Part shown: positions 1 through 64,000 of the stretch, one piece after another
Layout of the letters: each line of letters opens with the position of its first letter
Numbering within the stretch: the stretch's first letter is position 1
Source of the DNA: a virus
Direction: 5' to 3' (one strand)
Length of the DNA: 64,000 bases
Virus record (IMG/VR): IMGVR_UViG_3300046808_001301
Notes under the pieces: model-generated
Told to the model about the DNA's origin: nothing
The model's input: the letters and a program-made list of their open reading frames with translations, nothing else
Databases searched by the model: none
Program-made: the position numbers and the translations under genes

Positions 1-415
1 ATACAGTTTTAGATAATTGTCTGTAAAAATCAGGCCTCGGAGCCCCGTGATACTTCCAACGTTTTTCTAAAGCTTGAGGATAAAATGATAAAGATATCAA
101 GCACTTGCTTGCAAATAAAAGGCCTTGATCTGAAAGTAAAGAAGGAATTAACTCTCTTGTTTTATCATGATATTGATAAATTGTAATAGCAACTCTATTA
201 CATTCGTCTTCTGAATCAGCAAATTTAGCAGTCAAGCATATCATAAACAACGCATCTATAGCATTAGAAACAATTATTTTAGAAGAGTCTGTAATTAGCT
301 TAGCTCCAATTGCTTGCTTTATAGAAGGCCTCGACTCTAAGTCTGTCTCATACAGAGCTTTAAGCGCTTCTGAATTTTTCAAATCATAAAGTTGGTCTAC
401 GAGACTTCTAGGCAC
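1..415 (-). CDS. hypothetical protein, partial (runs off the window edge); missed by ORF track
   Basis: Open frame from GTG at 415 (MPRSLVDQLYDLKNSEALKALYE...) to base 1 with no stop; TAAGTA motif 6 nt upstream. Confidence 0.75.
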   Translation of the reverse strand, partial: MPRSLVDQLYDLKNSEALKALYETDLESRPSIKQAIGAKLITDSSKIIVSNAIDALFMICLTAKFADSEDECNRVAITIYQYHDKTRELIPSLLSDQGLLFASKCLISLSFYPQALEKRWKYHGAPRPDFYRQLSKTV

Positions 416-420
416 GCATA

Positions 421-1197
421 TTACTTAACTTTTGCTGCGTTGTAATTTTCAACTTGCTCGACAATAAATTTAAGAATTTCGGACCGCATGATGTCTTCTT
501 TTCCGAATTCAACACAATAAATTCCTTGCTGTTGAGCTTCTTCTGTATTAAAAATATCAAACATTGGTTTAAATCCTGATTGCTCTTTGTGTTTTAAATC
601 AGTTTGCATAGGATCTCCGAGAACGATGTATTTTGTGAATTTACCAATACGAGTCAAGCATGTTAAAATTTCTTGAAAGTTCGCATTTTGAAACTCATCT
701 AATATAACAACTTTTGCATTATAAGAAGCTCCTCTCAAATAATTTACAGGCATGCCTTTTACTCTTTCGTCAGCAAACAACCTTTTTATGTCCCCTGCTG
801 GAAGTAGTTCCTCGAGCTTATCGTTAAGCACGGAAACGAAATAGTGCAGTTTGTCTGACATATCCCCAGGCAATGTACCCATTGAATGAGCAGCGCTTTC
901 CACAATTGTTCTAATGTAGATTAAATCGCTTACTTTTTTTTGATTCAATAGCTGTAAAGCGCAATAAACCGCTAAAATGCTCTTGCTTGTTCCTGAAGGA
1001 CCGGAAAGAAAGACAATTTTGGTGTCTTTGTTTAAAACTAATTCGATAAAAGCTTTTTGTTTTTCTGTCCAATCAAGGCCTCTTATGTTTAAATTAAAAT
1101 TTATTTTTTCCTTTTGATGAACTCTTGGGGACGTGTCCTTAGTCTCCGTTGCAATTGTTGGTTTTTTTTGTGTAACGGATTTTTTAGTTTTTTTCAT
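421..1197 (-). CDS. phoH: PhoH-like ATPase
   Basis: Walker A variant GPSGTSKS, MGTLPGD, YLRGAS, ILDEFQN, TRIG and GDPMQTD motifs of the PhoH family. Confidence 0.93.
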   Translation of the reverse strand: MKKTKKSVTQKKPTIATETKDTSPRVHQKEKINFNLNIRGLDWTEKQKAFIELVLNKDTKIVFLSGPSGTSKSILAVYCALQLLNQKKVSDLIYIRTIVESAAHSMGTLPGDMSDKLHYFVSVLNDKLEELLPAGDIKRLFADERVKGMPVNYLRGASYNAKVVILDEFQNANFQEILTCLTRIGKFTKYIVLGDPMQTDLKHKEQSGFKPMFDIFNTEEAQQQGIYCVEFGKEDIMRSEILKFIVEQVENYNAAKVK

Positions 1198-1246
1198 ATT
1201 AAGATGCCCAGCTGTAACTATTTATCTAATACAATAAATAGTATAC

Positions 1247-1492
1247 ATGAGATTGCCTTTTAATTTGGAAGACCCTAAAATAGATGATCACGCTCGAGTA
1301 AAGTTCTCATTTACATCTCCGCAGCTGCATCAAAATATAGAAGTGTCTTTAGACGGAGATGAAACGACCGTTGAAACGCTTTTAGACGCCTTCCAACGCT
1401 TTTTGGGAGCATTAGGAGTATCAACACCAGATAACGTTATTTTAAGCTTTGTTGAAATTGAGGAAGAAGACGATAAAGACGACGAAGATTAA
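1247..1492 (+). CDS. hypothetical acidic protein
   Basis: 81 aa ORF with TAAATA 6 nt upstream. Confidence 0.75.
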   Translation: MRLPFNLEDPKIDDHARVKFSFTSPQLHQNIEVSLDGDETTVETLLDAFQRFLGALGVSTPDNVILSFVEIEEEDDKDDED

Positions 1493-1503
1493 TACATACT
1501 TTT

Positions 1504-3063
1504 ATGGGACAAGATTATAATCTCATTGCAGCGTACAAAAATTGGGTTTTATCTAAACAACCTTTTAACTCAAATTTTAAAACGCTTTCTGATTGTTATG
1601 AGGAAACAAAAATTCCTTTACATGAAGGCATGCTCGGGTACGCAGAGTTTCAAAAACCCCAAACAGCTAAAAGGCCTGATCGTAAAGAGTTGTTCCTTCA
1701 AAAATACAAAAATGGAACCGCATTCGATGTCAAAGTCAAAAATCAAACTAAAAAAGTAGTTTTTGTAGTAGATCCAAACGTAATAAAAGCAATTGAATCG
1801 TTGCCGGTTGGGTTTCTCACTACAGCTGATCCTAATTATAAAAAGGCTAAAAAAAACTATGATACTATAAGATTGACTGATAAATCAAAGGCAGAATATT
1901 CTCTAAACAATCTTATAAAAACTCCAGAATTTGCAGGGCAAGGATCTGGAGGAGGCGGAACCAATACTAGAATTAATGAAGCCTCGGTATGTTTGTGGGC
2001 AGCTGTTTATCAATTTAAACGAAATGCCTCTCCTCAAACCGTGACAAAGTTTGCCAATCATTCTTCTGTTACACAACATTGCAAAGTAGATATAGATATA
2101 CCTACTCTTATAAACCAAACAGATAAAAATTGGCTCGTTCACTACGAAAGTACAGCTAAATATTTAGTTGAAAACATATTACCTAATTCTCAAAGCGAAT
2201 ATACATTTCATAGAAATTCAGAATTTGTGAAACAATCAATTTATGGAAAGTTTTCTCAGCTTTCTAAAATGACCGGAGGATTTAATGATTCAAACAAATG
2301 GAATCCTGCAGACATTTGGGCAATATCTGCTGACTACGGAGAAAGCAAATTTAACGCTGATATTCAAAACATACAAACACTGCAGAGCTACAATGCTCTA
2401 TTAGTCAAACTGTACAAGACTAAACAGCTTATTGGAATATCGTTAAAAAAGACAGCAGGCGGCCTCGTTTCTGCAAAAGAATTTAATTTGTCTGGCTCAA
2501 AACAATTTACCGCAACTGTTGATAAAGTTACAGCCAGCGGCAAAACTAAAGGAATTCTTGCTAAAGACGTGTATGTAACAGGACAGTTAATAGAACAAAA
2601 AAATTCTACTCCGTATACTTTGCAGTTTCGCTCTTTTACTGCATGGAGAGATTTTCAAGGAGAAATAAAAGGAACCAACGCAAATGGAGGAAAAGTTGCT
2701 CGTAGTGCAATTAATCGCATTTTAGAAAAATATAAATTAGAATTGCTACCGGATTATGCTACAGTACTTAGCTTTATTGAAAAAAATCCAAACAAATGTT
2801 TAAAAAACATTTACGATATGGTCAAGTCTTTAAACATACATCAAAATTTAATTAGCTGGAACACTTTTGCGAACGAATATGAAGTATCCAAGCGCAACAA
2901 AAGTATCAGCGAAGATTTTTTGTTTAGTAAATATTTTGGAGCCAAATTACTAACAATTTTAACACAAACAACGGATTCCATTAAAAATTCTATTATAACA
3001 GATATGTTTAAATATGCATATTCTAGTTCTGATGACAGCGGACCATTTGTTAAATTGTTTTAA
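1504..3063 (+). CDS. putative PD-(D/E)xK-like nuclease domain protein
   Basis: NEA...KWNPADIW...IGISLKK pattern, as in conserved T4-like phage proteins with a restriction-like fold. Confidence 0.55.
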   Translation: MGQDYNLIAAYKNWVLSKQPFNSNFKTLSDCYEETKIPLHEGMLGYAEFQKPQTAKRPDRKELFLQKYKNGTAFDVKVKNQTKKVVFVVDPNVIKAIESLPVGFLTTADPNYKKAKKNYDTIRLTDKSKAEYSLNNLIKTPEFAGQGSGGGGTNTRINEASVCLWAAVYQFKRNASPQTVTKFANHSSVTQHCKVDIDIPTLINQTDKNWLVHYESTAKYLVENILPNSQSEYTFHRNSEFVKQSIYGKFSQLSKMTGGFNDSNKWNPADIWAISADYGESKFNADIQNIQTLQSYNALLVKLYKTKQLIGISLKKTAGGLVSAKEFNLSGSKQFTATVDKVTASGKTKGILAKDVYVTGQLIEQKNSTPYTLQFRSFTAWRDFQGEIKGTNANGGKVARSAINRILEKYKLELLPDYATVLSFIEKNPNKCLKNIYDMVKSLNIHQNLISWNTFANEYEVSKRNKSISEDFLFSKYFGAKLLTILTQTTDSIKNSIITDMFKYAYSSSDDSGPFVKLF

Positions 3064-3080
3064 ATAAATAATATATTATC

Positions 3081-3359
3081 ATGAATAGAAAATACATCAA
3101 AAATGTTTTAAATGAAGGTTATGCTTTTGGAAAGCTTTTTAAATCTTCAGTCAATATTTCTACTCACGATATTTTAAATGTTTGTAAAGATTTGGGAGCA
3201 AAACCAATAAAGGATTTTAAAGAACTTACAAGCCTAGTTAACAACGAATATAGTGAAATGGACATCAAAAACGGACTGCCGTCCATTCGAGAAGTATTAA
3301 TAGGCTTACATAAAGCTGTACCTGGCGGTCTTTTTGAAGTCAAACAACAAGAAAGTTGA
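3081..3359 (+). CDS. hypothetical protein, possibly head-internal
   Basis: 92 aa ORF, TAAATA upstream, N-terminal VLNE candidate cleavage site. Confidence 0.65.
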   Translation: MNRKYIKNVLNEGYAFGKLFKSSVNISTHDILNVCKDLGAKPIKDFKELTSLVNNEYSEMDIKNGLPSIREVLIGLHKAVPGGLFEVKQQES

Positions 3360-3383
3360 CTTTTGTTCTCAAAACAGTAGAAT
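3356..3383 (+). promoter_or_regulatory. sigma70-type early promoter
   Basis: TTGACT-16 nt-TAGAAT, 6 nt before GTG at 3390. Confidence 0.75.
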
Positions 3384-3389
3384 AAGTTT

Positions 3390-3917
3390 GTGAACATTTT
3401 TTGCACAAACGACGATCCAATTATTTCAGCTCAAGAGCTTTGTGATCAGCATTGTAGATCTAAAATGCAAATTGAATCGGCTATTTTGTTGCAACATTGC
3501 TTCTCTAATAAAACACTAAATTTAGCTCCTCCAACCAAAAAAGGAACTCCTCGTAAATCAGGTAAAGGTTATTACAACCACCCTTGTTCAGTTTGGGTCA
3601 GAGAGTCAAAAGCTAATTTTGAATGGCTTTGCGAACACGCATTAGAAATGTTTAATGAACGAGATTATCGTTGGCCTTCCTCATCTGAACATTTTACAAA
3701 AACTTTTATTCAATGGTGTAAAGACAACCTTGATAAAGCAGAACATTGCAAAGGGACAAAGCTGACTCCGTTTGCTGTAGCTATTAATCCCGAATCTAAA
3801 TGCAAGCAAGTTAAAGACTTTGAACAGCTTCCAACTGTAGACAAATACAAACAGTATATTCGGTTAGACAAAGACTTTGCAAGCTGGACAACTCGCTCTA
3901 AGCCTTCTTGGTATTAG
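3390..3917 (+). CDS. pyrimidine-dimer DNA glycosylase / endonuclease V-like protein
   Basis: MNIF..D.DP..SA..LCDQH..KM.IESA and NHPCSVWVRES..NFEWL..H motifs. Confidence 0.8.
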   Translation: MNIFCTNDDPIISAQELCDQHCRSKMQIESAILLQHCFSNKTLNLAPPTKKGTPRKSGKGYYNHPCSVWVRESKANFEWLCEHALEMFNERDYRWPSSSEHFTKTFIQWCKDNLDKAEHCKGTKLTPFAVAINPESKCKQVKDFEQLPTVDKYKQYIRLDKDFASWTTRSKPSWY

Positions 3918-4035
3918 ATTTTTTCTTAATACAATTAGGAACGGTTTTCTTTCCTTTCTTTTTCATTCCCTTTTGTTCGTAACCCTTCCAGCACTTTTCC
4001 ATTAACACGATATTAACCAATTCATTAAACTTCAT
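3898..4035 (-). CDS. 45 aa basic protein with CWKGY...VPNC motif; missed by ORF track
   Basis: Hand translation MKFNELVNIVLMEKCWKGYEQKGMKKKGKKTVPNCIKKKSNTKKA; TAAATA 5 nt upstream; motif familiar from T4-like phage proteins. Confidence 0.85.
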   Translation of the reverse strand: MKFNELVNIVLMEKCWKGYEQKGMKKKGKKTVPNCIKKKSNTKKA

Positions 4036-4040
4036 GTTGG

Positions 4041-4053
4041 TATTTAATAAATA
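4041..4053. promoter_or_regulatory. back-to-back late promoters
   Basis: TATTTA(A)TAAATA: each hexamer lies 5 nt from a divergent ATG (4035 on -, 4059 on +). Confidence 0.7.
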
Positions 4054-4058
4054 ACCTT

Positions 4059-5312
4059 ATGTTAGAAACTTCTTTTGGGAGCTTTTTTGGAGTAGCTTCC
4101 AGACAAATTAATTTAAACGAACAAGCTGAGGGAGTTTTAATGCACCTAACTCACCTTGAGGAGTTAATTTTAACTTCTAAAAAGCCAGGACTAGACATGG
4201 CGTTAGCGTTTTTAAAAGAATTGCATGAGATTTTTAAAGGCAAGACAGATTCAACAACGTTTACTACAGTCAAATTTGATGGAGCTCCAGCTGTCATAGC
4301 AGGAGTTGATCCTCAAGCAAAAAAGTTCTTCGTTTCAACTAAAAGCATTAGCAACGTAAGTCCAAAAATTAATTATACTGAACAAGATATTGATTTAAAT
4401 CACGGACATGCTCCCGGATTAGCCAGCAAACTTAAAACAGCATTAAAATATTTACCAGCTGTAATTCACAACGGAATCTATCAAGGAGACTTTATGTTTG
4501 ATGAAACAGATCTGAAAAAAGTCAATGTAGACGGAGAAGATCTTATAACATTTAAACCAAACACCATTACCTATGCTGTTCCGTTTCACAGTCCCCTTGG
4601 CCAAAGAATTTTAAGTTCTAAAATGGGAATAGTTTTTCACACAAAATACACAGGCGTTAATTTAAAGTCTCTAACTAAAAGTTCAAACGTCAACGTTAAT
4701 GATTTTAATCAAACCCAAGACGTCTTTGCTGATGATGCAAAGTTTAAAGACATTTCTGGCATGGCTCTTTTTACTAAAGACGAAAGCACAAAATTTGAAA
4801 ATCTCATTGACAGTTGCGAAACAGCTGGCAATAGAATTTCTTGGGACGAAATATCCGACAATATCTACTCATATTTGAACACGTTTATTAACAGTTTAAT
4901 TAGAGAAGGCACCTTTGTTGCTGATCCTGAAGAATCTTTTTCTAAATTTTATCAATGGATGAGCATTAAGGGACAAAAAACCGTACAAGCTTTAAAAACA
5001 GAAAAAGGGCAAGCCAAAAAACGTCAAGCTTTAGAGCAATTACTATCTTCTATTAATTCACACAAAATGAACATTATGAATTTGCTTAATCTTACAAAAA
5101 AGTTAGAAAGAGCGAAATCAATGTTTATTAAAAAATACAATTCAGCCATTAAAACAAAACAATTTATTACAGAACCTGATGGCACGTTAAAAGTCACAGC
5201 TCCAGAAGGGTATGTTGCTGTAGATCATCTTGGAAATATGGTTAAATTTGTGGATCGTTTAGAATTCAGTCGTGCTAATTTTGCTTTATCAAAAGGAGAT
5301 AAGTTTAAATGA
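4059..5312 (+). CDS. DUF6267-like protein with ligase-type KxDG motif
   Basis: HLTHLEE, TVKFDGAPA, YQGDFMF, FKPNTITY, PEGYVA and KFVDRLEFS motifs conserved in T4-like phages. Confidence 0.7.
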   Translation: MLETSFGSFFGVASRQINLNEQAEGVLMHLTHLEELILTSKKPGLDMALAFLKELHEIFKGKTDSTTFTTVKFDGAPAVIAGVDPQAKKFFVSTKSISNVSPKINYTEQDIDLNHGHAPGLASKLKTALKYLPAVIHNGIYQGDFMFDETDLKKVNVDGEDLITFKPNTITYAVPFHSPLGQRILSSKMGIVFHTKYTGVNLKSLTKSSNVNVNDFNQTQDVFADDAKFKDISGMALFTKDESTKFENLIDSCETAGNRISWDEISDNIYSYLNTFINSLIREGTFVADPEESFSKFYQWMSIKGQKTVQALKTEKGQAKKRQALEQLLSSINSHKMNIMNLLNLTKKLERAKSMFIKKYNSAIKTKQFITEPDGTLKVTAPEGYVAVDHLGNMVKFVDRLEFSRANFALSKGDKFK

Positions 5313-5899
5313 AAACTTTTCGTCAATTTTTTTCAGAACAACAAAGCAAATTTGTAATAATGTTGCCTGGAGGATACAAACCTCCGACAAAAGGACACAT
5401 GCATATGATCGAAAGTTACAATAACGATCCTTCTGTTGCTAAAGTTTTAGTTTTAATTGGACCCAAAGAAAGAGAAGGAATCACAAGAGAACAGTCTTTA
5501 GCTCTTTTTAAATTATACGGAACAGACAAATTACAGAAAGTAACAATTGAAGACACAAAGTTCAACAATCCTATGCAAGCTGCATTTGAGTTTGTTGAAA
5601 ATGACCCAAGAGCAGAACAATATTCAGGACTCACATTTGCAATTGGAGCTTCAGATAAAGGCGACGATGCTGCTAGAGCTGAAAGATTAGTAAAATACTT
5701 TCAATCAAATCCACAAAAACTCAAGCAAGATCTACGGGTCGGCCTTCCGAGAATTGTTAAAGCCCTTCAAATAAATGGAGCAGATGTATCTGCTACTCTA
5801 TTAAGACAAGCCATACAAAATAAAGATTTAAAAACAATTAGTACATTGATTCCGAGCAATGTTCGACCAGAAGAATTTTTAAAGATTTTCAATAAATAA
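5309..5899 (+). CDS. HIGH-superfamily (cytidylyl/adenylyl)transferase-like protein with capsid-targeting-like N-terminus
   Basis: PGGYKPPTKGH and VSATLLR motifs; N-terminus MKTFRQFFSE; ATGA overlap with upstream gene. Confidence 0.8.
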   Translation: MKTFRQFFSEQQSKFVIMLPGGYKPPTKGHMHMIESYNNDPSVAKVLVLIGPKEREGITREQSLALFKLYGTDKLQKVTIEDTKFNNPMQAAFEFVENDPRAEQYSGLTFAIGASDKGDDAARAERLVKYFQSNPQKLKQDLRVGLPRIVKALQINGADVSATLLRQAIQNKDLKTISTLIPSNVRPEEFLKIFNK

Positions 5900-5904
5900 A
5901 CTTC

Positions 5905-6777
5905 ATGACTAAACAGTTTGACGCTCTTCTAGAACAAATGCTTAACGAAATGATGCCAGCAGACATTGGCGAGCTTGGCGGATTTAGTGGAGCAGCATCG
6001 CATATTAAAGGCAACGTTCCAGAAGGAGAACCAAAAGGACATTGGTCTCCTTTGCAAAAATTAAGCGATGAAGATAGAAATAAAGTCCTTGAAGAAATTT
6101 TCAAAGAAGTGTTTTCAGAAAAAGAAAATACATACGCTCCAACGGTCGATAGTCCAGAAGATCTTCATGGAGCAATTCAGTCAGCAATTCAAACAGTATC
6201 TCAAAGAACTGGTTTAAAAGCATCAGGAAAATGGGCTGCTAAATTCTTGACTGACCGTTTAATGACTCTTTTAAAAAACAAAGTAAAGTATACAACTTCC
6301 GGAGGAGAAGAATTGCAGAAAGACATGACGCAGAAGGAATTCAAACAAGCTCTTAATAAAGCTTTAGAAGAAGCACCTGCTACACCAGAAGAGGCTCCTG
6401 CAGCATCAGAAGAAGCCTCGGAAGAATCATCCGAAAAAGAAGTTGACACTGTTTATACAAAAGCAGCTGACCTTAATTCAGATGACTCTGATCTCCAGAA
6501 AGCTTTTAACAAACTTCCTAACGATAAAGAAATGTCCTGGGAGCAGGTTCTTAAAACAATTGGCATGACAAAAGGAATGGCTCTCCTTGATGCCGGTGGT
6601 TTAATTGAAACGGAAAAAGAGAAAGAAGCTTCAGAAGACGAGGAAGTAAAAGATCTTGAGTTTGATGACGAAAACGAAAACGAAACTCGTGGTTACGAAA
6701 GCGATTTTGATAGAGCCATGAGAGATATTGATACTTTCCGGAGTTCAAGAAGTTTTGACAGCAATAGTTGGGACTAA
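5905..6777 (+). CDS. acidic protein, probably head-internal
   Basis: 290 aa, E/D rich, QFDALLEQMLNE motif, TAAATA 6 nt upstream. Confidence 0.6.
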   Translation: MTKQFDALLEQMLNEMMPADIGELGGFSGAASHIKGNVPEGEPKGHWSPLQKLSDEDRNKVLEEIFKEVFSEKENTYAPTVDSPEDLHGAIQSAIQTVSQRTGLKASGKWAAKFLTDRLMTLLKNKVKYTTSGGEELQKDMTQKEFKQALNKALEEAPATPEEAPAASEEASEESSEKEVDTVYTKAADLNSDDSDLQKAFNKLPNDKEMSWEQVLKTIGMTKGMALLDAGGLIETEKEKEASEDEEVKDLEFDDENENETRGYESDFDRAMRDIDTFRSSRSFDSNSWD

Positions 6778-6802
6778 CCTAACGTATAAAGTTTAAAATA
6801 TT

Positions 6803-6834
6803 AAAAGTGCTCGGTACCAACTGAGCACTTTTTT
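6803..6834 (+). terminator. intrinsic terminator
   Basis: AAAAGTGCTCGG-loop-CTGAGCACTTTTTT hairpin with U tract. Confidence 0.85.
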
Positions 6835-6851
6835 GTTAAATAATACCGTCA

Positions 6852-8006
6852 ATGAATCAATATACATACGATTTTGAAGTCGAAACAATGGTAACAATGT
6901 TCATGAACGCGATGAGCGACATTGTTGTTAAGAGATTTCGAAACAGACAAATGAGAGATAGACTCAAAGTCCGTATCGTATATGCTCCGAAAGAAAGAGT
7001 TCTTAATGATCTACTAGACAGAGATCAAAATCTTCAATTACCTGTAATGTCCGTATCAATCGGAGGTATAACAAGAGACAACAACAGAACTTTTAACAAA
7101 ATTTTAGGATCATTTAATCCGGTACCAACAAAACACGGAAAAGCAGTTGTTAATGAAAGACAACCTCTTCCGATTGACCTAAACATTAAAGTGTCGATTA
7201 TGACGAGGTATCAACAAGACATGGATCAAATCTTATCTCATTTGCTTCCTTACATTAATCCTTATTTTGTTGTTTCCTGGAGAACTCCAAATCGACCTGA
7301 TCACGAAATTCGGTCCAATGTTGTATGGGACGGAAATACCTCAATAACATACCCTATTGATTTAACTTCAACTCAAGTTGCTAGAGTTGTTGCTGAATTG
7401 TCATTTGTATTCAAAGGATGGATATTCCAAGCAATACCTGATTACGACATAGGTACTATCTTTACTGTTCATTCAAATTACTACATTGCTGATCAAGGAA
7501 TTCCGTTAGATTATCGATACGAAGACGAAAACATAAGAGAGTCTTCATGGAGAAACGATTATCGGCCCGTTTCTGGTGTTCCTCCTCAACCAAAAATTGC
7601 TTATCCAGATTTTGGACACATCGACCAATCCAGACAATTTTTGCTATACGGCTCAGGTTTTACTTCGATTAACAATATATATTTGTCAGGAGCTCCGTTT
7701 TTTAACGTGTCAACGACTCAGGTTCCGTTTTCATCTATTCCTGAACTTTCTGGCGTAACTTTTAATGCTGTAAAATTAAATTCAGCTAATTGGACATACG
7801 ACAAAGATAATTTAGTAACATTTGTAATGCCTACCGCAACTCAGTCGGGATATGTTGATGTGCTACTAGAGGGCCCGTACGGAGTAGGATCTCTTACTGA
7901 ATCCGTACGTGTAAATAATTTTAATCCTTATCATCCAAGCCATCCAGAGCACGCAACTTACGTTCCGTATCAATTGCCGTTTTTATCCGGCATAAGACTT
8001 TTTTAA
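6852..8006 (+). CDS. gp15: tail terminator / sheath stabiliser (T4 gp15-like) with C-terminal extension
   Basis: VYAPKERVL, LQLPVMS, ITRD, TRYQQDMDQI..LPY motifs; extra ~140 aa resembling an Ig-like/IPT domain (LYGSGF). Confidence 0.8.
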   Translation: MNQYTYDFEVETMVTMFMNAMSDIVVKRFRNRQMRDRLKVRIVYAPKERVLNDLLDRDQNLQLPVMSVSIGGITRDNNRTFNKILGSFNPVPTKHGKAVVNERQPLPIDLNIKVSIMTRYQQDMDQILSHLLPYINPYFVVSWRTPNRPDHEIRSNVVWDGNTSITYPIDLTSTQVARVVAELSFVFKGWIFQAIPDYDIGTIFTVHSNYYIADQGIPLDYRYEDENIRESSWRNDYRPVSGVPPQPKIAYPDFGHIDQSRQFLLYGSGFTSINNIYLSGAPFFNVSTTQVPFSSIPELSGVTFNAVKLNSANWTYDKDNLVTFVMPTATQSGYVDVLLEGPYGVGSLTESVRVNNFNPYHPSHPEHATYVPYQLPFLSGIRLF

Positions 8007-8049
8007 AATGATTCCAAAAAAAATAACATTTTAAGATAAATATATCTAT

Positions 8050-9018
8050 ATGTCAATCGCTACAAACCTCAAAAAAAGAACCACGAGCTTAGCAGCTGCT
8101 GCTTTAACTAAAGGAAAAAATGTAACCCCTCGTATTAAAACAACCAGCTTGACGGAGCTTGAGTTAACGTTTGACGTCTCAATGTCTAGCCCAGAAAACG
8201 TAGATGATACAAATCGTTTATCAGTTTCTTTTGTTAATGGCAAAACTGGAGTAATTTATTATAAAGCTGAACCTCCAAGCACAGAGAGCGAAGCTTATAT
8301 TCCAGCAACAATGACATTGTTTGTTAATAATGAGGTGCATGCGGTTGTTGACTTTTTCTCTGACAGAATCGGTGACCCTTTTGCTCTTTCAATTTACGGC
8401 TTTACTCCACAAGAAGGTCCTCAAACAGGTACTTTTAAGCGAAACGTTTTCCAAGTTGACGGAAAGTTTACAGATGGGGATTTGTTTTTTAATATTATTG
8501 TGCCAACAGCTGTTCCGACACCGACAGCCACAATTGAACCAACATCAACTCCTCTTCCTACGCCAACACCTGAGCCAACTCCTGAGCCTGAGCCAACAGC
8601 AACTCCATGGCCGACTGAAACTCCATGGCCGACTGAAACTCCATGGCCGACTGAAACTCCGTGGCCAACCGAAGTTCCTCCAACGGAAGTTCCTCCAACA
8701 GAAGTTCCTCCAACGGAAGTTCCTCCAACAGAAGTTCCTCCAACTCCGGTTCCTCCAACTCCGGTTCCTCCAACGGAAGTTCCTCCAACGGAAGTTCCTC
8801 CAACGGAAGTTCCTCCAACAGAAGTTCCTCCAACTCCGGTTCCTCCAACGGAAGTTCCTCCAACAGAAGTTCCTCCAACGGATGTTCCGCCAACTGAAGT
8901 TCCGCCAACTGAAGTTCCGCCAACTCCAGTTCCTCCAACTGATGTTCCTCCAACTGAAGTTCCGCCAACTGAAGTTCCGCCAACTGAAGTTCCTCCAACT
9001 CCAGTTCCAGAGCCATAA
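8050..9018 (+). CDS. putative structural protein with mucin-like Pro/Thr tail
   Basis: ~150 aa globular domain followed by PTETPW and PTEVP repeats; TAAATA 7 nt upstream. Confidence 0.75.
8600..9012 (+). repeat. coding tandem repeats: 18-nt unit about x4, then 15-nt unit more than x20
   Basis: ACTCCATGGCCGACTGAA and CCAACNGAAGTTCCT units, differing mostly at synonymous positions. Confidence 0.95.
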
Positions 9019-9056
9019 TTCCAAATAACGTATGAGTTTTTGGATAAGTAATTATA

Positions 9057-10379
9057 ATGAAGGCTGTCTCTTGCTATGGTGATTATTACGGTAAATTTAC
9101 GCTAGTTAGTAATGATTCGACAACAACATTACCGTTTAGTACAGTCGATTCAAATTTAATTAGCGTCAAAACCCCATCTGGATCCAAGACAACTCTTATA
9201 GAATATATTTCCGGAAGTTCGAATTTTACTGGGTTTGATCCTGCTTCAGGTTACATCGTATTTGCAAGACAACCGTTTGTATTACAAGATTTTCAATCTC
9301 AAAGCATTGTATCTCAAATTGACATTCCAGGAGATATACTAGGTAAATACACAATATTTCGATATCCGTTTGTAAATTCTTTACCGATTAGCTCTTACAA
9401 CGTTAATATATACGAAGTTAAAACCACCTCGTCTGAAAATTCAATTCTCAGAACACACTCTCCTTCAAATAACATAAATCCATTTACGGAATTTGAATTC
9501 AACAAATATTATCTAATCAGAGCTAGAAATAATTTTTCTATTATTAATCCAGATCCTTCAATAACTGCGGATTTACAAGTAGGCTCAATCAGTGCAGGGG
9601 AAGTGGTACCAGGAGGAACCAATTTGCAAGGATTCATTGATCAATTAGTAAGAACAATATTCGAACCAACGTTTGTTGAGCCAACCGTATACGCAGTAAC
9701 AGACCTTCCAACATCCGTTGAAGTGGGAACGACTGGAGTGGTATTGTCCGCTGTATTCAACAGTGGAGCTATTGTCGGAGCGTTGGTTGGAGGAATTTGG
9801 AATCCATTAATGGCTCAAGATGTAAGATCAGGAGCAATTACAAATTACACTTTAAGCGGCGTTTCTAACAACACAACTCCATATTTGTCGTTTCCGACTA
9901 AGGTAATTGAAGATGGATCAAACACTTTTGCTGTGTCAGCCACATATTCTCAAGGACCTCAACCTTTAAATAACAGAAACAACAATTTTTCTGCTCCTCT
10001 TTTAGCTGGCACAGTAACTTCTTCTATAACAATTAATGGAAAAAGAAAAGCATTTTATGGTGTTAATATCGGAACGCTCAATAGTCCAAACATTAGAGCT
10101 TTAACAGGCAATGTTCTCGGTCCGCAAAAAGGAACCTCGTTTACGATTAATATTCCAATTGGCACTACAAATGTTGCATTTGCTTATCCTAGTTCATTGG
10201 GAGCAGTATCAAAAGTTTCTTACTATGAAGGATTTGAAGCAGACGTAAAAGAAAACTTTACTTTAACTACCGTTCAAGTTTCAGGACTGAACGACTACAC
10301 CCCAATTAATTATAATACATATACATACGCTCCCGTCGAACCGTTTAGCGAAGAAGTTAATTACATTGTAACGATATAA
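9057..10379 (+). CDS. putative virion structural / fibre protein
   Basis: 440 aa, S/T/G/V-rich beta composition; TAAGTA 6 nt upstream. Confidence 0.6.
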   Translation: MKAVSCYGDYYGKFTLVSNDSTTTLPFSTVDSNLISVKTPSGSKTTLIEYISGSSNFTGFDPASGYIVFARQPFVLQDFQSQSIVSQIDIPGDILGKYTIFRYPFVNSLPISSYNVNIYEVKTTSSENSILRTHSPSNNINPFTEFEFNKYYLIRARNNFSIINPDPSITADLQVGSISAGEVVPGGTNLQGFIDQLVRTIFEPTFVEPTVYAVTDLPTSVEVGTTGVVLSAVFNSGAIVGALVGGIWNPLMAQDVRSGAITNYTLSGVSNNTTPYLSFPTKVIEDGSNTFAVSATYSQGPQPLNNRNNNFSAPLLAGTVTSSITINGKRKAFYGVNIGTLNSPNIRALTGNVLGPQKGTSFTINIPIGTTNVAFAYPSSLGAVSKVSYYEGFEADVKENFTLTTVQVSGLNDYTPINYNTYTYAPVEPFSEEVNYIVTI

Positions 10380-10383
10380 TTTT

Positions 10384-12144
10384 ATGGGCGACTTTATTTT
10401 TCCACTTCAATTTAAAAGACAATTTAGTGCTCCAGTTGATGTTGATGCTGTATTCGCTACAACTGCTGAAAGAATTGCTTATTTAACGTCAGAACGAAGA
10501 TATGCAGGACAAATTGTCTCTGACTTACAAGACGGTCGAACATATCAACTAAATTCAGCAAAAACCGCGTGGGTTCATGTAGCCAGGCAAGGAGACTCAT
10601 ATTATTTGGCTTTAACGGGTGGAAATGTTTACGGAAACGTTACAATTCATGGAGATCTTTCATCAACAGGCACTCAAACATTTGCAAACACTATTTTCAA
10701 TACAACTAGTGCTCTTAGTGTTGTTAATTTTGGACCAAATGCTGCTTTATATGTGTCCCAAGATGGAACCGGAGACATTGCATCATTCTACGACAAAGAT
10801 TCTGGTATTGAAGTCCTTCACGTTGGAGGAGATCACTCAACAAACAACTTTGTAGGAGTTAGAACAAGTACTCCAAACAAAGAATTTACCGTCAACGGAG
10901 AAATAAGTGCCTCAGCTATTTATGACGGAAAGGGAGGGTCTTCCGACACTTGGAATAGTGTCTTTAGTAATGTCAATCAAGCTTCAGCATATTGGACATT
11001 TCAAAATGATCTTGTCGTTTCTCTTCCAATTGGAAAATCATTTGGTAGATATTCTAACGGATCAGTTATTCCCGCTACAGGAAAAACTCCAAAAGAAGTT
11101 ATTTTACTTTCCATACAAGAGCCAATTACTCCTGCTGCATTTATTACTCCATCCTCTTCCACGACAGCATTCAATAAGACAGCAGTTGTCAACACTCTCA
11201 ATTTTACTCATTTTATTTCAAGTCTCAATGCTACTTGTGCTTCGGGAACCATAGACTGGAGAAGAAACAATGCAGGAACTTGGACTAATCTATCAGCAAC
11301 TACATTATCAGCTGGCTCTTACGTTCATAATTACACAGACACAAACTACAACACTCAACCGTTTAACTACAGATATGTTGTAACGGATACAGCAGGAGCA
11401 GCGGTAACAGCTACAAATAACGTAACAGTAGTGGCTTATAGTGCTCCAACAATTACTATAAGTGTGACTGGACCCAATATTTCTGGAAGTGAGAGTAATT
11501 TAGCCAGAGAAAAAGGCAATGTAAGTTCAAATATTAGCGGAACAATTACAAAAAATTCAACACTTGTTCCGCTAGTTAGTTACGCAATAGAATATCAAGT
11601 TAACGGTACTGGATCATGGTTTGAGACAGGAATATCTGGACAAATTACAGGAGATCCTTCTCCTTACAACATACCAGCTACAAATCATAATAATCCGACT
11701 CTTGTTGGATCTAATTCAATTGGCTACAGAATTAAAGTTGTTGATCAATTTAGACGCTCAGCTGCTACTCAAGATTACAGCTCAACAAGCCTTATTAATT
11801 TTTATAATTTAATATTCCTCGGGCCTTCATCTTCTGCTCCAACAAACTCGAGCCAAGTCAGAGCCTTATCGTCAATTTTGAGCATCAATACGAGCACTCA
11901 AAACCCATTTAATTTACATACAGGCACTACTCATACTAATTTCACCGTAGCTATGCCTAATAGCTTGAGCATAACAAACGTAATTGATCTCGATGCCTCA
12001 AATGCTCCTTTAACAAACAATTATATCAACAATCCGTTTAATGTTAATGATTATGCTGGTACTGCAACATCTTATAAAGTATACACTTTAACTGCAGGCA
12101 TCCCATACAGCAGCAATCACAGACATCAAGTAACTAGAGCATAA
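10384..12144 (+). CDS. putative fibre protein with Ig-like C-terminal domains
   Basis: RYAGQIV, ALTGGNVYGNVTI, VGVRTSTP..EFTVNGEISAS fibre motifs. Confidence 0.65.
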   Translation: MGDFIFPLQFKRQFSAPVDVDAVFATTAERIAYLTSERRYAGQIVSDLQDGRTYQLNSAKTAWVHVARQGDSYYLALTGGNVYGNVTIHGDLSSTGTQTFANTIFNTTSALSVVNFGPNAALYVSQDGTGDIASFYDKDSGIEVLHVGGDHSTNNFVGVRTSTPNKEFTVNGEISASAIYDGKGGSSDTWNSVFSNVNQASAYWTFQNDLVVSLPIGKSFGRYSNGSVIPATGKTPKEVILLSIQEPITPAAFITPSSSTTAFNKTAVVNTLNFTHFISSLNATCASGTIDWRRNNAGTWTNLSATTLSAGSYVHNYTDTNYNTQPFNYRYVVTDTAGAAVTATNNVTVVAYSAPTITISVTGPNISGSESNLAREKGNVSSNISGTITKNSTLVPLVSYAIEYQVNGTGSWFETGISGQITGDPSPYNIPATNHNNPTLVGSNSIGYRIKVVDQFRRSAATQDYSSTSLINFYNLIFLGPSSSAPTNSSQVRALSSILSINTSTQNPFNLHTGTTHTNFTVAMPNSLSITNVIDLDASNAPLTNNYINNPFNVNDYAGTATSYKVYTLTAGIPYSSNHRHQVTRA

Positions 12145-12152
12145 ATAATACT

Positions 12153-12902
12153 ATGGCGTTAACAACAGGATTTCAAGTACCATACGGATTTCAGCCAACA
12201 GTTGCTGTTCCAGCAGATGCTTGGTCTGGTCCATACGAAGGGATTACTATAGCTGGAGCACTTACTGCAGCAAATTTAGCTGTTTCTCCGGCTATTAGAT
12301 TCAAATCTCTTGAAGTTCGATTACTTGTTAACGGAGTTTCTCAAAAATACTGGTACAAAAATGGAATAACAGACGGAGATTTAGTTCCTTTTGACATTGA
12401 TAGATATGCAGCGGTTTCTACAAAATTAGAAGCAGCTTCTGCTAGCTGGGATTCTGTTTATAGTTCTGTAAACCCAATTAGTGCAAATTGGAATTCGGTT
12501 TATAGTTCCGTAACTGCAGTCAGCGCAAATTGGGACTCTGTTTATAACTCTGTACATCCAGTTAGCGCAAATTGGGACTCTGTTTATAGTTCTGTAAACC
12601 CAATTAGTGCAAATTGGAATTCGGTTTATAGTTCTGTAAATCCGATTAGCGCAACTTGGAATTCGGTTTATTCTACTGTACAAACAATATCTGGCGGTCA
12701 ATATGCTCCAATTAGAAAATTCGACATACAGGATGATGGGTTTACTACCTATTCTGGAATCGCATTATACGGTACGTACGACAATATAGCTGGTTGGAGA
12801 ATAACTAGACTAAAAACAACTCTTAGTGGAACGGTGTCAAGCAATCAAGTTGCAATAAACGCTGTATGGACTGATAGACAACAGATCACGACTTATACAT
12901 AA
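12153..12902 (+). CDS. putative fibre protein with 14-aa SANWDSVYSSV repeats
   Basis: Six 14-aa repeats; TAAATA 5 nt upstream. Confidence 0.65.
   Translation: MALTTGFQVPYGFQPTVAVPADAWSGPYEGITIAGALTAANLAVSPAIRFKSLEVRLLVNGVSQKYWYKNGITDGDLVPFDIDRYAAVSTKLEAASASWDSVYSSVNPISANWNSVYSSVTAVSANWDSVYNSVHPVSANWDSVYSSVNPISANWNSVYSSVNPISATWNSVYSTVQTISGGQYAPIRKFDIQDDGFTTYSGIALYGTYDNIAGWRITRLKTTLSGTVSSNQVAINAVWTDRQQITTYT
12436..12680 (+). repeat. 42-nt coding tandem repeat about x6
   Basis: AGTGCAAATTGGAATTCGGTTTATAGTTCTGTAAACCCAATT-type units. Confidence 0.9.
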
Positions 12903-12919
12903 GTATAAGCTAATATAGA

Positions 12920-15904
12920 ATGATCACAAGTCCAACACAACTTTCTAACTGCATTGTGTGGCTAGATGCTGCCGACACGTCTACGATGTTTTTAAATGTC
13001 AGCGCTACAAGATTTAATCTTGTTACCAATCCTGTTAATTTTGATACCCTTCAAGGATTAGTAGCAACAACGTGGGGTAGAACTACAAACGTAGGAGTGT
13101 CTTCTTCTCTTGTGGGAACGACTAGTCCTCACGGTTTGTCAGGAACAAGAATTTTTAGAGCCACTAATACTGCTACGACGTTACAATGTCTATCAACTAC
13201 AGTTACATTACAGCCCTCAGGATATACTTTTGCTATCTATTTAAAGCCGGTAAGGACCTCGATGATGAGTACTCCTCCTCCTCTTTCAGCAGTAGTGCTT
13301 GAGCTAATCAATGTAAATAAAACTCAAGGAGCTTCTTGCACTTATATTTTGAGTAGTATAGGACAGCTTTCTGCAAACACGCTGCAGAATTACGGCACGA
13401 CAATAGATTCAACAGCAACTATAACTCTTTCTACCGACAATTGGTATTTCTGTACCCTTACTGTAAGGAACCCAACATCGAGTCCTGTAACATATTATCC
13501 TCGAATAACATTTCCGTTAGATGGAAACGTTTACGGCTACGGGGCTCAAGTAGAATTAAGTGCAACGTTTGGAGGTCATTTATATCGCTCAACAGTCGAT
13601 GCTGCAAGCTCTGTAGTTACTCAAAATGGAGACGCGGTTGCATTATGGAAAGACAAAACTCCAAATAACAGACATTTTTCTACGATTTATGAATCCTCTC
13701 CTTTGACGAGAAGACCAACATGGAATTCATCTCTTAGTTGTTTAGTATTTGACGGAGTAGACGACACATTTGTTTCTTATTTTGATCAAAGATATAGCGA
13801 ACAGACTGTTTTCATGGTAACGAGAAAAAGGAATACGACAAATAGTGCTCTTTATACTCAACACATGGGAGAAAATTATCCGTTTTATGTCAATTCAACA
13901 AACGGGAGTTATTTTAACTCAAGTGCTGGAAATCTGCCAGTTCAGCCGTTATATAGTGAATCCTCTTATCCGGTCACATACGGAGTAAATGTCGGAAATG
14001 CTGGAGATCCCAGTTTAGTAATTCGAAATTATGCTTCTCGTCCTGGAAATGTTACGTTTTTAAACCGTTTTCATACTTATACATCTTGGATTTCAGGAGC
14101 TTGGATAGCGTTAGCTGCTGATGGATTATATGATGCTATTAGGGATTCCTCGGCGTATCTACGATATCAAAGCATTACCAATAACACATGGCCAGTATTT
14201 ACTTCCAACCCTCGATACAATAGTACAGTTCATGAAACAAGATTGTGTTCTCACAGAGACGTCAATCGAGTTTCAGTAGCACACTATCCAGGAGATATGT
14301 GCGAAGTTATCGTATACAACAGAGCTTTAACGAGCGTAGAACGAGAGGAAGTTGAATATTATTTGTTCAGAAAATGGTACCACCTCAACGGGTTAACTCG
14401 TACAATTCACGCTGTTAAAAACGGTGTCCTAGAAGATGGAGCTACGTGGAATATAAACAGCGAACCAGCTCCATTCAATAGTGCTTTACTAGAAAGAGAC
14501 AATTTACTAACAAATGGGTTTCAAGTTACAGCCAATCTTCCAAAAATGCATTTTCCCTCATATGGAAATGCTTATCAGCGGCCATGGATGGCTCTTGGTG
14601 GATCAATTATACTTACATCCAATGTACAAGAAATATCTGGTTATGCCGTTGGAAACAACCACACTGCTCCTAGGTCTTTTACTGTTTATGTTTCTTCAGG
14701 ACCAAACAGTTTTGTAAACGCTCTCAGTTCTCTTGTTCCTTTTGGCGGAAACGCTGTTGGAGTGGCTCCTTATAGCACAATAAATTTATGTCCCGGAGTG
14801 TATATACATCAAGGCAATGGTGCTGCTAGTTGGCACGACCAGGGTTGGTCTTCTCAGCCTTGTATTATTACTACTCAAAATTCAACAATTTCTGGCAATC
14901 GAATTACACTAGAAGATACTAATAACCAAAACGACGGAAATAAACGTAGATATGCAATCGAATTAAGCGGAACTAATAACACAATTACTTTAAACAATAG
15001 TTATATTAGAAATCAAGTAAAATCTACTCAGCCAGCTCAAACAATATATTGTGGGTCAAGCACAAATACTATTAACTTGTCTGGCTGTATTATTTCTTGC
15101 AACGAAGCAACCGGCAATCTTAACGTTTCTCCTAATACGTTTTTTGGAACAGCTATCCATATTAATGCTGATAGCATTTTAAACATTAAAGATTCAACCG
15201 TTTATGGTCCAAAACAAAGTCCACAGGATCAAACACAAGGATGCATAGCGTTAACAAACCAAGCTAAGGCATATTTTGATAACGTAAAACTTGTTCCTTA
15301 TACTGAATTTACTTACACTTATCCGCACATTAATACTGTCATATGGGTTCAAGATTCGGCTTCATTAGCAATGTGGCTTAGTGCTGACAACATCGTGCCA
15401 AACGCTCAATCTCCTTCAATTTTTTCGATTAGCACTTCCCCAGTATCAGCATATACTAGAGAAAATGTTTTACATCACGCTAGCGGCAAACAAAGCATTT
15501 ATGCAACAAAATTTAAATTAATTCCTGTAAACGACCCGGTTTTATACACAAGACAAACAGGAAGAGAAGCTGGTACGTATGTTTATTACTGGACGCCTAA
15601 CGCTACGTTTAGTCTTCCAGATCCTTCAGACGTGCAAGAAGGCTATGAGTATTACGATCAGACCAACGGAATTCCGGTTTTTGGAACCTGTGTATTGCCG
15701 CCAGCAGATGCATTGTATTACGGAGTTTTTGCTGGGTCAAAAGATAACGGAGGTTATTACGGAACAGCTGTGTTCGATCCTGATACTATTTTAACAGTGC
15801 CCTTATCAACAACTTTACTAAGCGACAGTATTGGAGAAAGAATAAAAAACACTACTACGAATCAAATACTTTCTAGTCTTGTTAATAGTTGGAATTTTGC
15901 ATAA
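12920..15904 (+). CDS. LamG/concanavalin-like plus beta-helix protein (putative receptor-binding)
   Basis: WLDAAD...WKDK...FDGVDD...GDMCEVIVYNRALT LamG signature; shared C-terminal module. Confidence 0.75.
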   Translation: MITSPTQLSNCIVWLDAADTSTMFLNVSATRFNLVTNPVNFDTLQGLVATTWGRTTNVGVSSSLVGTTSPHGLSGTRIFRATNTATTLQCLSTTVTLQPSGYTFAIYLKPVRTSMMSTPPPLSAVVLELINVNKTQGASCTYILSSIGQLSANTLQNYGTTIDSTATITLSTDNWYFCTLTVRNPTSSPVTYYPRITFPLDGNVYGYGAQVELSATFGGHLYRSTVDAASSVVTQNGDAVALWKDKTPNNRHFSTIYESSPLTRRPTWNSSLSCLVFDGVDDTFVSYFDQRYSEQTVFMVTRKRNTTNSALYTQHMGENYPFYVNSTNGSYFNSSAGNLPVQPLYSESSYPVTYGVNVGNAGDPSLVIRNYASRPGNVTFLNRFHTYTSWISGAWIALAADGLYDAIRDSSAYLRYQSITNNTWPVFTSNPRYNSTVHETRLCSHRDVNRVSVAHYPGDMCEVIVYNRALTSVEREEVEYYLFRKWYHLNGLTRTIHAVKNGVLEDGATWNINSEPAPFNSALLERDNLLTNGFQVTANLPKMHFPSYGNAYQRPWMALGGSIILTSNVQEISGYAVGNNHTAPRSFTVYVSSGPNSFVNALSSLVPFGGNAVGVAPYSTINLCPGVYIHQGNGAASWHDQGWSSQPCIITTQNSTISGNRITLEDTNNQNDGNKRRYAIELSGTNNTITLNNSYIRNQVKSTQPAQTIYCGSSTNTINLSGCIISCNEATGNLNVSPNTFFGTAIHINADSILNIKDSTVYGPKQSPQDQTQGCIALTNQAKAYFDNVKLVPYTEFTYTYPHINTVIWVQDSASLAMWLSADNIVPNAQSPSIFSISTSPVSAYTRENVLHHASGKQSIYATKFKLIPVNDPVLYTRQTGREAGTYVYYWTPNATFSLPDPSDVQEGYEYYDQTNGIPVFGTCVLPPADALYYGVFAGSKDNGGYYGTAVFDPDTILTVPLSTTLLSDSIGERIKNTTTNQILSSLVNSWNFA

Positions 15905-15913
15905 ATAATAGTT

Positions 15914-16195
15914 ATGCAAACAACAAATCCGATTGAAGATAACGGACACGTATATCCATTGTACAGCGCCAGTTTAGCAATTAGTTCTCTTTACAAAAAT
16001 AATCAATTCGAGGCGTATACGTCACTAAGATTAGTACCAACAAGATTGGACGAACAAGGTAACGGGATAACGCTTGAGGAAAAAGACAAGTCAATTGCAA
16101 TTGGGACAGTAACTAATATTTCTGGACCTGAACAAGAAGCAATGCAAGAAATTTATCAAGCTGTACAAAAATACATTATTGCTAAAGGTTTATAA
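15914..16195 (+). CDS. small protein within the fibre cassette (possible adaptor or chaperone)
   Basis: 93 aa ORF; TAAATA 6 nt upstream. Confidence 0.65.
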   Translation: MQTTNPIEDNGHVYPLYSASLAISSLYKNNQFEAYTSLRLVPTRLDEQGNGITLEEKDKSIAIGTVTNISGPEQEAMQEIYQAVQKYIIAKGL

Positions 16196-16198
16196 CAA

Positions 16199-19100
16199 AT
16201 GGCTTTAATAACGTCACCATTAGATATTACTGGCTGTCAGCTTTGGTTAGATGCTAATCAAGGAGTCTTGGATCAATTTGGCAATCCTGTGACCGCTGAC
16301 GGAACTTCTATTGGAACTTGGCGAGATCAAAGTGGCAACAACAATCACGTAAGCTCTAGTAGTGGCACTAGGCCTACTTACAGAACAAATATTAGAACTT
16401 CTCCTGAAAAATATAGCAATGTAGTAAGATTTGGAGGTAATGGGTTGCTTGCTACAGGAGACGTATTAGCGTTAGGAACTAACCACGCTTTACTGTTTGC
16501 TGTTATTAAAAATACAGTTGCTCCGACTTTTAATGCTCAACACATCATGTCTAAGAGCCGACCTGGTTCTGTTGGTCAGTATTTTATTAGTAGAACGTCT
16601 CCCGTAGACGGATCCATCGCCAACGGTTTGTTGGGGTTTGTGTGGTCTAATGGGAATATGTACACAACTTTATCCAACACGTGTTCTGACTACACGATTG
16701 TTTGCTGGAACGTTTTAAGAAATCAATCAGTCAATGGACCAATGAAAATGCGTGCTAATAGATTTCAAAATAGCACCGACGCTGGTGGAGGAGACAACGG
16801 ATTTAATGCAGTTCTTTCGTCCAGGTTTTGTATTGGAGGATGTAACGATTCTACAGGCTTTGCTGACAATTCCGATCCTGAATATTATTTTAATGGAGAT
16901 ATTTGCGAGTGTGGAGTATATATTCGAAATACCCCATACACTGATCACGAACTTAGACGTTTAGAGGGGTATCTTTATAATAAGTGGTTTTCCTCAACTA
17001 ATCCAGTAGTTTTTAATTTAAAAGGATGGTTTGACGCTGCAGATTCTAGTACTTTGTTTCAAGACAGACTTGCAACAACTCCTGCAATTATAACTAGCCC
17101 CCAAAAGCAACCCGTTGGTTGTTGGAAAAATAAAGCTCTAGACGGTTACGGAAATTTTACTGGGATTGTCGGACAAACAGTTTCAGCGCTGCCCAGTGCC
17201 GTAGTTAGCTCTTACAACGGTTTGTCTGCTATAAGATTTAATGGACTAGCATCTCCTCTTACATTAACATATTTAAGTCTTTCGGCTCCAGATCAGACAA
17301 CAGCAGGAGGATTTAGACATCAACAACAAACAGCAATTGTCGTTGTTGCTCCTCATAGTTCAAATTTTGTTGATAGAGCTAGAATTTTAGGGTCCAATAG
17401 AACTATTACTGGTTCTAACGATGCTACAGCCGGGTTTACTCCTTTTGTTCAATTTGGGACAGCAACTACAATAGCTTCTCTGATTGATAACGGTAGTAAT
17501 GCAGCTGTGCAAGCAAAGCTAGCAGAATTCAATATACTTACGAACAGAGCAAATAATACAGTAGAACTTACAAATACCAGAAACAGCCAATTAACAGCTT
17601 ATCAGCAAAACACTAGTTTTACAGGCAAACTTTCTTCGTATGGATTTAGACTAGGAGCAAACATTGGTGTTAACGGAATTAACACAGCTCCCACGGGAAC
17701 GCAGTATAATGGAGATATTTCAGAAGTATTAATATATGATCGGTTTTTAACAAACGCAGAATGTCATCAAGTTGAATACTATCTTGCTAAAAAATGGAAT
17801 ATTCCTGAAGCTAAATTCACTTATGCTATACGAAACGGAAATTGGTCAGATGATGCCACGTGGTCAACTAACATTGTTCCGACTCTTAGTTCAGATGTAT
17901 ATTCTAATGGATTTAACGTAACTATTGATCAAAACATAATAGAGGAGGTTCGAACTCTAAGAGGAACTCCTCCTCCCGCATACCCTTCTTTATCGTTAGC
18001 TAACAATGGCTCGTTTTTACTCAATCAGCCTTACACAATAAACATTGCACCTAGTAGCGTTAATCACTTTACAATTGTAGCTGGCACCGTTCCTGGGTTA
18101 GATTTAAACGTTTCTACTGGTAGTGTACACTTAACAGGAAACATTATTTCAGGAACAACAACCACTGCTTACGGTTTAATACAAAGAGGCACTTCTCCTT
18201 TAACAGTATACGGAAAAGTTATTCCAAATCAAGCCATTGGACTTTATAATTTAGCTGGAACTTCTGTAACTATAACCCAAACGTTATCTGGAGGAGCTGT
18301 AGATGACATATACGGGGTATACAATCAAGCTCCGTTTTGTAATATTAGTGTATTAAGCGGAGTAACTGGAGGAACAGGTACTAGGAGTGTAGGAATATCA
18401 AGCGTCTCGACCGGAGCTCTTACTCTTTCGGGAAGAATTTTAGCTGGAACGGGGTTATCAGCAGCTGCTGTGGTTAGTTCTGTAACTACTACAATTGCTG
18501 TTACAGGAGATGTAACCGGAGGCCCAAATACCAATACTTCAGGCATTTTATGTTTGTCTTGCGAAGACATTAACATTTTAGGAGTAATTTCAGGAGGTTC
18601 TGGACTATCAGCGTGCGGAGTAAACATTCCTTATACTAAAAACATATTTTTATCAGGAGCTAGCTCAGGAGCAATTGTAAGAGGAGGAACAGGAGAATCT
18701 ACTCACGGGTTATATAATAATACAGCAAACAATATAACCGCATATGGAATTATAAGTGGTGGTACTTCTCGATACTCTCGAGGCATCAATTCTTTTTATG
18801 CTAATAATTTATTTTTACAAAGAGGAGTTTTAGGAGGAACTTTATCAGCTACTAGTGGCTTTTATAACCTCACATCCAACTCTTTGTTTGTTAGTGGAAA
18901 TATTGTAGGAGGCAACAACACTCTTTCTACAGGTGTTACTACACTAACTACTAGCTCAATTAAAGTAATTGGAAACATAACTGGTGGAACAATGTTGTCC
19001 TCGTTTGGCTTATTAAACGACGCAACAAACACAATAGAAATTTCCGGAAACCTAACAGGAGGATCAGGAGCTAATTCAAGAGGGCTGCACTCTAATGTGG

Positions 19101-20536
19101 CTACAACCTCAGTCATAATTTCAGGAAATGTTACGGGAGGAAGCGCATTTGAAGCTCACGGCGCTATGTGTCCTATTACGACGTCTGTCTCCGTAACAGG
19201 AAATATTATTGGAGGATCTGGAGGAGGATTTGGTATTTTGTGTCTTTCTGCAGCTCCGTCTATATTCGTATTAGGAGACATACGGTCAGGCGGAAATACA
19301 GCATTTGTCGTGCGTCCCACAAATCCCGCGTCCTATTCCAATATAACTGTTATTGGAAACATACAAGGCATTGGAGCAGGAAACGGAGTTCTTAACGAAT
19401 CTACGGGAAATTTAACCGTAATTGGCAATGTAATCGGTGGAGCAGGAACCAGCATACAAAACTTGTCGTCAAACGTTGTATACATATCAGGAAGCGTATC
19501 AGGTGGAAGTGCGGGAGTTGGACTATACGACAGACTTGCTCAATCTATTACCATTGTTGGCTCAATTTCTGGAGGAACAGGAGCTGCTGGATATGGTTTA
19601 AGATTGTCAAGTCCAAATAGTTCTACGGTAAATATTTCAGCAACGGATATTTCGGGCCGAGTAGGAGTAGCTATATACAACGATTTAAATCTTCTTGCTA
19701 ACTATGCTGCAACAGGGTTTGGACCAGGATCTGAACCCGTCAGCAATATTTACATAAATTGTCCGCTAATACGTTCAGGAAGCAATTCAGGAGCTATAAG
19801 CAGCGTTAACACAGGACAAGGAGCTGATATATACATAACAGGAAGTGTATATGGCTCCGGAGGAAATCCTACTATTGTAAACGCCAATAGATGGGGAAAA
19901 ATTAACATTAAAGGTGACGTAATTGCTGGGTTAGCTCCAGCTCCTATAGGTTATGTTATTGAAAATTTAAGCAATGCTACACTTCAAGTTACAGGTTCTG
20001 TCATTGCAACAAACAACCAAGGAGCAATTAGAGGAGTCTCCCTCGGAGCAATTCATGAAATTAATGGCCCGATTATCAACGCTTCAAATGGCAGACAAGC
20101 TCTTTGGTTAAGAACGTATTATCATTCTGCTAAGAATTTTAATTCTTTTATTAGATACGGAACGAACACAGGAGGAACGTTAGACTTTTACGCTCCAGAA
20201 GGATATCCAGTTTCTCAAATTCCACCAGTTTCTTCTGTAGCAGCAGGAACCGTTTATGCTGTTATGAGTGCTCTTTCAGGCATGCCGTTTATTAACGTTT
20301 CTCAACTTACAGGAACAATGATCGTTCCTTCAGTAAGCTCTGTTAAATTTGGCGTACCAGTTGGAATTGACACAGGAAAAGTAAAAGCAACCAAACTAAA
20401 TTTAATCGATATGTTAAATATAACTACTGAAAGTGGATTATTGACATCTGATGGCACCTATGGCAAATTACTTGCAAATATTTGCACCAAATCAACAGCA
20501 TTATCAGGAGCTAGTCTCTTAGCAGGAGCACGTTAA
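16199..20536 (+). CDS. double LamG plus Gly-rich beta-helix protein
   Basis: Two W[LF]DA...GDI.E LamG units followed by ~25-aa GN[IV].GG repeats. Confidence 0.75.
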   Translation: MALITSPLDITGCQLWLDANQGVLDQFGNPVTADGTSIGTWRDQSGNNNHVSSSSGTRPTYRTNIRTSPEKYSNVVRFGGNGLLATGDVLALGTNHALLFAVIKNTVAPTFNAQHIMSKSRPGSVGQYFISRTSPVDGSIANGLLGFVWSNGNMYTTLSNTCSDYTIVCWNVLRNQSVNGPMKMRANRFQNSTDAGGGDNGFNAVLSSRFCIGGCNDSTGFADNSDPEYYFNGDICECGVYIRNTPYTDHELRRLEGYLYNKWFSSTNPVVFNLKGWFDAADSSTLFQDRLATTPAIITSPQKQPVGCWKNKALDGYGNFTGIVGQTVSALPSAVVSSYNGLSAIRFNGLASPLTLTYLSLSAPDQTTAGGFRHQQQTAIVVVAPHSSNFVDRARILGSNRTITGSNDATAGFTPFVQFGTATTIASLIDNGSNAAVQAKLAEFNILTNRANNTVELTNTRNSQLTAYQQNTSFTGKLSSYGFRLGANIGVNGINTAPTGTQYNGDISEVLIYDRFLTNAECHQVEYYLAKKWNIPEAKFTYAIRNGNWSDDATWSTNIVPTLSSDVYSNGFNVTIDQNIIEEVRTLRGTPPPAYPSLSLANNGSFLLNQPYTINIAPSSVNHFTIVAGTVPGLDLNVSTGSVHLTGNIISGTTTTAYGLIQRGTSPLTVYGKVIPNQAIGLYNLAGTSVTITQTLSGGAVDDIYGVYNQAPFCNISVLSGVTGGTGTRSVGISSVSTGALTLSGRILAGTGLSAAAVVSSVTTTIAVTGDVTGGPNTNTSGILCLSCEDINILGVISGGSGLSACGVNIPYTKNIFLSGASSGAIVRGGTGESTHGLYNNTANNITAYGIISGGTSRYSRGINSFYANNLFLQRGVLGGTLSATSGFYNLTSNSLFVSGNIVGGNNTLSTGVTTLTTSSIKVIGNITGGTMLSSFGLLNDATNTIEISGNLTGGSGANSRGLHSNVATTSVIISGNVTGGSAFEAHGAMCPITTSVSVTGNIIGGSGGGFGILCLSAAPSIFVLGDIRSGGNTAFVVRPTNPASYSNITVIGNIQGIGAGNGVLNESTGNLTVIGNVIGGAGTSIQNLSSNVVYISGSVSGGSAGVGLYDRLAQSITIVGSISGGTGAAGYGLRLSSPNSSTVNISATDISGRVGVAIYNDLNLLANYAATGFGPGSEPVSNIYINCPLIRSGSNSGAISSVNTGQGADIYITGSVYGSGGNPTIVNANRWGKINIKGDVIAGLAPAPIGYVIENLSNATLQVTGSVIATNNQGAIRGVSLGAIHEINGPIINASNGRQALWLRTYYHSAKNFNSFIRYGTNTGGTLDFYAPEGYPVSQIPPVSSVAAGTVYAVMSALSGMPFINVSQLTGTMIVPSVSSVKFGVPVGIDTGKVKATKLNLIDMLNITTESGLLTSDGTYGKLLANICTKSTALSGASLLAGAR

Positions 20537-20537
20537 C

Positions 20538-22097
20538 ATGCCTAGTAAATACGCTACAAGAAATGGAAGTTTTCATGATACTGGAGTAAATTCCCTATGG
20601 TATTCAGCATCAGCAGCCAACGCTCCTGGAGGTTATGTTCAAGTGGAACCTCCCGTTGCTGGAGATGATGCAATTTCTAACGGATATTTTGTTACTATAA
20701 CAAATGATATTAGATGCAACAATCTTCACAATGGTAGACGCTACGGCTTTGCAAATCCAGGAGGAGGGTTCGTTTTAAATACTTGGACAAACTCAGTTAG
20801 TGTTACAGCAAACGTTTTGGGAACAAAATTAATTAATAATACTACTGCTCTGTCCTGCGTAGGAACAAATACAGCGACGCTGGTCGGATTTGTGCGAGCC
20901 CCGGAGTGCCCTACTCCCAATTCGTTGGGATCGAACTACGGAGTATCTGTTGTCAATCGGAATACAAATACATTTAATATGTTCGGAGAAATTACATCTC
21001 CAGACATAATAGGAAGCGATTTAAACGGTGGAAATGCTTTTGTTCACTCTGCTTCCGGAACGCTAAATCTTTATGGCAATATACGTTCATCCAATCTTAG
21101 TCGATCTTACTGGCACGACAGATACATTCGTTTATTAACGCTTAATTCGGGAACATTTAATCTATATGGCCACATAATAACAACTGGGGGTTGGTCAGGA
21201 ATAGACAATATGTCTTTAGTTGTATCAGGCCCCTCCACTACTACAATTTTTGGAAATATTTACGGAAACGACACTAACGGCGACGCGCTCTATCCTGTAA
21301 ACATCAATTCCAGTACTGGGCCAGTAACGATGACTGTTAACGGAAACGTATACGCAGGTGTTACACAAAGTGGAGCAGCTATATACTCAGCAAATCCTCC
21401 TGCCAACACCACCTTGACTGTTAACGGCAATCTAATAAGTGGAAGAAACGGTTATTGTGTAGATTTTAGAGGGACTAATGTTGGAACAATTAGAGTTAAC
21501 GGGAACATATTAACTCAAACTGCTGTAGGAATTCATTATACAAATTCAAACGTATTTGTTAACGGCAATGTAGTAACAACCAACATAGAACCCGCAATAT
21601 ACGGAACACCTGATAACACAGGAGTAACTACCATTAATGGAAATTTACTCGGTACTCCGCAAGGTATTCCTGCTATTCAAGCTCCGTTTGTAAGATTTGC
21701 TTCAAACGTATACCAGCCTTATATATCTCATGCAAAAACTCCATGGGAACAGGATCCAAATGTCTCTCAAAACAAGTTTGCCGACGTTCAAACATATTAT
21801 ACGCTAGACGCGCTTTCTGAATTTTCCCTGCCACCAATAAGCTCGGTAAGAGCTGGTCATGTATATGCAAACAGCTTATATACTGGAACTTGTCAGATTC
21901 CTTTAACTTCTGATGTGTATTATGGAGTTAGGTACGATGCAGATGGCACCGTTATGGGAACAGCCACTGTAAATCCAATAGATTTCTTTTTGATTAATCC
22001 TGCGGCACTATTAGTACAAAATAATACACTAGGACAAAAGTTAGCAAATGCAGCAACAATTGATGTTTTCGGGAACACAGTTGCTAGTTTAGGATAA
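20538..22097 (+). CDS. beta-helix protein (paralogue without LamG)
   Basis: xGN[IVL] repeats and the shared C-terminal module. Confidence 0.7.
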   Translation: MPSKYATRNGSFHDTGVNSLWYSASAANAPGGYVQVEPPVAGDDAISNGYFVTITNDIRCNNLHNGRRYGFANPGGGFVLNTWTNSVSVTANVLGTKLINNTTALSCVGTNTATLVGFVRAPECPTPNSLGSNYGVSVVNRNTNTFNMFGEITSPDIIGSDLNGGNAFVHSASGTLNLYGNIRSSNLSRSYWHDRYIRLLTLNSGTFNLYGHIITTGGWSGIDNMSLVVSGPSTTTIFGNIYGNDTNGDALYPVNINSSTGPVTMTVNGNVYAGVTQSGAAIYSANPPANTTLTVNGNLISGRNGYCVDFRGTNVGTIRVNGNILTQTAVGIHYTNSNVFVNGNVVTTNIEPAIYGTPDNTGVTTINGNLLGTPQGIPAIQAPFVRFASNVYQPYISHAKTPWEQDPNVSQNKFADVQTYYTLDALSEFSLPPISSVRAGHVYANSLYTGTCQIPLTSDVYYGVRYDADGTVMGTATVNPIDFFLINPAALLVQNNTLGQKLANAATIDVFGNTVASLG

Positions 22098-22115
22098 GTA
22101 TTTGTAACTTTTGAT

Positions 22116-25100
22116 ATGGCTGCTTTAACATCTCCATTAGATATTCCAGGTTGCATTGTTTGGTTAGACGGTAACGACAAAACTACTATGTTTTTGTTGA
22201 GTACTGGCCTAAACCAAGTGCAAACCGACGGAGATGCAGTCGGGTATTGGAAAAATAAAGCTGCTTGGAATTCTGACTTGCTTTCACTCAATACCCTCGG
22301 AACAACGACTCCAGGATTAAGTTCTTTTACGCATTTTCCTGGAACGTATCAAACAGCAAGGCCTGTATTTAAAGTTCAATCAAACAATACTTCTATACTT
22401 AATTTTGATGGTTCTGATGCTTTAACGAGTTATTTTAATTTTCCTGTTCCAGCTCCTGCAAATAGCAGAGGGCTTACAACGTTTGTTACATTGAGCACTG
22501 GAAGTCCCGTGGCAAATTCCAGAACATACACTCACACAATTAATGGCTTACAAGATTCTGTTGCAGGAGTCGGAAATGTTATTCCGGCTTTTGGGCCAAC
22601 TACCTCTGGTGTTATAGGTTCCCAAACTTCGCCGACTGGCTTGACTACTACTCAAACGCTTCGGTGGTCTCAATTTGAAACATACGTGTGTCATCATGAC
22701 GGAACAAAATTTACTTCGTATCTGAATAGTTTGCGATCAACAACTCCTAATTACGCTACTCATAGTTTAGACATGACGAACGTAAGTATTTCTAGAGTTG
22801 GGGCAGGCATCGGAGCTGCTGGAGCAACTTTTGTTAATCCTGCAAGAATTAACGTGGCAGAAGTTATTGAGTATGATCGAGCATTAACTGATTCGGAAAG
22901 AATTAAAGTAGAACTTTATTTGAATAGAAAATGGAATGTCAATCAAAGAAGAACGTACGCAAAACAAAGCGGTAATTGGTCTGATCCAAATACGTGGATA
23001 GAAGAATTGGTACCTTTGACGTCAGACAATGTATTTAGCAACACATACAACGTAGATATTGATCAAAATATATTGGTTCAGGATTTGAGAAACGTCGCTC
23101 TTGCTCCTTATGTTCCTACAGGAGGAGGAATGTTTACTATTTCTGCTCCAGTTAACGTTGCAACATTAAGCGGGTCTGGGTTTGTTTCAAACGGAGTTGT
23201 GCCTTTATTAAGCAGTTCTGCTTCAACTGGGACAGTTAATTTGACAGGACATATTGTTGGAGGTTCATTAGCCAATGATTGCTATGGTTTTCGTCATATT
23301 GGAAACGCTAGCGTCAATTTGTCTGGAAATGTCACTGCTGGAAATACTACACTATCTAGTTATGGGCTTTTATTTTATGCAGACATTGAATCTCCTAGCA
23401 ATTTAACAATAAACGGAAACGTAAGTGCCGGCAATGCTTCATCAAACTACGGAGTATCATATACAGGAGGAGGAGACGTAACAGTTACGGGGTATGTCTC
23501 AGCAGGAGGAGCCGTTGTTGGGGCCGATATGTGTTACGGATTAACGTGTATTGGGAACGGTTCAGTATACGTAGCAAGTGGAATATCTGCTGGATTTGGA
23601 AATATTTGTTACGGAGCATATCTCTCAGGAGGACAAACTAATTCAAGCGTTACTATAGGCTCTAGGGGAATTACAGCTGGTCCTGGAGCTTTTTCATTCG
23701 GTCTATACAACGCTGGAGAAACCAGGTCTATTTCGATAACAGGAAACGTAGCTGCTTCTACTGGTTCGGGATCTTACGGTTTAAACAATGCTGGAAACGG
23801 AAACATTTCAATACTAGGAAATGTAGCTGCTTCTACTAATTTGGGATCTTATGGTTTAACTAACATTGGAAACGGAAACGTTTCATTAACAGGAAACGTA
23901 ACAGCTTCTACTGGTTCTGGATCTTATGGTTTAACTAACATTGGAAACGGAAACTTATCAATAAGAGGAAACATAACTGCTTCTACTGGTTCTGGATCTT
24001 ATGGTTTAACCAACACCGGAAATGGAAATACAACATTAATTGGAGCAATAGTTGGTTCGACTAATACTCATGGAGCTGAATGCAGTGGAACTGGTGTAGT
24101 GTTTCTTAGCGGCAGAGCTACTGGTGGCGCTGGTTCAAATTCTTACGGTTTAAGGTGCCGCAGCACGGAATTGTCGGCTATAAGCGCATTTCCTTTAGGC
24201 ACCGCAGTATTTACTGGAGGTACAGGAACCAATTGTTACGGTTTATTGTTTGGTGGTAGTGCTGCTCCATTGTACGTAGAAGGAACGATTACTGGCGGTT
24301 CAGGAAGTGGGTCTCATGGAGCTTATATTGCAAACAGCACTTCTGTTAAATTGTTTGGGAACTTAAACGGAGGTACAGGATCTTCAATTGGTGTTTATGA
24401 CGCTCAGAGCTCAAGCATTTCGTTAAGTGGAGGAGCTGCTGGAGGATCAGTATCAGGAGCGTATGGACTACATTTAGCGTATAACCCTTCGGTTATCAAC
24501 ACAAATTTATACATAAACGGAGGACAGAATCGAGACATTACTGGAGGAAACGGAACCTCTACACATGGAGTTTACATTAACCGTGTATCTGATTTAACAG
24601 TAGAGAGGATACTGAATATTAGAGGTGGAATTGGTGGAAATTTTTGTTATGGCATGTATTGGGCTTTTCCTTTATCAAGCTGTAACATTCAAGCATCAAG
24701 TATTAGAGGCGGAACCGGAGGTACTAATAATCACGGATTAACAATTGATGTGGATTGTACTGCAAACATAACAGGCAGCGTATTTGCTACTACTTGGGGC
24801 CACGGAATTTACGTAGGTTCTACCTATTCGTATGTGTCTGCTAATACTTTCTTTTCTCCAAATCTTATTGTTAGAGGAAACGTGTCAGCTTCATCTGCTT
24901 CTGCTGCAGCATACAGCGCAATATACAACTCTCACAGCGACGTATACGTTGCTGGCAATGTTACAGGAGGAGCGTTCAGTGGAGCTTACGGTATTAATAA
25001 TGTAGGAGGAAACGTTGACGTAAGAGGCAACGTTAATGGAGGCCCTGCTGCTGGAGGCCACGGAATATATGCTTCTTCTGGAACTGAGCGTTCTACAACA

Positions 25101-26468
25101 AACCTTATTGTTAGAGGTAATGTTACAGGTGGAACTGTATTCAACAGCAACGGAGTGGTTAACGAAACGAATAACGGAACATTTCAGCTTTTTGGTAATC
25201 TTATTGCTCGTCCATCCTCAGGAGCAGTTGCTCTTCGTTCTGGTCATTGGAGTTCAGGAACTTATGGTATGCTTGCTAAAAACTATATTTGTGGAAACGT
25301 AATCAATGCTCCAGATGGAGGATCAGCAATGACAGCATTCCATTGCCAATTTTATCCTCCTGCTTCTTTTGGCTCCTACATTACATATTCCTCTGGATAC
25401 AATACCGTTTTAGACATGGTTTTGCCAGATGGGTTTGGGATGCCGGAACCATGGGCAGTTCGTTCCGGAGTTTCTTATGCAAATGACACTCGCGTGGGAA
25501 CCTGTGTCGTTCCGGATCCTAGATCAGTTAAATTAAGGACACCTGTTGATAACACGGAAGGACTTGCAATTTTGGATCCAATTGATTTATATAGCATTTC
25601 AACAGCTGTTCTCACAGCGGAAAACACACTAGGAAAATTGCTGTCCAATAGCTTAACTACCGAAGTGGCAGGAAACCTCGTTGCTAGCTGGAGCGAAGAT
25701 TTTGGAAGCTATAGTCCAACAATGATTTCTGGTTTGCAGCTTTGGCTGGATGCTTCAGACAGTTCAACGTTATTTGATGCAACTGTTGGTGGCAATTTGG
25801 TAACTACTGACGGATCAGCTGTAGCAAGGTGGGCCGATAAATCCGGAAACAATAGGCATGCTATTCAAACAACGTCTACAGCAAGACCGCTACTCAAAAC
25901 AGGCATCCAAGCTGGAAAAAACGTCTTACGTTTTGATGGTACGAACCATTATTTTAATATTAATAGCATAGCTGCGTTCTTTGGTTCCTCCCATACAATT
26001 TTTGCGGTTGCTCAAACTAATACAGGAGGAAAAAATGCTACATCAGAAGCATACCAAACTGTTATAGCAGGCACAGGATTTCATCAAACAATTTCATTCA
26101 GAGGATATCCGCTCGCTAATATCGTTCATGCGGAAGTGTGGAATTCAACTCAAAGCCAGAATGCGACATCAACTCGTCCATATTCTGTAGGTAGCTGGAT
26201 AGTCGCAACCAGACGCGTTACTGCTTCCACAGCGTCAACTGTTCAGCTGTTTTTAAATAAAACAGCAGGAATTCAACAAGCTCTTTCGTCCGGCACCGTA
26301 TTGAGAACTCCTGTAGAAGCGCGTATTGGATGCGCTCAGACAGTTGGATCATTTGATTGGTTTTTAAATGGACAAATTTCAGAAATTTTAATTTATAATT
26401 CTGCTTTGACTCCAGGCCAATACCAGAGTATTCAGTCATATCTCCAATCTAAATGGAATATTGTTTAA
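22116..26468 (+). CDS. LamG - beta-helix - LamG protein
   Basis: N-terminal WLDG and C-terminal WLDASD...GQISEILIYNSALT LamG units around GNV repeats. Confidence 0.75.
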   Translation: MAALTSPLDIPGCIVWLDGNDKTTMFLLSTGLNQVQTDGDAVGYWKNKAAWNSDLLSLNTLGTTTPGLSSFTHFPGTYQTARPVFKVQSNNTSILNFDGSDALTSYFNFPVPAPANSRGLTTFVTLSTGSPVANSRTYTHTINGLQDSVAGVGNVIPAFGPTTSGVIGSQTSPTGLTTTQTLRWSQFETYVCHHDGTKFTSYLNSLRSTTPNYATHSLDMTNVSISRVGAGIGAAGATFVNPARINVAEVIEYDRALTDSERIKVELYLNRKWNVNQRRTYAKQSGNWSDPNTWIEELVPLTSDNVFSNTYNVDIDQNILVQDLRNVALAPYVPTGGGMFTISAPVNVATLSGSGFVSNGVVPLLSSSASTGTVNLTGHIVGGSLANDCYGFRHIGNASVNLSGNVTAGNTTLSSYGLLFYADIESPSNLTINGNVSAGNASSNYGVSYTGGGDVTVTGYVSAGGAVVGADMCYGLTCIGNGSVYVASGISAGFGNICYGAYLSGGQTNSSVTIGSRGITAGPGAFSFGLYNAGETRSISITGNVAASTGSGSYGLNNAGNGNISILGNVAASTNLGSYGLTNIGNGNVSLTGNVTASTGSGSYGLTNIGNGNLSIRGNITASTGSGSYGLTNTGNGNTTLIGAIVGSTNTHGAECSGTGVVFLSGRATGGAGSNSYGLRCRSTELSAISAFPLGTAVFTGGTGTNCYGLLFGGSAAPLYVEGTITGGSGSGSHGAYIANSTSVKLFGNLNGGTGSSIGVYDAQSSSISLSGGAAGGSVSGAYGLHLAYNPSVINTNLYINGGQNRDITGGNGTSTHGVYINRVSDLTVERILNIRGGIGGNFCYGMYWAFPLSSCNIQASSIRGGTGGTNNHGLTIDVDCTANITGSVFATTWGHGIYVGSTYSYVSANTFFSPNLIVRGNVSASSASAAAYSAIYNSHSDVYVAGNVTGGAFSGAYGINNVGGNVDVRGNVNGGPAAGGHGIYASSGTERSTTNLIVRGNVTGGTVFNSNGVVNETNNGTFQLFGNLIARPSSGAVALRSGHWSSGTYGMLAKNYICGNVINAPDGGSAMTAFHCQFYPPASFGSYITYSSGYNTVLDMVLPDGFGMPEPWAVRSGVSYANDTRVGTCVVPDPRSVKLRTPVDNTEGLAILDPIDLYSISTAVLTAENTLGKLLSNSLTTEVAGNLVASWSEDFGSYSPTMISGLQLWLDASDSSTLFDATVGGNLVTTDGSAVARWADKSGNNRHAIQTTSTARPLLKTGIQAGKNVLRFDGTNHYFNINSIAAFFGSSHTIFAVAQTNTGGKNATSEAYQTVIAGTGFHQTISFRGYPLANIVHAEVWNSTQSQNATSTRPYSVGSWIVATRRVTASTASTVQLFLNKTAGIQQALSSGTVLRTPVEARIGCAQTVGSFDWFLNGQISEILIYNSALTPGQYQSIQSYLQSKWNIV
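23735..24030 (+). repeat. 78-nt (26-aa) coding tandem repeat about x4
   Basis: GNV[AT]ASTGSGSYGL[NT]N.GNGN units, near-identical at DNA level. Confidence 0.85.
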
Positions 26469-26476
26469 ATTTGTTG

Positions 26477-26505
26477 TTGACCTGGCCTCGAACATATGGG
26501 ATATT
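26477..26505 (+). promoter_or_regulatory. sigma70-type promoter
   Basis: TTGACC-17 nt-GATATT, with TG upstream of the -10 box. Confidence 0.6.
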
Positions 26506-26513
26506 GGAGGTCG

Positions 26514-26747
26514 ATGAAAACATCACTAACAAACACACGCATTAAGCCTCTCGAGGCTATCACTGGACGTAACAATGTACCTTCTGGTCTTTCTATTGAA
26601 AAGAAGACCAAAATGGTCAACCGTTGCATTAATCCTAGTCGCTATGAGTTCCTTGGCTTCTTGGATCGTACAAACTCTGCAGTTCTCCGTGAACGTTTTT
26701 ACAACGTTCGTGACGAGTTCGGCCGTTTTGCAACAGTCGAAGCCTAA
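26514..26747 (+). CDS. small basic early protein (start revised to 26514)
   Basis: MKTSLTNTRIKP...RDEFGRFATVEA; has its own promoter and terminator. Confidence 0.75.
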   Translation: MKTSLTNTRIKPLEAITGRNNVPSGLSIEKKTKMVNRCINPSRYEFLGFLDRTNSAVLRERFYNVRDEFGRFATVEA

Positions 26748-26764
26748 GAGCTAAGCGTTCAATT

Positions 26765-26796
26765 AAAGCCCTTTGCTGTTGCAAAGGGCTTTTTTT
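26765..26796 (+). terminator. intrinsic terminator
   Basis: AAAGCCCTTTGC-TGTT-GCAAAGGGCTTT hairpin plus U tract. Confidence 0.9.
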
Positions 26797-26812
26797 GTTT
26801 TAAATAAGATTA

Positions 26813-27790
26813 ATGAGTTTAGTATTAGTAACTGGGTGTGCTGGGTTTATAGGTTCAAGAGTATGCAGCATGTTGATCGAAGATGGACATGAAGTTGTCG
26901 GAATAGACAATCTCAACAATTATTATGATCCGAGTCTTAAACAGTACCGTTTACGTAGGTTACGGTTTTTTGGTAACAAATTTAAGTTTGAGTTACTAAA
27001 CATTGAAAACAAAAACAAGCTAATTGAGTTATTCAAAACTCATTCGTTTGAAACGGTATACAATCTAGCAGCTAGAGCAGGAGTACAGAATAGCTTAAAA
27101 GATCCGTATATTTATTTGTCAACAAATGCTGTAGGAACACTAAATTTGCTTGAAGCAATGAAAGAAACCAACGTCAAAAAAATGGTGTTGGCCTCAACTT
27201 CTTCATTATACGCAGGTCAACAAATGCCGTTTACGGAAGATCTTGCAGTAAACACTCCTCTATCTCCATATGCAGCTTCTAAAAAAGCAGCAGAGTTGAT
27301 GGCTTATAGCTACCACCATTTATATGGATTAGATATTTCCGTAGTAAGGTATTTTACGGTATTTGGTCCAGCAGGTCGACCAGATATGAGCATTTTTAGA
27401 TTTATTAAATGGATTGATGAAGGGCGTCCTCTTGAAATTTTTGGAGACGGTTCTCAATCAAGAGATTTTACATACGTTGATGATATAGCTAGAGGAACAA
27501 TTCAAGCTTCAAAATCGTTAGGGTATGAAATTCTAAATTTAGGAGGAGGAAAGTCTCCAAAAAGTTTAAATTGGACGATTGATTTTATTTGTAAGGAACG
27601 CAACCTTCCTGTTCCAGCAAGATCAACAAAAGACTTTCATGTAGCTGACATTGTTGCTACTCAAGCTAATATATCTAAAGCTAACCAGTTAATTGGTTAT
27701 GAACCAAAAATTTCTTTTGAAGAAGGGTTATTAAACACTCTTCAATGGCATAAAGAGAACAGTCATTGGCTTAAAAATATCAGAATCTGA
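26813..27790 (+). CDS. NAD-dependent nucleotide-sugar epimerase (UDP-glucuronate 4-epimerase-like)
   Basis: GCAGFIG, NLAARAGV, YAASK, GPAGRPDM, RDFTYVDD. Confidence 0.9.
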   Translation: MSLVLVTGCAGFIGSRVCSMLIEDGHEVVGIDNLNNYYDPSLKQYRLRRLRFFGNKFKFELLNIENKNKLIELFKTHSFETVYNLAARAGVQNSLKDPYIYLSTNAVGTLNLLEAMKETNVKKMVLASTSSLYAGQQMPFTEDLAVNTPLSPYAASKKAAELMAYSYHHLYGLDISVVRYFTVFGPAGRPDMSIFRFIKWIDEGRPLEIFGDGSQSRDFTYVDDIARGTIQASKSLGYEILNLGGGKSPKSLNWTIDFICKERNLPVPARSTKDFHVADIVATQANISKANQLIGYEPKISFEEGLLNTLQWHKENSHWLKNIRI

Positions 27791-27801
27791 AAAATCTGAT
27801 G

Positions 27802-27829
27802 TTGTTTAATCTCATTTTTAGTATAAAAT
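27802..27829 (+). promoter_or_regulatory. sigma70-type promoter of the QueD-like operon
   Basis: TTGTTT-16 nt-TAAAAT, 7 nt before ATG at 27837. Confidence 0.55.
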
Positions 27830-27836
27830 CAACTCA

Positions 27837-28181
27837 ATGACAACCACTGTTATTATTACACTCCAATACGAAGCTTTTCACAACTGGCAGGGAGTCAAAG
27901 AGGCTCTTCCTGACAACCCAGAAATCCATTTCCTCTTTGATAGACACAGACATTTGTTTTTTATTACGCTAGAAAAACACGTAACTCATGATGATAGAGA
28001 CGTGGAAATCATTCTTTTTAAACGCAAAGTGCAAGATTATCTTGAAACAAAGTATGGCAGGCCAGGAGAACTTGGATCAAGGTCATGTGAAATGCTTGCA
28101 GAAGAACTTCTTAAGAAATTCGATTGCGAAACAGTGCAAGTACTTGAAGACAACGAAAACGGAGCTAAAGTATATAAATGA
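27837..28181 (+). CDS. QueD/PTPS-like T-fold protein
   Basis: EAFH, HRH metal-binding His motif, SCEMLA and V.ED.ENGA motifs. Confidence 0.65.
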   Translation: MTTTVIITLQYEAFHNWQGVKEALPDNPEIHFLFDRHRHLFFITLEKHVTHDDRDVEIILFKRKVQDYLETKYGRPGELGSRSCEMLAEELLKKFDCETVQVLEDNENGAKVYK

Positions 28182-28603
28182 TTACCTTTGTCTGCGGTCA
28201 GCTTTGTTCCGGAAAAACCAGATATGCTAAAGCTATGGCTGATTCGGTGAACGCGTTGTTCATTGAAGTCGGGGATATCGTTCGTGAGATAACTCAGACA
28301 ACCGATCGAGCACAACTTCAAGATACAAAAAACCTTTTGGATGAGATCGTGGAGCGACTCATACGCAAAATGCCTTTGTGTGATGTAAAGGAATACGTCG
28401 TTTGCGGAGTTAGGCAGAAAGAAATACTGTTACAATTTCCGGATGCAACGATGCTGTGGATTGAGTGTCCTAAAAAGGAACGTAAAAAGCGTTATAAAGA
28501 ACGAGCTCGACAAGGAGATACTACTCCTTTTAAAGAAGCGGAACAAGGTGATATCGAACTAGGCATCTTAGAAGTTAAACAATACATTTTCGACAACAAA
28601 TGA
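28178..28603 (+). CDS. P-loop nucleotide (NMP/dNMP) kinase-like protein
   Basis: GQLCSGKT, VGDIVRE, VCGVR, R..RY..RAR lid region. Confidence 0.7.
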   Translation: MITFVCGQLCSGKTRYAKAMADSVNALFIEVGDIVREITQTTDRAQLQDTKNLLDEIVERLIRKMPLCDVKEYVVCGVRQKEILLQFPDATMLWIECPKKERKKRYKERARQGDTTPFKEAEQGDIELGILEVKQYIFDNK

Positions 28604-29391
28604 AATTCTTTTGTATTCCGCCAAACAACCATCTCGACATGATGGACAACGGCGATTGGTATTTTGCTCTTTGTCATCACTATATACAAGATAAAAAGTA
28701 TAGAGAATATTTCCTTAATTTAAGAAAAGCAAAACCTAATGCTTTTATTTTGCTAGATAATGGAGCAGCAGAGCATAGTCTCGTAACAGAAGATGTTTTA
28801 ATCGAAGCTGTTATGGAATTACAACCAAACGAAGTAATTGCTCCAGACGTTTTGTTTGACAAAAAACAAACACTTAAAAATCTTGAGTCGTTTATTAATA
28901 AATTGATCAAAGCTCAAATGCTAGACAAGGTTAATTTGTTCGGTTGTCCACAAGGATTAACAAAACAAGAATGGGTTGAATGTTATTTTCAAATGGCTCT
29001 TAATCCGTTCGTTAAAACAATTGGATTAAGCAAAATTGCTGTTCCGAAATGTTGGAATAACGCAGTTGATGACAAGATGATTTCTCTGTCTCGTAATCAA
29101 TGCGTTAAAGAACTACAGCAAACGTTGTTGTTAACTAAGCCTCTCCACTTGCTTGGTATGGGGGAACACAATGAGTTCGACTTCTACTTGAGAAACAAAA
29201 TTAAAAACATACGCAGTTCGGATAGTTGTTACACAATACTTGCTGCAATGAATGGAATTGATTTTGAGACAGGAAATACATCAAGAATTCCTACAACCAA
29301 TGCTTATTTTGATGTTACTCTCACGGACGAACAACAAGAACTTGCAAAGAAAAATATAAACTATTTAAAAACCAAATATAAAGAAATATGA
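28600..29391 (+). CDS. tRNA/DNA-guanine transglycosylase-fold (DpdA-like) protein
   Basis: LLDNGA, PDVL, GCPQG, IGLS, LHLLGMG and RSSDS match the TGT-fold order of motifs. Confidence 0.6.
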   Translation: MKFFCIPPNNHLDMMDNGDWYFALCHHYIQDKKYREYFLNLRKAKPNAFILLDNGAAEHSLVTEDVLIEAVMELQPNEVIAPDVLFDKKQTLKNLESFINKLIKAQMLDKVNLFGCPQGLTKQEWVECYFQMALNPFVKTIGLSKIAVPKCWNNAVDDKMISLSRNQCVKELQQTLLLTKPLHLLGMGEHNEFDFYLRNKIKNIRSSDSCYTILAAMNGIDFETGNTSRIPTTNAYFDVTLTDEQQELAKKNINYLKTKYKEI

Positions 29392-30059
29392 AAAACGAAC
29401 TTCTAATTGTTACATGCACAGAAGCTAAAACAGACAAAGAATTTAGTCAAAAGCCTTTGTATGCTAGTCTTCAAAAACAATTTGAAAGCAATTCTAATGT
29501 GTCTTTTTATATTTTCAAAGACAACAAAAGAGGTCTTTCGGAGTGCTATAATGAAATTCTACAAAATCAAACAAACATCAATAAAACAGTTTTGTTTGTT
29601 CATGATGATGTTGTGCTTGATGATATATTTTTATACGAAAAGCTTACTCAGAGCCCGTATTCAATTACAGGCCTTGCTGGCGCTAAAACCTTCAATAAGC
29701 GCGCTGACAAGCTTGCCTGGCACCTTGCCTCAGATAGGACTGATTACGTTGGTGAAGTAACACACTTCCATGAAGGCAAAATCTGGACAACTGTCTTTGG
29801 ACCGACTCATTCAAGAGCGTTAACAATTGACGGTTTGTTTATTTCTTGCAAAGTAAACGACCTAAAGCAAAAGGAATTGCTGTTTGATACCAATTTTAAT
29901 TTTCATTTTTATGATATTGCTTTTTGTTTACGAGCAAATGAAAAGAAAGTCAGCTGTGGGGTGCTTCCAATTAAAGCAACACATTATGGAATTGGAGATT
30001 CAATGTTGACTCCCCAATGGGAAGAAGCTAATATCGAGTTCAAACAAATTTACGCATGA
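29388..30059 (+). CDS. GT2-like glycosyltransferase
   Basis: LSECYN, FVHDDV, GLAG, DGLFI, FHFYD..FC motifs. Confidence 0.8.
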   Translation: MKNELLIVTCTEAKTDKEFSQKPLYASLQKQFESNSNVSFYIFKDNKRGLSECYNEILQNQTNINKTVLFVHDDVVLDDIFLYEKLTQSPYSITGLAGAKTFNKRADKLAWHLASDRTDYVGEVTHFHEGKIWTTVFGPTHSRALTIDGLFISCKVNDLKQKELLFDTNFNFHFYDIAFCLRANEKKVSCGVLPIKATHYGIGDSMLTPQWEEANIEFKQIYA

Positions 30060-30595
30060 TTGTAACACCTGAACAACTTAGTCAAACAAGCATTTTAACT
30101 CAAGAAGGAGTTTATGATTGCTGTTTAATCCAGCAACGCTTTTCATACAAGCTTTTTGGCAATTCAGTTTCCTCATTGGGAGATGTCATAACATTCCGAG
30201 CTCCAATTAATATTGGTCCTTTATTCTTTGAAAATTCTATCGTCATAGCAGCAGAACTTCCGAATGCTTCTATGTTTGCTGGAACCTGCTTTGCTAGACT
30301 TTATGCAGCTCAGCTTGGATCAATTTTGTCCTCAATGATCAACGAAGAATATACTGTTGATGAAAGCTGTATTTTTTCTGGAGAAGCTCAAGCTAGTCTA
30401 TCAATGATCAACCAGGTAAAAGATTCAGTATTGTTGCACATTGTTTTTCCGTTGAAAGAAGGAAATACGAAAGAAACTTTTTCTTGTCTTAAATTAGACG
30501 AAGAAAAACTACTTGGATTTGAAATTAGTGCTGTTGAAGCATTTCGACAACTTACTCGTAGCATTTTTATAGAGACAAGACGTGACAATTTTTGA
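30056..30595 (+). CDS. DUF366-like protein (lipoate/biotin-ligase fold), diverged
   Basis: YD...I..RFSY..FG.....GDVITFRAP N-terminus and later SLSM...S...HI segment. Confidence 0.5.
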   Translation: MIVTPEQLSQTSILTQEGVYDCCLIQQRFSYKLFGNSVSSLGDVITFRAPINIGPLFFENSIVIAAELPNASMFAGTCFARLYAAQLGSILSSMINEEYTVDESCIFSGEAQASLSMINQVKDSVLLHIVFPLKEGNTKETFSCLKLDEEKLLGFEISAVEAFRQLTRSIFIETRRDNF

Positions 30596-30932
30596 TTATA
30601 TTAAGGATATAGTCGTTACCAAACGTGGGGATTTGCCTTTAGAACAATATGTACCGTTCTTAATCAATCGTTGGTTGAGTTTTGTTAATCCTACACTGTG
30701 TAGCGCTATTAACCAAATGAATAACAAGACGTTATTGGAAGACAAAGAAATGCACTATAAAACATTAATTGCTTTGTTTCCTAAGATGAAGTATTGTCCT
30801 AAGATCAATTACGTCAAAAAAGTCAAAGAAGCGGAGTCAACTGAGAACAAAATGATAGGAGTTGTTGCTCAGCAACTAGAAATCTCTAAACGAGAAGCAG
30901 AACAATTACTCGAAGGAAGGTCTGCTAATTGA
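30582..30932 (+). CDS. gp62: clamp loader small subunit (T4 gp62-like)
   Basis: IFDYIKDI...YVPFLINRWLS...HY..L and C-terminal IS.REA motifs. Confidence 0.75.
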   Translation: MTIFDYIKDIVVTKRGDLPLEQYVPFLINRWLSFVNPTLCSAINQMNNKTLLEDKEMHYKTLIALFPKMKYCPKINYVKKVKEAESTENKMIGVVAQQLEISKREAEQLLEGRSAN

Positions 30933-31451
30933 TTCAATCTCGTTTAAAAACGGAATTACGGACTCTCCTTTTAACGGTTGTTGCTTTTGACCGTTGTGCT
31001 TTTTAACGAATTCGTCTTTCCACGTTACATCATACTGCTCGTCTTCGTTAATTTCGTTGATTTCTCCGTTGCTTAACTTACGAAGCATCCAAACTTGTTT
31101 GTCGTGTTCATAAGGACCAGAAATAGCAGAAGGTCCAAACTCCAGCTTGCGGTTTTCGTCCATTACTTGGCGAAAAAGTTCCTTGAAAGAAGATAAACTT
31201 TCCTTTACTTCTTTCTTTTTGCCTTTGTCAGATAAAGCTTTTTTCATTGACTCCTTTTTATCCCCGTCTTCATCAGCATCTAGATAATCGGGCTTGTCTT
31301 GTTTGGCTTCTTTAACGGCCATTTTTTTGTTTTTCTTTTTGCACTCTTCGCAGTTATCACACTTGCGTCCCTTTGCTGCCGCTTGACAAACATGCTTCTT
31401 TTCCATAAGAACGTAAGCTTCTTGCAACATTTCTAAATCTTTGAATACCAT
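30906..31451 (-). CDS. charged protein, probably head-internal
   Basis: KPDYLDADEDGDKKESMKKA motif, Cys cluster, SFKELFRQVMDE; TAAGTA 8 nt upstream. Confidence 0.65.
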   Translation of the reverse strand: MVFKDLEMLQEAYVLMEKKHVCQAAAKGRKCDNCEECKKKNKKMAVKEAKQDKPDYLDADEDGDKKESMKKALSDKGKKKEVKESLSSFKELFRQVMDENRKLEFGPSAISGPYEHDKQVWMLRKLSNGEINEINEDEQYDVTWKDEFVKKHNGQKQQPLKGESVIPFLNEIESISRPSFE

Positions 31452-31504
31452 ATACCCTTTACTTATCGTTGACTACAGAATTTTTCACGGTAATTACTTA
31501 CCAT

Positions 31505-31879
31505 ATGCATCCTGTATTACCTCGCGAAAACAACGGTCTTGCTGACCTTGATCCTTATTCGAACTGCCCACTTCCAGAAGATTATGAAATTACCGAACTT
31601 CTTGGAGATGTTATCCAATTGGTATATGCAGACACAGCAGAAGACGGCAAATCGCTTGTGCGTAACGGAATTATACTTCCTGAAGCAGTCGTTGAAAACA
31701 AAGCTTGGCGTGTAGGTAGGGTTATTATGGTTGGACCAAACGTCAAGCAAGTTAAAGCAGGACAACACGTTATTTTTCCAGGAGATAAAGGAATTAAAGG
31801 CATTCAACGAGACGGCAAATTAAACATCTTCCTTAATGAAGAAAGAATTTTCGGAATTTGTAAGCCTCAAACAAACTAA
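31505..31879 (+). CDS. groES: GroES-like co-chaperonin (start revised to 31505)
   Basis: LLGDVI, GIILP, GRVIMVGP.VKQVKAGQHVIF, LNEERIFG. Confidence 0.8.
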   Translation: MHPVLPRENNGLADLDPYSNCPLPEDYEITELLGDVIQLVYADTAEDGKSLVRNGIILPEAVVENKAWRVGRVIMVGPNVKQVKAGQHVIFPGDKGIKGIQRDGKLNIFLNEERIFGICKPQTN

Positions 31880-32266
31880 ATGAGACTCGGCAGAACAGCT
31901 CTGTGGACATTGCTCAATACAAATGCAGCAGAGCTACGTTTTCATCGCCGTATTTCAAAGAAAGGGTTTAAAGATTACAGAAGAATGTTGTGCACAGGAG
32001 ATCGTCGTTTGTTACAATCTGCTCCAGCTAAACAAATTCTGAATTTTGTCCCTCCTCACGGATCACTTAAATACGACCCTCGAGCAAAAAATTTAATCGT
32101 AACTTGGGATATATTCATGCAAAATTGGAGAATGATCAATTGCGACGACGTTGAATTAATCGCTGTAATCCCAACTTCTCCTGATCCTACAGAGTTCTGG
32201 AAATACTTTCAAGAACGCCTGGCAAATATGTCAGGCACACAAAAAGCTCAATTCATGGATACATGA
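31880..32266 (+). CDS. WYL-like / SH3-fold phage protein
   Basis: F.RR....RRMLCT...LIVTWDI..QNWRMI pattern, similar to 50553..50819. Confidence 0.55.
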   Translation: MRLGRTALWTLLNTNAAELRFHRRISKKGFKDYRRMLCTGDRRLLQSAPAKQILNFVPPHGSLKYDPRAKNLIVTWDIFMQNWRMINCDDVELIAVIPTSPDPTEFWKYFQERLANMSGTQKAQFMDT

Positions 32267-32628
32267 TGTCAATCAATACATTTACAGACGAATTATTATT
32301 TACTAAAATTCCAGGCGAGAATTTTTTGCTATCTTGTTTGCAAAAAGATTTAATCTTTTATTTAGGCAATAAGCCAATCAAACAAGGCAAACTAATATTG
32401 TTTAAGCGTTCTCATTTCTTTATTCAAATTACTTTGCTCAATGTTAAGAAAGAGAAAGAAAACTTTGAGATTCCTTTTCCATTTAAAATAGAGGAATACG
32501 AAGACGAAGAAGTAATGTATTTTGATTATAGAGTAGAAACCCTAAGAGTAGACAACCTTCCTCCAATTAAAAATAAAGTATCTTCGTCTTACTTTAACAA
32601 AATTTTAGAAATAGCTGTTAAAAGCTAA
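32263..32628 (+). CDS. hypothetical protein
   Basis: 121 aa ORF coupled to the upstream gene. Confidence 0.7.
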   Translation: MMSINTFTDELLFTKIPGENFLLSCLQKDLIFYLGNKPIKQGKLILFKRSHFFIQITLLNVKKEKENFEIPFPFKIEEYEDEEVMYFDYRVETLRVDNLPPIKNKVSSSYFNKILEIAVKS

Positions 32629-32771
32629 TATCTATAGGTCGTTTTTCCCTTTTTGGTAACGCCTTCTTTTTTGGCAATCGCTGTCCATTCGATTCGTTCA
32701 AAGTTCTTGTCGAATTGGTTTTTGTCTACAGGTCTTGGTTTGTCTCCTTTGCCTGCTTGATTGTTATTCAT
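32625..32771 (-). CDS. 48 aa protein with GKGDKPRP motif; missed by ORF track
   Basis: Hand translation MNNNQAGKGDKPRPVDKNQFDKNFERIEWTAIAKKEGVTKKGKTTYRY; own promoter. Confidence 0.8.
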   Translation of the reverse strand: MNNNQAGKGDKPRPVDKNQFDKNFERIEWTAIAKKEGVTKKGKTTYRY

Positions 32772-32777
32772 ACAAAT

Positions 32778-32805
32778 AGATTAACATTTTTAATTAAAAA
32801 GTCAA
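32778..32805 (-). promoter_or_regulatory. sigma70-type promoter
   Basis: TTGACT-16 nt-TAATCT with TG extension, 6 nt before ATG at 32771. Confidence 0.65.
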
Positions 32806-32807
32806 AT

Positions 32808-32838
32808 AAAAAACCCCGGCCTTGCGACCGGGGTTTTT
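32808..32838 (-). terminator. intrinsic terminator after gp23
   Basis: CCCCGGTC-GCAA-GGCCGGGG hairpin followed by U6 on the minus strand. Confidence 0.9.
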
Positions 32839-32865
32839 AAGATTTTGCTCGCTATCGTCTGTAAG

Positions 32866-34317
32866 TTACAGATATGTAGCAGCTTGACCAGGAACGAATG
32901 ATTGACCAAGGCCGGTGCAGATAACAAGATGGTAGTAGAGAGCAGCTCCGAAGATGTGATCAACTACGCCGTATCTTGTAAGTAAACCGACACGTGGACT
33001 AAAGTCGTTAGGACCGATCGTGCGTTGAACCATTACAGGGATGTATGGGCAGTAAACAATACCACTGTCGTAGTATTCTGTGCCTTTGTATCCAAGAAGG
33101 GCATAATCAACGGGCTTCGTACGAACCGAGCTGTAACCGCCATTTTTGTTTGTAGCAGTGTAACCAGCATTAATTTGAGCTTCTGTACGAGTGTCACGAT
33201 AGATTTGGAAACGACCACCAACCGAACCGACCTTTGCAATACCAACAGGCTGGGTGTTTACATTACCATTGACTGGCATCCATGTGAAGTTAGGAAGAGT
33301 CTCGAGGATAGCGCAAATGCGAGGCGTTGCAATGATGAAATTAGCAGCACCACGACGATTGCGGATAGCAACACGGTTAGCTTCAACAACGATTCTGTTG
33401 TAGAAGTCACGTGCACGCTCCCCGGACCAACGTCCGTCAGCAGAGATAGCAGACCAGGTTGAGTAACCCACACCAGCGCCAGCATTGAGACAGACCTGAA
33501 TCATACGCGCGATCATTTCGCGGTCGATTTCAGCCTGAATCTCATATGACATAGCGTTAGTAAGCTCAGTATCGATGTCGATACCATTCATATTTTTAAG
33601 ATCCTGTTCAAGTTCAACAGACCATTTAGCTGCCAACCTACGGGTCAGAGCTTCAACGGCTGTCTTTTCAAACGAAACGGTGATTTGAGGAATCTTTGAG
33701 CTGAGCTCGAATTGTGAGATTAAAGCCCCAACGCCAGCGTCTTCAGCAATGTTGTCCCACTCATCATTACCACTGAGGGCAGCTGAGGAAGCACCTGTGA
33801 AGGCTGTGTTAAGGTAGTTATAACCCAATTCTTTTCCAGAACCAGAAGGACCGGAGGCACCATTGCCAGCAACTGACCCAGATCCATTAGATCCATCGCC
33901 ATTAGCAGAATATCCGAGAGCGGAATCTTCGTACTTGTAGCGCATTGCGAAAGCAAGTCCGACAGGTCCAGTCATTGGTTGTACGCCCACGATCTCATTT
34001 GTGATGAGCTCAGGGAAGGTACGACGAATCATTGGAATGAGGACTTTTGGCAAGCGGGCGTCTCCGCCAGCGTAGTTGTCACCAGAGAAAGCTCCTGCAG
34101 TCGGGGAATGTGACCCGAATACTCCTCCAGTAGCAGCTGAGTTGCCGCCTTCGTTCAAGCACCACTTTTCTTGGTTTTCCAAGAGAATAGCAGTGTTAAG
34201 ACGAGTTGTTTCATTTGAAATCTCAGCAACCTTATCAGATTTGAAATCCAATACAGGACTCCACTTCTCGACGAGTTGTTGAGCGTAATCTTTACTAATA
34301 TGCATTAAGTTAGCCAT
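32866..34317 (-). CDS. gp23: major capsid protein (T4 gp23-like)
   Basis: EKWSPVL, LLENQE, GVQPMTGPVGLAFAMR, LAAKWSVELEQDLK, YCPYIP, TRYG. Confidence 0.98.
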   Translation of the reverse strand: MANLMHISKDYAQQLVEKWSPVLDFKSDKVAEISNETTRLNTAILLENQEKWCLNEGGNSAATGGVFGSHSPTAGAFSGDNYAGGDARLPKVLIPMIRRTFPELITNEIVGVQPMTGPVGLAFAMRYKYEDSALGYSANGDGSNGSGSVAGNGASGPSGSGKELGYNYLNTAFTGASSAALSGNDEWDNIAEDAGVGALISQFELSSKIPQITVSFEKTAVEALTRRLAAKWSVELEQDLKNMNGIDIDTELTNAMSYEIQAEIDREMIARMIQVCLNAGAGVGYSTWSAISADGRWSGERARDFYNRIVVEANRVAIRNRRGAANFIIATPRICAILETLPNFTWMPVNGNVNTQPVGIAKVGSVGGRFQIYRDTRTEAQINAGYTATNKNGGYSSVRTKPVDYALLGYKGTEYYDSGIVYCPYIPVMVQRTIGPNDFSPRVGLLTRYGVVDHIFGAALYYHLVICTGLGQSFVPGQAATYL

Positions 34318-34359
34318 AATTTTGTGTTTTTTTTGTCTCCTTTTTATTGTGAGTGAAAA

Positions 34360-35328
34360 TTACCGAGCGAATCTATTTCCGCTGATTTTTTTCATCTCGT
34401 TCAGATAGCCGCTTACACTTTCACCTGAAGGCGTGCGCTCGATCTCATTGTTAAAATTTTGTTGTTCTTCGATAATTGTAGGACGATCGATTGAAGCAGT
34501 CTTTGTATTTTCTGTTTTGACTGACTCTTTAATCAATTCGACTTCTTCTTGAGATTCTTTCTCAAACATATCCACAACGTATGAGAAGTTTTCCTCAATA
34601 TATTCTGGTGACTTGTTTCCTAACAATTTGTTAATGAAATTCTTTTTAGCTGATGGTAATTCAGCTGTCTTCTTTTCAAGAAGAATGAAAGCTTCTGCTT
34701 TATTTTTCTTGAGCGTCAAGTTAGCATTTTCTTTGAGAACTGAATTCAGTTCAGAGCGAAGAGAATCGATTGTCTTTTTGCCGTCAACGAGAGCTTCTTT
34801 AATTTCTCCGTCAACAAACTCTTCTGAAATTCCAACAATTTGACGAATTTGTTTAATTTGATTTGCAGCGCGAATATTGTCAACTGCTTCAGAAATTTGT
34901 TCTTTTGGAAGAGCCTTGTCAATGTAGAGATCAAGGTAGTTAGAAACTTCTTCTACGAGACGCTCTTGGAAAGTCTTGGCTTCAGCAGACATTTGATTTT
35001 CGTATTTTTCAACGACTTGTTTCAACATGCCTGTATATTTCTTGTCGATGCCCTTAACAAGCTTTTGAAGCTTAACAGCATGATCAGTATCAATTGCTTC
35101 AACAAGCTTTTTGAGTTTAGCAGAATGGTCCACGTCGATCTTCTCAATTAACGATTGGAGCTTTTCTGTGTAAGACTCATCAAGTGTTTGTCTTACGTTT
35201 TCTTTTTCGAGTTCGATCTTTTGATTAGCTTTTTCTTCAACAGCTTGTTGAAATGTGTTTTCTAATTCATTCAGAGTTTCTTCTGAAATTAGATCTTTAA
35301 ATTGTTCGTTGAGAATATTCTTGATCAT
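34360..35328 (-). CDS. gp22: prohead scaffold protein (T4 gp22-like)
   Basis: Coiled-coil, LVEEVSNYLD motif, directly upstream of gp23. Confidence 0.85.
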   Translation of the reverse strand: MIKNILNEQFKDLISEETLNELENTFQQAVEEKANQKIELEKENVRQTLDESYTEKLQSLIEKIDVDHSAKLKKLVEAIDTDHAVKLQKLVKGIDKKYTGMLKQVVEKYENQMSAEAKTFQERLVEEVSNYLDLYIDKALPKEQISEAVDNIRAANQIKQIRQIVGISEEFVDGEIKEALVDGKKTIDSLRSELNSVLKENANLTLKKNKAEAFILLEKKTAELPSAKKNFINKLLGNKSPEYIEENFSYVVDMFEKESQEEVELIKESVKTENTKTASIDRPTIIEEQQNFNNEIERTPSGESVSGYLNEMKKISGNRFAR

Positions 35329-35357
35329 GGTCGGTGTTTTTACTTATTCTATTTGTG

Positions 35358-35498
35358 TTACTTTTTTGGTGCTAAAGCGCTCTGAATACGCTCTTTGAGT
35401 TTGTTTTCAATCATTTTTTGCAATGATACGTTAGCTCCACTGTAGTTTTTATCAGCAATGTTCGCGATAAACCCTTTAATGTCTTTTGTTGGTTTCAT
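35358..35498 (-). CDS. 46 aa prohead core protein (gp67-like); missed by ORF track
   Basis: MKPTKDIKGFIANIADKNYSGANVSLQKMIENKLKERIQSALAPKK, between gp21 and gp22; TAAATA 7 nt upstream. Confidence 0.7.
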   Translation of the reverse strand: MKPTKDIKGFIANIADKNYSGANVSLQKMIENKLKERIQSALAPKK

Positions 35499-35504
35499 AG
35501 TTTA

Positions 35505-36182
35505 TTATTTACCTACTTTAAGAGAGTTAATAAAAATAGTTAACTGTTCTTTTAAGAAAGCATCAGTTTCTCTTTTAGGAAGCTTAGCTAATCCTTCTTT
35601 AAGATTATCAAAAGCTGATGCAGAAACTTCTAAAATTCTTCCGTCTGTGCCTACCATCCATTCTCTAGATTCGAGAATTGATTCAAGCATTGCGTTTTGC
35701 ACAGAAGGTTGATGAACTACATCCAAACAAATTAAATGGAAGTTGGAAACGCGTTTTCCTTCCGAAGATTCAGCAAGATTGCCGAGTCCGCGAGTAGAAA
35801 TCCCCATTTGAATTTTGTCTTTAACGAGACTTTTAAGTAGTTGTCCCATTGGGGTGTCCAAGATCAAGGACTTGCCCATAAAATAATTTCCGTTTTGTTT
35901 TAACTCTGTAACCAAGTGACAAGCATTAACTGGGTTTACTTCAGTTGATTGGGGATGATTCATTTCCCCAAGAGCTCTACGGGTTTTGATCATGTCAGTT
36001 GCATAGCGACCAACCTCTCGAGTCATTTCATCTAGCTGATAGATTCTGCCGTTTTGATTTTGCTTTTCAGCCATCATGTACGGACCAGTAATATAATATT
36101 TTTGAGGCTCTGACGAATTTTTTTCTTCTACGAGAAAGTCTAGTTGCTCATGCAATTCAGTGGTTAAGAATTTTAAACCCAT
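35505..36182 (-). CDS. gp21: prohead protease (T4 gp21-like)
   Basis: NQNGRIY, ALGEMNHP, LDTPMG, GISTRGLG, DVVHQPS. Confidence 0.95.
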   Translation of the reverse strand: MGLKFLTTELHEQLDFLVEEKNSSEPQKYYITGPYMMAEKQNQNGRIYQLDEMTREVGRYATDMIKTRRALGEMNHPQSTEVNPVNACHLVTELKQNGNYFMGKSLILDTPMGQLLKSLVKDKIQMGISTRGLGNLAESSEGKRVSNFHLICLDVVHQPSVQNAMLESILESREWMVGTDGRILEVSASAFDNLKEGLAKLPKRETDAFLKEQLTIFINSLKVGK

Positions 36183-36259
36183 ATGATTTATTTATTTAAT
36201 TAACCACGATAAATTATTTATCTCCTATTTGAATATATTTTTTTATAAGTATTATCACA

Positions 36260-36451
36260 ATGGAATGCAAGTTACATTCTCCTCCTCCTGATTTATTTGT
36301 TACTACGGGCAACAGAGGAACGCTATTTCCTAATTTAGATTGTCCAATCGAAACAGCAGTGCGCATTTGTCCGTTAATAATACAAGAAGGCGAAGAATAT
36401 GTGTTGTATTTAGAAACAGGAGATTTCTTGTTAATGCCTTGCGATCTATAA
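36260..36451 (+). CDS. small putative structural protein
   Basis: LYLETGDFLL motif; TAAGTA 8 nt upstream. Confidence 0.55.
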   Translation: MECKLHSPPPDLFVTTGNRGTLFPNLDCPIETAVRICPLIIQEGEEYVLYLETGDFLLMPCDL

Positions 36452-36484
36452 CAAAATTCGATTTTAAGATAATTATTATAATAT

Positions 36485-37666
36485 ATGGCTGGAATAAAAA
36501 TAACCGATCTACCTTCTGTTAACGAAGTGCTTCGTACCGACCAAATGCTTATCGCAAGAGGAGAAACAACCAGAAAAGTATTCGGCACAGCTCTTACTAC
36601 AAAAGAAGATATTGCTGATTTAACTAATATTGTACGACAGCTTTCATCTTCTTCTCTTATTCCGGAAGAGTCTGAATTAATTTCACTATATTACAATCCG
36701 TTAACAAAGAGACTTTCAGCTGAAATCGAGGGGGTTATTCCTCAGTCGCTAGGAGGAACCGGGTATCAATCATACACGGAAAATCAAACATTGATTGCTG
36801 ACGCTTATGGAGTTTTAAGAAAATTTGAATTTACAGCAGGCAGAGGAATGCTGCTTAGTGCTGATCAAGGAACGTTTAAATTTATAAACACTGAGCCACA
36901 TATTCCGACAAATTTGTCTGCAACATATGTTAGTTCGTTTGTTAATTTGCATTCGTCTACTGGAGATGATACTACAATTGAATCATCTACTTTTTCAAGA
37001 GCGGGAGTAATGTCATCCCAAGACAAAGTTCGTTTGGATGATTTGTTTTTGTATAGAACAAGCCAGCCATTGGTATTTAGCAACAGTATTACAGCTACCA
37101 GTACTTTGTTAAGCGGGGCCAGAGTTGTTGTTATTGATTCAACCGATGATGTACAAATTACATTGCCATATGAAGTTCAACAAGGTTCAGCATTTCATTT
37201 TTTAAGAGCTAATTCAGGCTCTGTAACATTTGTTGGAAATCCTGGAGTTCAGATTTCAACTATTAAAAACAGTAGTTATCTCAAAATTCCTTATGTTAAC
37301 GGAGAAGCCACTGCTTATTTTAATGCAGCAGGCCAATGGAAGTTGACAGGAGATCTTGCTTCTTTGTGGGACAGAACATTAACTGGCCCAAATTCAGTAG
37401 ACGGGGAGCAAAAAGTGGGAATATTTACTAATGGAGCTTATGACTCAATTTATTATAAAAATGAGTGGGACAAAGCAACTACAAGTTTTAAATCCATGGT
37501 CGTGCACGTTGGTGGAATAGTAAGAGCAGCAATTGATTTTACTGAAGATAGATTAGGAAAACCCTTTGGTTACAGCATTGGGTCAGAATTAGGAGGACCT
37601 TCCATCCAAGACCCTGGTCCTACTTATTTCGGAACGTTTACGGCAGGAAACGTCAATTTGACTTAA
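36485..37666 (+). CDS. putative fibre protein
   Basis: IKITDLP start, GGTG, AGVMSSQDKVRLD motif; C-terminal domain shared with 8050..9018. Confidence 0.65.
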   Translation: MAGIKITDLPSVNEVLRTDQMLIARGETTRKVFGTALTTKEDIADLTNIVRQLSSSSLIPEESELISLYYNPLTKRLSAEIEGVIPQSLGGTGYQSYTENQTLIADAYGVLRKFEFTAGRGMLLSADQGTFKFINTEPHIPTNLSATYVSSFVNLHSSTGDDTTIESSTFSRAGVMSSQDKVRLDDLFLYRTSQPLVFSNSITATSTLLSGARVVVIDSTDDVQITLPYEVQQGSAFHFLRANSGSVTFVGNPGVQISTIKNSSYLKIPYVNGEATAYFNAAGQWKLTGDLASLWDRTLTGPNSVDGEQKVGIFTNGAYDSIYYKNEWDKATTSFKSMVVHVGGIVRAAIDFTEDRLGKPFGYSIGSELGGPSIQDPGPTYFGTFTAGNVNLT

Positions 37667-38112
37667 TTTATATTTAAATGTTTCTCTGTTAGTATTACAA
37701 ACTGACAACCGTGTCTTTCGCTATACTCTGTTGCAGCTTTCCATTTAGCTTGATTTTTTACATATTCAGCTTGTTGTCGCATTAACGTTTTTGTTTTTCT
37801 GTTTTTTTGAACAGGAGGTAGTGTCTGAGCATGAGGTTTAATTTCAATAAGAAATTTCTTTAACTCTCCGTTCTTATCTCTCATTGTAACGTTAAAGTCC
37901 GTAAAATATCTACTAACTCTACCAGTTAACGGATTTTGATAAGGAATAACAACCGTTTCTGATCCCCAAGACAATATGTTTGGATTGTGATCAAACATTA
38001 GCATGCATTTACACTCCCAGCCAGATCGATATGTTATAGGAAACGATCCTTTATATTTTTCAGGATGTTTTGGCGCAAATATGCCTTGCTTAAAATTTGA
38101 ATTCTTTTTCAC
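37663..38112 (-). CDS. gp4: head completion nuclease (T4 gp4-like, TnsA-like fold)
   Basis: PEKYKG, YRSGWE, WGSE, RYFTDF, IEIKP, NQAKW..A, ILTE. Confidence 0.9.
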   Translation of the reverse strand: MKKNSNFKQGIFAPKHPEKYKGSFPITYRSGWECKCMLMFDHNPNILSWGSETVVIPYQNPLTGRVSRYFTDFNVTMRDKNGELKKFLIEIKPHAQTLPPVQKNRKTKTLMRQQAEYVKNQAKWKAATEYSERHGCQFVILTEKHLNIN

Positions 38113-38639
38113 TCAGAAATAACTTTTTTAAATAAATCAAAAAAAGCTAATTTTTCTTCGTATGGTTCATCTAACTTTGGAACATCTGAAAAAGAAGACT
38201 CGATTTTCTCATAACCATCTTGTCCAGCCATTTCAATGTCTTCTGACGTCAAAGGAATGCGTTTTGCTTGCACAAACTCAGCAAATTCAGATGATTGTGG
38301 ATCCTGAAATTTGACTACCGACCCATGAAGGTCGTTGTTGTCTCTAATTACTGTATACGCGTAGTCTACTTCTTCCAACGACCTGCCAATTTTGTATGTT
38401 AAGACAACATCAAAACTGTCTTTTTTAGACATATAATGGTACGTAACAACAGCAGTGCTTTTTGAGGGAAACCTAACGTTTTTAAACTGAAGATTTGAGC
38501 CAGCTTTATTTGTATCTAAAGATTCTTCTACATTGGCATGCAAAGCAGCTATATATTTTTTAACTGGGCCCTCTGTGCAGCCAACCTTTTTTCCTGTATT
38601 TTTTTTATACACGCATTGTCCTTTTGAGTAGTATGGCAT
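38109..38639 (-). CDS. hypothetical protein (start revised to 38639, MPYYSKG)
   Basis: TAAATA 5 nt before ATG at 38639; C-terminal AFFDLFKKVISE motif. Confidence 0.7.
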   Translation of the reverse strand: MPYYSKGQCVYKKNTGKKVGCTEGPVKKYIAALHANVEESLDTNKAGSNLQFKNVRFPSKSTAVVTYHYMSKKDSFDVVLTYKIGRSLEEVDYAYTVIRDNNDLHGSVVKFQDPQSSEFAEFVQAKRIPLTSEDIEMAGQDGYEKIESSFSDVPKLDEPYEEKLAFFDLFKKVISE

Positions 38640-38653
38640 AATGTTATTTATCT

Positions 38654-38929
38654 TTACCAATCCGAGCATGCTGCTGCTTGAGGACTTCCAGCTTTTGCGG
38701 AAGAGCACTTATGTCTAGCGCGGAATGCTTTTTTTCTTTTAGTGTTGCCTGATTTGCCAGTTACTCTGACTCCCTTTTGTCCCCAGTGGATTCTTTTGTA
38801 AGATCCGTCAGATTGTCTTGCGCACTTTGTCCACTTTTTCCCCTTTCTAGTAGAAGACGTTTTTTGAGTTGGACCAGTGCACTTACCAGCTTCGCTTAAA
38901 AGCTCCTCAACAAGCATTTGAAAATTCAT
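38654..38929 (-). CDS. small basic Cys-containing protein, probably head-internal
   Basis: RKKAFRARHKC motif of T4-like phages; N-terminal FQMLVEELLSE. Confidence 0.75.
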   Translation of the reverse strand: MNFQMLVEELLSEAGKCTGPTQKTSSTRKGKKWTKCARQSDGSYKRIHWGQKGVRVTGKSGNTKRKKAFRARHKCSSAKAGSPQAAACSDW

Positions 38930-38947
38930 AAAAGTAATTATTAAAAA

Positions 38948-40651
38948 TTAGCCAATAAAGAAAGTTGGAGGCATATTATCTTGGTAAGAATTCATCAGCT
39001 CTTGCTCAAGTGTTTCTTTTTCTTTGATTCCTTCAGCCAGCAATGTTTGACTGTTAACTTGTCCTCCGCCAAACATATTAGTTCCCGAAAACTTTTCTCT
39101 TACTCTAGCAATTGCAATCTTGCTCAAAGCAAGAGCATATTTCTGCACCCATCTTTCTTTAATTAAATCTTTAATAGGTCTTTCAATATAGCAACCAACT
39201 ATGCCTAAGAACGTATGATTTGATTGAGGTTCAGGAATAAGTCTAAGGACCTGAGATCTAGGATCAAATCTAAACTGAGATTGCATTGCTAGAACCTTGT
39301 TTCTTGTATCAATAAACCCTTTCAGGACTTCCCATGTAACTAAGTCAAACCCAAAGTTACCGATCATGTAAGAAGAGTAAATTTGCTGAGCCATTGCTTG
39401 CTCCATTGTGAACAGGGTATTAATTCCTGTATCTTCTCCTTTGGAAAACTCAAAACAATCAACGACTTTTCTCCAGCTTGCTAAATCATAATCATAACCA
39501 GCAGACAAACCTGGTGTTCTACTATTTCTCATTTCTGATGTTTTGTTAATCAAGCTATCAACTTTAATTCCTACACCAGGCAAATAAAGTTTGGAATCAA
39601 ACACCAAATATTCTTCCGTATAACCTGCCCATTTTGTAAAATACTCAATTGAGTCGGTGATATTGTCGTAAATTTGGTCGTCAGAAATTTCTAAATTAAT
39701 CAACGGCGCTCCAAGCTGTCTTTGAATGCGATTTGAAAGGTCTTCGTATGTTTCAACAGACGCATTATATGTAGTTCCTCCTCGATTCGCATAACCAGGC
39801 GGAAGTACTGGTCTCGGTGTCGGTTGAGGAGTTGGAACCGGAGTAGGAGTTGGAGGAGGTTGTGACCCCAATATAATAATACTACGAAATGTTAGAGAGT
39901 CTCCAGCGGTAACGGAAATTATTCCGTCTTGCCCTGGAAGAAATTCGCTATCCCTAATAAAGATGGCTTTGTTGTATTCTCCGGACGGAACTGTTAATTG
40001 AGCCCCCGTAGCTGCTGTAAATATACCAATTGGTTTCGCTGGATCAAAATATAAATTTAAATAAATGCTCGCTTGAGTATTGTTTGGAAGTGTGTATGCC
40101 TGAGAGTGATCATACGTTCCAGGCATAATAATGTAACTAACTACTGAATTATTAAATGGCGTTGGCGTCGGAACAGGCGTAAGTGTGGGTGTTGGAGTTG
40201 AAGTCATTTCAACAGGAGTAGATGTAGGTATTACTGGAGTAGCAGTAGGAACTACAGGTGTCGAGGTTGGTTCAATAGGAGTAGCTGTAGGAACTACCGG
40301 AGTAGCAGTAGGCTCCACGGGTGTCGAAGTCGGAGTGGCAGTAGGAGGTATAAAAAGTTGAACAGTAATCGTCTGGCCATTAACAATGTAAGTACCGTCT
40401 GGAGCCAGTTCAGGAGACCACGATGTTACTTCCCAAGGATAAAAGACATCTTGAGACGACGAATAATACAATACGTCGGGTCCAGTTGCTATGTTATACA
40501 GGCCCCAAATAGTTCCATTCCAATAAATTCTTTCGTCTCCGTAAGTGTATGCTGGTCGATCATTAAGCAGACCAACGTAATCAAGAGTTCTTCCTCCAAT
40601 CCAGTTTGTAATAATTGGAGTCGTGTCAATTGGATCAGGAATTGCAGGCAT
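38948..40651 (-). CDS. gp13: neck protein (T4 gp13-like) with ~290 aa N-terminal extension containing Pro/Thr linkers
   Basis: IQRQLGAPLINLEISDDQI.D.I..SIEYF, WVQKYALAL.K, REKFSG..MFGGG, PPTFFIG. Confidence 0.88.
   Translation of the reverse strand: MPAIPDPIDTTPIITNWIGGRTLDYVGLLNDRPAYTYGDERIYWNGTIWGLYNIATGPDVLYYSSSQDVFYPWEVTSWSPELAPDGTYIVNGQTITVQLFIPPTATPTSTPVEPTATPVVPTATPIEPTSTPVVPTATPVIPTSTPVEMTSTPTPTLTPVPTPTPFNNSVVSYIIMPGTYDHSQAYTLPNNTQASIYLNLYFDPAKPIGIFTAATGAQLTVPSGEYNKAIFIRDSEFLPGQDGIISVTAGDSLTFRSIIILGSQPPPTPTPVPTPQPTPRPVLPPGYANRGGTTYNASVETYEDLSNRIQRQLGAPLINLEISDDQIYDNITDSIEYFTKWAGYTEEYLVFDSKLYLPGVGIKVDSLINKTSEMRNSRTPGLSAGYDYDLASWRKVVDCFEFSKGEDTGINTLFTMEQAMAQQIYSSYMIGNFGFDLVTWEVLKGFIDTRNKVLAMQSQFRFDPRSQVLRLIPEPQSNHTFLGIVGCYIERPIKDLIKERWVQKYALALSKIAIARVREKFSGTNMFGGGQVNSQTLLAEGIKEKETLEQELMNSYQDNMPPTFFIG
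40155..40350 (-). repeat. Pro/Thr coding repeat (PTATPVV / PTSTPVE, 21-nt units)
   Basis: Visible in the gp13 translation. Confidence 0.8.
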
Positions 40652-40675
40652 ATTACTATTTAATGAAAGTTAGTG

Positions 40676-42553
40676 TTACGCTGCCTCAATAGGAGCGGGA
40701 GCAGTTGGTGCTGCTGGAGCTCCAGTTGTTTCCGGAGCTGCTTCTGGTCCTCCTGCAGCTTCTTCTCCTGTTGGAGGTGGCATGGCCGATCCGCCTTCTC
40801 CAAAATCTGGTATAGCTCCTCCGCCACCGCCACCACCGCCTCCGCCAGCTTCTCCTCCACCTTCGGGAGCAGCTCCTCCAGCGGCTTGTTGCAATGCCAG
40901 CTGTTCTCTAAAGTTCGGGCCCATTTCCGTAATTCGTGCAATTTCCCAAGCTAGAGCAGCGTCTTTTCTGAGCCATTCTCTGTTTTCCATCATTTCGTTT
41001 GCTGACATGTCCAAATAATACTTTTGAGCATAGGACTTTGAAATTGCTTCTGACTGAGTTGCTGTATTATAATTTTCAAACTTCATTGACAGCAATTGCT
41101 GATTGCGCATTGCCATAAATGAAGTAGGTTCGTTAAATTTTAAATTAAGGTTTTGTTCTCTAAGTCTATATTCTTTCCAGAGACCCTTTAATTTCAAATG
41201 AGTAATAAACGATTCTTTTATACCAACCGCAAAACGAGATTGGAGCCTGATAATAAATCTAGCAAACCTTAGCTCATCTCGAGTAATCTCAGCTCCATCT
41301 TTAAATGGATCTCCAGCTGTCAAGAACCTTGAAATCGGAACCTTTAAGCTCTTATATAACTTTGTTAAAAAGTAATCCAAGTCTTTGATTTCTCCCAAGT
41401 TGCCTCCAGAAGGAAGAGTAGTTACATCAGTTCCTTTACCTTGAGCATCAACAGGAAACCAATAAGCATCCAACATGGATTGAGGATCATATACATTAGC
41501 TGTTCTTCCTTCTGCACTATTGAAAGTCTTTTTAGACCAATATTTCATCATGAGTCCTTTAATATATGACTCAGCTTTTGGAGGAGGCATGTTGCCTGTA
41601 TATACTTTAAAAACAAGTCTTTCAGGAGCTCTCACTAAACGATAAATTACCACAGAATCTTCAATCAACGAAAGCTGTCTATAAGCTCTCTTTGCGTTTT
41701 CAACAAACGGCAATCTAAATGTTTTAAATTCATTCCATAACCCAGAATGAATGTATGAAACCTGAGCTTTTTGCAAGAACAAAAGCTGTTGTTGATCTTC
41801 TGTGTTTAAAGAAGTTGTTGGTCCAATTATGGGCTTCTGTAAAAGATATCCTTTCAGCAATTCATTTTGTACATTATGGAAAACTGGATTAATCAGTTCA
41901 GACGGAATCGACATTAAGCCAATAACTCCTAAATCTTCTTTGCCTTCTTTTATTAAATTTTCAAAAAAAAGTTCTCCATCAACTAACAACTGACGAAATT
42001 TTTCCCATCCTGTGTGTCCCAAATCAAATATATTGATAAACTTTTTAAATTCTTTTTGTAATTCGTCTTGAATTGTTTTACTATACTCTCCGTTAACTAA
42101 TTCAAACTTAATAATTTCTCCGTCTTCGTCCGTAACGATACACTCGTCACAAATTTCATCCAAACAATCAGCAAGTTCGGCATATGCTGCCATTCTTCTG
42201 TAATCAGTTAAGCGCCTTGGTTTATCTTTATCAATGTTAGCGTATACAAATGCTTGATAATCTTTATTGATGGAAAACGAAGCAGGAGAGCTTGAACCAT
42301 ACTGATCAGCGTTTGGCGGCTGAGACAAAAATACGGATTGGTCCTGCAACATTTCATCTCGTAACGAAGTTTGTTGTTTGAAATCATCAAACTTCGGATT
42401 GTTTTTAACCATCGCGTCAATGATTTGATATGCATATGGTAACCTAGAAACAAACGCTCCTAACAAAGACGTCTGTGGATAAGGTTGAGGCTTAACAGAA
42501 CCTGTAGAGTTTCCAGGGACTCCAGCGTTGTTCGTATATGGACGATAAATCAT
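40676..42553 (-). CDS. gp20: portal protein (T4 gp20-like)
   Basis: YRRMA, QLSLIEDSVVIYRLVRAPERLVF, GNMPPPKAE, TLPSGGNLGEI.D, EITRDELRF. Confidence 0.97.
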   Translation of the reverse strand: MIYRPYTNNAGVPGNSTGSVKPQPYPQTSLLGAFVSRLPYAYQIIDAMVKNNPKFDDFKQQTSLRDEMLQDQSVFLSQPPNADQYGSSSPASFSINKDYQAFVYANIDKDKPRRLTDYRRMAAYAELADCLDEICDECIVTDEDGEIIKFELVNGEYSKTIQDELQKEFKKFINIFDLGHTGWEKFRQLLVDGELFFENLIKEGKEDLGVIGLMSIPSELINPVFHNVQNELLKGYLLQKPIIGPTTSLNTEDQQQLLFLQKAQVSYIHSGLWNEFKTFRLPFVENAKRAYRQLSLIEDSVVIYRLVRAPERLVFKVYTGNMPPPKAESYIKGLMMKYWSKKTFNSAEGRTANVYDPQSMLDAYWFPVDAQGKGTDVTTLPSGGNLGEIKDLDYFLTKLYKSLKVPISRFLTAGDPFKDGAEITRDELRFARFIIRLQSRFAVGIKESFITHLKLKGLWKEYRLREQNLNLKFNEPTSFMAMRNQQLLSMKFENYNTATQSEAISKSYAQKYYLDMSANEMMENREWLRKDAALAWEIARITEMGPNFREQLALQQAAGGAAPEGGGEAGGGGGGGGGGAIPDFGEGGSAMPPPTGEEAAGGPEAAPETTGAPAAPTAPAPIEAA

Positions 42554-42616
42554 TTTATTTAATTATTGTTTAAGACGATCTTGAACAACTCTATTTAATA
42601 GATTAAGTTAAATAAA

Positions 42617-42895
42617 ATGCTAGCTAAGTTATTTGACAAAAAGTCCTCTAATTTAAATCTAAAACCTGTTCCTCGAGGATTTTATGCTTTTAATGTGGAA
42701 CGTGCTGGAGACTTTTTAATCTTTGTTGAAATGCAAACTGATGCTTACAAATTTCTCTATGTTCCCGGAGCAGAGCCATTTTATCTTTCTATTGAAGACT
42801 TTACAAAATCTATGCAAAAAGGGGTGTTGTCGTTTGTTGAACAATTACCAGAAGAAGTGTATAATGAAAGTTTATCGTTGTCATGTCCAACATGA
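42617..42895 (+). CDS. hypothetical protein
   Basis: 92 aa ORF filling the coding space. Confidence 0.7.
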   Translation: MLAKLFDKKSSNLNLKPVPRGFYAFNVERAGDFLIFVEMQTDAYKFLYVPGAEPFYLSIEDFTKSMQKGVLSFVEQLPEEVYNESLSLSCPT

Positions 42896-42906
42896 CTAAG
42901 GATAAT
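42878..42906 (+). promoter_or_regulatory. sigma70-type promoter
   Basis: TTGTCA-17 nt-GATAAT, 8 nt before ATG at 42915. Confidence 0.55.
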
Positions 42907-42914
42907 AAGGTGCA

Positions 42915-43154
42915 ATGAAAAATACAAAAACCACAAAAACTCCAAAACAGACTATCACAATAGACGGAATGAGTCTCTATGAGCTTTGTCGATGGGCAGC
43001 TCTAAAGGACGCAATTGATATTATTGGAGACAAATGCGATGAACGAAAGATTGACTTTAGTGACTTTGATCTCAAACCTCTCGACTTGCTTAAATATGTC
43101 GATACAGCAACAGATACCCTTTACCATAAAGTAATTCAACATGAACCGGCTTGA
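42915..43154 (+). CDS. hypothetical protein
   Basis: 79 aa ORF. Confidence 0.7.
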   Translation: MKNTKTTKTPKQTITIDGMSLYELCRWAALKDAIDIIGDKCDERKIDFSDFDLKPLDLLKYVDTATDTLYHKVIQHEPA

Positions 43155-43584
43155 ACTCATAATACTCTCAGTTTCCGTAGGAATAACCATTATTGTATCA
43201 ACACTATTCGGCTTTGCTGGTAGTTCTTTAATTGGAACTTTTTGGTCGTGGTTTTGGATCTCAGCTTTAGTGCAAGCTATTCTTTTTGCTACAGTTAATT
43301 CATTCCTATATCAAAAAGATAGGATTATTGCAGATCAATTAAGCGTTTTGTCATTGGAACAATTGTCCAAATTTTCAATTAGGATTTTTTGTTCCTATTG
43401 TCAGCAACAAAACACAACACCGATCCAGCTCAACCAAAAAAACAGTTTTAAGTGCGAGTCATGCAATCAAGTAAATGGAATAGTTATGCAATTTACTGCT
43501 ACTCCTCTTACAACTCCAGTAGAATCAATAAAACATAATATTGAATCGATAGAAATTAAGGCAATAGATTCGCAAACAACATAA
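43141..43584 (+). CDS. two-TM membrane protein with zinc ribbon
   Basis: Two hydrophobic segments, then CSYC...CESC. Confidence 0.7.
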   Translation: MNRLELIILSVSVGITIIVSTLFGFAGSSLIGTFWSWFWISALVQAILFATVNSFLYQKDRIIADQLSVLSLEQLSKFSIRIFCSYCQQQNTTPIQLNQKNSFKCESCNQVNGIVMQFTATPLTTPVESIKHNIESIEIKAIDSQTT

Positions 43585-43592
43585 GTACGTTT

Positions 43593-43880
43593 ATGAATAT
43601 GATCAAAGATTCCAACATTTTTAATGTTGTCAATCCTACAGCTTTGCAACCAAAAGCCAAGAAGCCTATGCCTTTTCCGTTGGAAAATTTTGACGAAGAA
43701 ATTTCAGACGCGTATTCAAAAATTAATTCTATTTTAACCAAGCTCAGAGCAGCTAGAGAAAACCCAGTTAATAACACTACTGCTAAAACCAAAAGACTTA
43801 TTTCTTTGGAATATAAAACTAAAACTTGTTTGAGTCTCATTAAAGACATATCCAAACAATGTGCTGAATTATGGTTTTAG
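43593..43880 (+). CDS. hypothetical protein
   Basis: 95 aa ORF; TAAGTA 5 nt upstream. Confidence 0.7.
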   Translation: MNMIKDSNIFNVVNPTALQPKAKKPMPFPLENFDEEISDAYSKINSILTKLRAARENPVNNTTAKTKRLISLEYKTKTCLSLIKDISKQCAELWF

Positions 43881-43883
43881 CTA

Positions 43884-43910
43884 TTGACTTGTTTTAACCG
43901 TTAGTATAAT
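43884..43910 (+). promoter_or_regulatory. sigma70-type promoter
   Basis: TTGACT-15 nt-TATAAT (short spacer), 8 nt before GTG at 43919. Confidence 0.55.
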
Positions 43911-43918
43911 TTATATAC

Positions 43919-44185
43919 GTGAATCATCCTAACATTTATCACGTAAAGCCAGAACAAGTCGGAAGTGAAGATCTCGGAGACTTTCTTCGAAAAGCAATCA
44001 ACAGACAATTTGAAGGAAGAGATTTTTATATTTCAAAAGAATTAATTGAAGAAAAACCTACTCATTACTCAACTACTCCTAGAAAACTTAGAGGGTTTTT
44101 GATTAGCGAAGGAAACAATGAAGGACACGCAATTTGGTTTGACGTGACTGAAATTAAAGACGGAATAAACTGGATGGGCCGCTAA
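43919..44185 (+). CDS. hypothetical protein
   Basis: 88 aa ORF with GTG start. Confidence 0.65.
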   Translation: MNHPNIYHVKPEQVGSEDLGDFLRKAINRQFEGRDFYISKELIEEKPTHYSTTPRKLRGFLISEGNNEGHAIWFDVTEIKDGINWMGR

Positions 44186-44189
44186 TATC

Positions 44190-45428
44190 ATGTCTACTAT
44201 TTTTATCCAAATTGCCTCATATAGAGATCCTCAGCTCATACCAACACTAGATGATTGTATCGCTCAAGCTAAACACCCAGAAAATCTTCGTTTTTGCATT
44301 GCTTGGCAGCACGGTCCCGAAGAAAACGTCGACAAGTATAAAGAGGATTCAAGATTTAATTTTCTAGACATTCCTTATGAGGAGTCAAAAGGAGCTTGTT
44401 GGGCAAGAAACAAAATACAACAAGAATACAAAGGAGAGACATATACTCTCCAATTGGATAGCCATCATCGGTTCATTAAAAACTGGGACGAAGAGCTTAT
44501 TAATATGCTAGAGGGACTGAAAGCAAAAGGACACAAAAAGCCTTTGCTAACTAGCTATGTTTCTAGCTTTAATCCAGAAAACGACCCAGAGGGCCGTCAA
44601 CAAACTACTTGGAGGATGAATTTTGATCGTTTTACTCCCGAGGGAGTAATATTTTTTCTTCCTGCTCATTTTCCGGCCGACAAAACATTCACCGAACCTG
44701 TTCTAGCTCGTTTTTATTCAGCTCATTTTTGTTTTGCTGACGGCTGTTTTGCAAAAGAAGTTCAGCATGATCCTGAGTATTATTTTCACGGAGAAGAAAT
44801 ATCAATTGCAGTAAGAGCGTTTACACACGGTTATGATTTATTTCATCCTCACAAAACGATTGTTTGGCATGAATACACAAGAAAGGGCAGAACAAAACAT
44901 TGGGACGATGATAAAGAATGGTGGAAAAAGAACTCAAGCTGTCATTTGCGCAATAAAAAACTTTTCGAAATGGATGGAGAAAAAAGAGATATTGATTTCG
45001 GAACCTATGGATTTGGTCAAGTACGTACTTTAGAAGATTACGAAAAATATGCTGGAATTTGTTTTAAAAAGCGAGCTATTCAGAAGCACACTTTAGAGCA
45101 TAATTTTCCCCCAAACCCTCAATATGCCACTCCAGAAGAATATGATGATTCGTTTTTATCCGTTTTCAAACATTGCGTAGATGTTCATAAATCAGAGGTA
45201 AAGGAAACAGACTATGATTTTTGGGCACTAGCTTTTCATGATGAATTAGACAACACTCTGTATAGGAAAGATGTGGATGAAGCAGAAATTAAGTCTAGTA
45301 CCAATGATAAAGACGAGTATCATAGAATTTGGAGAGATTTTCAGACTGAGAAACAACCAAAGTATGTTGTTGTTTGGCCTCACTCAAAATCCAAAGGTTG
45401 GTGCGACAGAATCAAAAAAAATCTCTAA
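44190..45428 (+). CDS. GT60-like polypeptide alpha-GlcNAc transferase
   Basis: TIFIQIASYRDP, GACWAR, LQLDSHHRF..NWD, FHGEE...RAFTHGYD, WHEY signature. Confidence 0.85.
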   Translation: MSTIFIQIASYRDPQLIPTLDDCIAQAKHPENLRFCIAWQHGPEENVDKYKEDSRFNFLDIPYEESKGACWARNKIQQEYKGETYTLQLDSHHRFIKNWDEELINMLEGLKAKGHKKPLLTSYVSSFNPENDPEGRQQTTWRMNFDRFTPEGVIFFLPAHFPADKTFTEPVLARFYSAHFCFADGCFAKEVQHDPEYYFHGEEISIAVRAFTHGYDLFHPHKTIVWHEYTRKGRTKHWDDDKEWWKKNSSCHLRNKKLFEMDGEKRDIDFGTYGFGQVRTLEDYEKYAGICFKKRAIQKHTLEHNFPPNPQYATPEEYDDSFLSVFKHCVDVHKSEVKETDYDFWALAFHDELDNTLYRKDVDEAEIKSSTNDKDEYHRIWRDFQTEKQPKYVVVWPHSKSKGWCDRIKKNL

Positions 45429-45440
45429 GTACAAGCAAAG

Positions 45441-46172
45441 ATGAGATCTGCTTTAGTGTGCATTGCCAAAAACGAAGACAACTACATTCAAGAGTGGGTC
45501 GATTACAATTTAAAATTAGGATTTGATACAATTTTTATTTACGAAAATTTTTGGAAGTGTCCGATCAATCATCCTCAGGTCGTTAACATTCCTCATGATG
45601 ACGCTTCAAACAGCAAACAACCAAACGCATATGCGTTGTTTAAAAACGAGCATGGAGACAAATATGATTTTGCTGCATTTTTTGATGTAGACGAATTTTT
45701 GGTATTAAAACAACACCAATGCGTTAACGATTTTTTAGCTGAGAGAGTTGAGTATCCAGCAATAGCAGTCAATTGGGCATCATATGGAGATAGTGGGCTT
45801 ACTGAAGTCATAGACAACAATTACAGCTTATTAAAGCGCTTTACAAAACGTAAAATATTTCATGCTGGGATAAAAACAATTTTAAATTTAAAACTATCAA
45901 ATTGGGCCATTCAATCTGTTCATTGTGCTTTTTGTGTTAACATGGTCTGTCCTGCTGGATTTTCTATACCTCCTAACTCGTCGTCAAATCCTAACGGAAA
46001 TTACGACATAGCTCAATTGAATCACTATTCTGTTAAAACACTACAAGAATTCAGACGAAAACAATCTTATGGGTTGAGAGCTTGTAATAATCCTTTGCAC
46101 GACCATGACTTTCGTTGTAATAATTTTAATGAAGTAGAAGATAAATGTGCACTTGAGTTTTTTGAAAAATAA
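45441..46172 (+). CDS. GT92/GT2-like glycosyltransferase
   Basis: AKNE..YI.EW..Y...LGFD, FFDVDEF, LNHY motifs. Confidence 0.8.
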   Translation: MRSALVCIAKNEDNYIQEWVDYNLKLGFDTIFIYENFWKCPINHPQVVNIPHDDASNSKQPNAYALFKNEHGDKYDFAAFFDVDEFLVLKQHQCVNDFLAERVEYPAIAVNWASYGDSGLTEVIDNNYSLLKRFTKRKIFHAGIKTILNLKLSNWAIQSVHCAFCVNMVCPAGFSIPPNSSSNPNGNYDIAQLNHYSVKTLQEFRRKQSYGLRACNNPLHDHDFRCNNFNEVEDKCALEFFEK

Positions 46173-46188
46173 ATATTAATTCATATAT

Positions 46189-47016
46189 ATGAAGGACTTC
46201 GCATTACTAGGTGTTTGCAATAACATCACAAACAATATACAAAAAATTAAACTATGGTCGCAAAGTTTTAAACAACATTGTGATTCAGAAGTTTATTTGG
46301 TTTGTGTTAACTCAACCAAAGAAGAGCTTGGTCTTGTCAGCCAATTAAAAATTAAAGCAATTCCTGGGGAAGAAGCGGATTGTTGGAGCTTGTATCACAA
46401 AAGACTGAGACATACACTAGAAGTATTAAAAACTCTCAATGAGAAGTTTGTTTTAGTTACTGATGTATTTGACGTTTTGTTTCAGAACAATCCGTTTACA
46501 AAATTAAATTTTGAACAACATGATGTGTTCGTTGGACAAGAAGGAGGCGTGCTAGTTCATGAAGAGCCATGGAACAGAACTAATATTGGTAAGTTGTATC
46601 CAGATGAAATGGAAAAATGTTGGTCTATACCGGTCATTTGCTCAGGCGTCATTGCTGGTAAAACAAAATCTTTGATTGCTTTATATGATGAGTTGTTTCA
46701 ATTGTGCGAAGCTAGCACAAAAACAGATAATATTATTGACCAAGCAGCATTGCACGTAATGGTTGCCAATAATAGAATACCAGGGTTAAAACAACTCAAT
46801 TTAAATGATGGTTGGGTTGTACATTGCGCAGTTGCTGGTCCGACTCAATTTTTTGAACAATGGGGATTCAAATACTGCATTACAACGAGAGGCCTTAGTG
46901 TGCCAAAATTAGAAAATAATGCCGTTGTAAAAGACAATGGTGAAGTGTATGATATCGTCCATCAATTTAACCGCATTCCCGAATGGAATGCTGCTTTAGT
47001 ATCTAAATATGAATAA
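46189..47016 (+). CDS. GT-A fold glycosyltransferase
   Basis: VTDVFDVLFQNNPF, ICSGVIAG, DQAAL, HQFNR. Confidence 0.7.
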   Translation: MKDFALLGVCNNITNNIQKIKLWSQSFKQHCDSEVYLVCVNSTKEELGLVSQLKIKAIPGEEADCWSLYHKRLRHTLEVLKTLNEKFVLVTDVFDVLFQNNPFTKLNFEQHDVFVGQEGGVLVHEEPWNRTNIGKLYPDEMEKCWSIPVICSGVIAGKTKSLIALYDELFQLCEASTKTDNIIDQAALHVMVANNRIPGLKQLNLNDGWVVHCAVAGPTQFFEQWGFKYCITTRGLSVPKLENNAVVKDNGEVYDIVHQFNRIPEWNAALVSKYE

Positions 47017-47794
47017 TACAGCTGTAGTGTTTTGTACGTATCCTCGCTCTCTTAGTGGAGGATTTCATGAAAATTTTGTAAAATACAAAAATGAAAATTT
47101 TGAAAATTTTTTTGTTGTTTTTGACGATCAACAAAAAGAATTCGACCCAATGTATGTTAAAGAGGTCTACAAAAAAACACCAATTTTTGCTTACAACCTC
47201 AAAGACTTCAACAAATATCAGTTTGATCGACCTATAGATAAAAAGCATCGTTGGGGGTCACATCAAAATCCAAATTACTTTTATGCTCATTTCAGAATGT
47301 TGCTTTTCTTCAGGAAGTACAGCCAATTTGATTATTATTGGTTTTTTGATGATGATGTTTATTTTGACACGAATCTTAAATCATTTTTAACTGAATATGA
47401 GACCCACAAAGAGGACTTTTTAGCAATTCAGGTTTTCAAAAAAGAAGATTACGAAGAGTTTCCGTTTATAAGCAAAGCAAATGATCGAATGGGGTCACAT
47501 GGACATTGGTTAGGGTTTGCACCTGGACCAGGAGATGCATACAAATCAACAGCAAAACATATGGGATGTTTTTATCCAATTGTTAGATATTCTAACAAAG
47601 CTATGAAACACCTATTGCAACTAAACGAACAAGGTTTTTATGGATACTCTGAAGGGTTCGTTCCGACTTCGTTAGCTAGCGATGGATTTTCTGTAGCTAG
47701 CATGCTTAATGAGCATGATGAATTCTTCATTAAGCCTAAAACTCAATGCAAACTTACTCACAAAAACGATAACTTTACCTGGACATGGATATAA
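47009..47794 (+). CDS. putative glycosyltransferase (DUF3405-like)
   Basis: FDYYWFFDDDVYF, IVRYS..A, SEGFVPT. Confidence 0.6.
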   Translation: MNNTAVVFCTYPRSLSGGFHENFVKYKNENFENFFVVFDDQQKEFDPMYVKEVYKKTPIFAYNLKDFNKYQFDRPIDKKHRWGSHQNPNYFYAHFRMLLFFRKYSQFDYYWFFDDDVYFDTNLKSFLTEYETHKEDFLAIQVFKKEDYEEFPFISKANDRMGSHGHWLGFAPGPGDAYKSTAKHMGCFYPIVRYSNKAMKHLLQLNEQGFYGYSEGFVPTSLASDGFSVASMLNEHDEFFIKPKTQCKLTHKNDNFTWTWI

Positions 47795-48861
47795 CATTCT
47801 GCACATTCTTTTTTGATATAAACCGATCCAATTGGAATAACTTTGCTATTCACAGTAACACGTATATGCATTGGTTTAAAAACGTGTTAAGTTTGGATAT
47901 TAATTTACACATTCAAACTGAAGAAAAGTTTTTAGACGTAATCCGAGAAGAAAGAAAAAAAGTCGATCCGGAGTTTAAAAAGACAATTATTAAAATAACC
48001 AAAGTCGAACATCTAGAAGCCTGGAAACGCTATAATGCTTCTCTTGAAGATTTAATGTTTTCAGATGAGTTTAAGCAGAAAATTCGTCACGATGTTCCTG
48101 AAATGACAAAGCCTTTGTACAACGTTTTGATGTTTAACAAAGTCCATTATCTTAAGGAAATTATAAAAACAAATCCTTTCAATACAAAATTTTTTAGTTG
48201 GGTTGATACTGGTTTTGTTAGAGATAGCTCTTGGCCTATCGACAACGAACAATGGCCGGATCCTGAAAAACTAATTCTGCAACCAAACAAAGTAAAGTTC
48301 TTTTGTATAAATGACAACGTCGTCGATGGAATAGCTAATACCACAAAAGAAGAACATTGTATGTCTCAGATGAGATTTTTGAAAGGAACTATTTTCTTTT
48401 TAGATGGAGCATGTATAGACGAGCTTTGCGATCTTTTTGACAAAAACGTTAAACGATGCATTGCAGACAAATTTATTGGATCAGACGAAAAAATTTTTGA
48501 TTTATGCTACTGTGATAATCCAGATTTGTTTGAATTAACGAAATGCGATTGGAGAGAAGAATTTCATTTGTACGCAAAAAATAACAGAAAACAATACAAC
48601 ATTACTTTTTCTTGGAATGTAGAAGAAATTACAAAAGCTCAGGAGTATCGTTTTTGGTACGTAGGAATAGAAGATTCTACTGAAGCTGTTATTCATCGTT
48701 GTGATTTTAATCCCCATGATCACGAAGAAATATGCAATTTAACGACAACGAACTACACGGTTAATTTTGCTTCTGCAACAAAGCCACGTAGGGTTGTTAT
48801 ATGGCCTGTCGATAACGATGGCAATTGGCTGCAGAGAATCGAGTATCCAATAAATTTGTAA
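47785..48861 (+). CDS. HtrL/WlaTC-like glycosyltransferase with extra C-terminal domain
   Basis: TFFFDINR..W, PE....Y..LMFNK, NPFNT..F.WVDTG. Confidence 0.75.
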   Translation: MDITFCTFFFDINRSNWNNFAIHSNTYMHWFKNVLSLDINLHIQTEEKFLDVIREERKKVDPEFKKTIIKITKVEHLEAWKRYNASLEDLMFSDEFKQKIRHDVPEMTKPLYNVLMFNKVHYLKEIIKTNPFNTKFFSWVDTGFVRDSSWPIDNEQWPDPEKLILQPNKVKFFCINDNVVDGIANTTKEEHCMSQMRFLKGTIFFLDGACIDELCDLFDKNVKRCIADKFIGSDEKIFDLCYCDNPDLFELTKCDWREEFHLYAKNNRKQYNITFSWNVEEITKAQEYRFWYVGIEDSTEAVIHRCDFNPHDHEEICNLTTTNYTVNFASATKPRRVVIWPVDNDGNWLQRIEYPINL

Positions 48862-48888
48862 TAGTTCTTATAGATAAGTATAGAAGAT

Positions 48889-49905
48889 ATGTTTTTTATA
48901 CTTTTACTCGGAATGAGCGCCTTCATGGTTGCTGGTTCAGCTGCTTATTTTTCTGTATTAGGCATTGCAACATTATTCTCTGGAAGTTACTACCAAGTTT
49001 TAGTAATGGCTGGGTCATTGGAGTTCGGTAAACTTGTGGCCACCTCTTACTTGTATAGATATTGGAATAAGACCGTTTGGTGGCTCAAAATGTACTTGAT
49101 TCTCGCAGTAATAACATTAATGGGAATTACTTCATTGGGAATTTTTGGGTATCTTTCTGCTGCATACCAAGTTAATTCTTCCAAAGCCTCTCAAGTTGAC
49201 CAACAAAGTGCTATGATTCAATCTCAGAAGGATACAATGACTTCTGAGATTGAACAAAATACAAAAAGAATAGAGACGCTTAATCAATTAAGAGCAACCC
49301 AAGAGGAAAGAGTTCAAACAGCAGGAAACTACAAGGCTCCAAGAGAACAAGCTTATGCTGCAATAGACAAAGCAAATCAAGAAATTCAAAAGCTTACTGA
49401 AAGAAATCAATTATTACAAGCTGAAAAATTTAAAAAAGATACAGAGCTAGCTGAAGTTTCTCAGCAGATGGCACACGCCAAAGACATTGGCACGTTTAAA
49501 TTTGTTGCTCAAACAATTAAGAAACCTTTAGATACTGTAGTTATACTTTTCATATGTGTTCTTATTTGTGTGTTTGATCCTTTAGCTGTTGCTCTTATAT
49601 TGGCATTCAATGTTGCAACAAAAGGAAGCGTTTTAAAAGAAGAATTTCCAGAACCAACTTCTACTCCCGAACCAACTTCTACTCCTGAACCAACTTCTAC
49701 TCCAGAACCAACTCTGGATCCAACTTCTACTCCTGAACCAACTTCTACTCCTGAACCAACTTCTACTCCAGAACCAACACTGATTGTAGAGGTAGAGGAA
49801 CAGCAAACAGAAGACCCATATACATTATCTCTAGCAGATAAGTCTAAGACCACGATTGTATCAGGAAAAATTAAAGCTACAGGTAGACTCAAACCAAAAA
49901 GCTAG
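48889..49905 (+). CDS. membrane protein with coiled coil and PTSTPE repeats
   Basis: AYFSV.G...LF.G, LEFGKL, TSLGIFGYLS, VFDPLAV motifs; TAAGTA 8 nt upstream. Confidence 0.75.
   Translation: MFFILLLGMSAFMVAGSAAYFSVLGIATLFSGSYYQVLVMAGSLEFGKLVATSYLYRYWNKTVWWLKMYLILAVITLMGITSLGIFGYLSAAYQVNSSKASQVDQQSAMIQSQKDTMTSEIEQNTKRIETLNQLRATQEERVQTAGNYKAPREQAYAAIDKANQEIQKLTERNQLLQAEKFKKDTELAEVSQQMAHAKDIGTFKFVAQTIKKPLDTVVILFICVLICVFDPLAVALILAFNVATKGSVLKEEFPEPTSTPEPTSTPEPTSTPEPTLDPTSTPEPTSTPEPTSTPEPTLIVEVEEQQTEDPYTLSLADKSKTTIVSGKIKATGRLKPKS
49648..49779 (+). repeat. 18-nt coding tandem repeat about x7 (EPTSTP)
   Basis: GAACCAACTTCTACTCCN units. Confidence 0.92.
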
Positions 49906-50498
49906 CCTTTATGAGCAATTACTGAACCGTATGCTAACCTCATTGAAGTAATTGGAGCAGAAAAGGTAAAATAATTTGGGAGTTCAAACGAAGTTAAACT
50001 TGATGTATTCGAATTTTTGGCTTCAAATAATTGAAATTTAGCACCAGAAACTACAACAACTTTTGTCCAATTGCCAGTATACGTCGATCCCGGAGTTAGC
50101 ACGTCTATGCCGATTAACCCGTTTTGTATGTCTAGTTGTGCTGAAAGTTTTTGTAGCAAAGTTTCTACTTGATCGACGTTTATTTTTAAATCTTCAGTGT
50201 TAAGATCAATCTGAATAGACATTCCAGTAACGCTGTGTAAAAGCGTAATAATTTCATTTTGTTTGCTTGTTTGTATAGAAGTTAATAAATCAAGCTTTGT
50301 GTTCGTCGGAGTTATATCCAATGAAAGCGCTCCAGTTGTTATGCTTATGTCTGAAGCATTAGTAAGATACGTTGCTTTAGCATACAAAGGACGTCCCGCT
50401 CCTTCTACAGGAATCCATGAAAAGGTTTCAGCCATTCCTGCATTATATGTTGGAGGAGCTCCTGGAGTTGCTGTTAGTACTGGTGATAGACTTGGCAT
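49902..50498 (-). CDS. putative structural protein
   Basis: 198 aa, central coiled coil; TAAATA 5 nt upstream. Confidence 0.55.
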   Translation of the reverse strand: MPSLSPVLTATPGAPPTYNAGMAETFSWIPVEGAGRPLYAKATYLTNASDISITTGALSLDITPTNTKLDLLTSIQTSKQNEIITLLHSVTGMSIQIDLNTEDLKINVDQVETLLQKLSAQLDIQNGLIGIDVLTPGSTYTGNWTKVVVVSGAKFQLFEAKNSNTSSLTSFELPNYFTFSAPITSMRLAYGSVIAHKG

Positions 50499-50518
50499 AT
50501 AACTATTTAATCCTACTG

Positions 50519-50546
50519 TTGAAAGTTTTTCTATATATGCTATGAT
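50519..50546 (+). promoter_or_regulatory. sigma70-type promoter (extended -10)
   Basis: TTGAAA-16 nt-TATGAT with TG extension, 6 nt before ATG at 50553. Confidence 0.7.
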
Positions 50547-50552
50547 TTATTC

Positions 50553-50819
50553 ATGATTACTACTAAAGAACAGCTCAAAGAACTTCTCAGCGAATATATC
50601 CTAATCGTCGAATTTAATAAAGCAGATGGCTCCAAAAGAACAATGAAATGCACTCTCATGGAAAATATGGTCAAGCCTCATGTAAAAAAGACAGAAAGAC
50701 CTAAAAAACCGAATGATGACGTATTGAGTGTTTGGGACGTCGAAAAGGATGCTTTTCGTTCTTTTCGACTGGACTCTCTAATTAGTTATCAAAAAATTGA
50801 AGAGGGCTACGAGCTTTAA
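50553..50819 (+). CDS. WYL-like SH3-fold protein (DUF2693-like)
   Basis: VEFNKADGSKRTMKCTL...VWDVEKDAFRSFR. Confidence 0.8.
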   Translation: MITTKEQLKELLSEYILIVEFNKADGSKRTMKCTLMENMVKPHVKKTERPKKPNDDVLSVWDVEKDAFRSFRLDSLISYQKIEEGYEL

Positions 50820-50822
50820 TTG

Positions 50823-53537
50823 TTACATTAGTCCGGGTATTAAATTAGTCTTCTTCTTGATATTAGCAATATCAGTTTTAACTAATTGCATGTCAGTATC
50901 TTGAGCGACTGTGCTAATAGCAGCTTCAACTTGTGGTTGAAGATATTGCAACAAAAATCCGGTATCGTGTACCAGCGAACCTGTTCCTGCACCGGAAGCA
51001 GAATTTGTATCTATAATAGAAACGTTATCATCTCTATACAATCTACCCCCGTTAATTACAACATCAGTTGTACCAGTATTTTGTAATTTTATAGGAGCAA
51101 CAGACGCATTGATTCTATAATTCATTCTATCAATTGGTGAGATTGCACCAAAGAAATTAGCAATACCTTGTGTTGTAGTTATGACATAAGCATAGTAGTT
51201 ATAAATTTCTTGAGCAGTAATTTGATAGGGAGCTTCATCGTCATCTAAATCAATTTGAATGTTTGTGTAATCTGGTGTTAATGTAATTCCGGTAATATTT
51301 GAACCATCGATGTTATTGGCGTTATATACAGCATCTGCAACTTGGTCTGCTCTAAATGATATACCAGCAGCAGTAGCAACACCAAAAGTTTCAAATGGCT
51401 CCAACGCTTGGAGACCTACTTGACATGTAACACGAAGCCTAATGGTATCCCCAGCCACTGCATCTGTTGTACCATACGAACCAGTAGCAGTTATTTTACC
51501 ACTTCCTCCAGTTACATAATTTTCAATTTCATTATCTCCTGTTACGTTAAAAAGCTGAATCGTAGAACCAGCTTCAACATTAGTAACTGTCCAAGGTAAC
51601 ACAGTTTCAGCACCGTATGTACCTAAAATCTCAGCACCATTTAATAACGTAAATGTACCAGAAGATGCAATATTTCCGACAAACTGGGAAGCCTTAATTG
51701 TAATTGTTGTTCCATCAAAAGCAAAAACACTTGCTGCATTAGCATCAACAGTAATGTTATAACTACCAGCATTAATTGTGTTACCGCTTCTACTAACTAT
51801 TGTTGAAGTCTCTCCTATGTAATTGTCGTAGAGGAATGATTTCGCTCTGTCATAAAATTCTTCTGGATTGTCAATTGTTGTATAGGCATCCACAGTTCCT
51901 TTATTAGTTTCTGTTATCGAAGAGTCATCAAAAAGAATCCAATTTACTTGCAATGTATCCAAACCTTTTAGTGCTTGTGTGGAAATTGACAATAAATGTC
52001 CATATGAACAGAATTTAAATGTAAAATCATCTGCACTCGTATTCGAATTAGAGCGTCGATCAACTTTATAAAAACCACCAAACCTATCAGTATCCCAGTC
52101 CGAATACAAAGGTGAAAGATTATCTGTTTCTCTCCAAGTGGTATTAAACGACGGAATATTATATGCAGTCAATGCAGCTGAATTGTTTGTGTTGTACTCT
52201 AAAAATTGTGTAGCTGTTGTGACTTTGAATGTTGGTGTACTCCCACTTAAATCTGTAGTATATGCATATGTTATTGGTTGTGTGTAGTCGTATGTTACGG
52301 AACCATTTGGGTTTAACACTCCTAACGATAGGGTGGGCGCGTTGTAAGTACCGCTAACTGGATCTGGAAATGTTACATTTTTTGCATACTGCGAAGGGTT
52401 ATCTTGGCAATAGATTTTAACCCCAGAAATAGCAACATTTGCATCATTAGTGACGTTTAAAGAAACTTCTTTTTTTACAATAGCAGAACCGAGTTGAGCA
52501 GAGGAACCAGTACTTAATCTCCACAATGATCTAATATTAGACCCATTAGCTGAATTTGTAATAATCCAATCTCTGTGGCAATATGTTCCATTTTGTGAAT
52601 GACCAATATCATAATCATTAGCATTCTTAGACGCATCAAAATTTCTTAATTCTATTTCATAGTAGATTTCAGATAATGTTTCTACCAGTCCAGAGGATTT
52701 CAAAACAAATCCTTTCTCTTTAACACTTCTGAAAGCAGCAATATCTACATTGGCTATTTCAAAATTTCTTACCACTCCTTCGCCCATACTTCTAGTATCT
52801 AAAGTACGTGTTCCGAATAGAGATAAACCATTAATGTTAACAAACCCGCTTAGTGCATTCGGGCGATGAGTTACAATTGTACCACCCCTTGCCCACAAAA
52901 GACCATCAGCACTGACGTAAATACCTCCACCCTCTTCTGTAAAATTGTTTGGAGATGTTCCAGTAATATAAATACCAGTCCCTGTAGAGTACCTAGTTCT
53001 TCCATACAGCGTTATTTCGTTTCCATAGTTATAACAGGCTCTTAAAATAGATTGCCCGTTTGATGGTGGTACTGGTACATCTTTATTCGTGTCTATAGTA
53101 ACGGTACTACTAGTAATCGCTATTACTCTAAACACTATATTATTTAAATTATTTGCAGTATTAGTACCACCTGTATTAGTACTCCTAATCTCTACTGCAT
53201 CCCCAACTTGAAATGGATGACTAGCTCTAGTAAAAGTAAGATTCCCGTCAGCAGCTAATGACCATGCTGTATTATTACCCCAATCAGTGGCTGTTCGGTT
53301 GATATATAAACAAGGTTGAAAAGTATTGTCAAGAGCATCGTGATGAAATAAGACGACTTCTTTTTCCGGATCATGAAATAACGTTCCTTGAACATATAGT
53401 CGGTTTGTTCCAAAATCATAATAGGTTATACCGTCGTCTACTGTTCTCGTAACTCCTGCGTTTCCTGCAAGACCTGATAAATTCAAGTCTCTACCTGTTT
53501 GTGTTATTATTCCTCCCGATGGTGCTGAAAATGCCAT
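50823..53537 (-). CDS. large putative fibre / receptor-binding protein
   Basis: 904 aa, T/S/N/G-rich, short C-terminal coiled coil, last gene of the fibre cluster. Confidence 0.55.
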   Translation of the reverse strand: MAFSAPSGGIITQTGRDLNLSGLAGNAGVTRTVDDGITYYDFGTNRLYVQGTLFHDPEKEVVLFHHDALDNTFQPCLYINRTATDWGNNTAWSLAADGNLTFTRASHPFQVGDAVEIRSTNTGGTNTANNLNNIVFRVIAITSSTVTIDTNKDVPVPPSNGQSILRACYNYGNEITLYGRTRYSTGTGIYITGTSPNNFTEEGGGIYVSADGLLWARGGTIVTHRPNALSGFVNINGLSLFGTRTLDTRSMGEGVVRNFEIANVDIAAFRSVKEKGFVLKSSGLVETLSEIYYEIELRNFDASKNANDYDIGHSQNGTYCHRDWIITNSANGSNIRSLWRLSTGSSAQLGSAIVKKEVSLNVTNDANVAISGVKIYCQDNPSQYAKNVTFPDPVSGTYNAPTLSLGVLNPNGSVTYDYTQPITYAYTTDLSGSTPTFKVTTATQFLEYNTNNSAALTAYNIPSFNTTWRETDNLSPLYSDWDTDRFGGFYKVDRRSNSNTSADDFTFKFCSYGHLLSISTQALKGLDTLQVNWILFDDSSITETNKGTVDAYTTIDNPEEFYDRAKSFLYDNYIGETSTIVSRSGNTINAGSYNITVDANAASVFAFDGTTITIKASQFVGNIASSGTFTLLNGAEILGTYGAETVLPWTVTNVEAGSTIQLFNVTGDNEIENYVTGGSGKITATGSYGTTDAVAGDTIRLRVTCQVGLQALEPFETFGVATAAGISFRADQVADAVYNANNIDGSNITGITLTPDYTNIQIDLDDDEAPYQITAQEIYNYYAYVITTTQGIANFFGAISPIDRMNYRINASVAPIKLQNTGTTDVVINGGRLYRDDNVSIIDTNSASGAGTGSLVHDTGFLLQYLQPQVEAAISTVAQDTDMQLVKTDIANIKKKTNLIPGLM

Positions 53538-53538
53538 A

Positions 53539-55221
53539 TTATGTATAAATCCTTGTTGTTGAAATTAAATTGTCATTACCATCATATGATAATGTTTTGG
53601 TTAGTGTATTACTATTTACTTTGTCAGTAATAGAAATACCAGTCAATAAAGCTGCAGAAGTATATGTTAAAAGTTTCTCAAAAAGATGAGTAGCTTTTGT
53701 ATTGTCTTCGTAAATTTGAACAGACGATAGATCAGTTGTTATAGAATTGTAATTTAATTCCTGGTAATATGTTACATAAGCTGATTTAAACGCTAGATCA
53801 ATTATATCGGACCAACTTGCGCTATTAGTTTGTACTGTGGTATATGTTGATTCCCAATTAGCACTCAATGATCTCATGGCTAAATCTGTACCAGCAGAAC
53901 CATAAGCAGCATTCCAGTTTGCACTATTAGTTTGAACTGTTGTATAAGTCGAATCCCAATCAGATGTTAAAGCTCTTACACCCGTATCTAGAGAACTATC
54001 AACTAGAGCTGACAAAGAAATTGTATTGCTGTTTGAAATTGATAGCTCTTTGTTTGTTTCATTAAAACTCAAAGTTTGAGAATCAGTCTCTGACGTAAGA
54101 AAGGTTGAAGATACTGCTTGATATGCAGTTGCAATATTATATGAGATATTCCAGTTTGCTGAAGCGGTGGAAACGGCCGTATAAACAGAATCCCACTTTT
54201 GAGCATCATTAACGTTTTCCCATAAATTATTAGAAGGATTCCGTCTTAAAATTTGTCCAGCAGACACACTAGTAATCAAAACATCATGAATTTCGTCTAG
54301 CTCGTATCCGTTTTGAATTTTAATATATGCAATACCGCTTCCATTATTTGCTCTTTCGACGACGCCAATATACACGCCGTGTTGAGGGGCAATCGGCTTA
54401 ATAGTCGTAAACGTTCCAGGAGAAGAGCCCAACCAAAGAGTGTCTCCTGGAGCAAAGCCTCCTAGAGCCAAACCATTCATTGAGCCGTTAATTGTAATGT
54501 AACCTGTCCCATTAGGAGGAATTGTCTCGTTAACCACTCCTACTGTTTTTGAAGACATTGCATCGCTGCTGTTTGAGGCTAGCTTTACAGACATTACATC
54601 TCCGTGAGCTCCAAATGTGTATACAACATTTCCTCTTACTAAATTCGTACTTTCAGCGTTTGAAACAAGCGCTATAACAGTTGGAGCTGAGACGTTTAAG
54701 ATACCTGAACCGTCTCCATATATGGCGTTTGAAGCACTTAAGTTGTTTACATAAACAAAATTGGCTGAATGTGAGCTTAAATTAGACCCTATAGCAAAGC
54801 TGTTTTCATGAGAAATTAAATTATTGCTGCCGGCCAATATTGCTGAGTAATCTCCAGCTAATGTAATACTATTGTTATAACCACTTCCGATAAAAGCGAA
54901 ATCCCCTGCAATGTCGTTGTCTTCACCATTGACTGTAGTCGAACCAGCGCCAGAAATGTCATTATTATAACCGCCTAATACAGCTCCAAATACTTGCGTA
55001 ATTGTATTATTTCCATATTGAAAATTAGTCGAGCTTAGAGTTTGATCCAGAGTGTAAGGTACTTGACTGTCATTTGAGAATGAACGAATTGTGTTGTCAG
55101 TTGTTTTAATAAACAACTTCCCGTCTGAAACGTTCATTGCCAATTCTCCTGCACTCAAGGAAGAGACTGACGGCGTAAATCCAGAAATGTCGTTTCTCTT
55201 ATGGAGAATCGTAGAAGGCAT
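53539..55221 (-). CDS. fibre protein (HKR...GELA N-terminal domain, YadA-like repeats, SANW repeats)
   Basis: ILHKR...LSAGELAMNVSDGKLF, GGYNN/GSGYNN repeats, SANWESTYTTVQTN; TAAGTA 6 nt upstream. Confidence 0.7.
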   Translation of the reverse strand: MPSTILHKRNDISGFTPSVSSLSAGELAMNVSDGKLFIKTTDNTIRSFSNDSQVPYTLDQTLSSTNFQYGNNTITQVFGAVLGGYNNDISGAGSTTVNGEDNDIAGDFAFIGSGYNNSITLAGDYSAILAGSNNLISHENSFAIGSNLSSHSANFVYVNNLSASNAIYGDGSGILNVSAPTVIALVSNAESTNLVRGNVVYTFGAHGDVMSVKLASNSSDAMSSKTVGVVNETIPPNGTGYITINGSMNGLALGGFAPGDTLWLGSSPGTFTTIKPIAPQHGVYIGVVERANNGSGIAYIKIQNGYELDEIHDVLITSVSAGQILRRNPSNNLWENVNDAQKWDSVYTAVSTASANWNISYNIATAYQAVSSTFLTSETDSQTLSFNETNKELSISNSNTISLSALVDSSLDTGVRALTSDWDSTYTTVQTNSANWNAAYGSAGTDLAMRSLSANWESTYTTVQTNSASWSDIIDLAFKSAYVTYYQELNYNSITTDLSSVQIYEDNTKATHLFEKLLTYTSAALLTGISITDKVNSNTLTKTLSYDGNDNLISTTRIYT

Positions 55222-55236
55222 CGGTCTTACTTAATG

Positions 55237-55476
55237 TTATTTGTTTTTAAGTCTTTTAATAACAGATGCAGATTCAGATTTGGTAGAAGCGGATTCCTTT
55301 TTTTTCGAGGTAGGTGTTTTCTTTTCAGTAGCCTTTTTAGGCGTTTTTTTAATTAAAACAGGCTCTTCAACAACCTGTTTTGGTTCGTCTTTTACTACTA
55401 AAACAGGTTCTTCAATAATTTGTTCTGGATTGTTTATAAATGCTTTTTGAAAGAAGGTTTTAATGTTGTTCCACAT
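55237..55476 (-). CDS. small Lys-rich protein (start revised to 55476)
   Basis: MWNNIKTFF...; TAAGTA 8 nt upstream. Confidence 0.6.
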   Translation of the reverse strand: MWNNIKTFFQKAFINNPEQIIEEPVLVVKDEPKQVVEEPVLIKKTPKKATEKKTPTSKKKESASTKSESASVIKRLKNK

Positions 55477-55504
55477 ACGGTATATACTTATTGAATTTAT
55501 TTTC

Positions 55505-55538
55505 AAAAGAAAACCTCAGGACTTGGGATCCTGAGGTT
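55505..55538 (-). terminator. intrinsic terminator
   Basis: AACCTCAGGA-loop-TCCTGAGGTT followed by TTCTTTT on the minus strand. Confidence 0.75.
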
Positions 55539-55566
55539 AACTTTTTTTATTTATGAATTATATTCG

Positions 55567-56694
55567 TTAGAATGTTCCGCCATCGATAATGAAATCATGA
55601 ACGTAGTTAATTCCGTTACCATTAAGATTGCCAGTTTGTACTTCTAAATCTCCAGAAGTAATGTTTACGTTATTACCAGTCAAGTCAATATCGCTAGCTG
55701 CAGCGTCTGCATTAATAACGATGCCATAACCATTATCTGTAGCAATTGTATAAACAGCGTTTGTATTGGCAGTAGAAATGCCATTTAAGCCGTAGTTTGC
55801 CTCAACAGACGTAGCACCACATTGAACTACTTTAACATTGGTTCCTTCAACTTCTACGTGAGTACCAGTAACACCGGGATCGAAGTCAATTGATTGAACT
55901 TGTAATTTATCAACAACTGTGACGTCAGCATTAAATGTAGCTAAACCGTCGACGGTTAGTGCTCCATGAGCAGAAACAGAAGAAGCGAATGTTGCAGCAC
56001 TAGTGACGTCCAATGTGCTTTCAAGTGTAGTAGCTCCATTGACAGTGAGAGCGCCAGATCCGTTTGTATGAATTAAACCATTATCAGCACTTAACGATCC
56101 AGTGGCCAAGAACGTACCATCTACGTGTAATTTGGCAGTGGGAGTAGCAATGTTGATACCAACGTTACCACCATCTTTGATTATTAAAGCTGAATTAGCA
56201 TCATCATAAAAAGCAGCAATATCGGTTGCCCCAGTTTGAGTGACGCTCAATGCTGGACCAGAACCGGTATTAGTGATCGAAAACGCACTAGCAACTGTTG
56301 TAGTGGTTTCAATCGACGTAACATCACCTAAAACAGAGAGGTTACCAGTAACAGTTAAATCTCCACTAGCGTTAATATTACGAACGGTAACGTCTTTGTT
56401 TGAGTCAATTACTGTGTCAGCGTTAATTTTGAAGGTATTGGCTTCAACTGTTCCGGTGACGTCGATGTCAGAACTAAAGTACTGAGTATCGAGCCATGTT
56501 TTAGAACCAGTAACGTCTTGAGTTAAAGTACGACTAACAAATGCCCCAGGTCCAGCAATTGGGATTACCCCGTCTTGCCGACCATAGTACAATGTATCGT
56601 CTACTTCGTTAAATGCGAGCTCGCCTCCCGAAAGAGTGCTAGGAGCTCCAGCACCACCGGTTAGACGACGTTTGATAAGAATTGAGTTAAACAT
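55567..56694 (-). CDS. fibre protein (IKRR...GELAFNE N-terminal domain, C-terminal DGGTF)
   Basis: SILIKRR..GGAGAPSTLSGGELAFNE, GNVGINIATPTAKLHVDG, IIDGGTF end. Confidence 0.72.
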   Translation of the reverse strand: MFNSILIKRRLTGGAGAPSTLSGGELAFNEVDDTLYYGRQDGVIPIAGPGAFVSRTLTQDVTGSKTWLDTQYFSSDIDVTGTVEANTFKINADTVIDSNKDVTVRNINASGDLTVTGNLSVLGDVTSIETTTTVASAFSITNTGSGPALSVTQTGATDIAAFYDDANSALIIKDGGNVGINIATPTAKLHVDGTFLATGSLSADNGLIHTNGSGALTVNGATTLESTLDVTSAATFASSVSAHGALTVDGLATFNADVTVVDKLQVQSIDFDPGVTGTHVEVEGTNVKVVQCGATSVEANYGLNGISTANTNAVYTIATDNGYGIVINADAAASDIDLTGNNVNITSGDLEVQTGNLNGNGINYVHDFIIDGGTF

Positions 56695-56763
56695 ATATTT
56701 TTTTTTGGGTTAAAGGGTTGCCTTTTTGAACAACAATATTACTTATTATTTTGTTCTAAATTT

Positions 56764-56922
56764 TTAGAAGGTACCCGCGTCAAAGACATTGTTTTTTATA
56801 TTAACAATTCCTCCTCCAGCCATGGTAGCTAGCGTTACCTCTTTTTGAACAGGAGACGTTGTGTAGATAATAACATCTTCTGGTTTAGCAGACGTTGAAA
56901 TCATAAAAGTAGTATAACTCAT
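56764..56922 (-). CDS. 52 aa protein ending DAGTF; missed by ORF track
   Basis: MSYTTFMISTSAKPEDVIIYTTSPVQKEVTLATMAGGGIVNIKNNVFDAGTF; paralogous to the C-terminus of 56928..57302. Confidence 0.8.
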   Translation of the reverse strand: MSYTTFMISTSAKPEDVIIYTTSPVQKEVTLATMAGGGIVNIKNNVFDAGTF

Positions 56923-56927
56923 AATTG

Positions 56928-57302
56928 TTAGAAATACCCACCGTCAATATTTGGAATAGAATCGCTGATAATGCCAGCTCCTGCCATGTCGTCCAACACA
57001 ATTTCGTCTTTGTTGGTTTTATAAGTAATTTTGTCTGCTGGATTGCCAGATGTAGATATAACAAACGTATCGATGTTTTCTGGCGTTTGTTCTACAGCTA
57101 CACGCAATAATATGTTTGGAGCATTAGAATTAACAAATTGAGCTGCCTGTAAAACTTGGATTAACCGTTGTCTGTCCGCTTCGGTGAATTGAGCGTTCGA
57201 AGGCTGACGCTCAAACCCTTCAGAAGTCACAGGAACGTAGTGTTTTTCATTAGAGACGCCACCATAATAACCATATGCCGCTGATTTGTTTCGTCTTCTC
57301 AT
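56928..57302 (-). CDS. small protein ending DGGYF
   Basis: 124 aa, ATGA overlap with the gp14 stop. Confidence 0.7.
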   Translation of the reverse strand: MRRRNKSAAYGYYGGVSNEKHYVPVTSEGFERQPSNAQFTEADRQRLIQVLQAAQFVNSNAPNILLRVAVEQTPENIDTFVISTSGNPADKITYKTNKDEIVLDDMAGAGIISDSIPNIDGGYF

Positions 57303-58201
57303 TGTGTTCCTCCATCTGCACTCAATATTGTTCTAGTCAATATATGAGGAGCGTTTGCTTCAATAAATCTAAGAGTAGTTGATGAGTCCGTAAAGTCCTT
57401 TAATTGCACGTCTCCGAATAAAACAGCATCCGTATATGGTCCGGGTACTTGATTAAACGATGTTAATGGAGGAGTCGGACACTCTGGTTTAGCTGGAGGA
57501 ACATAATGGCCTGGTCCGTTGTCTAATCCTGTAGGATCATCACTATAATAATCGTATATGCACTTCGATGAGTTTTGCACAGAATCCGGATAAGGTTGGA
57601 ATAGATCTTCAGGATTTTCTCCATCAGCAAGTCTACCGTAAGCTCCTCCATCACTAACTTGTTTATTGTTCGCTTGATTAATAATATTTGGTTCGTATGA
57701 GTACTCGAATCGTTTGCACTTAATATACCAAACGTAATGTCCGATTAACGGAACAGTTAATGGCAAATACTCATCATCTCTTTCTGTTATTTGATAGATT
57801 GGAGCAGACCTGCCTCCTGGCCTATCGGCTCCATATTCTGTCAATCTAATTAAATCGCCTGCTTTTGGTTCAAATCCGCAACCAAATCTTTCATAAAAAG
57901 AAGAGATGTGAATTACAGCTGTCATATCGCAATCAGCCATAATACCAAACTTAGAAAGCATTAACGAATCATTCGTAATGTCCGTTAACATGATAATGTC
58001 CGCGACCTTTGTATACGGAGATGTAGGATCTTCTCCATACAAAAAATTATGAGACGTTAATGAATAGCCGTTAGTAAAGTAGTCAGTTCGAGTACCATAG
58101 TGTTCGATTTGCTCCTTCCACCATTTAGAATAGTTTTCGCGCTCGTTAGCATTATTGCTTTTATTGAGATAACGAACGCTATTTGTGGTTACCGGAAGCA
58201 T
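57299..58201 (-). CDS. gp14: neck / head-closure protein (T4 gp14-like) with C-terminal extension
   Basis: EQIEHYG, LYGEDP, LSKFG, PKAGDLI, IYQIT, KRFEYS. Confidence 0.8.
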   Translation of the reverse strand: MLPVTTNSVRYLNKSNNANERENYSKWWKEQIEHYGTRTDYFTNGYSLTSHNFLYGEDPTSPYTKVADIIMLTDITNDSLMLSKFGIMADCDMTAVIHISSFYERFGCGFEPKAGDLIRLTEYGADRPGGRSAPIYQITERDDEYLPLTVPLIGHYVWYIKCKRFEYSYEPNIINQANNKQVSDGGAYGRLADGENPEDLFQPYPDSVQNSSKCIYDYYSDDPTGLDNGPGHYVPPAKPECPTPPLTSFNQVPGPYTDAVLFGDVQLKDFTDSSTTLRFIEANAPHILTRTILSADGGTQ

Positions 58202-58207
58202 AATTTT

Positions 58208-58693
58208 TTACACAGCTACGCCGTTAGGTAATTTTACCCATTCATTTGTACGAATATCATATAGTCCTTCGTGTTCTGAAGGTTCGATGTCTCTAACAGA
58301 CAATACATAACGAATTGGATGAACAGTTCCTGTAGCTAATCTGTTGCTTAAAGTTTTTGCTAATTTTAACAATTCCTCAGCTAAAATACCATCAATATCA
58401 ATATCCATTAAATCTTTATTAAGAATGATTAATACTTTTAATTCAGCTTTTCTGTTTTTATTTCCAGGTAGGACAGCATCACCAGTTAGATAGTATTTTT
58501 TGATGCGTTGAGGCTGCTCTCCGACAAATGCTTCTAGGTCGTTAATAATTTGAGCATGGATTGCTGGAAGAAGCTTTGGCTGCTCTCCAGTTTCAGGAAA
58601 ATAAAACAATAAAGGATCGAGACTATTTGGAGCGATCGGTATTTTATAAACAGTCAAATAATCTTTAATCTTTTGATCAAACCTTTTTACCAT
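58208..58693 (-). CDS. degenerate nucleotidyltransferase-fold-like protein (start revised to 58693)
   Basis: LLPAIHAQI, YYLTGD, HPIRY, GLYDIRTNEWVK; TAAATA 5 nt upstream. Confidence 0.45.
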   Translation of the reverse strand: MVKRFDQKIKDYLTVYKIPIAPNSLDPLLFYFPETGEQPKLLPAIHAQIINDLEAFVGEQPQRIKKYYLTGDAVLPGNKNRKAELKVLIILNKDLMDIDIDGILAEELLKLAKTLSNRLATGTVHPIRYVLSVRDIEPSEHEGLYDIRTNEWVKLPNGVAV

Positions 58694-58706
58694 ATCTTTA
58701 TTTAAC

Positions 58707-58735
58707 AAAAAAGGCTCTGGTTTCCCAGAGCCTTT
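58707..58735 (-). terminator. intrinsic terminator
   Basis: GGCTCTGG-GAAA-CCAGAGCC followed by U6 on the minus strand. Confidence 0.9.
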
Positions 58736-58764
58736 GTAATCTTTTGTTGTTCAGAAATTAGTTT

Positions 58765-59712
58765 TTATTTAAAAAACTCGCCTTTTGAAATATGGGATTT
58801 AACTGTGTTGCCCTTTTGGAGTTTGCCTTTTTTGTCTCCGAGAGCTGTTGGATTTGGTTGAGCCTTAACGCTGCCTGAATGAGCTTTGCCACCTTTTGCA
58901 GAAAGCTTACCAACCTTGTTCTTCTTTTTCATGAGAGTCTTACCTTTTGCGTGAGCAAGTGGCTTTGGTTTGTCCATAGACTCCTTCATTGGGGATTCTT
59001 CTTCGTCTTCCTCTTCATCTTCATCAGAAAACTCTTCATTGAATTCTTCTTCTGTGTATCCTTCGTCGCCCTCAAGAGATTCCTCTTCTTCTTGTACTCC
59101 CTCGAGTTTTGAAAGAATAGAAGCAAGGCTGTCTTGAAGATCTCTGAGATCAGAGATCAGATCTCCCTCTTCTTCTTCTAATTCTTCTTCTGTGTCTTCA
59201 GATGGCTCTTCTGTTTCCATGTCTTCTGTAGAAGCAGCAGGAGCTTCTTCCATGGAAGCTTCTGGACCAGCTTCGTCAAATTCTTCGTTAAGGGTTTTTT
59301 TAAATAGTGTTTCGAATGCGCTCATAGTAAAACTTTCTTCGTGTTTTTGTTTCTTCTCTTTCTTTTCTTCTGGTTCATCTTCGGTTTCTTTATCTTTAGC
59401 TCCAACGTCTGTGCCTTTCTTTTCAGTTGGGGCATCAGCTTTAACGTCTTTAGCTGGAGCAGATCCTTTAAATGATGATTTACCAGTCGACCCTTTTGCT
59501 AAGTGTGAAGCAGAGCCGGTAGTTTCTTTGTAAGATGGTCCTTGCTGCAGTTTAGCTTTTTCTGGTCCCTCTACTGGCTTTGGTTTAGTTCCAAACAAAT
59601 CTTGTTTAGAGTTTAAGTTGCCCACTTCATCGCTTGAAGGGTTTTGTAATTGAGATTTTTCTGCTTCATTAAGCAAAATCTGCTCGTAGATGTCCGAAAG
59701 AGAATTCTTCAT
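58765..59712 (-). CDS. low-complexity charged protein, probably head core/internal
   Basis: Basic-acidic-basic blocks; IYEQILLNE and AFETLFKKTLNE motifs; TAAGTA 6 nt upstream. Confidence 0.65.
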   Translation of the reverse strand: MKNSLSDIYEQILLNEAEKSQLQNPSSDEVGNLNSKQDLFGTKPKPVEGPEKAKLQQGPSYKETTGSASHLAKGSTGKSSFKGSAPAKDVKADAPTEKKGTDVGAKDKETEDEPEEKKEKKQKHEESFTMSAFETLFKKTLNEEFDEAGPEASMEEAPAASTEDMETEEPSEDTEEELEEEEGDLISDLRDLQDSLASILSKLEGVQEEEESLEGDEGYTEEEFNEEFSDEDEEEDEEESPMKESMDKPKPLAHAKGKTLMKKKNKVGKLSAKGGKAHSGSVKAQPNPTALGDKKGKLQKGNTVKSHISKGEFFK

Positions 59713-59717
59713 TATTT

Positions 59718-59921
59718 TTACTTATCTTTATTGTTTGAATTTTTCAGTATGTTAAATACAGATTTTAAATATTTTCTTTGTATAAAAATAGCATCACATT
59801 CGCTACATTCAGCAAACGAAAGAGTTAATTCAGACAAATATTCTTTCTTCAAAGAAAGAAGAGAATCTAAGCAAGGTTTTTCTTCACAAAAAAAATCTAA
59901 TATATTCATTGTAGTGTTCAA
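59718..59921 (-). CDS. small Cys-containing hypothetical protein
   Basis: 63-67 aa (start 59909 or 59921), CSEC. Confidence 0.55.
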   Translation of the reverse strand: MNTTMNILDFFCEEKPCLDSLLSLKKEYLSELTLSFAECSECDAIFIQRKYLKSVFNILKNSNNKDK

Positions 59922-60661
59922 AGTAACTTATGCTGTTTTAACAATTTGTAATAGAGTGTTGTTGGCACAGGACTGTTCCAATCTCGTTTAATTGAAGAAT
60001 CCCATTGACCAGTTGAAATGGCTTCGTTACACCAGTGTATAGCATATTTTGGTAATTCAAACTTGTTTCTATAATAGCCGACGTTTAAATAATTTTTTAT
60101 ATCAGCAATGTCATCACAACCAAAATAATCGTTTGGAACGACATATTGTTTGAGATCAAATTCAGCAAACGTGTCACTCAATATTTCTAAAGGCTTTATC
60201 CAACTACAATTATCTTCATTAATTACGCTTTCCGTGTTCTCGATACAAGCTTTCATGAAATCGCAAGCTTGTGGAGTCTTAATAATGTTGCCGACAATTG
60301 GAGTGAACTTATGAGGTCTCAATACATATGGAGCGTTGTTTATTTCCTCAAAATTTTTCAAACACACCACATCCATGTCACAATACCACCCCCCTACTTT
60401 GTATAACAAATAGTACCTAAAAATATCTGAAAACCCTCCGTAGCTTCCCATCCTACAATCTCCTTTGTCTTTATAAGAAAAAATTTTAGAAGGATGCATA
60501 ATTTGTCCCGCGTCTTCTATTTTAATTCCGCTCGGTATGTTTCTACAGTTTGTATCATAAGCCCACAAAACAGGCTGGTGGCCATGATCTAAAAAAGATT
60601 TGAGAGTAAGCTGGCCGTTCTTAGTTATACTTTCACCAATCCACAAAAAATTAATATTCAT
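59918..60661 (-). CDS. GT32-like DXD glycosyltransferase
   Basis: FLWIG, SFLDHGH, FSDIFRY.LLY..GGWYCDMDV. Confidence 0.85.
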   Translation of the reverse strand: MNINFLWIGESITKNGQLTLKSFLDHGHQPVLWAYDTNCRNIPSGIKIEDAGQIMHPSKIFSYKDKGDCRMGSYGGFSDIFRYYLLYKVGGWYCDMDVVCLKNFEEINNAPYVLRPHKFTPIVGNIIKTPQACDFMKACIENTESVINEDNCSWIKPLEILSDTFAEFDLKQYVVPNDYFGCDDIADIKNYLNVGYYRNKFELPKYAIHWCNEAISTGQWDSSIKRDWNSPVPTTLYYKLLKQHKLL

Positions 60662-60664
60662 AAA

Positions 60665-61549
60665 TTATGGGGTTTGATAAACAAAACTAGGCACAGGCTG
60701 CAGCATTTCTGGCCAAAAAGTTATTATTTCTCTGATCGTGTGTAGTTTATTTTTAGCTGTATCAATGTTATTTTGCATGCATTCTTTTAACAAAGTTGCT
60801 TCTTCTTCAAATTCTCTTTTTTCTTCTTCTGTGAGATGAATTATTTCATTTTCGGTGTGTGCAAGAGCTGTTGCAAAATAAGCTTGCTGTTCTTTGTCTA
60901 TTAACGAAAACCAACACCTTTTGAAGGCTCGCACTAACTTTTCATCCGAACAATCTATAAATTTATAGCTCAAACCTAAGTGTTTTAATGCAGCATATTG
61001 ATGAACTTCTGGTATAGCTTGTGAAGAGAACGTACAATAACGGTCAACAACAGCGTTTCTTAGTTCTTGAAATGTTGTTTCATTGATCACCGTTACATCT
61101 GGCCAAAATATCAACGTGCATCGGTCTTGCAGTTCTTCCCCAGAGTATGCGTCGTAAGACTCTACGCAATTTTTTCGCAAATGGTTCTGCAATTGCAATT
61201 TGCCTTCAATAAGACTTAGTGCTGTTCTATCAATAAAGGTAGCATCTGCGTTCACAAAATCATCAAAAGACATAAAATTTTTAGCGTCTTCAAAATCAAC
61301 GTCCGTTGGCCACGCGAGATATCTAACCGATGTTATATTTGCTTGAGCTGGTTCAAACGGTTTGTCGCTAATAACGTTCCAAAATGACTCCTCGTTTTTA
61401 ATTGCGTCGAGACAAGGCAATCTGTTGAGCCATTTGCCTTTCATCACATAAGCAAATTTTTCTTTGTCGTCTTGTATATAAAGTATTTCTAATGCTAATC
61501 CTGCCTCCAAGAATGCAATAGCTGTGTCTTGTAATTCAGTTGTAATCAT
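60665..61549 (-). CDS. hypothetical protein
   Basis: 294 aa ORF within the glycan operon. Confidence 0.7.
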   Translation of the reverse strand: MITTELQDTAIAFLEAGLALEILYIQDDKEKFAYVMKGKWLNRLPCLDAIKNEESFWNVISDKPFEPAQANITSVRYLAWPTDVDFEDAKNFMSFDDFVNADATFIDRTALSLIEGKLQLQNHLRKNCVESYDAYSGEELQDRCTLIFWPDVTVINETTFQELRNAVVDRYCTFSSQAIPEVHQYAALKHLGLSYKFIDCSDEKLVRAFKRCWFSLIDKEQQAYFATALAHTENEIIHLTEEEKREFEEEATLLKECMQNNIDTAKNKLHTIREIITFWPEMLQPVPSFVYQTP

Positions 61550-62295
61550 TTGTAGGCAATAACTTCTTTAATTAACGTACTCTGCATTAGTGCATCCAAA
61601 AGAATTGCATTAGGAATGACGCAGTGTCCTCCTATTTTGTTATCATTTGGTGGGTCGAGCACTGGTCTATTAAATTTTTCAAGACCCATTTCTTGATATC
61701 CTTTGTTGTACGAAGCATTCCATCCCTTTATAAAATCAAACTCTATGTCGTACTGATCGCAGAGTTTTTTCATTTCATTGTGCCACGCTATACATAGTCC
61801 GTAATATGTTGTGCATAATAATTTTGCTGCTTCTGTTTTCTCCGAAGCGTTAACGCCGTGCACGGACACACTTAAAGTTCTGAGATGATCAGTTGCTAAT
61901 TTAATTGCTCTTGGGTTATTTGAACCAACGTACTTTACGAACGTTTGCAGACTTTTAGTTAAATTAGGGTGATTTCCCCTAATAGGGCTATGCACTATAT
62001 TGTAATTATTTTGTAGTTCTAAATTTAATTTAGCAGTTGTGCCAATTGGTACCGTAGAGTGAATAATAACCAACTCTGGTTTACAAGAAACAATTTCTTT
62101 TTTTAATGTGTCAATAAATTGCTCGTTGAACGGAATGCATACATTAAGGACATCTAATTTATTAAAAATAAATGTGTCATTTTTATCTTTTGTAACTACT
62201 TCAATGTTGTGAAGAGAATAAAGAGATTTAATCGATAAGCCGACTTCTCCTGGACCAAGTATTCCTACAGCAGGAGTATTGACATTTTGTAACAT
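61546..62295 (-). CDS. UDP-glucose/GDP-mannose dehydrogenase family protein, short form
   Basis: GPGEVG, IIHSTVPIGTT, HSP, EAAKL, IGGHCV. Confidence 0.8.
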   Translation of the reverse strand: MLQNVNTPAVGILGPGEVGLSIKSLYSLHNIEVVTKDKNDTFIFNKLDVLNVCIPFNEQFIDTLKKEIVSCKPELVIIHSTVPIGTTAKLNLELQNNYNIVHSPIRGNHPNLTKSLQTFVKYVGSNNPRAIKLATDHLRTLSVSVHGVNASEKTEAAKLLCTTYYGLCIAWHNEMKKLCDQYDIEFDFIKGWNASYNKGYQEMGLEKFNRPVLDPPNDNKIGGHCVIPNAILLDALMQSTLIKEVIAYK

Positions 62296-62312
62296 TGTGA
62301 TAACTTAATTAA

Positions 62313-63644
62313 ATGTGTAGTTTTCTATTTTCAACAAACATAGTAGATAATATTGAAAAAATAAATCACTATCTTAAATTTAGAGGACCTGACCATACTG
62401 AAGTTAAGCACATTAACAATCATTTGTTTGTGCATAATTTATTATCAATAACAGGAAAATTTACTCCACAGCCGTATACCAAAGACGACATAGCGCTTGT
62501 GTACAATGGAGAAATTTATAACTTCAAGGAGTTTGGAGATTATCAAACAGACGGAGAATGCTTAATCCCTCTTTATGAAAAGCACGGACCAGAATTTACA
62601 AAACAATTAGACGGAGAGTTTGCTTTGTGTTTGGTGGATTATAAAAAACAACAAGTTATTATAAGTTCTGACGTATTCAAAACCAAACCAGTATTTTTTG
62701 GAGTGTCTGAGGATCACTTTGGTTGCGCTACGTATAAGACTCCTTTACAGGAGTTAAATTTTAAACAAATATACTCTTGTGAACCAAACACTACGTACGT
62801 GTTTGATTTGCAGACTAAAGAACTTAAAGCTAAGACAACTGTTTATGATTTTGATTTGACGCAGCACAAAACTTCATACGATGATTGGATTAAGGCGTTC
62901 AAACAATCTATCAAAAAGAGATTAGCAAATACTAACAAAAACATTTTTATTGGCCTTAGCAGTGGATATGATAGTGGAGCTATATATAACGAACTCATTG
63001 AAAGTAATCAGTCGTTTCATTCGTATACACTAACAGGTACAGAAAATGATGATGTCATTGCTGAAAGATTGAAGCTAAACAGAAATAATTGCTGCACGAG
63101 CAAGCTAATACCTAAAACAGACAAGGATTTCAATTTTTCGCATTTGATTATACGAACCCGAACAGAGCCGTTTATGTACACAATCAAATCTGATATCGGA
63201 GATTATTCTGAACCAAACAGGTTGTTAATAGAAGATGAAGGCTCTAATAATTTAGCAACAGTTTGCAGACTAGCAAAACGAGACAACTGCAAGATTTGTT
63301 TGTCAGGATCTGGAGCAGATGAAATTATATCGGATTACGGATTCAACGGAGAACGGTTTTTCAATCACAGCAATTTTGGAGGAAAGTTTCCTGAAGAGTT
63401 GTCTGATATATTTCCGTGGAGTAGTTTTTATCACTCAACAATGGAATCCTATTTGGCTAAAGAAGAATATGTTGGAGGAAGCTATGGTATAGAAATGAGA
63501 TATCCGTTTTTAGATAAAACCGTAGTGCAAGAATTTTTATGGTTAACGTCGGAATTAAAAAACAAAGCTTATAAAGCTCCGTTGGATTATTATTTTAATT
63601 TGATAGACTTTCCCTACGAGCGAAACCGTAAAAGAGGATTTTAA
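62313..63644 (+). CDS. asparagine-synthase-like glutamine amidotransferase
   Basis: N-terminal Cys2, RGPD, YNGEIYN, LSSGYDS, SGSGADE, RYPFLD. Confidence 0.88.
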   Translation: MCSFLFSTNIVDNIEKINHYLKFRGPDHTEVKHINNHLFVHNLLSITGKFTPQPYTKDDIALVYNGEIYNFKEFGDYQTDGECLIPLYEKHGPEFTKQLDGEFALCLVDYKKQQVIISSDVFKTKPVFFGVSEDHFGCATYKTPLQELNFKQIYSCEPNTTYVFDLQTKELKAKTTVYDFDLTQHKTSYDDWIKAFKQSIKKRLANTNKNIFIGLSSGYDSGAIYNELIESNQSFHSYTLTGTENDDVIAERLKLNRNNCCTSKLIPKTDKDFNFSHLIIRTRTEPFMYTIKSDIGDYSEPNRLLIEDEGSNNLATVCRLAKRDNCKICLSGSGADEIISDYGFNGERFFNHSNFGGKFPEELSDIFPWSSFYHSTMESYLAKEEYVGGSYGIEMRYPFLDKTVVQEFLWLTSELKNKAYKAPLDYYFNLIDFPYERNRKRGF

Positions 63645-63659
63645 TAAGGTTGATCTCGT

Positions 63660-64000
63660 TTACGTTTCTATATATCTCAGGCACATGAATGCTTCCGCGT
63701 ATTCCGTTCCGCATTCTTGTCCTCTAATTGCTGCTTTGGTAATAATTCCTTTTTCAGAACGTGGGTGAGGATACTGATTGGTTTCTCCACTATATGCATA
63801 AAGAGATTTAACCTTTGTTGCTATTTGATCTTTAGACAACGGAACATAATGATTTGGTGTAAACGATACTCCACTGATAGTTGGAAACTGATCAGTTGAA
63901 CTTGGGATTTCTCCAATATAAAATTGTTTAACTGATAAACCGCCCCAAACTCTTACAGATCTCATTACAGCTTCGTATGTAAACTTGTGGTCCTGGTGTA
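63660..64000 (-). CDS. PIG-L family de-N-acetylase, 5' end outside the window
   Basis: Frame stays open upstream of 63965 and gives HQDH; PNHYV, K...L.AY, RG..CG.EYAEAF. Confidence 0.8.
   Translation of the reverse strand, partial: HQDHKFTYEAVMRSVRVWGGLSVKQFYIGEIPSSTDQFPTISGVSFTPNHYVPLSKDQIATKVKSLYAYSGETNQYPHPRSEKGIITKAAIRGQECGTEYAEAFMCLRYIET

Follow-up and report, generated by a model that had tools for sequence, protein, structure and literature searches.

Organization of the locus

The window analyzed was a 64,000-nt stretch of viral DNA, in which six + strand open reading frames were found between positions 27837 and 30932. These encode, in order, a DpdL protein, a P-loop NMP-kinase-like protein, a predicted DpdA3 transglycosylase, a PF13712 glycosyltransferase-like protein (GT2), a divergent DUF366 protein and a gp62-like clamp-loader subunit. 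Successive genes overlap by 4, 4, 4, 4 and 14 nt, in agreement with the initial annotation, which had described six overlapping or coupled genes; its six fold guesses also held, through the DpdL signature, the AAA_18/AAA_33 matches, the TGT model, PF13712, 2DDZ and phrog_225, respectively. Overlap at all five junctions is also compatible with one functional operon and counts against the division into two units proposed below. In a megablast search of 50,697 phage records, the region had no match.

The sigma70-like promoter claimed ahead of these genes was weaker than described. The site at 27802..27829 (+ strand) consists of TTGTTT (27802-27807), 16 nt and TAAAAT (27824-27829), and is situated in a 46-nt gap 3' of an epimerase gene. 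It scored under the threshold of the promoter scan, and the frequency of promoter-like sites across the region was not above that of shuffles. At the equivalent position in 6/7 relatives, a GTTGC/T box with a TATA-type -10 behind it was present. Past gp62, a weak terminator-like hairpin of 9 pairs, 3 of them G-C, was found at 30972..30996 (+ strand).

The DpdL, kinase and DpdA3 genes

The first gene (27837..28181, + strand) encodes a 114-aa QueD paralogue that was assigned to DpdL, a proposed 7-carboxy-7-deazaguanine decarboxylase. Residues 33-41 (LFDRHRHLF) correspond to the DpdL signature LxxxHRHxF, which replaces the CxxxHGH of QueD (PMC10516641). The assignment is supported by 43% identity over 113 aa (E 5e-26) to CGPG_00067 of Cellulophaga phage phiST, by the presence of 16/16 family-invariant residues, by a match to phrog_17812, and by HMM matches to the DpdL of six other phages. 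The protein matched neither the Pfam PTPS model (QueD, PF01242) nor any PDB sequence in a profile search, and in hhalign comparisons with phage QueDs just the C-terminal 36 columns were aligned, at a probability of 23%; for phiST DpdL, a relation to QueD at 99.9% in HHpred has been reported (PMC10516641).

In phiST, every G is replaced by 2'-deoxy-7-deazaguanine (dDG), measured at 302,000 dDG per 10^6 nt (Cui, Hutinet et al., NAR 2023, PMC10516641). Its cluster comprises FolE, QueD, QueE, a MazG-like protein, DpdL (CGPG_00067), CGPG_00066 and DpdA3 (CGPG_00065). The decarboxylase activity of DpdL is a proposal only, for every member, and expression of DpdL and DpdA3 in E. coli yielded no dDG; the P-loop gene between the two was omitted from that experiment (PMC10516641). 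Its omission may be the reason for the failure, which is a testable proposal.

This P-loop gene has its counterpart in the second gene of the locus (28178..28603, + strand), the 141-aa product of which is a homologue of CGPG_00066 and matched AAA_18 (5e-9) and AAA_33. The motifs of an NMP kinase were conserved, namely Walker A (GQLCSGKT), GDIVR and an Arg-rich lid, with G7, S11-G12-K13, G32/V35-R36, R79, R105 and R109 being invariant. Profile comparison with the PDB gave 3LW7/3H0K (AdkA-like; E 8e-6) and the UMP/CMP kinase 1QF9 (E 1.6e-3), while the protein scored under the NCBIfam cut-offs for every named kinase. The phiST homologue has been called unique to that phage (PMC10516641), whereas here the gene was found adjoining DpdA3 in the window, in Chryseobacterium phage MA9V-3 and in further contigs, and it was directly upstream of DpdA3 in 19/20 IMG/VR loci carrying the kinase family. 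No fusion of the kinase to DpdA3 was seen in the 20 loci. In CP220, immuto 2-6A, BSTP10, Youna2 and a further genome (G008), DpdA3 is flanked by other P-loop kinases. A single family for the kinases of all DpdA3 lineages was considered and rejected, as HMM and hhalign comparisons gave no link to those of BSTP10, Youna2, CP220 or immuto; mutual homology was likewise undetectable among the P-loop proteins adjoining DpdA3 in differing lineages. The kinase is read as a working partner of DpdA3. Since its family is nearly confined to the position immediately before DpdA3, and since other DpdA3 lineages have other P-loop kinases alongside, the nucleotide-level step suggested by the initial annotation is possible, and the NMP-kinase motifs are consistent with it.

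The third gene (28600..29391, + strand) encodes a 263-aa protein with a minimal TGT fold, predicted to be a DpdA3 DNA-guanine transglycosylase. It showed 37% full-length identity to phiST CGPG_00065 (E 1.5e-49) and 42% to the protein of phage MA9V-3. The fold model had a pLDDT of 92.5, its best 50 Foldseek PDB matches all being tRNA-guanine transglycosylases (TMq 0.51-0.67, E down to 1.6e-7), and the earlier TGT-fold proposal for this reading frame is thereby upheld. The sole sequence-profile match in the PDB was a weak one to DpdA (7UI4), in which the S-x-D region aligns. In the family alignment of 11 sequences from 7 lineages, D53, D83, R165, H183, G186, S206 and D208 were invariant and the motifs H183-x-L-G and S206-x-D208 were retained; these conserved residues are presumably catalytic. 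The family profile also matched proteins of immuto, Youna2, BSTP10 and CP220, and 348 relatives were found in the protein collection at E <= 0.001.

The glycosyltransferase, the DUF366-like protein and the T4-like block

The 223-aa product of the fourth gene (29388..30059, + strand) narrowly exceeded the Pfam cut-off for PF13712 (Glyco_tranf_2_5; 27.8 bits against 27), a domain that was found in most of its relatives. An acidic DxD-type motif, H72-D73-D74, was invariant. A profile search of PDB sequences with this family returned nothing, and distant relatives were fused to GT41/TPR protein glycosyltransferases.

For the fifth gene (30056..30595, + strand), the DUF366 assignment made in the initial annotation was retained for the fold and family but was not obtained from Pfam. 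The Pfam model (PF04017) gave the 179-aa protein no match at E 0.1, nor its homologue in the relative G001 at E 10. The assignment was instead deduced from three other sources. The structural model (pLDDT 87.5) had as its top Foldseek match the DUF366 protein PH0223 (PDB 2DDZ; E 3e-9, TM 0.72), followed by biotin/lipoate protein ligases; the family HMM matched, over the full length and at E 2.8e-33, a PF04017-positive protein encoded next to a GT2 homologue; and the protein-atlas score for DUF366 was 0.92. The protein is therefore described as a divergent DUF366 with a biotin/lipoate protein ligase-like fold, its homology being transitive via PF04017-positive phage proteins. A BFVD fold search gave weak lipoate-ligase matches and nothing else, the profile search of PDB sequences with this family gave nothing, and neither this protein nor GT2 had a tblastn match among the 50,697 phage records. 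A literature search on DUF366 found no paper.

The sixth gene (30582..30932, + strand; GTG start) encodes a 116-aa gp62-like clamp-loader small subunit (phrog_225, E 3.4e-11). In every relative it precedes a gp31-like gene, located here at 31469-31879, and the resulting GT2-(DUF366)-gp62-gp31 block is common to a wide group of T4-like phages. GT2 occupied the same position before gp62 and gp31 in four genomes: G014 and G015 (both 100% complete, with terminal repeats), G007 (99% complete, and with DUF366 in addition) and G016 (92% complete). None of the four contained FolE, QueD, QueE, QueC, a TGT or DpdA3. It was concluded that GT2 is a resident gene rather than one specific to the cassette, and that DUF366 is its optional partner; three of the eight close relatives keep the cassette without DUF366. 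Together, GT2 and the DUF366 protein most likely constitute a unit distinct from the cassette.

The stretch is therefore best described as a probable composite. Unit 1 (27837-29391) would consist of DpdL, the NMP-kinase-like protein and DpdA3, and unit 2 (29388-30932) would be a resident T4-like block. The latter likely comprises the PF13712 glycosyltransferase, the optional DUF366 and gp62, with gp31 completing the block. A single six-gene pathway was considered and rejected; the data point to two units.

Precursor genes and distribution of the cassette

The initial annotation had noted that folE, queE and queC were not in the window. By tblastn, these and also queD gave no match within the 64,000 nt. 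The 217-kb relative G001, which is complete with terminal repeats and has a DpdA3 65% identical to that of the window, encodes FolE, QueD and QueE without QueC, which is the phiST pattern. There, FolE adjoins gp32, and QueD-QueE lie about 60 kb upstream of DpdA3. As the left end of the window corresponds to a position near 90 kb in G001, precursor genes at these positions would fall outside the window.

The cassette was conserved in 8 IMG/VR contigs retrieved via DpdA3 and in 18 via the kinase, the two sets largely overlapping, and in all close relatives DpdA3 was followed by GT2. The order QueE-FolE-...-DpdL-kinase-DpdA3 was found in a 79-kb contig from another lineage.

The proximity of DUF366 to que genes, raised in the initial annotation, proved true in these phages. 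DUF366 was present in 31/32 GT2 loci with a deazaguanine gene nearby versus 11/48 without. QueC was upstream of GT2 in 24/80 loci, in 22 of them within 1.7 kb, and DUF366 followed GT2 in all of these (24/24); another T4-like lineage had the order QueC-GT2-GATase-DUF366. Mapped onto the GT2 tree, the traits showed just 4 and 3 changes, giving 2 independent pairs and p = 1, so that the test was without power. Because three or four evolutionary events account for the raw correlation, coupling of DUF366 to deazaguanine genes is not demonstrated. A general association of DUF366 with the deazaguanine clusters of phages was rejected, as it was absent in 10/10 other deazaguanine phages tested.

Proposed pathway and alternative interpretations

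The initial annotation was right to see here a phage system for 7-deazaguanine in DNA, with a paralogue of QueD and a transglycosylase of TGT fold. The suggestion that the modification was new was not sustained, as genes one to three correspond to the DpdL/DpdA3 module published for phiST, the product of which is plain 7-deazaguanine. The phage probably carries this known set, so that dDG formation of the phiST type would extend to T4-like environmental phages, a group that is abundant. The analysis itself shows gene identities, folds, order, conservation and distribution across genomes; each chemical step is inferred. By analogy with phiST, FolE, QueD and QueE encoded elsewhere would convert GTP to 7-carboxy-7-deazaguanine, DpdL would strip the carboxyl group, and DpdA3 would swap guanine for 7-deazaguanine. 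As a proposed result of this exchange, virion DNA would contain dDG, probably at all or most G, and would be restriction-resistant.

The three-gene order is identical to that of phiST, with identities of 43% (DpdL), 29% (P-loop protein) and 37% (DpdA3), and the precursor set lacks QueC both in phiST and in G001. The genome here differs in being that of a T4-like myovirus of roughly 200 kb. Furthermore, the precursor genes are clustered in phiST but scattered in G001, the MazG-like gene of the phiST cluster has no equivalent adjoining the cassette, and phiST has no GT2-DUF366 block, which the cassette here abuts. Campylobacter phage CP220 (dADG) and Flavobacterium phage immuto 2-6A (fdPreQ1) have transglycosylases of the same subfamily (HMM E 1e-14 to 1e-17) with a P-loop kinase within 2 genes of DpdA3, as here. 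Their final bases and tailoring enzymes (QueC-type, DpdN, QueF) are different, and the kinases they carry, of AAA_28 or HD+AAA_33 type, show no detectable homology to the 141-aa protein. The bacterial Dpd system likewise pairs a DNA-guanine transglycosylase of TGT fold with a partner that uses NTP (DpdA/DpdB; PMC10164549; 7UI4), but DpdA has about 400 aa and modification levels are low, whereas the enzyme here is a minimal one.

The role of the kinase was deduced with less certainty. In the tentatively preferred reading, its substrate is a 7-deaza-deoxyguanosine nucleotide, and replacement would occur at least partly in the nucleotide pool, before replication; if true, full G replacement would proceed in part ahead of replication, contrary to the published model. 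TGT-family enzymes act on polynucleotides, which favors a strictly post-replicative exchange of bases in finished DNA by DpdA3, with the P-loop protein being a DpdB-like ATP-using helper or simply a neighbouring nucleotide-pool enzyme. The authors who described the DpdA3 family propose such insertion for all DpdA (PMC10516641), and bacterial DpdA depends on DpdB hydrolysing ATP for the insertion of preQ0 into DNA (PMC10164549). DpdB is, however, a ParB-like NTPase, while the partner here has an NMP-kinase fold with NMP-binding and lid motifs; full replacement of G would be hard to achieve by repair-like exchange; and, in a range of lineages, the genes clustered with DpdA3 encode kinases, MazG-type hydrolases, PRTases, ThyX and DNA polymerase. 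A strictly post-replicative route is considered a reasonable but doubtful explanation. The TGT fold is also common to tRNA enzymes, and the cassette could in principle act on tRNA in a queuosine-like role, or be an inactive remnant. Both are highly improbable, as the transglycosylase falls in the DpdA3 clade, tested members of which come from phages with fully modified DNA, and every family-invariant residue is retained in DpdL, the kinase and DpdA3, which occur at 52-95% identity in many contigs.

The initial annotation had further suggested that GT2 and the ligase-fold protein decorate the base, such that GT2, DUF366 or both would act on the deazaguanine or its CDG precursor to give an undescribed derivative heavier than dDG. 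For example, the ligase could adenylate the CDG carboxylate and couple an amine, or GT2 could add a sugar. The BPL/LplA fold activates carboxylic acids, CDG being one, and the overlapping junctions, the invariable position of GT2 after DpdA3 in close relatives, the QueC-GT2-GATase-DUF366 order and the counts for QueC and DUF366 are all in keeping with this idea. Perhaps its closest precedent, by analogy, is the decoration of a 7-deazaguanine nucleoside by the vertebrate queuosine glycosyltransferases (GT-A fold) and by GluQ-RS, an aaRS-like ligase. These enzymes target the cyclopentenediol of queuosine in tRNA, however, and dDG is without such a handle, having no C7 group to decorate. In addition, phiST makes dDG with neither GT2 nor DUF366, and the GT41/TPR fusions of distant GT2 relatives, the powerless tree test and the absence of DUF366 from some cassette-bearing relatives and from the other deazaguanine phages all argue against a decorated base. 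Decoration of the deazaguanine is not supported, because the GT2-(DUF366)-gp62-gp31 block also occurs in complete T4-like genomes without deazaguanine genes, and we regard a heavier derivative as improbable. Were it real, genomes with GT2-DUF366 but no pathway would use the pair on some other substrate or on one derived from the host. DUF366 is an orphan family for which a structure has been solved, and T4-like phages commonly carry it as partner to a PF13712 glycosyltransferase.

Organization of the gene row

Six ORFs on the plus strand span 27837-30932, with successive junctions overlapping by 4, 4, 4, 4, and 14 nt, which bears out the initial annotation of six overlapping or coupled genes. 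The row is real and was well read, but it consists of two things rather than one pathway, namely, an additional case of the known DpdL/DpdA3 system for 2'-deoxy-7-deazaguanine (dDG), here in a T4-like phage, and a resident GT2-DUF366 unit. The phage type was evident from genes for a major head protein, portal, gp31-like co-chaperonin, and gp62; no near-identical relative of the window was found among 50,697 isolated phages. The row recurs in eight IMG/VR contigs; one of the eight, the 217-kb genome G001, has terminal repeats and is complete.

An NAD-dependent sugar epimerase gene (26813-27790; Pfam, 2e-59) is separated from the first ORF of the row by 46 nt. The promoter proposed at 27802-27829 (TTGTTT, 16 nt, TAAAAT) is weaker than first stated: the site scored under the consensus-scan threshold, and such sites were not commoner in the region than in shuffles, but a GTTGC/T box with a TATA-type -10 recurs at the equivalent position in relatives. 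The epimerase gene is preceded by a strong terminator hairpin (26765-26792; 12 pairs and a T run); of nine related contigs, only the closest (L004/L043) has this gene. Very large genes of 994, 1445, 519, and 1450 aa occupy ~18 kb at 8050-26468; this stretch has no syntenic counterpart at the corresponding place in G001, only fragments of it matching far-off parts of that genome. A 181-aa Lys/Glu-rich ORF on the minus strand (30906-31451), with 41 to 61% identity in three relatives, overlaps the 3' end of gp62 (30582-30932) by 27 nt.

DpdL, DpdA3, and the predicted base

The 114-aa protein (27837-28181) contains the motif LFDRHRHLF; LxxxHRHxF is the signature setting DpdL, the proposed 7-carboxy-7-deazaguanine decarboxylase, apart from QueD (phiST paper, NAR 2023, PMC10516641). 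For the 263-aa protein (28600-29391), tblastn hits were confined to phiST-like phages of Cellulophaga and to Chryseobacterium phage MA9V-3, and the phiST match is CGPG_00065, the founding DpdA3. The TGT fold initially proposed for this protein was supported by its AlphaFold model (pLDDT 92.5), for which 50 of the 50 best PDB matches were tRNA-guanine transglycosylases. It also retains D53, D83, R165, H183, G186, S206, and D208, all invariant over seven DpdA3 lineages. When phiST and MA9V-3 proteins were searched against the window, identity to the phiST proteins was 43% for DpdL, 29% for the P-loop protein CGPG_00066, and 37% for DpdA3, with identical gene order. In phiST DNA, every G is replaced by dDG (PMC10516641).

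FolE, QueE, and QueC, stated initially to be missing from the window, were indeed not found within its 64 kb, nor was QueD. The left end of the window corresponds to ~90 kb in G001, so the precursor genes would fall outside it. In G001, FolE adjoins gp32 and QueD-QueE lies ~60 kb upstream of DpdA3, while QueC was not found in this complete genome. The presence of FolE, QueD, and QueE without QueC in this relative, together with the phiST-like cassette, points to a phiST genotype, for which the predicted base is dDG. An AAA_28 P-loop kinase gene immediately follows QueD-QueE in G001 (G001:40411-41082; L028:411-1082), and the clade therefore has two pathway-tied kinase types, like phage CP220.

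DpdL also occurs as the C-terminal domain of longer proteins in MA9V-3 (L002:5647-6528, 293 aa) and Vibrio phage Bakedbeans (gp176; L017:4218-5369, 383 aa), whose N-terminal parts had no Pfam match. The DpdL-kinase gap in close relatives holds variable inserts (L006:445-1086 and L009:7290-9526): ThyX in one and, in another, a 548-aa protein and a 197-aa protein with a citrate-lyase-ligase-like C terminus. The T4-like Synechococcus phage BUCT-ZZ01 (L019:450-5357) encodes QueE, xanthine-guanine phosphoribosyltransferase, QueD, FolE, two unknown genes, and then DpdL, placing a base-to-nucleotide enzyme within the DpdL cluster.

The kinase beside DpdA3

Walker A and GDIVR motifs and a lid rich in arginine are present in the 141-aa protein (28178-28603) and do not vary across its family; the family profile matched UMP/CMP kinase as well as an AdkA-like structure (E 8e-6). 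The phiST paper states that other deazaguanine phages lack homologues of CGPG_00066 and that no dDG was formed in E. coli with DpdL and DpdA3 (PMC10516641). Here, family members were found in the window's clade, MA9V-3, and a contig of 79 kb from a separate lineage. In 19 of 20 loci, the kinase gene immediately precedes DpdA3; the single exception (L146:3268-8128), without DpdA3, is flanked by a 234-aa gene and by a DNA polymerase III alpha gene that is split. This kinase-DpdA3 link is the part of the finding on which specialists could act.

Other P-loop kinases flank DpdA3 elsewhere: a protein annotated as thymidylate kinase overlaps its start in BSTP10 and Youna2, HD+AAA_33 lies upstream and AAA_28 downstream in CP220, and AAA_28 is two genes downstream in immuto 2-6A and the complete T4-like genome G008. 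Homology among the kinases of different lineages was not detectable. Recurrent DpdA3 neighbors were DNA polymerase, ThyX, MazG-type hydrolases, and phosphoribosyltransferases; with the kinase, these are consistent with a nucleotide-pool step. Alternatively, by analogy with DpdB of the bacterial system, the kinase may be an ATP-using helper.

In Bacillus phage BSTP10 (L020:4339-5687) and its relatives BSTP5, BSTP8, BSTP12, BSP7, and BSP19, the DpdA3-like gene lies between the "thymidylate kinase" and DNA polymerase I, within a Gat-QueC/QueD/FolE cluster, and is variously annotated as polynucleotide kinase, NadR, integrase, or hypothetical. G008 (L125; G008:157474-160914) encodes DNA polymerase B, DpdA3, a DpdN-like formyltransferase, and the AAA_28 kinase, the gene arrangement of immuto 2-6A (fdPreQ1) but in a different group of phages.

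The GT2-DUF366 unit

The initial assignments of both proteins were confirmed. The 223-aa protein (29388-30059) is a PF13712 member. The 179-aa protein (30056-30595) was not scored by the Pfam DUF366 model itself, but its structural model (pLDDT 87.5) best matched 2DDZ, the structure of DUF366, with biotin and lipoate protein ligases ranking next, and its family HMM matched a PF04017-positive protein (E 2.8e-33).

Initially, these two proteins and the kinase had been taken to suggest a further-decorated base or a nucleotide-level route. To test the functional link, 1.8 billion representatives were searched with the GT2 profile, which gave 1,437 clusters, and genomic contexts were retrieved. Of the 80 IMG/VR loci that contained a GT2 homologue, QueC was upstream in 24 (all 24 with DUF366) and the DpdL-kinase-DpdA3 cassette in 8, DUF366 followed GT2 in 42, and an AAA_28 gene lay ~3 kb upstream in 43, counts that at first looked supportive. 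Because of this seeming support, whole contigs were tested for deazaguanine genes. GT2 was within the same GT2-(DUF366)-gp62-gp31 row in G014 and G015 (100% complete, terminal repeats), G007 (99%; DUF366 also present), and G016 (92%), yet FolE, QueD, QueE, QueC, Pfam TGT, and DpdA3 were found in none of the four. On the GT2-protein tree, the deazaguanine trait changed 4 times and DUF366 3 times, giving two independent pairs and no significance. Furthermore, DUF366 was missing in 3 of 8 close relatives and in ten other deazaguanine phages, and fusions to GT41/TPR protein glycosyltransferases occur among distant relatives of GT2. These distributions argue against a further-decorated base, which is considered improbable. 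Of the possible new hypermodification suggested initially, the deazaguanine DNA system stands; the DpdL/DpdA3 dDG system was already known, and the decoration is disfavored.

A second arrangement occurs in related T4-like phages (IMG/VR L046-L116, e.g., L064:8632-11300 and L084:9234-11800; P0257 contig), with QueC, GT2, sometimes GATase_6, DUF366 (here true PF04017), and gp62/gp31. One contig has the order AAA_28, 263 aa, primase-like, QueC, GT2, GATase, DUF366, gp31, and another has GT2-DUF366. DpdA3 in the QueC-type genomes is located elsewhere, adjoining DNA polymerase B. QueC and its amidotransferase partner flank GT2 in this arrangement, and in seven loci the gap between GT2 and DUF366 is 580 to 950 nt, matching the size of a GATase gene.

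Follow-up and report, generated by a model that had tools for sequence, protein, structure and literature searches.

The compact row of genes at 44190-49905 of the window (the whole 64,000-nucleotide stretch of DNA analysed, from a genome of ~149 kb of a T4-like, aquatic phage) raises the question of what its glycosyltransferases (GTs) modify. Five plus-strand genes are packed tightly at 44190-48861 and a sixth follows on the same strand, with gaps of 4-27 nt or overlaps of 8-10 nt between neighbors:

44190-45428, plus strand: GT60-family (PF11397) glycosyltransferase, 412 aa, proposed initiator
45441-46172, plus strand: GT2/GT92-like glycosyltransferase, 243 aa (PF13704 Glyco_tranf_2_4, E 4e-11; PF01697, GT92, E 2e-6)
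46189-47016, plus strand: probable GT-A glycosyltransferase, GT77/Nucleotid_trans-like, 275 aa (PF03407 below threshold)
47009-47794, plus strand: probable GT-A glycosyltransferase, GT31/Galactosyl_T-like, 261 aa (PF01762 below threshold)
47785-48861, plus strand: HtrL_YibB-family enzyme, short form, 358 aa, last enzyme of the cassette (PF09612, E 5e-26)
48889-49905, plus strand: membrane protein, 338 aa, candidate substrate

We consider it somewhat better than an even chance that 44190-48861 is a phage-borne cytoplasmic cassette for protein O-glycosylation. A literature search returned no paper on a phage GT60-HtrL protein-glycosylation system.

The preliminary description of this DNA called the first gene GT60-like from its ASYRD, DSH and GEE motifs, all of which are present (residues 9-13, 90-92 and 201-203), residues Y11, D13, D90, S91, H92, G201, E202 and E203 being invariant in 34 homologues. 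The family call was borne out by Pfam (PF11397 'GlcNAc', E 5.6e-75, 253 bits; cut-off 21), which places the enzyme in GT60. Comparison of its AF2 model (pLDDT 92.7) with PDB structures returned GT27 polypeptide GalNAc-transferases (ppGalNAc-Ts) as all of the top ~50 matches (E ~3e-11), so that the predicted fold is nearest to these mucin-type enzymes, at a sequence identity of just 11-15%; a sequence search of PDB gave no match. The catalytic GT-A domain, DSH included, spans residues 1-~300, and residues ~320-412 form an additional C-terminal domain beyond the Pfam model, for which no ricin-type lectin match was found. Inspection of the sequence revealed no N-terminal hydrophobic segment, and the enzyme is predicted to be soluble.

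The row was also described as five adjacent GT genes with GT60 first. Since three family matches are firm (GT60, GT2/GT92-like and HtrL_YibB) and two fall below the Pfam cut-off, it is more accurately counted as three firm and two probable GTs. The match of the 46189-47016 family to PF03407 is below cut-off in 4/7 members, and that of the 47009-47794 family to PF01762 in 3/7; the former product has a conserved DxD-type motif (DVFD), the latter an invariant FFDDDV motif (DDD, also DxD-type), and both are probably GT-A enzymes. Their homologues always occur as a pair (8 GT60 loci), and structural neighbors of the 46189-47016 product in the Atlas are viral proteins with the same domain fused to GT60/GT7 or GT29 domains. 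The gene 45441-46172 lies in the middle of the cassette, where the gene content varies; a BLAST search of 80 viral GT60 loci gave no homologue (0 hits).

The closing HtrL enzyme is modeled by AF2 with a retaining-type GT-A fold (pLDDT 88; top PDB matches XXYLT1, LARGE1, BoGT6a and LgtC). The last ~75 aa of this short form share homology with the C-terminal domain of GT60 (BLASTP E 3e-7; hhalign 97.3%, E 2.7e-11; controls at most 1%), a small domain in which a mixture of strands and helices is predicted. HtrL proteins of these loci have two forms, the short one with the GT60-type C-terminal domain and a long one (~555 aa) fused to a GT2-like domain. Both fusions, as well as a GT60 partner in 71/80 viral loci, distinguish the phage enzymes from E. 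coli HtrL/YibB of the same Pfam family (PF09612), the gene for which lies in the waa LPS-core region and which, to our knowledge, has no known function.

Three genes of this phage encode Pro/Thr repeats, whose periods and copy numbers were obtained with Tandem Repeats Finder. In addition to 48889-49905, these are:

8050-9018, plus strand: protein of 322 aa, candidate substrate, immediately 3' of gp15
38948-40651, minus strand: gp13-like neck / head-tail adaptor protein (phrog_211), 567 aa, candidate virion substrate

All three were anticipated in the preliminary description, and the repeats proved to be as it had listed them. The 48889-49905 product, encoded 27 nt past the cassette, has ~4 hydrophobic segments and a coiled-coil loop of ~100 aa, and its C-terminus is a tail of ~8 EPTSTP units (49647-49778, period 18 nt, 7.7 copies). 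The 8050-9018 product consists of an N-terminal domain of ~150 aa and ~170 aa of Pro/Thr repeats up to the C-terminus (PTEVP tract 8665-9008, period 15 nt, 22.9 copies, where more than 20 units had been claimed); its homologue in the relative L335 has 132 aa and lacks the tail. The gp13-like protein matches phrog_211 (head-tail adaptor Ad2, E 1e-23) over residues 292-566; ahead of this lies an N-terminal extension of ~290 aa, in which two small domains accompany a pair of Pro/Thr linkers (PTATPVx tract 40208-40327, period 21 nt). Among close relatives defined by their portal, the extension is found only in the three with the same short-HtrL cassette (this phage, L081 and L093), while gp13 of 11 other relatives has 285-342 aa and no Pro/Thr extension; because the three are one another's closest kin, this correlation is not phylogenetically independent.

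An association of GT60 with Pro/Thr repeats, which had been put forward as a test, was sought in 80 viral GT60 loci and 80 random viral loci scored for Pro/Thr-rich ORFs within 10 kb, and the outcome was positive. Such an ORF was found in 56/80 GT60 loci (0.79 per 10 kb) versus 3/80 random loci (0.068 per 10 kb), and in 25/37 groups after dereplication at 85% GT60 identity. Of 17 records of at least 100 kb, 11 have a (PT)4-coding match no more than 10 kb from GT60, versus 3.7 expected (p = 5.5e-5). Reverse sampling detected PF11397 in 9/69 records chosen by a (PT)5-coding pattern versus 0/48 random ones (Fisher p = 0.010). The tracts are mostly alternating Thr-Pro, are spread over 46 unrelated protein clusters and often lie in the immediate flanking genes of the cassette; the Pro/Thr proteins that flank it resemble, in most loci, fibre/decoration proteins, with DUF285/BspA-like and lectin-like neighbors.

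The association is partial and not obligatory. A Pro/Thr ORF within 10 kb is missing from 24/80 GT60 loci, GT60 is absent from 87% of the sampled Pro/Thr-bearing viral records, and the GT60-bearing record G122, rated 100% complete, has zero strict (PT)4 matches. The relatives L083, L084, L087 and L088 combine GT60 with a short gp13 that has no Pro/Thr tracts, and Pro/Thr ORFs also occur in L086, whose visible sequence contains no cassette. Location of the cassette in or beside structural-gene modules could be the sole cause of the co-location. Since the cassette adjoins Pro/Thr-repeat proteins across many phages, we suggest that its probable substrates are proteins of the phage itself.

The order of genes in the 80 loci is GT60, then 0-4 variable genes, then HtrL, which is kept as the closing gene in 71/80. 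The swappable genes between them encode GT25, GT7-like, GT77-like and GT31-like enzymes, CmcI/FkbM methyltransferases and DUF3431 proteins. LPS and O-antigen loci typically contain genes for GT25, GT2 and methyltransferases, the name HtrL_YibB itself stems from an LPS-core gene cluster, GT60-HtrL pairs also occur on many bacterial chromosomes, and GTs of cyanophages and jumbo phages are usually ascribed to cell-surface or DNA modification (PMC12801897, PMC12619734). These observations would fit a non-protein acceptor (host lipopolysaccharide, capsule or other envelope glycan, a lipid carrier or phage DNA), with the Pro/Thr tracts as plain spacers. We regard this explanation as unlikely, as the nearest folds are peptide-acting, all characterized GT60 enzymes work on protein, and inspection of the cassette genes revealed no flippase, polymerase, lipid-carrier transferase or membrane anchor; it also leaves the clustering of Pro/Thr tracts near GT60 within genomes and the flanking Pro/Thr genes unaccounted for.

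The protein acceptors of characterized GT60 enzymes are Thr of mucins or hydroxyproline (Hyp) of Skp1 (PMC6939170, PMC3769586, PMC8724618). Protist members (T. cruzi pp-alphaGlcNAcT, the Dictyostelium enzymes and Gnt1) share with the phage enzyme PF11397, the GT-A fold, a DxH-type motif, a link with Thr/Pro-rich acceptors and the extending transferases that follow. In contrast, the phage enzyme is encoded by phages and bacteria rather than eukaryotes, and has a ~95-aa C-terminal domain in common with short HtrL, whereas protist GT60 is described without a C-terminal targeting domain (PMC8724618). Gnt1, a cytoplasmic, Hyp-specific member (PMC6939170), is soluble with no signal or anchor, as predicted for the phage enzyme. 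A Skp1-style pathway, in which a prolyl 4-hydroxylase (P4H) makes Hyp in Pro-rich tracts and GT60 adds alpha-GlcNAc to Hyp instead of Thr, would agree with this likeness, with Pro being as abundant as Thr in the tracts and with a loose resemblance of the phage genes (GT60, GT2, GT77-like, plus GT32 elsewhere) to the Skp1 pathway. It appears quite unlikely to us, given that the mainly alternating Thr-Pro tracts are the classic mucin-type context and that no 2OG-Fe(II) oxygenase or P4H was found among the scanned ORFs of the 64-kb window (all of at least 100 aa plus several shorter).

Animal GT27 ppGalNAc-Ts likewise combine a catalytic GT-A domain with an extra C-terminal domain and act on Pro/Thr/Ser-rich repeats, as proposed for the phage enzyme; the latter differs in its low identity to GT27, its small C-terminal domain and a cytoplasmic rather than Golgi location. 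In the proposed O-glycosylation of phage proteins, the donor, the acceptor residue, the targets and possible consequences for the virion are inferred. The soluble GT60 would take host UDP-HexNAc, most likely UDP-GlcNAc, and transfer the first sugar onto Thr/Ser in Pro/Thr tracts; the three following GT-A enzymes and the final HtrL-type retaining transferase would then lengthen the glycan to a short oligosaccharide. The common C-terminal domain may steer the first and last enzymes to the same substrates, and would then be the counterpart of the ricin-type lectin domain found in animal ppGalNAc-Ts. Likely targets would be the N-terminal extension of the gp13-like protein, the PTEVP tail of 8050-9018 and the EPTSTP tail of 48889-49905.

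The last of these targets bears on another possibility, namely that the cassette glycosylates host or non-virion phage proteins, such as 48889-49905 itself, in takeover, superinfection exclusion or lysis control. This gene directly follows on the same strand, by the positive-inside rule its tail could face the cytoplasm, and comparison of relatives places the cassette within a variable accessory island. However, its homologues have a conserved core and a tail that varies even among cassette-bearing relatives (Pro/Thr in L093, poly-Glu in L081; missing in the cassette-less L085), and the fibre/decoration-like flanking proteins also speak against this possibility, as do the glycoproteins seen in purified virions of the cultured phage XacN1. 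We find it very unlikely.

XacN1 has a cassette of GT60 (48% identity), carbamoyltransferase, two ORFs and long HtrL, a Pro/Thr-rich 3313-aa protein adjoining baseplate genes and, additionally, a GT9 gene. Its purified virions contain at least two Schiff-stained glycoproteins, known there as stained bands, and its authors drew an analogy with chlorovirus-type self-glycosylation (PMC5852040). Capsid protein Vp54 of the chlorovirus PBCV-1 is likewise modified by virus-encoded, host-independent cytoplasmic machinery, although PBCV-1 is a eukaryotic virus with atypical N-linked glycans and other enzyme families. According to Freeman et al. 2023, as cited in PMC12619734, mycobacteriophages Che8, Corndog and Myrna use their own GTs to modify structural proteins on terminal extensions; the glycans in that account decorate the C-terminal ends of capsid and tail-tube subunits, whereas the candidates here are tandem Pro/Thr tracts of neck, fibre-like and membrane proteins, in a phage of another type and from another host phylum. 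The original suggestion of extended O-glycans on the phage's own Pro/Thr linkers is thus favored by GT60 identity, the predicted fold, Pro/Thr co-occurrence and the stained XacN1 virions, and weakened by the non-obligatory link and the two sub-threshold GTs. Its further proposal, a glycocalyx with consequences for protease resistance or adhesion, is conjectural.

Sugar genes elsewhere in the window had been listed as a GT32, an epimerase, a nucleotide-sugar dehydrogenase, an amidotransferase and a de-N-acetylase. The epimerase, GT32 and amidotransferase were recovered, the dehydrogenase match is below cut-off, and no de-N-acetylase was detected in the window. The genes form two blocks:

59918-63644, mixed strands: second sugar block, comprising a GT32-type transferase (59918-60661, minus), an unknown gene, a weak UDP-sugar-dehydrogenase-like gene (61546-62295, minus) and an AsnB-like amidotransferase (62313-63644, plus)
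26813-30059, plus strand: NAD-dependent epimerase/dehydratase (26813-27790), small kinase-like ATPase and Glyco_tranf_2_5 enzyme

The tie of the former block to the cassette is only conjectural, and the latter is kept in cassette-less relatives and is therefore not part of the cassette proper.

The window derives from a T4-like aquatic myovirus and encodes a gp20 portal as well as gp23, gp21, gp15 and gp13-like proteins; its closest cultured relatives are Pelagibacter phage HTVC008M and cyanomyoviruses, with only ~38% identity in one conserved protein. Six ORFs of the plus strand, separated by gaps of 4-27 nt or overlapping by 8-10 nt, are confirmed as delineated in the preliminary description; they comprise a five-gene cassette and a membrane protein gene. 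Judging from gene spacing alone, the cassette is probably co-transcribed; a promoter and terminator scan of 42400-51000 performed no better than on shuffled sequence and therefore says nothing on operon structure.

Glycosyltransferase cassette, flanking genes and structural genes of the window
38948-40651, minus strand: gp13-like head-tail adaptor with a ~290-residue N-terminal extension carrying two Pro/Thr linkers
40676-42553, minus strand: gp20 portal
44190-45428, plus strand: GT60 (PF11397) enzyme, Pfam E 5.6e-75
45441-46172, plus strand: GT2/GT92-like enzyme, profile match
46189-47016, plus strand: probable glycosyltransferase, sub-threshold Nucleotid_trans match
47009-47794, plus strand: probable glycosyltransferase, sub-threshold Galactosyl_T match
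47785-48861, plus strand: HtrL_YibB enzyme, PF09612 match
48889-49905, plus strand: membrane protein with a C-terminal tail of ~8 EPTSTP units, directly after the cassette
Other structural genes in the window: gp23 major capsid protein, gp21 prohead protease, gp15 tail-sheath stabiliser

The cassette had been described as five adjacent glycosyltransferases. Three of these are firm and two are only probable, because 46189-47016 and 47009-47794 match their families below the cut-off. The sub-threshold matches recur across several members of each family, conserved DxD-type motifs are present in both products, and the Atlas neighbours of the 46189-47016 domain are viral proteins fusing the same domain to other glycosyltransferase domains. 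PDB sequence searches with profiles of these two genes yielded nothing usable, PHROGs assigned no family to either of them, to the HtrL enzyme or to the membrane protein, and a near-identity DNA search of the cassette block against cultured phages gave no match. The initiator and extenders expected of a mucin-type system have candidates here in a GT60 enzyme and four glycosyltransferase or glycosyltransferase-like genes in one packed row on the same strand.

The GT60 identity of the lead gene is borne out by its match to PF11397 (E 5.6e-75, 253 bits, cut-off 21), in which two stretches span most of profile positions 2-350. The motifs ASYRD, DSH and GEE, on which the assignment had originally been based, all occur in it and do not vary among 34 homologues, and D90-S91-H92 provides the invariant DxH metal-binding motif. 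Sequence alone retrieved no match from the PDB. An AlphaFold (AF2) model obtained from a 34-sequence alignment (mean pLDDT 92.7) has a GT-A fold related to GT27, and its best ~50 solved-structure matches are all GT27 mucin-type polypeptide GalNAc-transferases (ppGalNAc-Ts; E ~3e-11). The enzyme should be cytoplasmic because it has no N-terminal hydrophobic segment. Membership in GT60 would also suit an enzyme that acts on hydroxyproline, as in a Skp1-type pathway; this is a less likely alternative, and no 2OG-Fe(II) oxygenase or prolyl 4-hydroxylase was found among the scanned ORFs of the window, which covers less than half of the ~149-kb genome.

The last enzyme of the cassette matches PF09612 (E 5.4e-26, residues 2-264 on profile positions 2-266 of 267), and its high-confidence model has a retaining GT-A fold like that of GT8 and GT6, the closest structures being XXYLT1, LARGE1, BoGT6a and LgtC. 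The first and last enzymes have in common their ~75-95 C-terminal residues, encoded at 45150-45428 in the GT60 gene and at 48630-48861 in the HtrL gene, which is of the short, 358-aa form. In the GT60 model, residues ~320-412 make up a separate small domain of strands and helices, and in both enzymes the region lies outside the respective Pfam model and carries a conserved W-P-x-S/D-K/N-x-G-W motif near its end. Homology to the last ~75 residues of the HtrL enzyme is detected by BLASTP (E 3e-7) and, with short-form HtrL sequences only, by hhalign (97.3% probability, E 2.7e-11; controls <=1%). The alignment was restricted in this way because the corresponding region of the long form (~555 aa) is the start of a GT2-like domain, which replaces the C-terminal domain; the match is stronger with the short form alone than with long and short forms mixed. 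Prediction of a complex between the two enzymes returned a score of 0.00 with no verdict, and so does not bear on whether they bind each other. Animal ppGalNAc-Ts have a C-terminal targeting domain that protist GT60 enzymes are said to lack (PMC8724618), so the phage enzyme, with its extra C-terminal domain, differs from the protist ones. The phage domain may direct both GT60 and HtrL to the same substrates, in which case it would be a counterpart of the lectin domain of the animal enzymes.

Pro/Thr-rich ORFs, the candidate acceptors, were defined by a 30-residue stretch in which P, T and S together make up at least 60% and P at least 20%. Within the window, only three of the 68 ORFs qualify, and they are the same three that had attracted attention initially: the membrane protein gene 48889-49905, with its EPTSTP tail; 8050-9018, for which more than 20 PTEVP-type units had been claimed and 22.9 are found at its end; and the gp13-like gene 38948-40651, whose Pro/Thr content lies in the two linkers of the extension. 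We considered whether such ORFs could be frame artefacts of repeat DNA and rejected this explanation, since the repeat of 8050-9018 shares its reading frame with an N-terminal domain for which a relative has a homologue, and in 38948-40651 the tracts join conserved domains.

Fourteen loci have a common portal with 75-89% identity, and in these close relatives the cassette is a variable island adjoining the portal gene. The same short-HtrL cassette occurs in the window and in two of the relatives (L081 and L093), and the Pro/Thr extension of gp13 is confined to these three; the gp13 homologues of the other 11 relatives are 285-342 aa long and free of it. A further relative, L083, combines GT60 with four different genes and a long HtrL, and here a tail-fibre-like protein bears the Pro/Thr tract instead. 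The cassette is missing from L085 and L089, where no Pro/Thr ORF is in view either; L086 has no cassette in view, yet two Pro/Thr ORFs. The protein encoded after gp15 in the relatives is 124-143 aa long and tailless, including in one relative with GT60, and the membrane protein has a conserved core but a variable tail, made of Pro/Thr in L093 and of poly-Glu in L081, while L085 has none. Among close relatives, Pro/Thr tracts thus come and go and change the protein that carries them. The correlation between cassette and tracts in this group comprises few independent events and is suggestive.

Beyond the close relatives, at least 7970 significant GT60 relatives were found in a metagenome protein collection and 183 confirmed stretches, matching the search motifs, in IMG/VR; of the cultured phages, only four carry the enzyme, all of them jumbo phages that infect Xanthomonas or Stenotrophomonas. 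In the 80 viral loci retained for comparison, GT60 is followed by 0-4 variable genes and then by an HtrL-family gene (present in 71/80), mostly of ~555 aa with a GT2-like C-terminal half. The variable genes encode GT25, GT7-like, GT77-like and GT31-like transferases, CmcI-type and FkbM-type methyltransferases, and DUF3431 proteins. The arrangement resembles a glycan-assembly locus in which the initial and final steps are constant and the genes between them can be exchanged. Two tandem GT60 paralogues are found in the viral loci L025, L031 and L084 (at 5070-7563 in the latter, with 50% and 37% identity to the enzyme of the window), recalling the several initiator isoforms of protists and animals.

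Pro/Thr-rich ORFs very often flank the cassette directly. The expected co-occurrence with GT60 held, as a statistical and not an obligatory link: such an ORF lies within 10 kb of GT60 in 56/80 loci (0.79 per 10 kb), versus 3/80 (0.068 per 10 kb) of the random viral loci drawn by an arbitrary 14-mer, a 12-fold enrichment. After dereplication by GT60 identity, it is retained in 31/51 groups at 95%, 25/37 at 85% and 6/14 at 75%. The tracts fall in 46 unrelated protein clusters, DUF285/BspA-like proteins among them, and lectin-like proteins are encoded near the tract genes. Two further tests, meant as controls for lineage and habitat effects but in which kinship among contigs was retained, gave concordant results: of 17 non-duplicate viral records 100 kb or more in length, 11 have a strict (PT)4-coding match no further than 10 kb from GT60, versus 3.7 expected from random placement in the same records (p = 5.5e-5), and PF11397 occurs in 9/69 viral records picked by a (PT)5-coding DNA pattern versus 0/48 random ones (Fisher p = 0.010). 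Both are compatible with a cassette that simply lies beside structural modules.

Papers on related aquatic and jumbo phages mostly ascribe their glycosyltransferases to modification of the cell surface or of DNA and do not test the assignment (PMC12801897, PMC12619734), and the acceptor here could likewise be a non-protein one such as LPS or DNA. The GT60 family, the fold and the within-genome clustering with Pro/Thr tracts all oppose this reading. As to DNA, the GT60 enzyme folds like peptide-acting GT-A transferases and not like T4 AGT or BGT, and the window encodes no dNMP hydroxymethylase or related gene. We therefore retain protein as the preferred acceptor, the GT60 family, the peptide-transferase-like fold and the genetic link to Pro/Thr proteins being firm; everything beyond them we infer.

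On balance, we favour the reading that the cassette glycosylates Pro/Thr tracts of phage proteins, with GT60 initiating and HtrL finishing. During infection, the soluble GT60 enzyme would place a HexNAc on Thr/Ser of the tracts in the cytoplasm, the next enzymes of the cassette would lengthen the glycan, and the HtrL enzyme would add a conserved last or branching sugar. The targets could alternatively lie elsewhere than on the virion. To our knowledge, mycobacteriophages are the only phages for which experiments have established that the phage glycosylates its virion proteins. Another cultured phage bears on this point. In Xanthomonas phage XacN1 (AP018399, 203370-223508), the cassette consists of the GT60 gene ORF334 (48% identity to the enzyme of the window), a carbamoyltransferase gene, two ORFs and the long HtrL gene ORF330 (E 4e-185 against the HtrL profile built here), and ~9 kb away, after baseplate-wedge genes, ORF325 encodes a protein of 3313 aa with Pro/Thr-rich segments. 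Schiff's reagent stained at least two glycoprotein bands among XacN1 virion proteins, for which the authors suggested transferases encoded by XacN1 itself as the source (PMC5852040, main text and Supplementary Fig. S4). The bands carry no assignment to proteins and the phage also encodes a GT9 gene, so this evidence is supportive, not decisive. The carbamoyltransferase (765 aa), in the middle of the cassette, hints that the XacN1 glycan may be carbamoylated.

The association extends to bacterial genomes. GTDB species genomes contain 358 GT60 stretches that match the search motifs; in the 80 loci kept, HtrL is nearby in 36/80, and 35/80 have a Pro/Thr-rich ORF, a count that high G+C may inflate; this ORF is often the gene immediately before GT60. 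The cultured Jiulongibacter sediminis JN14-9 (NZ_LGTQ01000005, 757911-779140) has a GT60-HtrL pair with an adjacent Pro/Thr-rich ORF, and the same arrangement is found on chromosomes, maybe as prophage, of cultured and uncultured Saprospiraceae, Gemmatimonas, Verrucomicrobia and Burkholderiaceae. Some Burkholderiaceae GT60 homologues have no C-terminal domain.

More tentatively, these loci may represent a widespread cytoplasmic mucin-type O-glycosylation system of phages and bacterial chromosomes, in which GT60 and HtrL bracket swappable transferases and sugar methyltransferases. Such a system would be organised like an O-antigen locus with protein as the proposed acceptor, would build lineage-specific glycans on the Pro/Thr linkers of neck, fibre and decoration proteins, and would use the C-terminal domain as a new targeting module. 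A literature search found no description of phage GT60 cassettes linked to Pro/Thr-repeat proteins; what would be new is the combination, in a setting not described before, of glycosylation by a virus of its own proteins with mucin initiation of the GT60/GT27 type. If correct, mucin-type protein glycosylation started by a protist enzyme family would be a common phage trait too, and a function would be found for the 'PTPTPT' tracts that are widespread in fibre and decoration proteins of phages. Virion glycans would then be expected to differ between lineages, as the middle genes of the cassette do, and this could matter for protease resistance, adsorption, grazing, immune recognition and phage engineering. 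Cultured phages such as XacN1, Xoo-sp13 and the Stenotrophomonas phages CM1 and RAS14 lend themselves to a direct test.

Several other features of the window deserve mention. A second sugar block at 59918-63644 encodes a GT32-type transferase, an unknown protein, a weakly UDP-sugar-dehydrogenase-like protein and an AsnB-like glutamine amidotransferase, which together might yield an amidated uronic-acid sugar. The plus-strand genes 16199-20536 and 22116-26468 encode very large proteins of nearly equal length (1445 and 1450 aa), probably fibre or decoration proteins; the second ends in a weak sialidase-N/lectin-like match, and a 75-nt tandem repeat is present in its gene in four copies at 23730-24028. 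Another tandem repeat, of 42 nt in 5.4 copies (14-residue units), occupies 12447-12671 within a 249-aa ORF (12153-12902) that matches no known family. The PhoH-like ATPase (421-1197, minus strand, E 6e-49) and Cpn10/gp31-like co-chaperonin (31469-31879, plus strand, E 2e-6) belong to the auxiliary genes that marine T4-like phages typically carry. A protein with a TnsA-like endonuclease N-terminal domain (37663-38112, minus strand, PF08722, E 1.8e-21) is encoded between the neck/portal genes and the prohead protease gene, an unusual place for a mobile-element-type nuclease, being within a structural module; it is present in nearly all close relatives with 64-89% identity.

Follow-up and report, generated by a model that had tools for sequence, protein, structure and literature searches.

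A C-terminal FN3/Ig-like domain shared by two glycosyltransferases of a T4-like phage operon, with a possible role in acceptor docking

The window analyzed here is a 64-kb stretch of DNA from an uncultured T4-like phage, and it contains a five-gene glycosyltransferase operon. The first and last genes code for enzymes of different families that end in a similar segment of 88 residues, here called the tail, and a gene for a protein with a Thr/Pro repeat follows. The features are:

44190-45428, + strand: GT60-like glycosyltransferase, 412 aa, operon gene 1 (PF11397 GlcNAc, E = 5.6e-75, best stretch aa 54-292)
45066-45161, + strand: linker from the GT60 catalytic domain to the tail (aa 293-324), from the end of the Pfam envelope (aa 292) to the first residue matched by the tail HMM (aa 325)
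45162-45425, + strand: tail copy 1, predicted 88-aa FN3/Ig-like β-sandwich (HMM envelope, AF2 model)
45441-46172, + strand: tail-less glycosyltransferase, GT2_4/GT92-like (PF13704, E = 4e-11; PF01697, E = 2e-6; no match to the tail HMM)
46189-47016, + strand: putative nucleotide-sugar transferase without a tail (PF03407, E = 0.004, weak and below cutoff)
47009-47794, + strand: putative galactosyltransferase-like protein without a tail, overlapping the genes on both sides (PF01762, E = 9e-4, weak and below cutoff)
47785-48861, + strand: HtrL/YibB-like glycosyltransferase, 358 aa, the operon's last enzyme (PF09612, E = 5e-26, aa 2-264)
48592-48858, + strand: tail copy 2, homologous 88-aa predicted β-sandwich (BLASTP E = 1e-8 to copy 1; hhalign 99%)
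48889-49905, + strand: membrane/coiled-coil protein with a (TSTPEP)-type Thr/Pro repeat end (translation; Pro/Thr/Ser window scan)

The GT60-like protein clears the PF11397 gathering cutoff (253.4 bits vs 21) and is matched over its full length by phrog_24687 (E = 1e-173), a profile spanning 409 positions; its tail lies outside the PF11397 family model because the Pfam model stops at residue 292. Polypeptide Ser/Thr (or Hyp) α-GlcNAc transferase activity is known for protist members of the family. The linker carries a PPNP-type motif seen again in homologues, and PPNP-like strings open many fragmentary ones. The HtrL-like protein scores above the PF09612 cutoff (92.2 bits vs 24.1, aa 2-264) and below the NCBIfam equivalog cutoffs for Escherichia coli YibB (TIGR02192, 98.7 vs 264.9 bits; NF008462, 70.1 vs 342), and both of these models stop at about residue 267, ahead of the tail. 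The translations of the two tail-bearing enzymes contain no signal peptide or membrane segment. A six-frame scan of the whole window with the tail HMM found no copy beyond these two, the three intervening glycosyltransferase genes being without it, and a megablast search with positions 44000-49000 matched nothing among isolated phages. The membrane/coiled-coil gene starts 28 nt downstream of the HtrL-tail gene, and its product matches no curated family above cutoff.

The first-pass annotation had reported a shared domain at the ends of these two proteins, and both tails were found where it placed them, at residues 325-412 of the GT60-like protein (nt 45162-45425) and 270-358 of the HtrL-like protein (nt 48592-48858). 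These C-terminal 88 residues are homologous. The alignment statistics proposed as a check are significant: the two tails align at 34.3 bits (BLASTP E = 1e-8, 24% identity over 72 aa), and a profile-profile comparison of 19 GT60 tails with five HtrL tails gives a probability of 99% (hhalign E = 4.3e-18, 72 columns). When the full-length proteins are compared, the tail is the sole significant segment (BLASTP E = 5e-6; runner-up E = 0.56), and the HtrL tail alone matches positions 323-408 of the 409-position PHROG profile of GT60-type phage enzymes (E = 1.3e-7). An identity of only 24% over 72 residues would suit a shared domain that is illusory, produced by chance or composition, but the pairwise, profile, and model statistics rule this out: the pairwise (1e-8) and profile-profile (4e-18) E values are joined by the match to a PHROG profile built without HtrL proteins (E = 1e-7), by an identical element order in two models from separate alignments, and by 368 database clusters that match the profile, so that the probability left to coincidence is negligible. 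The catalytic domains had been called unrelated, which is valid at the family level (PF11397 vs PF09612, with no detectable sequence similarity) and at that level only, because the HtrL domain is predicted to have a GT-A fold, the fold class usually assigned to GT60. In the full-length HtrL-like model (pLDDT 91.3, pTM 0.80), the catalytic part resembles LARGE1, Bogt6a, PBCV-1 A64R, and LgtC at Z scores of 11-12.

The AF2 model of the GT60 tail (pLDDT 96.2, pTM 0.85) has six strands and a helix in the order E-E-E-H-E-E-E, and the HtrL tail (aa 269-355), modeled from HtrL-type sequences only, has the same order; structure prediction thus returned two separately aligned models that agree on the order of strands and helix, and not different folds. 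The tail is therefore modeled, with high confidence, as a small autonomous FN3/Ig-like β-sandwich. Nearly all of its top matches among solved structures are monobodies or FN3 domains (Z 7.6-6.8, rmsd 2.5-3.0 Å, 72-78 of 89 residues), the best FN3 domains superimposing at 2.7 Å over 73-78 aa; with Z below 8, this match of a model is a fold-level resemblance that does not imply common descent, and the FN3-like fold is very common and silent on ligand. Searches of Pfam-A with both tails at E values up to 1 gave no fn3-type family (nothing for P0003, and only Ubiquitin_3 at E = 0.09 for P0004), no NCBIfam family matches the tail, and its sequence profile retrieves only noise from PDB chains (E = 0.016 or worse). 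Foldseek searches of PDB and BFVD with the tail reached nothing at E = 0.001, an ESM Atlas look-up returned nothing usable, and a tblastn search with the HtrL tail matched nothing among isolated phages. One of the weak matches from Foldseek is a Barrevirus protein of 64 aa (TMt 0.76, 25% identity, E = 0.05). The domain had been described as unrecognized, and this agrees with the lack of matches in Pfam, NCBIfam, and PDB sequences; we rate the tail as a new sequence family representing a type of accessory module that is already known.

Three Trp residues had been noted as conserved between the two tails, and in tail numbering these are W22, W73, and W81, which are kept in the pair and in most of 85 non-redundant tails of <60% identity (75%, 94%, and 92%, respectively). 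Other conserved positions in this set are D18 (89%), Y19 (80%), R36 (92%), D38 (91%), P67 (93%), and S76 (89%), and together they give the aromatic and charged signature strings D-Y-x-F-W, R-x-D, and W-P-x-S-x-S-x-G-W. By the predicted hairpin topology of the GT60-tail model, the conserved residues would cluster at a single pole of the sandwich, where strand B begins, strand C ends, and the E-F loop runs; the conserved Trp, Asp, and Arg could equally have core or salt-bridge roles.

An exhaustive profile search found the tail in 368 clusters at 50% identity, and the details that follow cover the best 150 of these 368 matches. Among these 150 the main carriers are GT60-like enzymes of aquatic phages, jumbo phages, and bacterial chromosomes, and the GT60-like enzyme is probably the ancestral carrier. 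The jumbo phages are four, the Xanthomonas phages Xoo-sp13 and XacN1 and the Stenotrophomonas phages RAS14 and CM1; like phrog_24687, they have full-length GT60-like orthologues that include the tail (45-48% identity), but neither in phrog_24687 nor in the phage records is the tail delimited or named, the annotations being "glycosyl transferase" or "hypothetical protein." Bacterial occurrences are an under-count because the contig scan used a single peptide pattern, and the bacterial chromosomes include lone GT60-tail genes. We also collected 69 loci, all retrieved through the tail itself; 59 of them have a single tail-bearing gene within ~6 kb, and HtrL-tail genes were seen only alongside a GT60-tail gene (five of five loci).

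The suggestion that the module is portable is borne out by a survey of its fusion partners with the HMM, which recovered PF11397 and, also with good support, PF09612, a third GT-A enzyme, and multi-enzyme fusions. The tail thus follows the catalytic domains of three or more glycosyltransferase families and also occurs between the catalytic domains of fusions. The third type is an unassigned DxD GT-A enzyme (P0238) present on three contigs, with no relatives found in viral-contig scans. The fusions include GT60-tail-HtrL (P0214; 17 members at 90% identity, on a contig of up to 113 kb), HtrL-tail-GT25 (P0220; contigs up to 86 kb), and tandem GT60-tail-tail proteins (P0144, P0185, and P0135, the last continuing into a second GT60-like domain). 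Binding modules typically show such tandem copies and such a position next to a variety of catalytic domains. Fusions to proteins other than glycosyltransferases are singletons on short contigs, with sulfotransferase-like (P0210), methyltransferase-like (P0224), HAD-like (P0266), and winged-helix (P0247) partners; only the methyltransferase part of P0224 was matched in viral-contig scans. P0227 is also listed among the singleton fusions. A NeuD/PglD-tail fusion (P0146) was dropped as evidence because its contig is 799 bp long, the acetyltransferase part is cut off, and an ordinary GT60-tail gene in locus L069 encodes almost the same tail; the fusion looks like a chimera or deletion scar. We suggest that the tail originally belongs to a branch of the GT60-like (PF11397) enzymes found in bacteria and phages, and that domain shuffling may have moved it onto HtrL-like enzymes and at least one other GT-A enzyme.

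Several known enzymes offer comparisons. The CBM13 ricin-type lectin domain of ppGalNAc-transferases (GT27), to which the domain had initially been likened, is also a non-catalytic C-terminal module of a mucin-type O-glycosylation enzyme, but it is a β-trefoil of ~125 aa with three QxW repeats, whereas the tail has 88 aa, is predicted as a single sandwich, and shows neither an internal repeat nor a Pfam match to Ricin_B_lectin. The likeness thus fails at the level of fold, an FN3/Ig-like sandwich being predicted and not a β-trefoil, and the analogy can be functional only. In the wall teichoic acid GT-A enzyme TarS, small C-terminal CBM-like β-sandwich domains trimerize the enzyme; TarS resembles the tail enzymes in having a GT-A domain followed by a small β-sandwich, although the two were linked neither by sequence nor by any specific match in fold. 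The best structural precedent, by analogy, is probably the FnIII domain of POMGNT2 (GT61; PDB 6XFI), which likewise is a single FN3-like sandwich immediately C-terminal to the glycosyltransferase domain, and 6xfi is one of the tail's weak matches in Foldseek (rank 6, E = 0.18). This FnIII domain binds the acceptor peptide by the TPT site via Trp525, Trp559, and Phe572, is essential for activity, and also builds the dimer (PMC8360118). Unlike the tail enzymes, POMGNT2 is a GT61/GT-B protein of the animal ER lumen with no sequence relationship to them; the HtrL-like domain is modeled as GT-A and the other enzyme belongs to PF11397, and the tail-bearing enzymes are cytoplasmic and encoded by phages and bacteria.

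By analogy with POMGNT2, we favor a docking role, at slightly under even confidence, in which the tail would keep an enzyme on an acceptor common to the pathway. Binding would be via the conserved aromatic and charged patch, which the strand topology would place at one pole, and the tail may work in trans inside a dimer, the arrangement known for the POMGNT2 C-terminal FnIII domain. The acceptor, we infer, would be the Thr/Pro-rich repeats found in phage (or bacterial) proteins, or a derived glycopeptide; here the GT60-like (first) and HtrL-like (last) enzymes would be directed to one substrate, with the Thr/Pro-repeat protein at 48889-49905 as a candidate acceptor. The tandem copies, the conserved signature, and the occurrence of HtrL-tail genes only at loci with a GT60-tail gene also speak for docking. 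A rather unlikely alternative, though a substantial one, is that the sandwich forms homo- or hetero-oligomers of the tail enzymes, in the manner of the TarS trimer or the FnIII-built POMGNT2 dimer, and has no direct ligand role. The tails of polyproteins lie between catalytic domains, the place of a structural connector, the pTM of 0.80 for the two-domain HtrL model and the short linker suggest a fairly fixed tail position, and two of the five operon enzymes carry a tail. However, pathway coupling by heterodimerization, which the first-pass annotation had offered, is not a general role given that 59 of 69 loci have one tail gene and bacteria have lone GT60-tail genes; moreover, the strongest conservation is in polar residues and a loop (R-x-D, S-x-S-x-G-W) and not in a hydrophobic strand face, and tail-tail tandems suit ligand avidity better than a defined oligomer. 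Docking and dimerization need not be mutually exclusive because the POMGNT2 FnIII domain both dimerizes and binds acceptor peptide.

A lectin or CBM role, in which the tail binds an attached sugar (such as GlcNAc-O-Thr or a glycan under extension) and guides subsequent glycosylation or that of neighboring sites, would resemble the ppGalNAc-transferase lectin domain in function though not in fold. Small β-sandwiches with conserved Trp/Tyr and Asp/Arg are typical of CBMs, all tail partners build or tailor glycans, tandem tails exist, and the fold weakly resembles both the O-antigen carbohydrate-binding domain of Wzt (8dky, Foldseek E = 0.41) and the Ig-like domains found in GH2 glycosidases (Z 6.2-6.7). 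We nonetheless think this improbable: these fold matches are too weak to mean more than "β-sandwich," no CBM or lectin family in Pfam matches by sequence, and the main and probably ancestral carrier among the best 150 of 368 matches is the initiating GT60-like enzyme, which must act on unglycosylated protein. Quite remote, in our estimation, is a role toward some other target (DNA for base glycan hypermodification, membrane, or virion) or as a cap that merely keeps the GT-A domain folded or stable. Basic residues stand in the conserved loop (S-K-S-K-G-W), one bacterial tail ends a polytopic membrane protein adjoining a PMT_2 GT-C enzyme, and one protein joins the tail to an OmpR-type winged helix, but this is a single protein on a short contig, and chromosomal bacterial copies disfavor a virion-specific role. 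DNA-glycosylating phage GT-A enzymes do exist, but those described are JGT-like and linked to 5mYOX/ThyS genes, and GT60 and HtrL are unmentioned there (bioRxiv 10.1101/2023.12.21.572611).

Glycosyltransferase targeting is set by non-catalytic modules, few of which are known in bacterial or viral protein glycosylation, and the tail defines a family that is both sizeable (368 clusters at 50% identity) and unnamed. It marks a GT60-like lineage common to T4-like phages of aquatic origin, jumbo phages that infect plant-associated and clinical bacteria, and the chromosomes of some bacteria. A broader form of the docking role, which we offer as a tentative and on balance doubtful proposal, is that the tail acts as an "address tag" common to a mucin-type O-glycosylation toolkit of prokaryotes and viruses, reading Thr/Pro-repeat (glyco)peptides and recruiting the initiating GT60-like enzyme and, once shuffled, later glycosyltransferases, and perhaps sulfo- and methyltransferases, to the same protein stalks. 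If so, the tail HMM would be a marker for protein-glycosylation systems in phages and bacteria. A Thr/Pro-repeat reader would explain how soluble phage enzymes choose the PT stalks of virion proteins and could serve as a simple sequence probe for systems that glycosylate phage virions; if the tail is only an oligomerization domain, domain databases would gain no more than a routine entry.

Proteins with Thr/Pro repeats are common across these phages, with three in this 64-kb window, and enrichment of their genes beside tail genes is not established, since the 29 of 69 loci with such a gene are close to background density and the loci are mutually related. On the side of the docking role, no more than 400 nt separate a Thr/Pro-repeat open reading frame from a tail-bearing gene in 16 of the 69 loci, this window included. 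Upstream of the Chthoniobacter tail gene, beyond one intervening open reading frame, is a gene for a LamG protein carrying PT repeats, and in L069, a GT60-tail gene and a tail-less HtrL gene are flanked by genes for PT-linker proteins.

The GT60-like and HtrL-like glycosyltransferases of the window end in tails of 88 aa (45162-45425 and 48592-48858), and by sequence comparison their homology is real. When the full-length enzymes are compared by BLASTP, the C-termini are the sole significant segment (E 5e-6), and the tails alone score 34.3 bits at E 1e-8, in a 72-residue alignment with 24% identity. The HtrL tail also aligns (E 1.3e-7) with the C-terminal positions 323-408 of a PHROG profile made from GT60-type phage enzymes and no HtrL proteins, and profile-profile comparison of 19 GT60 tails with five HtrL tails gives a probability of 99% (E 4.3e-18); the three approaches together confirm the shared C-terminal domain reported in the first-pass annotation. 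Some HtrL tails, at loci L006 and L054 in other genomes, have the loop in its GT60 form, W-P-x-S-[KH]-S-[KR]-G-[WY], and they therefore form a bridge between the two groups of tails. A six-frame HMM scan of all 64 kb of the window found no copy beyond these two.

The window is phage DNA whose products include a portal of T4 type (phrog_213, E 7e-105), a head-tail adaptor, and a major head protein that matches phrog_138 (E 4e-87) and is ~34% identical to cyanomyovirus gp23. The operon region has no DNA-level match among isolated phages. Five glycosyltransferase-like genes, whose products are predicted to be soluble and have no signal peptides, form a tightly packed plus-strand operon between the portal and fibre-like genes; they are listed here with their Pfam matches and the gene that follows.

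44190-45428, plus strand: GT60-like enzyme (PF11397, 'GlcNAc')
45441-46172, plus strand: GT2_4 / GT92-like enzyme
46189-47016, plus strand: weak GT-A-type match
47009-47794, plus strand: weak GT-A-type match
47785-48861, plus strand: HtrL-like enzyme (PF09612, HtrL_YibB)
48889-49905, plus strand: membrane/coiled-coil protein with C-terminal (TSTPEP)-type repeats, starting 28 nt after the HtrL-tail gene

The linker joining the GT60 catalytic domain to its tail (45066-45161) contains a PPNP-type motif that recurs at the N-termini of many fragmentary homologues, which suggests that it is more than a flexible spacer.

The domain had been called unrecognised, and this holds within the libraries searched: neither Pfam-A nor NCBIfam has a family for the tail, solved structures include no relative by sequence, and we found no account of it in the full-text literature on PF11397, GT60 in phages, or HtrL in phages. 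In PHROGs the tail has no entry of its own and appears just as the C-terminal stretch of a family built on the whole protein. An AlphaFold2 model of the tail (89 residues, pLDDT 96.2, pTM 0.85), built from alignment A1 of tails collected by reference from 60 IMG/VR loci, places a short helix between two sets of three strands (E-E-E-H-E-E-E). Residues 269-355 of a model of the whole HtrL-like protein (pLDDT 91.3, pTM 0.80), made with HtrL-type homologues only (alignment A5), have an identical order of elements, so that separate alignments lead to the same predicted fold for both tails. The predicted fold is a small beta-sandwich and certainly no ricin-type trefoil, and the earlier comparison with a ricin domain did not hold up.

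In a structure search independent of Foldseek, FN3 domains occupy nearly all the top ranks (Z 7.6-6.8, rmsd ~2.7 Å, 73-78 residues), and re-examined Foldseek candidates agree with this FN3-type ranking; Foldseek itself returned nothing at E <= 0.001 against the PDB and BFVD. Because Z scores below 8 establish no more than a common sandwich layout, and the tail matches no FN3 sequence profile, we call the predicted domain FN3/Ig-like, outside the FN3 family. The tail constitutes a previously undescribed sequence family among the beta-sandwich accessory domains of carbohydrate-active enzymes, a type already known. The catalytic part of the HtrL-like enzyme is predicted to have a GT-A fold, with Z scores of 11-12 to LARGE1, Bogt6a, PBCV-1 A64R, and LgtC. 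The earlier statement that the two catalytic domains are unrelated therefore stands at the level of families (PF11397 versus PF09612), but not necessarily of folds. Part of the tail model can also be overlaid with a 64-aa giant-virus protein of Barrevirus sp. (BFVD A0A3G4ZQN6; target TM 0.76, rmsd 2.8 Å, 25% identity), although only at Foldseek E 0.05; this protein may be a distant or fragmentary relative in Nucleocytoviricota.

Conservation was scored over 85 tails sharing <60% identity, with tail residue 1 at aa 324 of the 412-aa protein. The three conserved tryptophans seen in the pair extend across the family (W22, 75%; W73, 94%; W81, 92%), together with D18 (89%), Y19 (80%), F21 (76%), D28 (78%), R36 (92%), D38 (91%), P67 (93%), P74 (80%), S76 (89%), and G80 (80%). 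D18/Y19 are predicted to start strand B, R36/D38 to end strand C, and S76-W81 to form the E-F loop; given the predicted up-and-down hairpin order, topology alone indicates that all three should lie at one pole of the sandwich, a cluster that would fit a putative binding site.

When 1.84 billion cluster representatives were searched exhaustively with the tail profile, 368 tail-bearing proteins emerged at E <= 0.001 and 183 at E <= 1e-10, many of them fragments from short contigs; among the best 150 of the 368, a GT60-like catalytic part was detectable in at least 53 and an HtrL-like one in at least four. The arrangements GT60-tail, GT60-tail-GT60-tail, GT60-tail-tail, and HtrL-tail each have more than one supporting contig, and so do three others. 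HtrL-tail-GT25 (protein P0220) occurs on contigs up to 86 kb; GT60-tail-HtrL-more (P0214), a protein of 1196 aa whose 90%-identity cluster has 17 members, on a contig up to 113 kb; and P0238, in which the tail comes after a DxD-type GT-A enzyme that has no Pfam family, on three contigs. The module is thus portable, as had been proposed, with several glycosyltransferase partners and positions between catalytic domains. Fusions to sulfotransferase-like, methyltransferase-like, HAD-like, and OmpR-type wHTH parts are each single-contig proteins and are tentative; a NeuD-tail fusion was rejected as a chimera or deletion scar.

In a FastTree phylogeny of 60 tails, built from a short alignment and poorly supported at its deeper nodes, HtrL tails form two well-supported clades (0.95 and 0.94), both inside a larger clade (0.92) shared with GT60 tails and P0238, and the membrane-protein and HAD tails nest within other GT60 subclades. 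On this tree the GT60-like enzymes appear to have carried the tail first, and it seems to have passed to other partners several times. The membrane protein, a 694-aa polytopic protein without a Pfam family in a Chthoniobacterales MAG (JBAXCT010000031.1; L065:1791-3875), closes with a tail 47% identical to the phage tail and adjoins a PMT_2 (GT-C) gene; GC content is ~49-52% over the tail versus ~60-64% around it, which suggests recent acquisition.

Only four isolated phages, Xanthomonas/Stenotrophomonas jumbo phages, have a GT60-tail gene, and in these a carbamoyltransferase gene adjoins it. A ~765-aa gene lies directly 3' of the GT60-tail gene in Xanthomonas phage Xoo-sp13 (L001:4304-6601, annotated 'carbamoyl transferase') and Stenotrophomonas phage RAS14 (L002:4306-6606, 'hypothetical protein'), and its product may be another glycan-tailoring step. 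In bacteria, a 376-kb Chthoniobacter contig carries two GT60-tail genes in tandem, and a 1.84-Mb Tepidamorphus sp. 3E244 contig carries one. The glycan cassette beside the GT60-tail gene is highly modular. In related phages other modules replace the tail on the HtrL-like domain (L044:3538-4932, L046:3514-4935, L036:7862-10027, L048:8543-10234), giving HtrL-FkbM methyltransferase, GT25-HtrL-FkbM, and HtrL-GT2-like fusions.

The closest worked-out precedent for the tail is POMGNT2, a GT61 animal enzyme that cannot do without its C-terminal FnIII domain; this domain builds a domain-swapped dimer and, through Trp and Phe residues, binds the acceptor peptide next to a T-P-T site (PMC8360118). The role that we tentatively favour for the tail is acceptor docking: it would hold its enzyme on the (glyco)protein substrate that the pathway shares, perhaps in trans within a dimer. 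This proposal draws on the tail's occurrence on glycan-building and -tailoring enzymes, in tandem and between catalytic domains, and the aromatic and charged character of its best-conserved residues. With the POMGNT2 dimer in mind, a tail serving purely in oligomerisation or scaffolding can be envisaged, and we regard this as less likely than docking; a sugar-binding, CBM-like role on the same enzymes is improbable, and action on other targets (DNA, membrane, or stability) very improbable. Heterodimeric coupling of pathway steps, also suggested in the first-pass annotation, does not hold as a general function, because most loci and bacterial chromosomes have a single tail-bearing gene. HtrL-tail genes were found only alongside a GT60-tail gene (five of five loci).

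Thr/Pro-repeat proteins lie directly beside a tail-bearing gene in 16 of 69 loci, the window included; these loci are not independent, and no enrichment over the high background of such proteins in these phages could be shown. A Pro/Thr scan of the window identified repeat ORFs at 8035-9015, 38951-40669, and 48874-49902 (stop-to-stop coordinates). The protein encoded at 48889-49905 has N-terminal membrane segments, a long coiled coil, a further hydrophobic segment, and the repeats at its C-terminus, with sub-threshold family matches only (HpsJ-like, TonB Pro-rich region). Chthoniobacter encodes a PT-repeat LamG protein upstream of a GT60-tail gene, with one ORF between, and on a 281-kb IMG/VR contig (L069:239-7871) large Cys-rich proteins with (TP)n linkers lie on either side of a GT60-tail gene and an HtrL-like gene of 265 aa that lacks the tail. 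The portal of the window (40676-42553, minus strand) has a long C-terminal extension, Gly-rich and then Pro/Ala/Thr-rich, that lies beyond the stretch aligned to the portal profile (aa 77-532 of 625).
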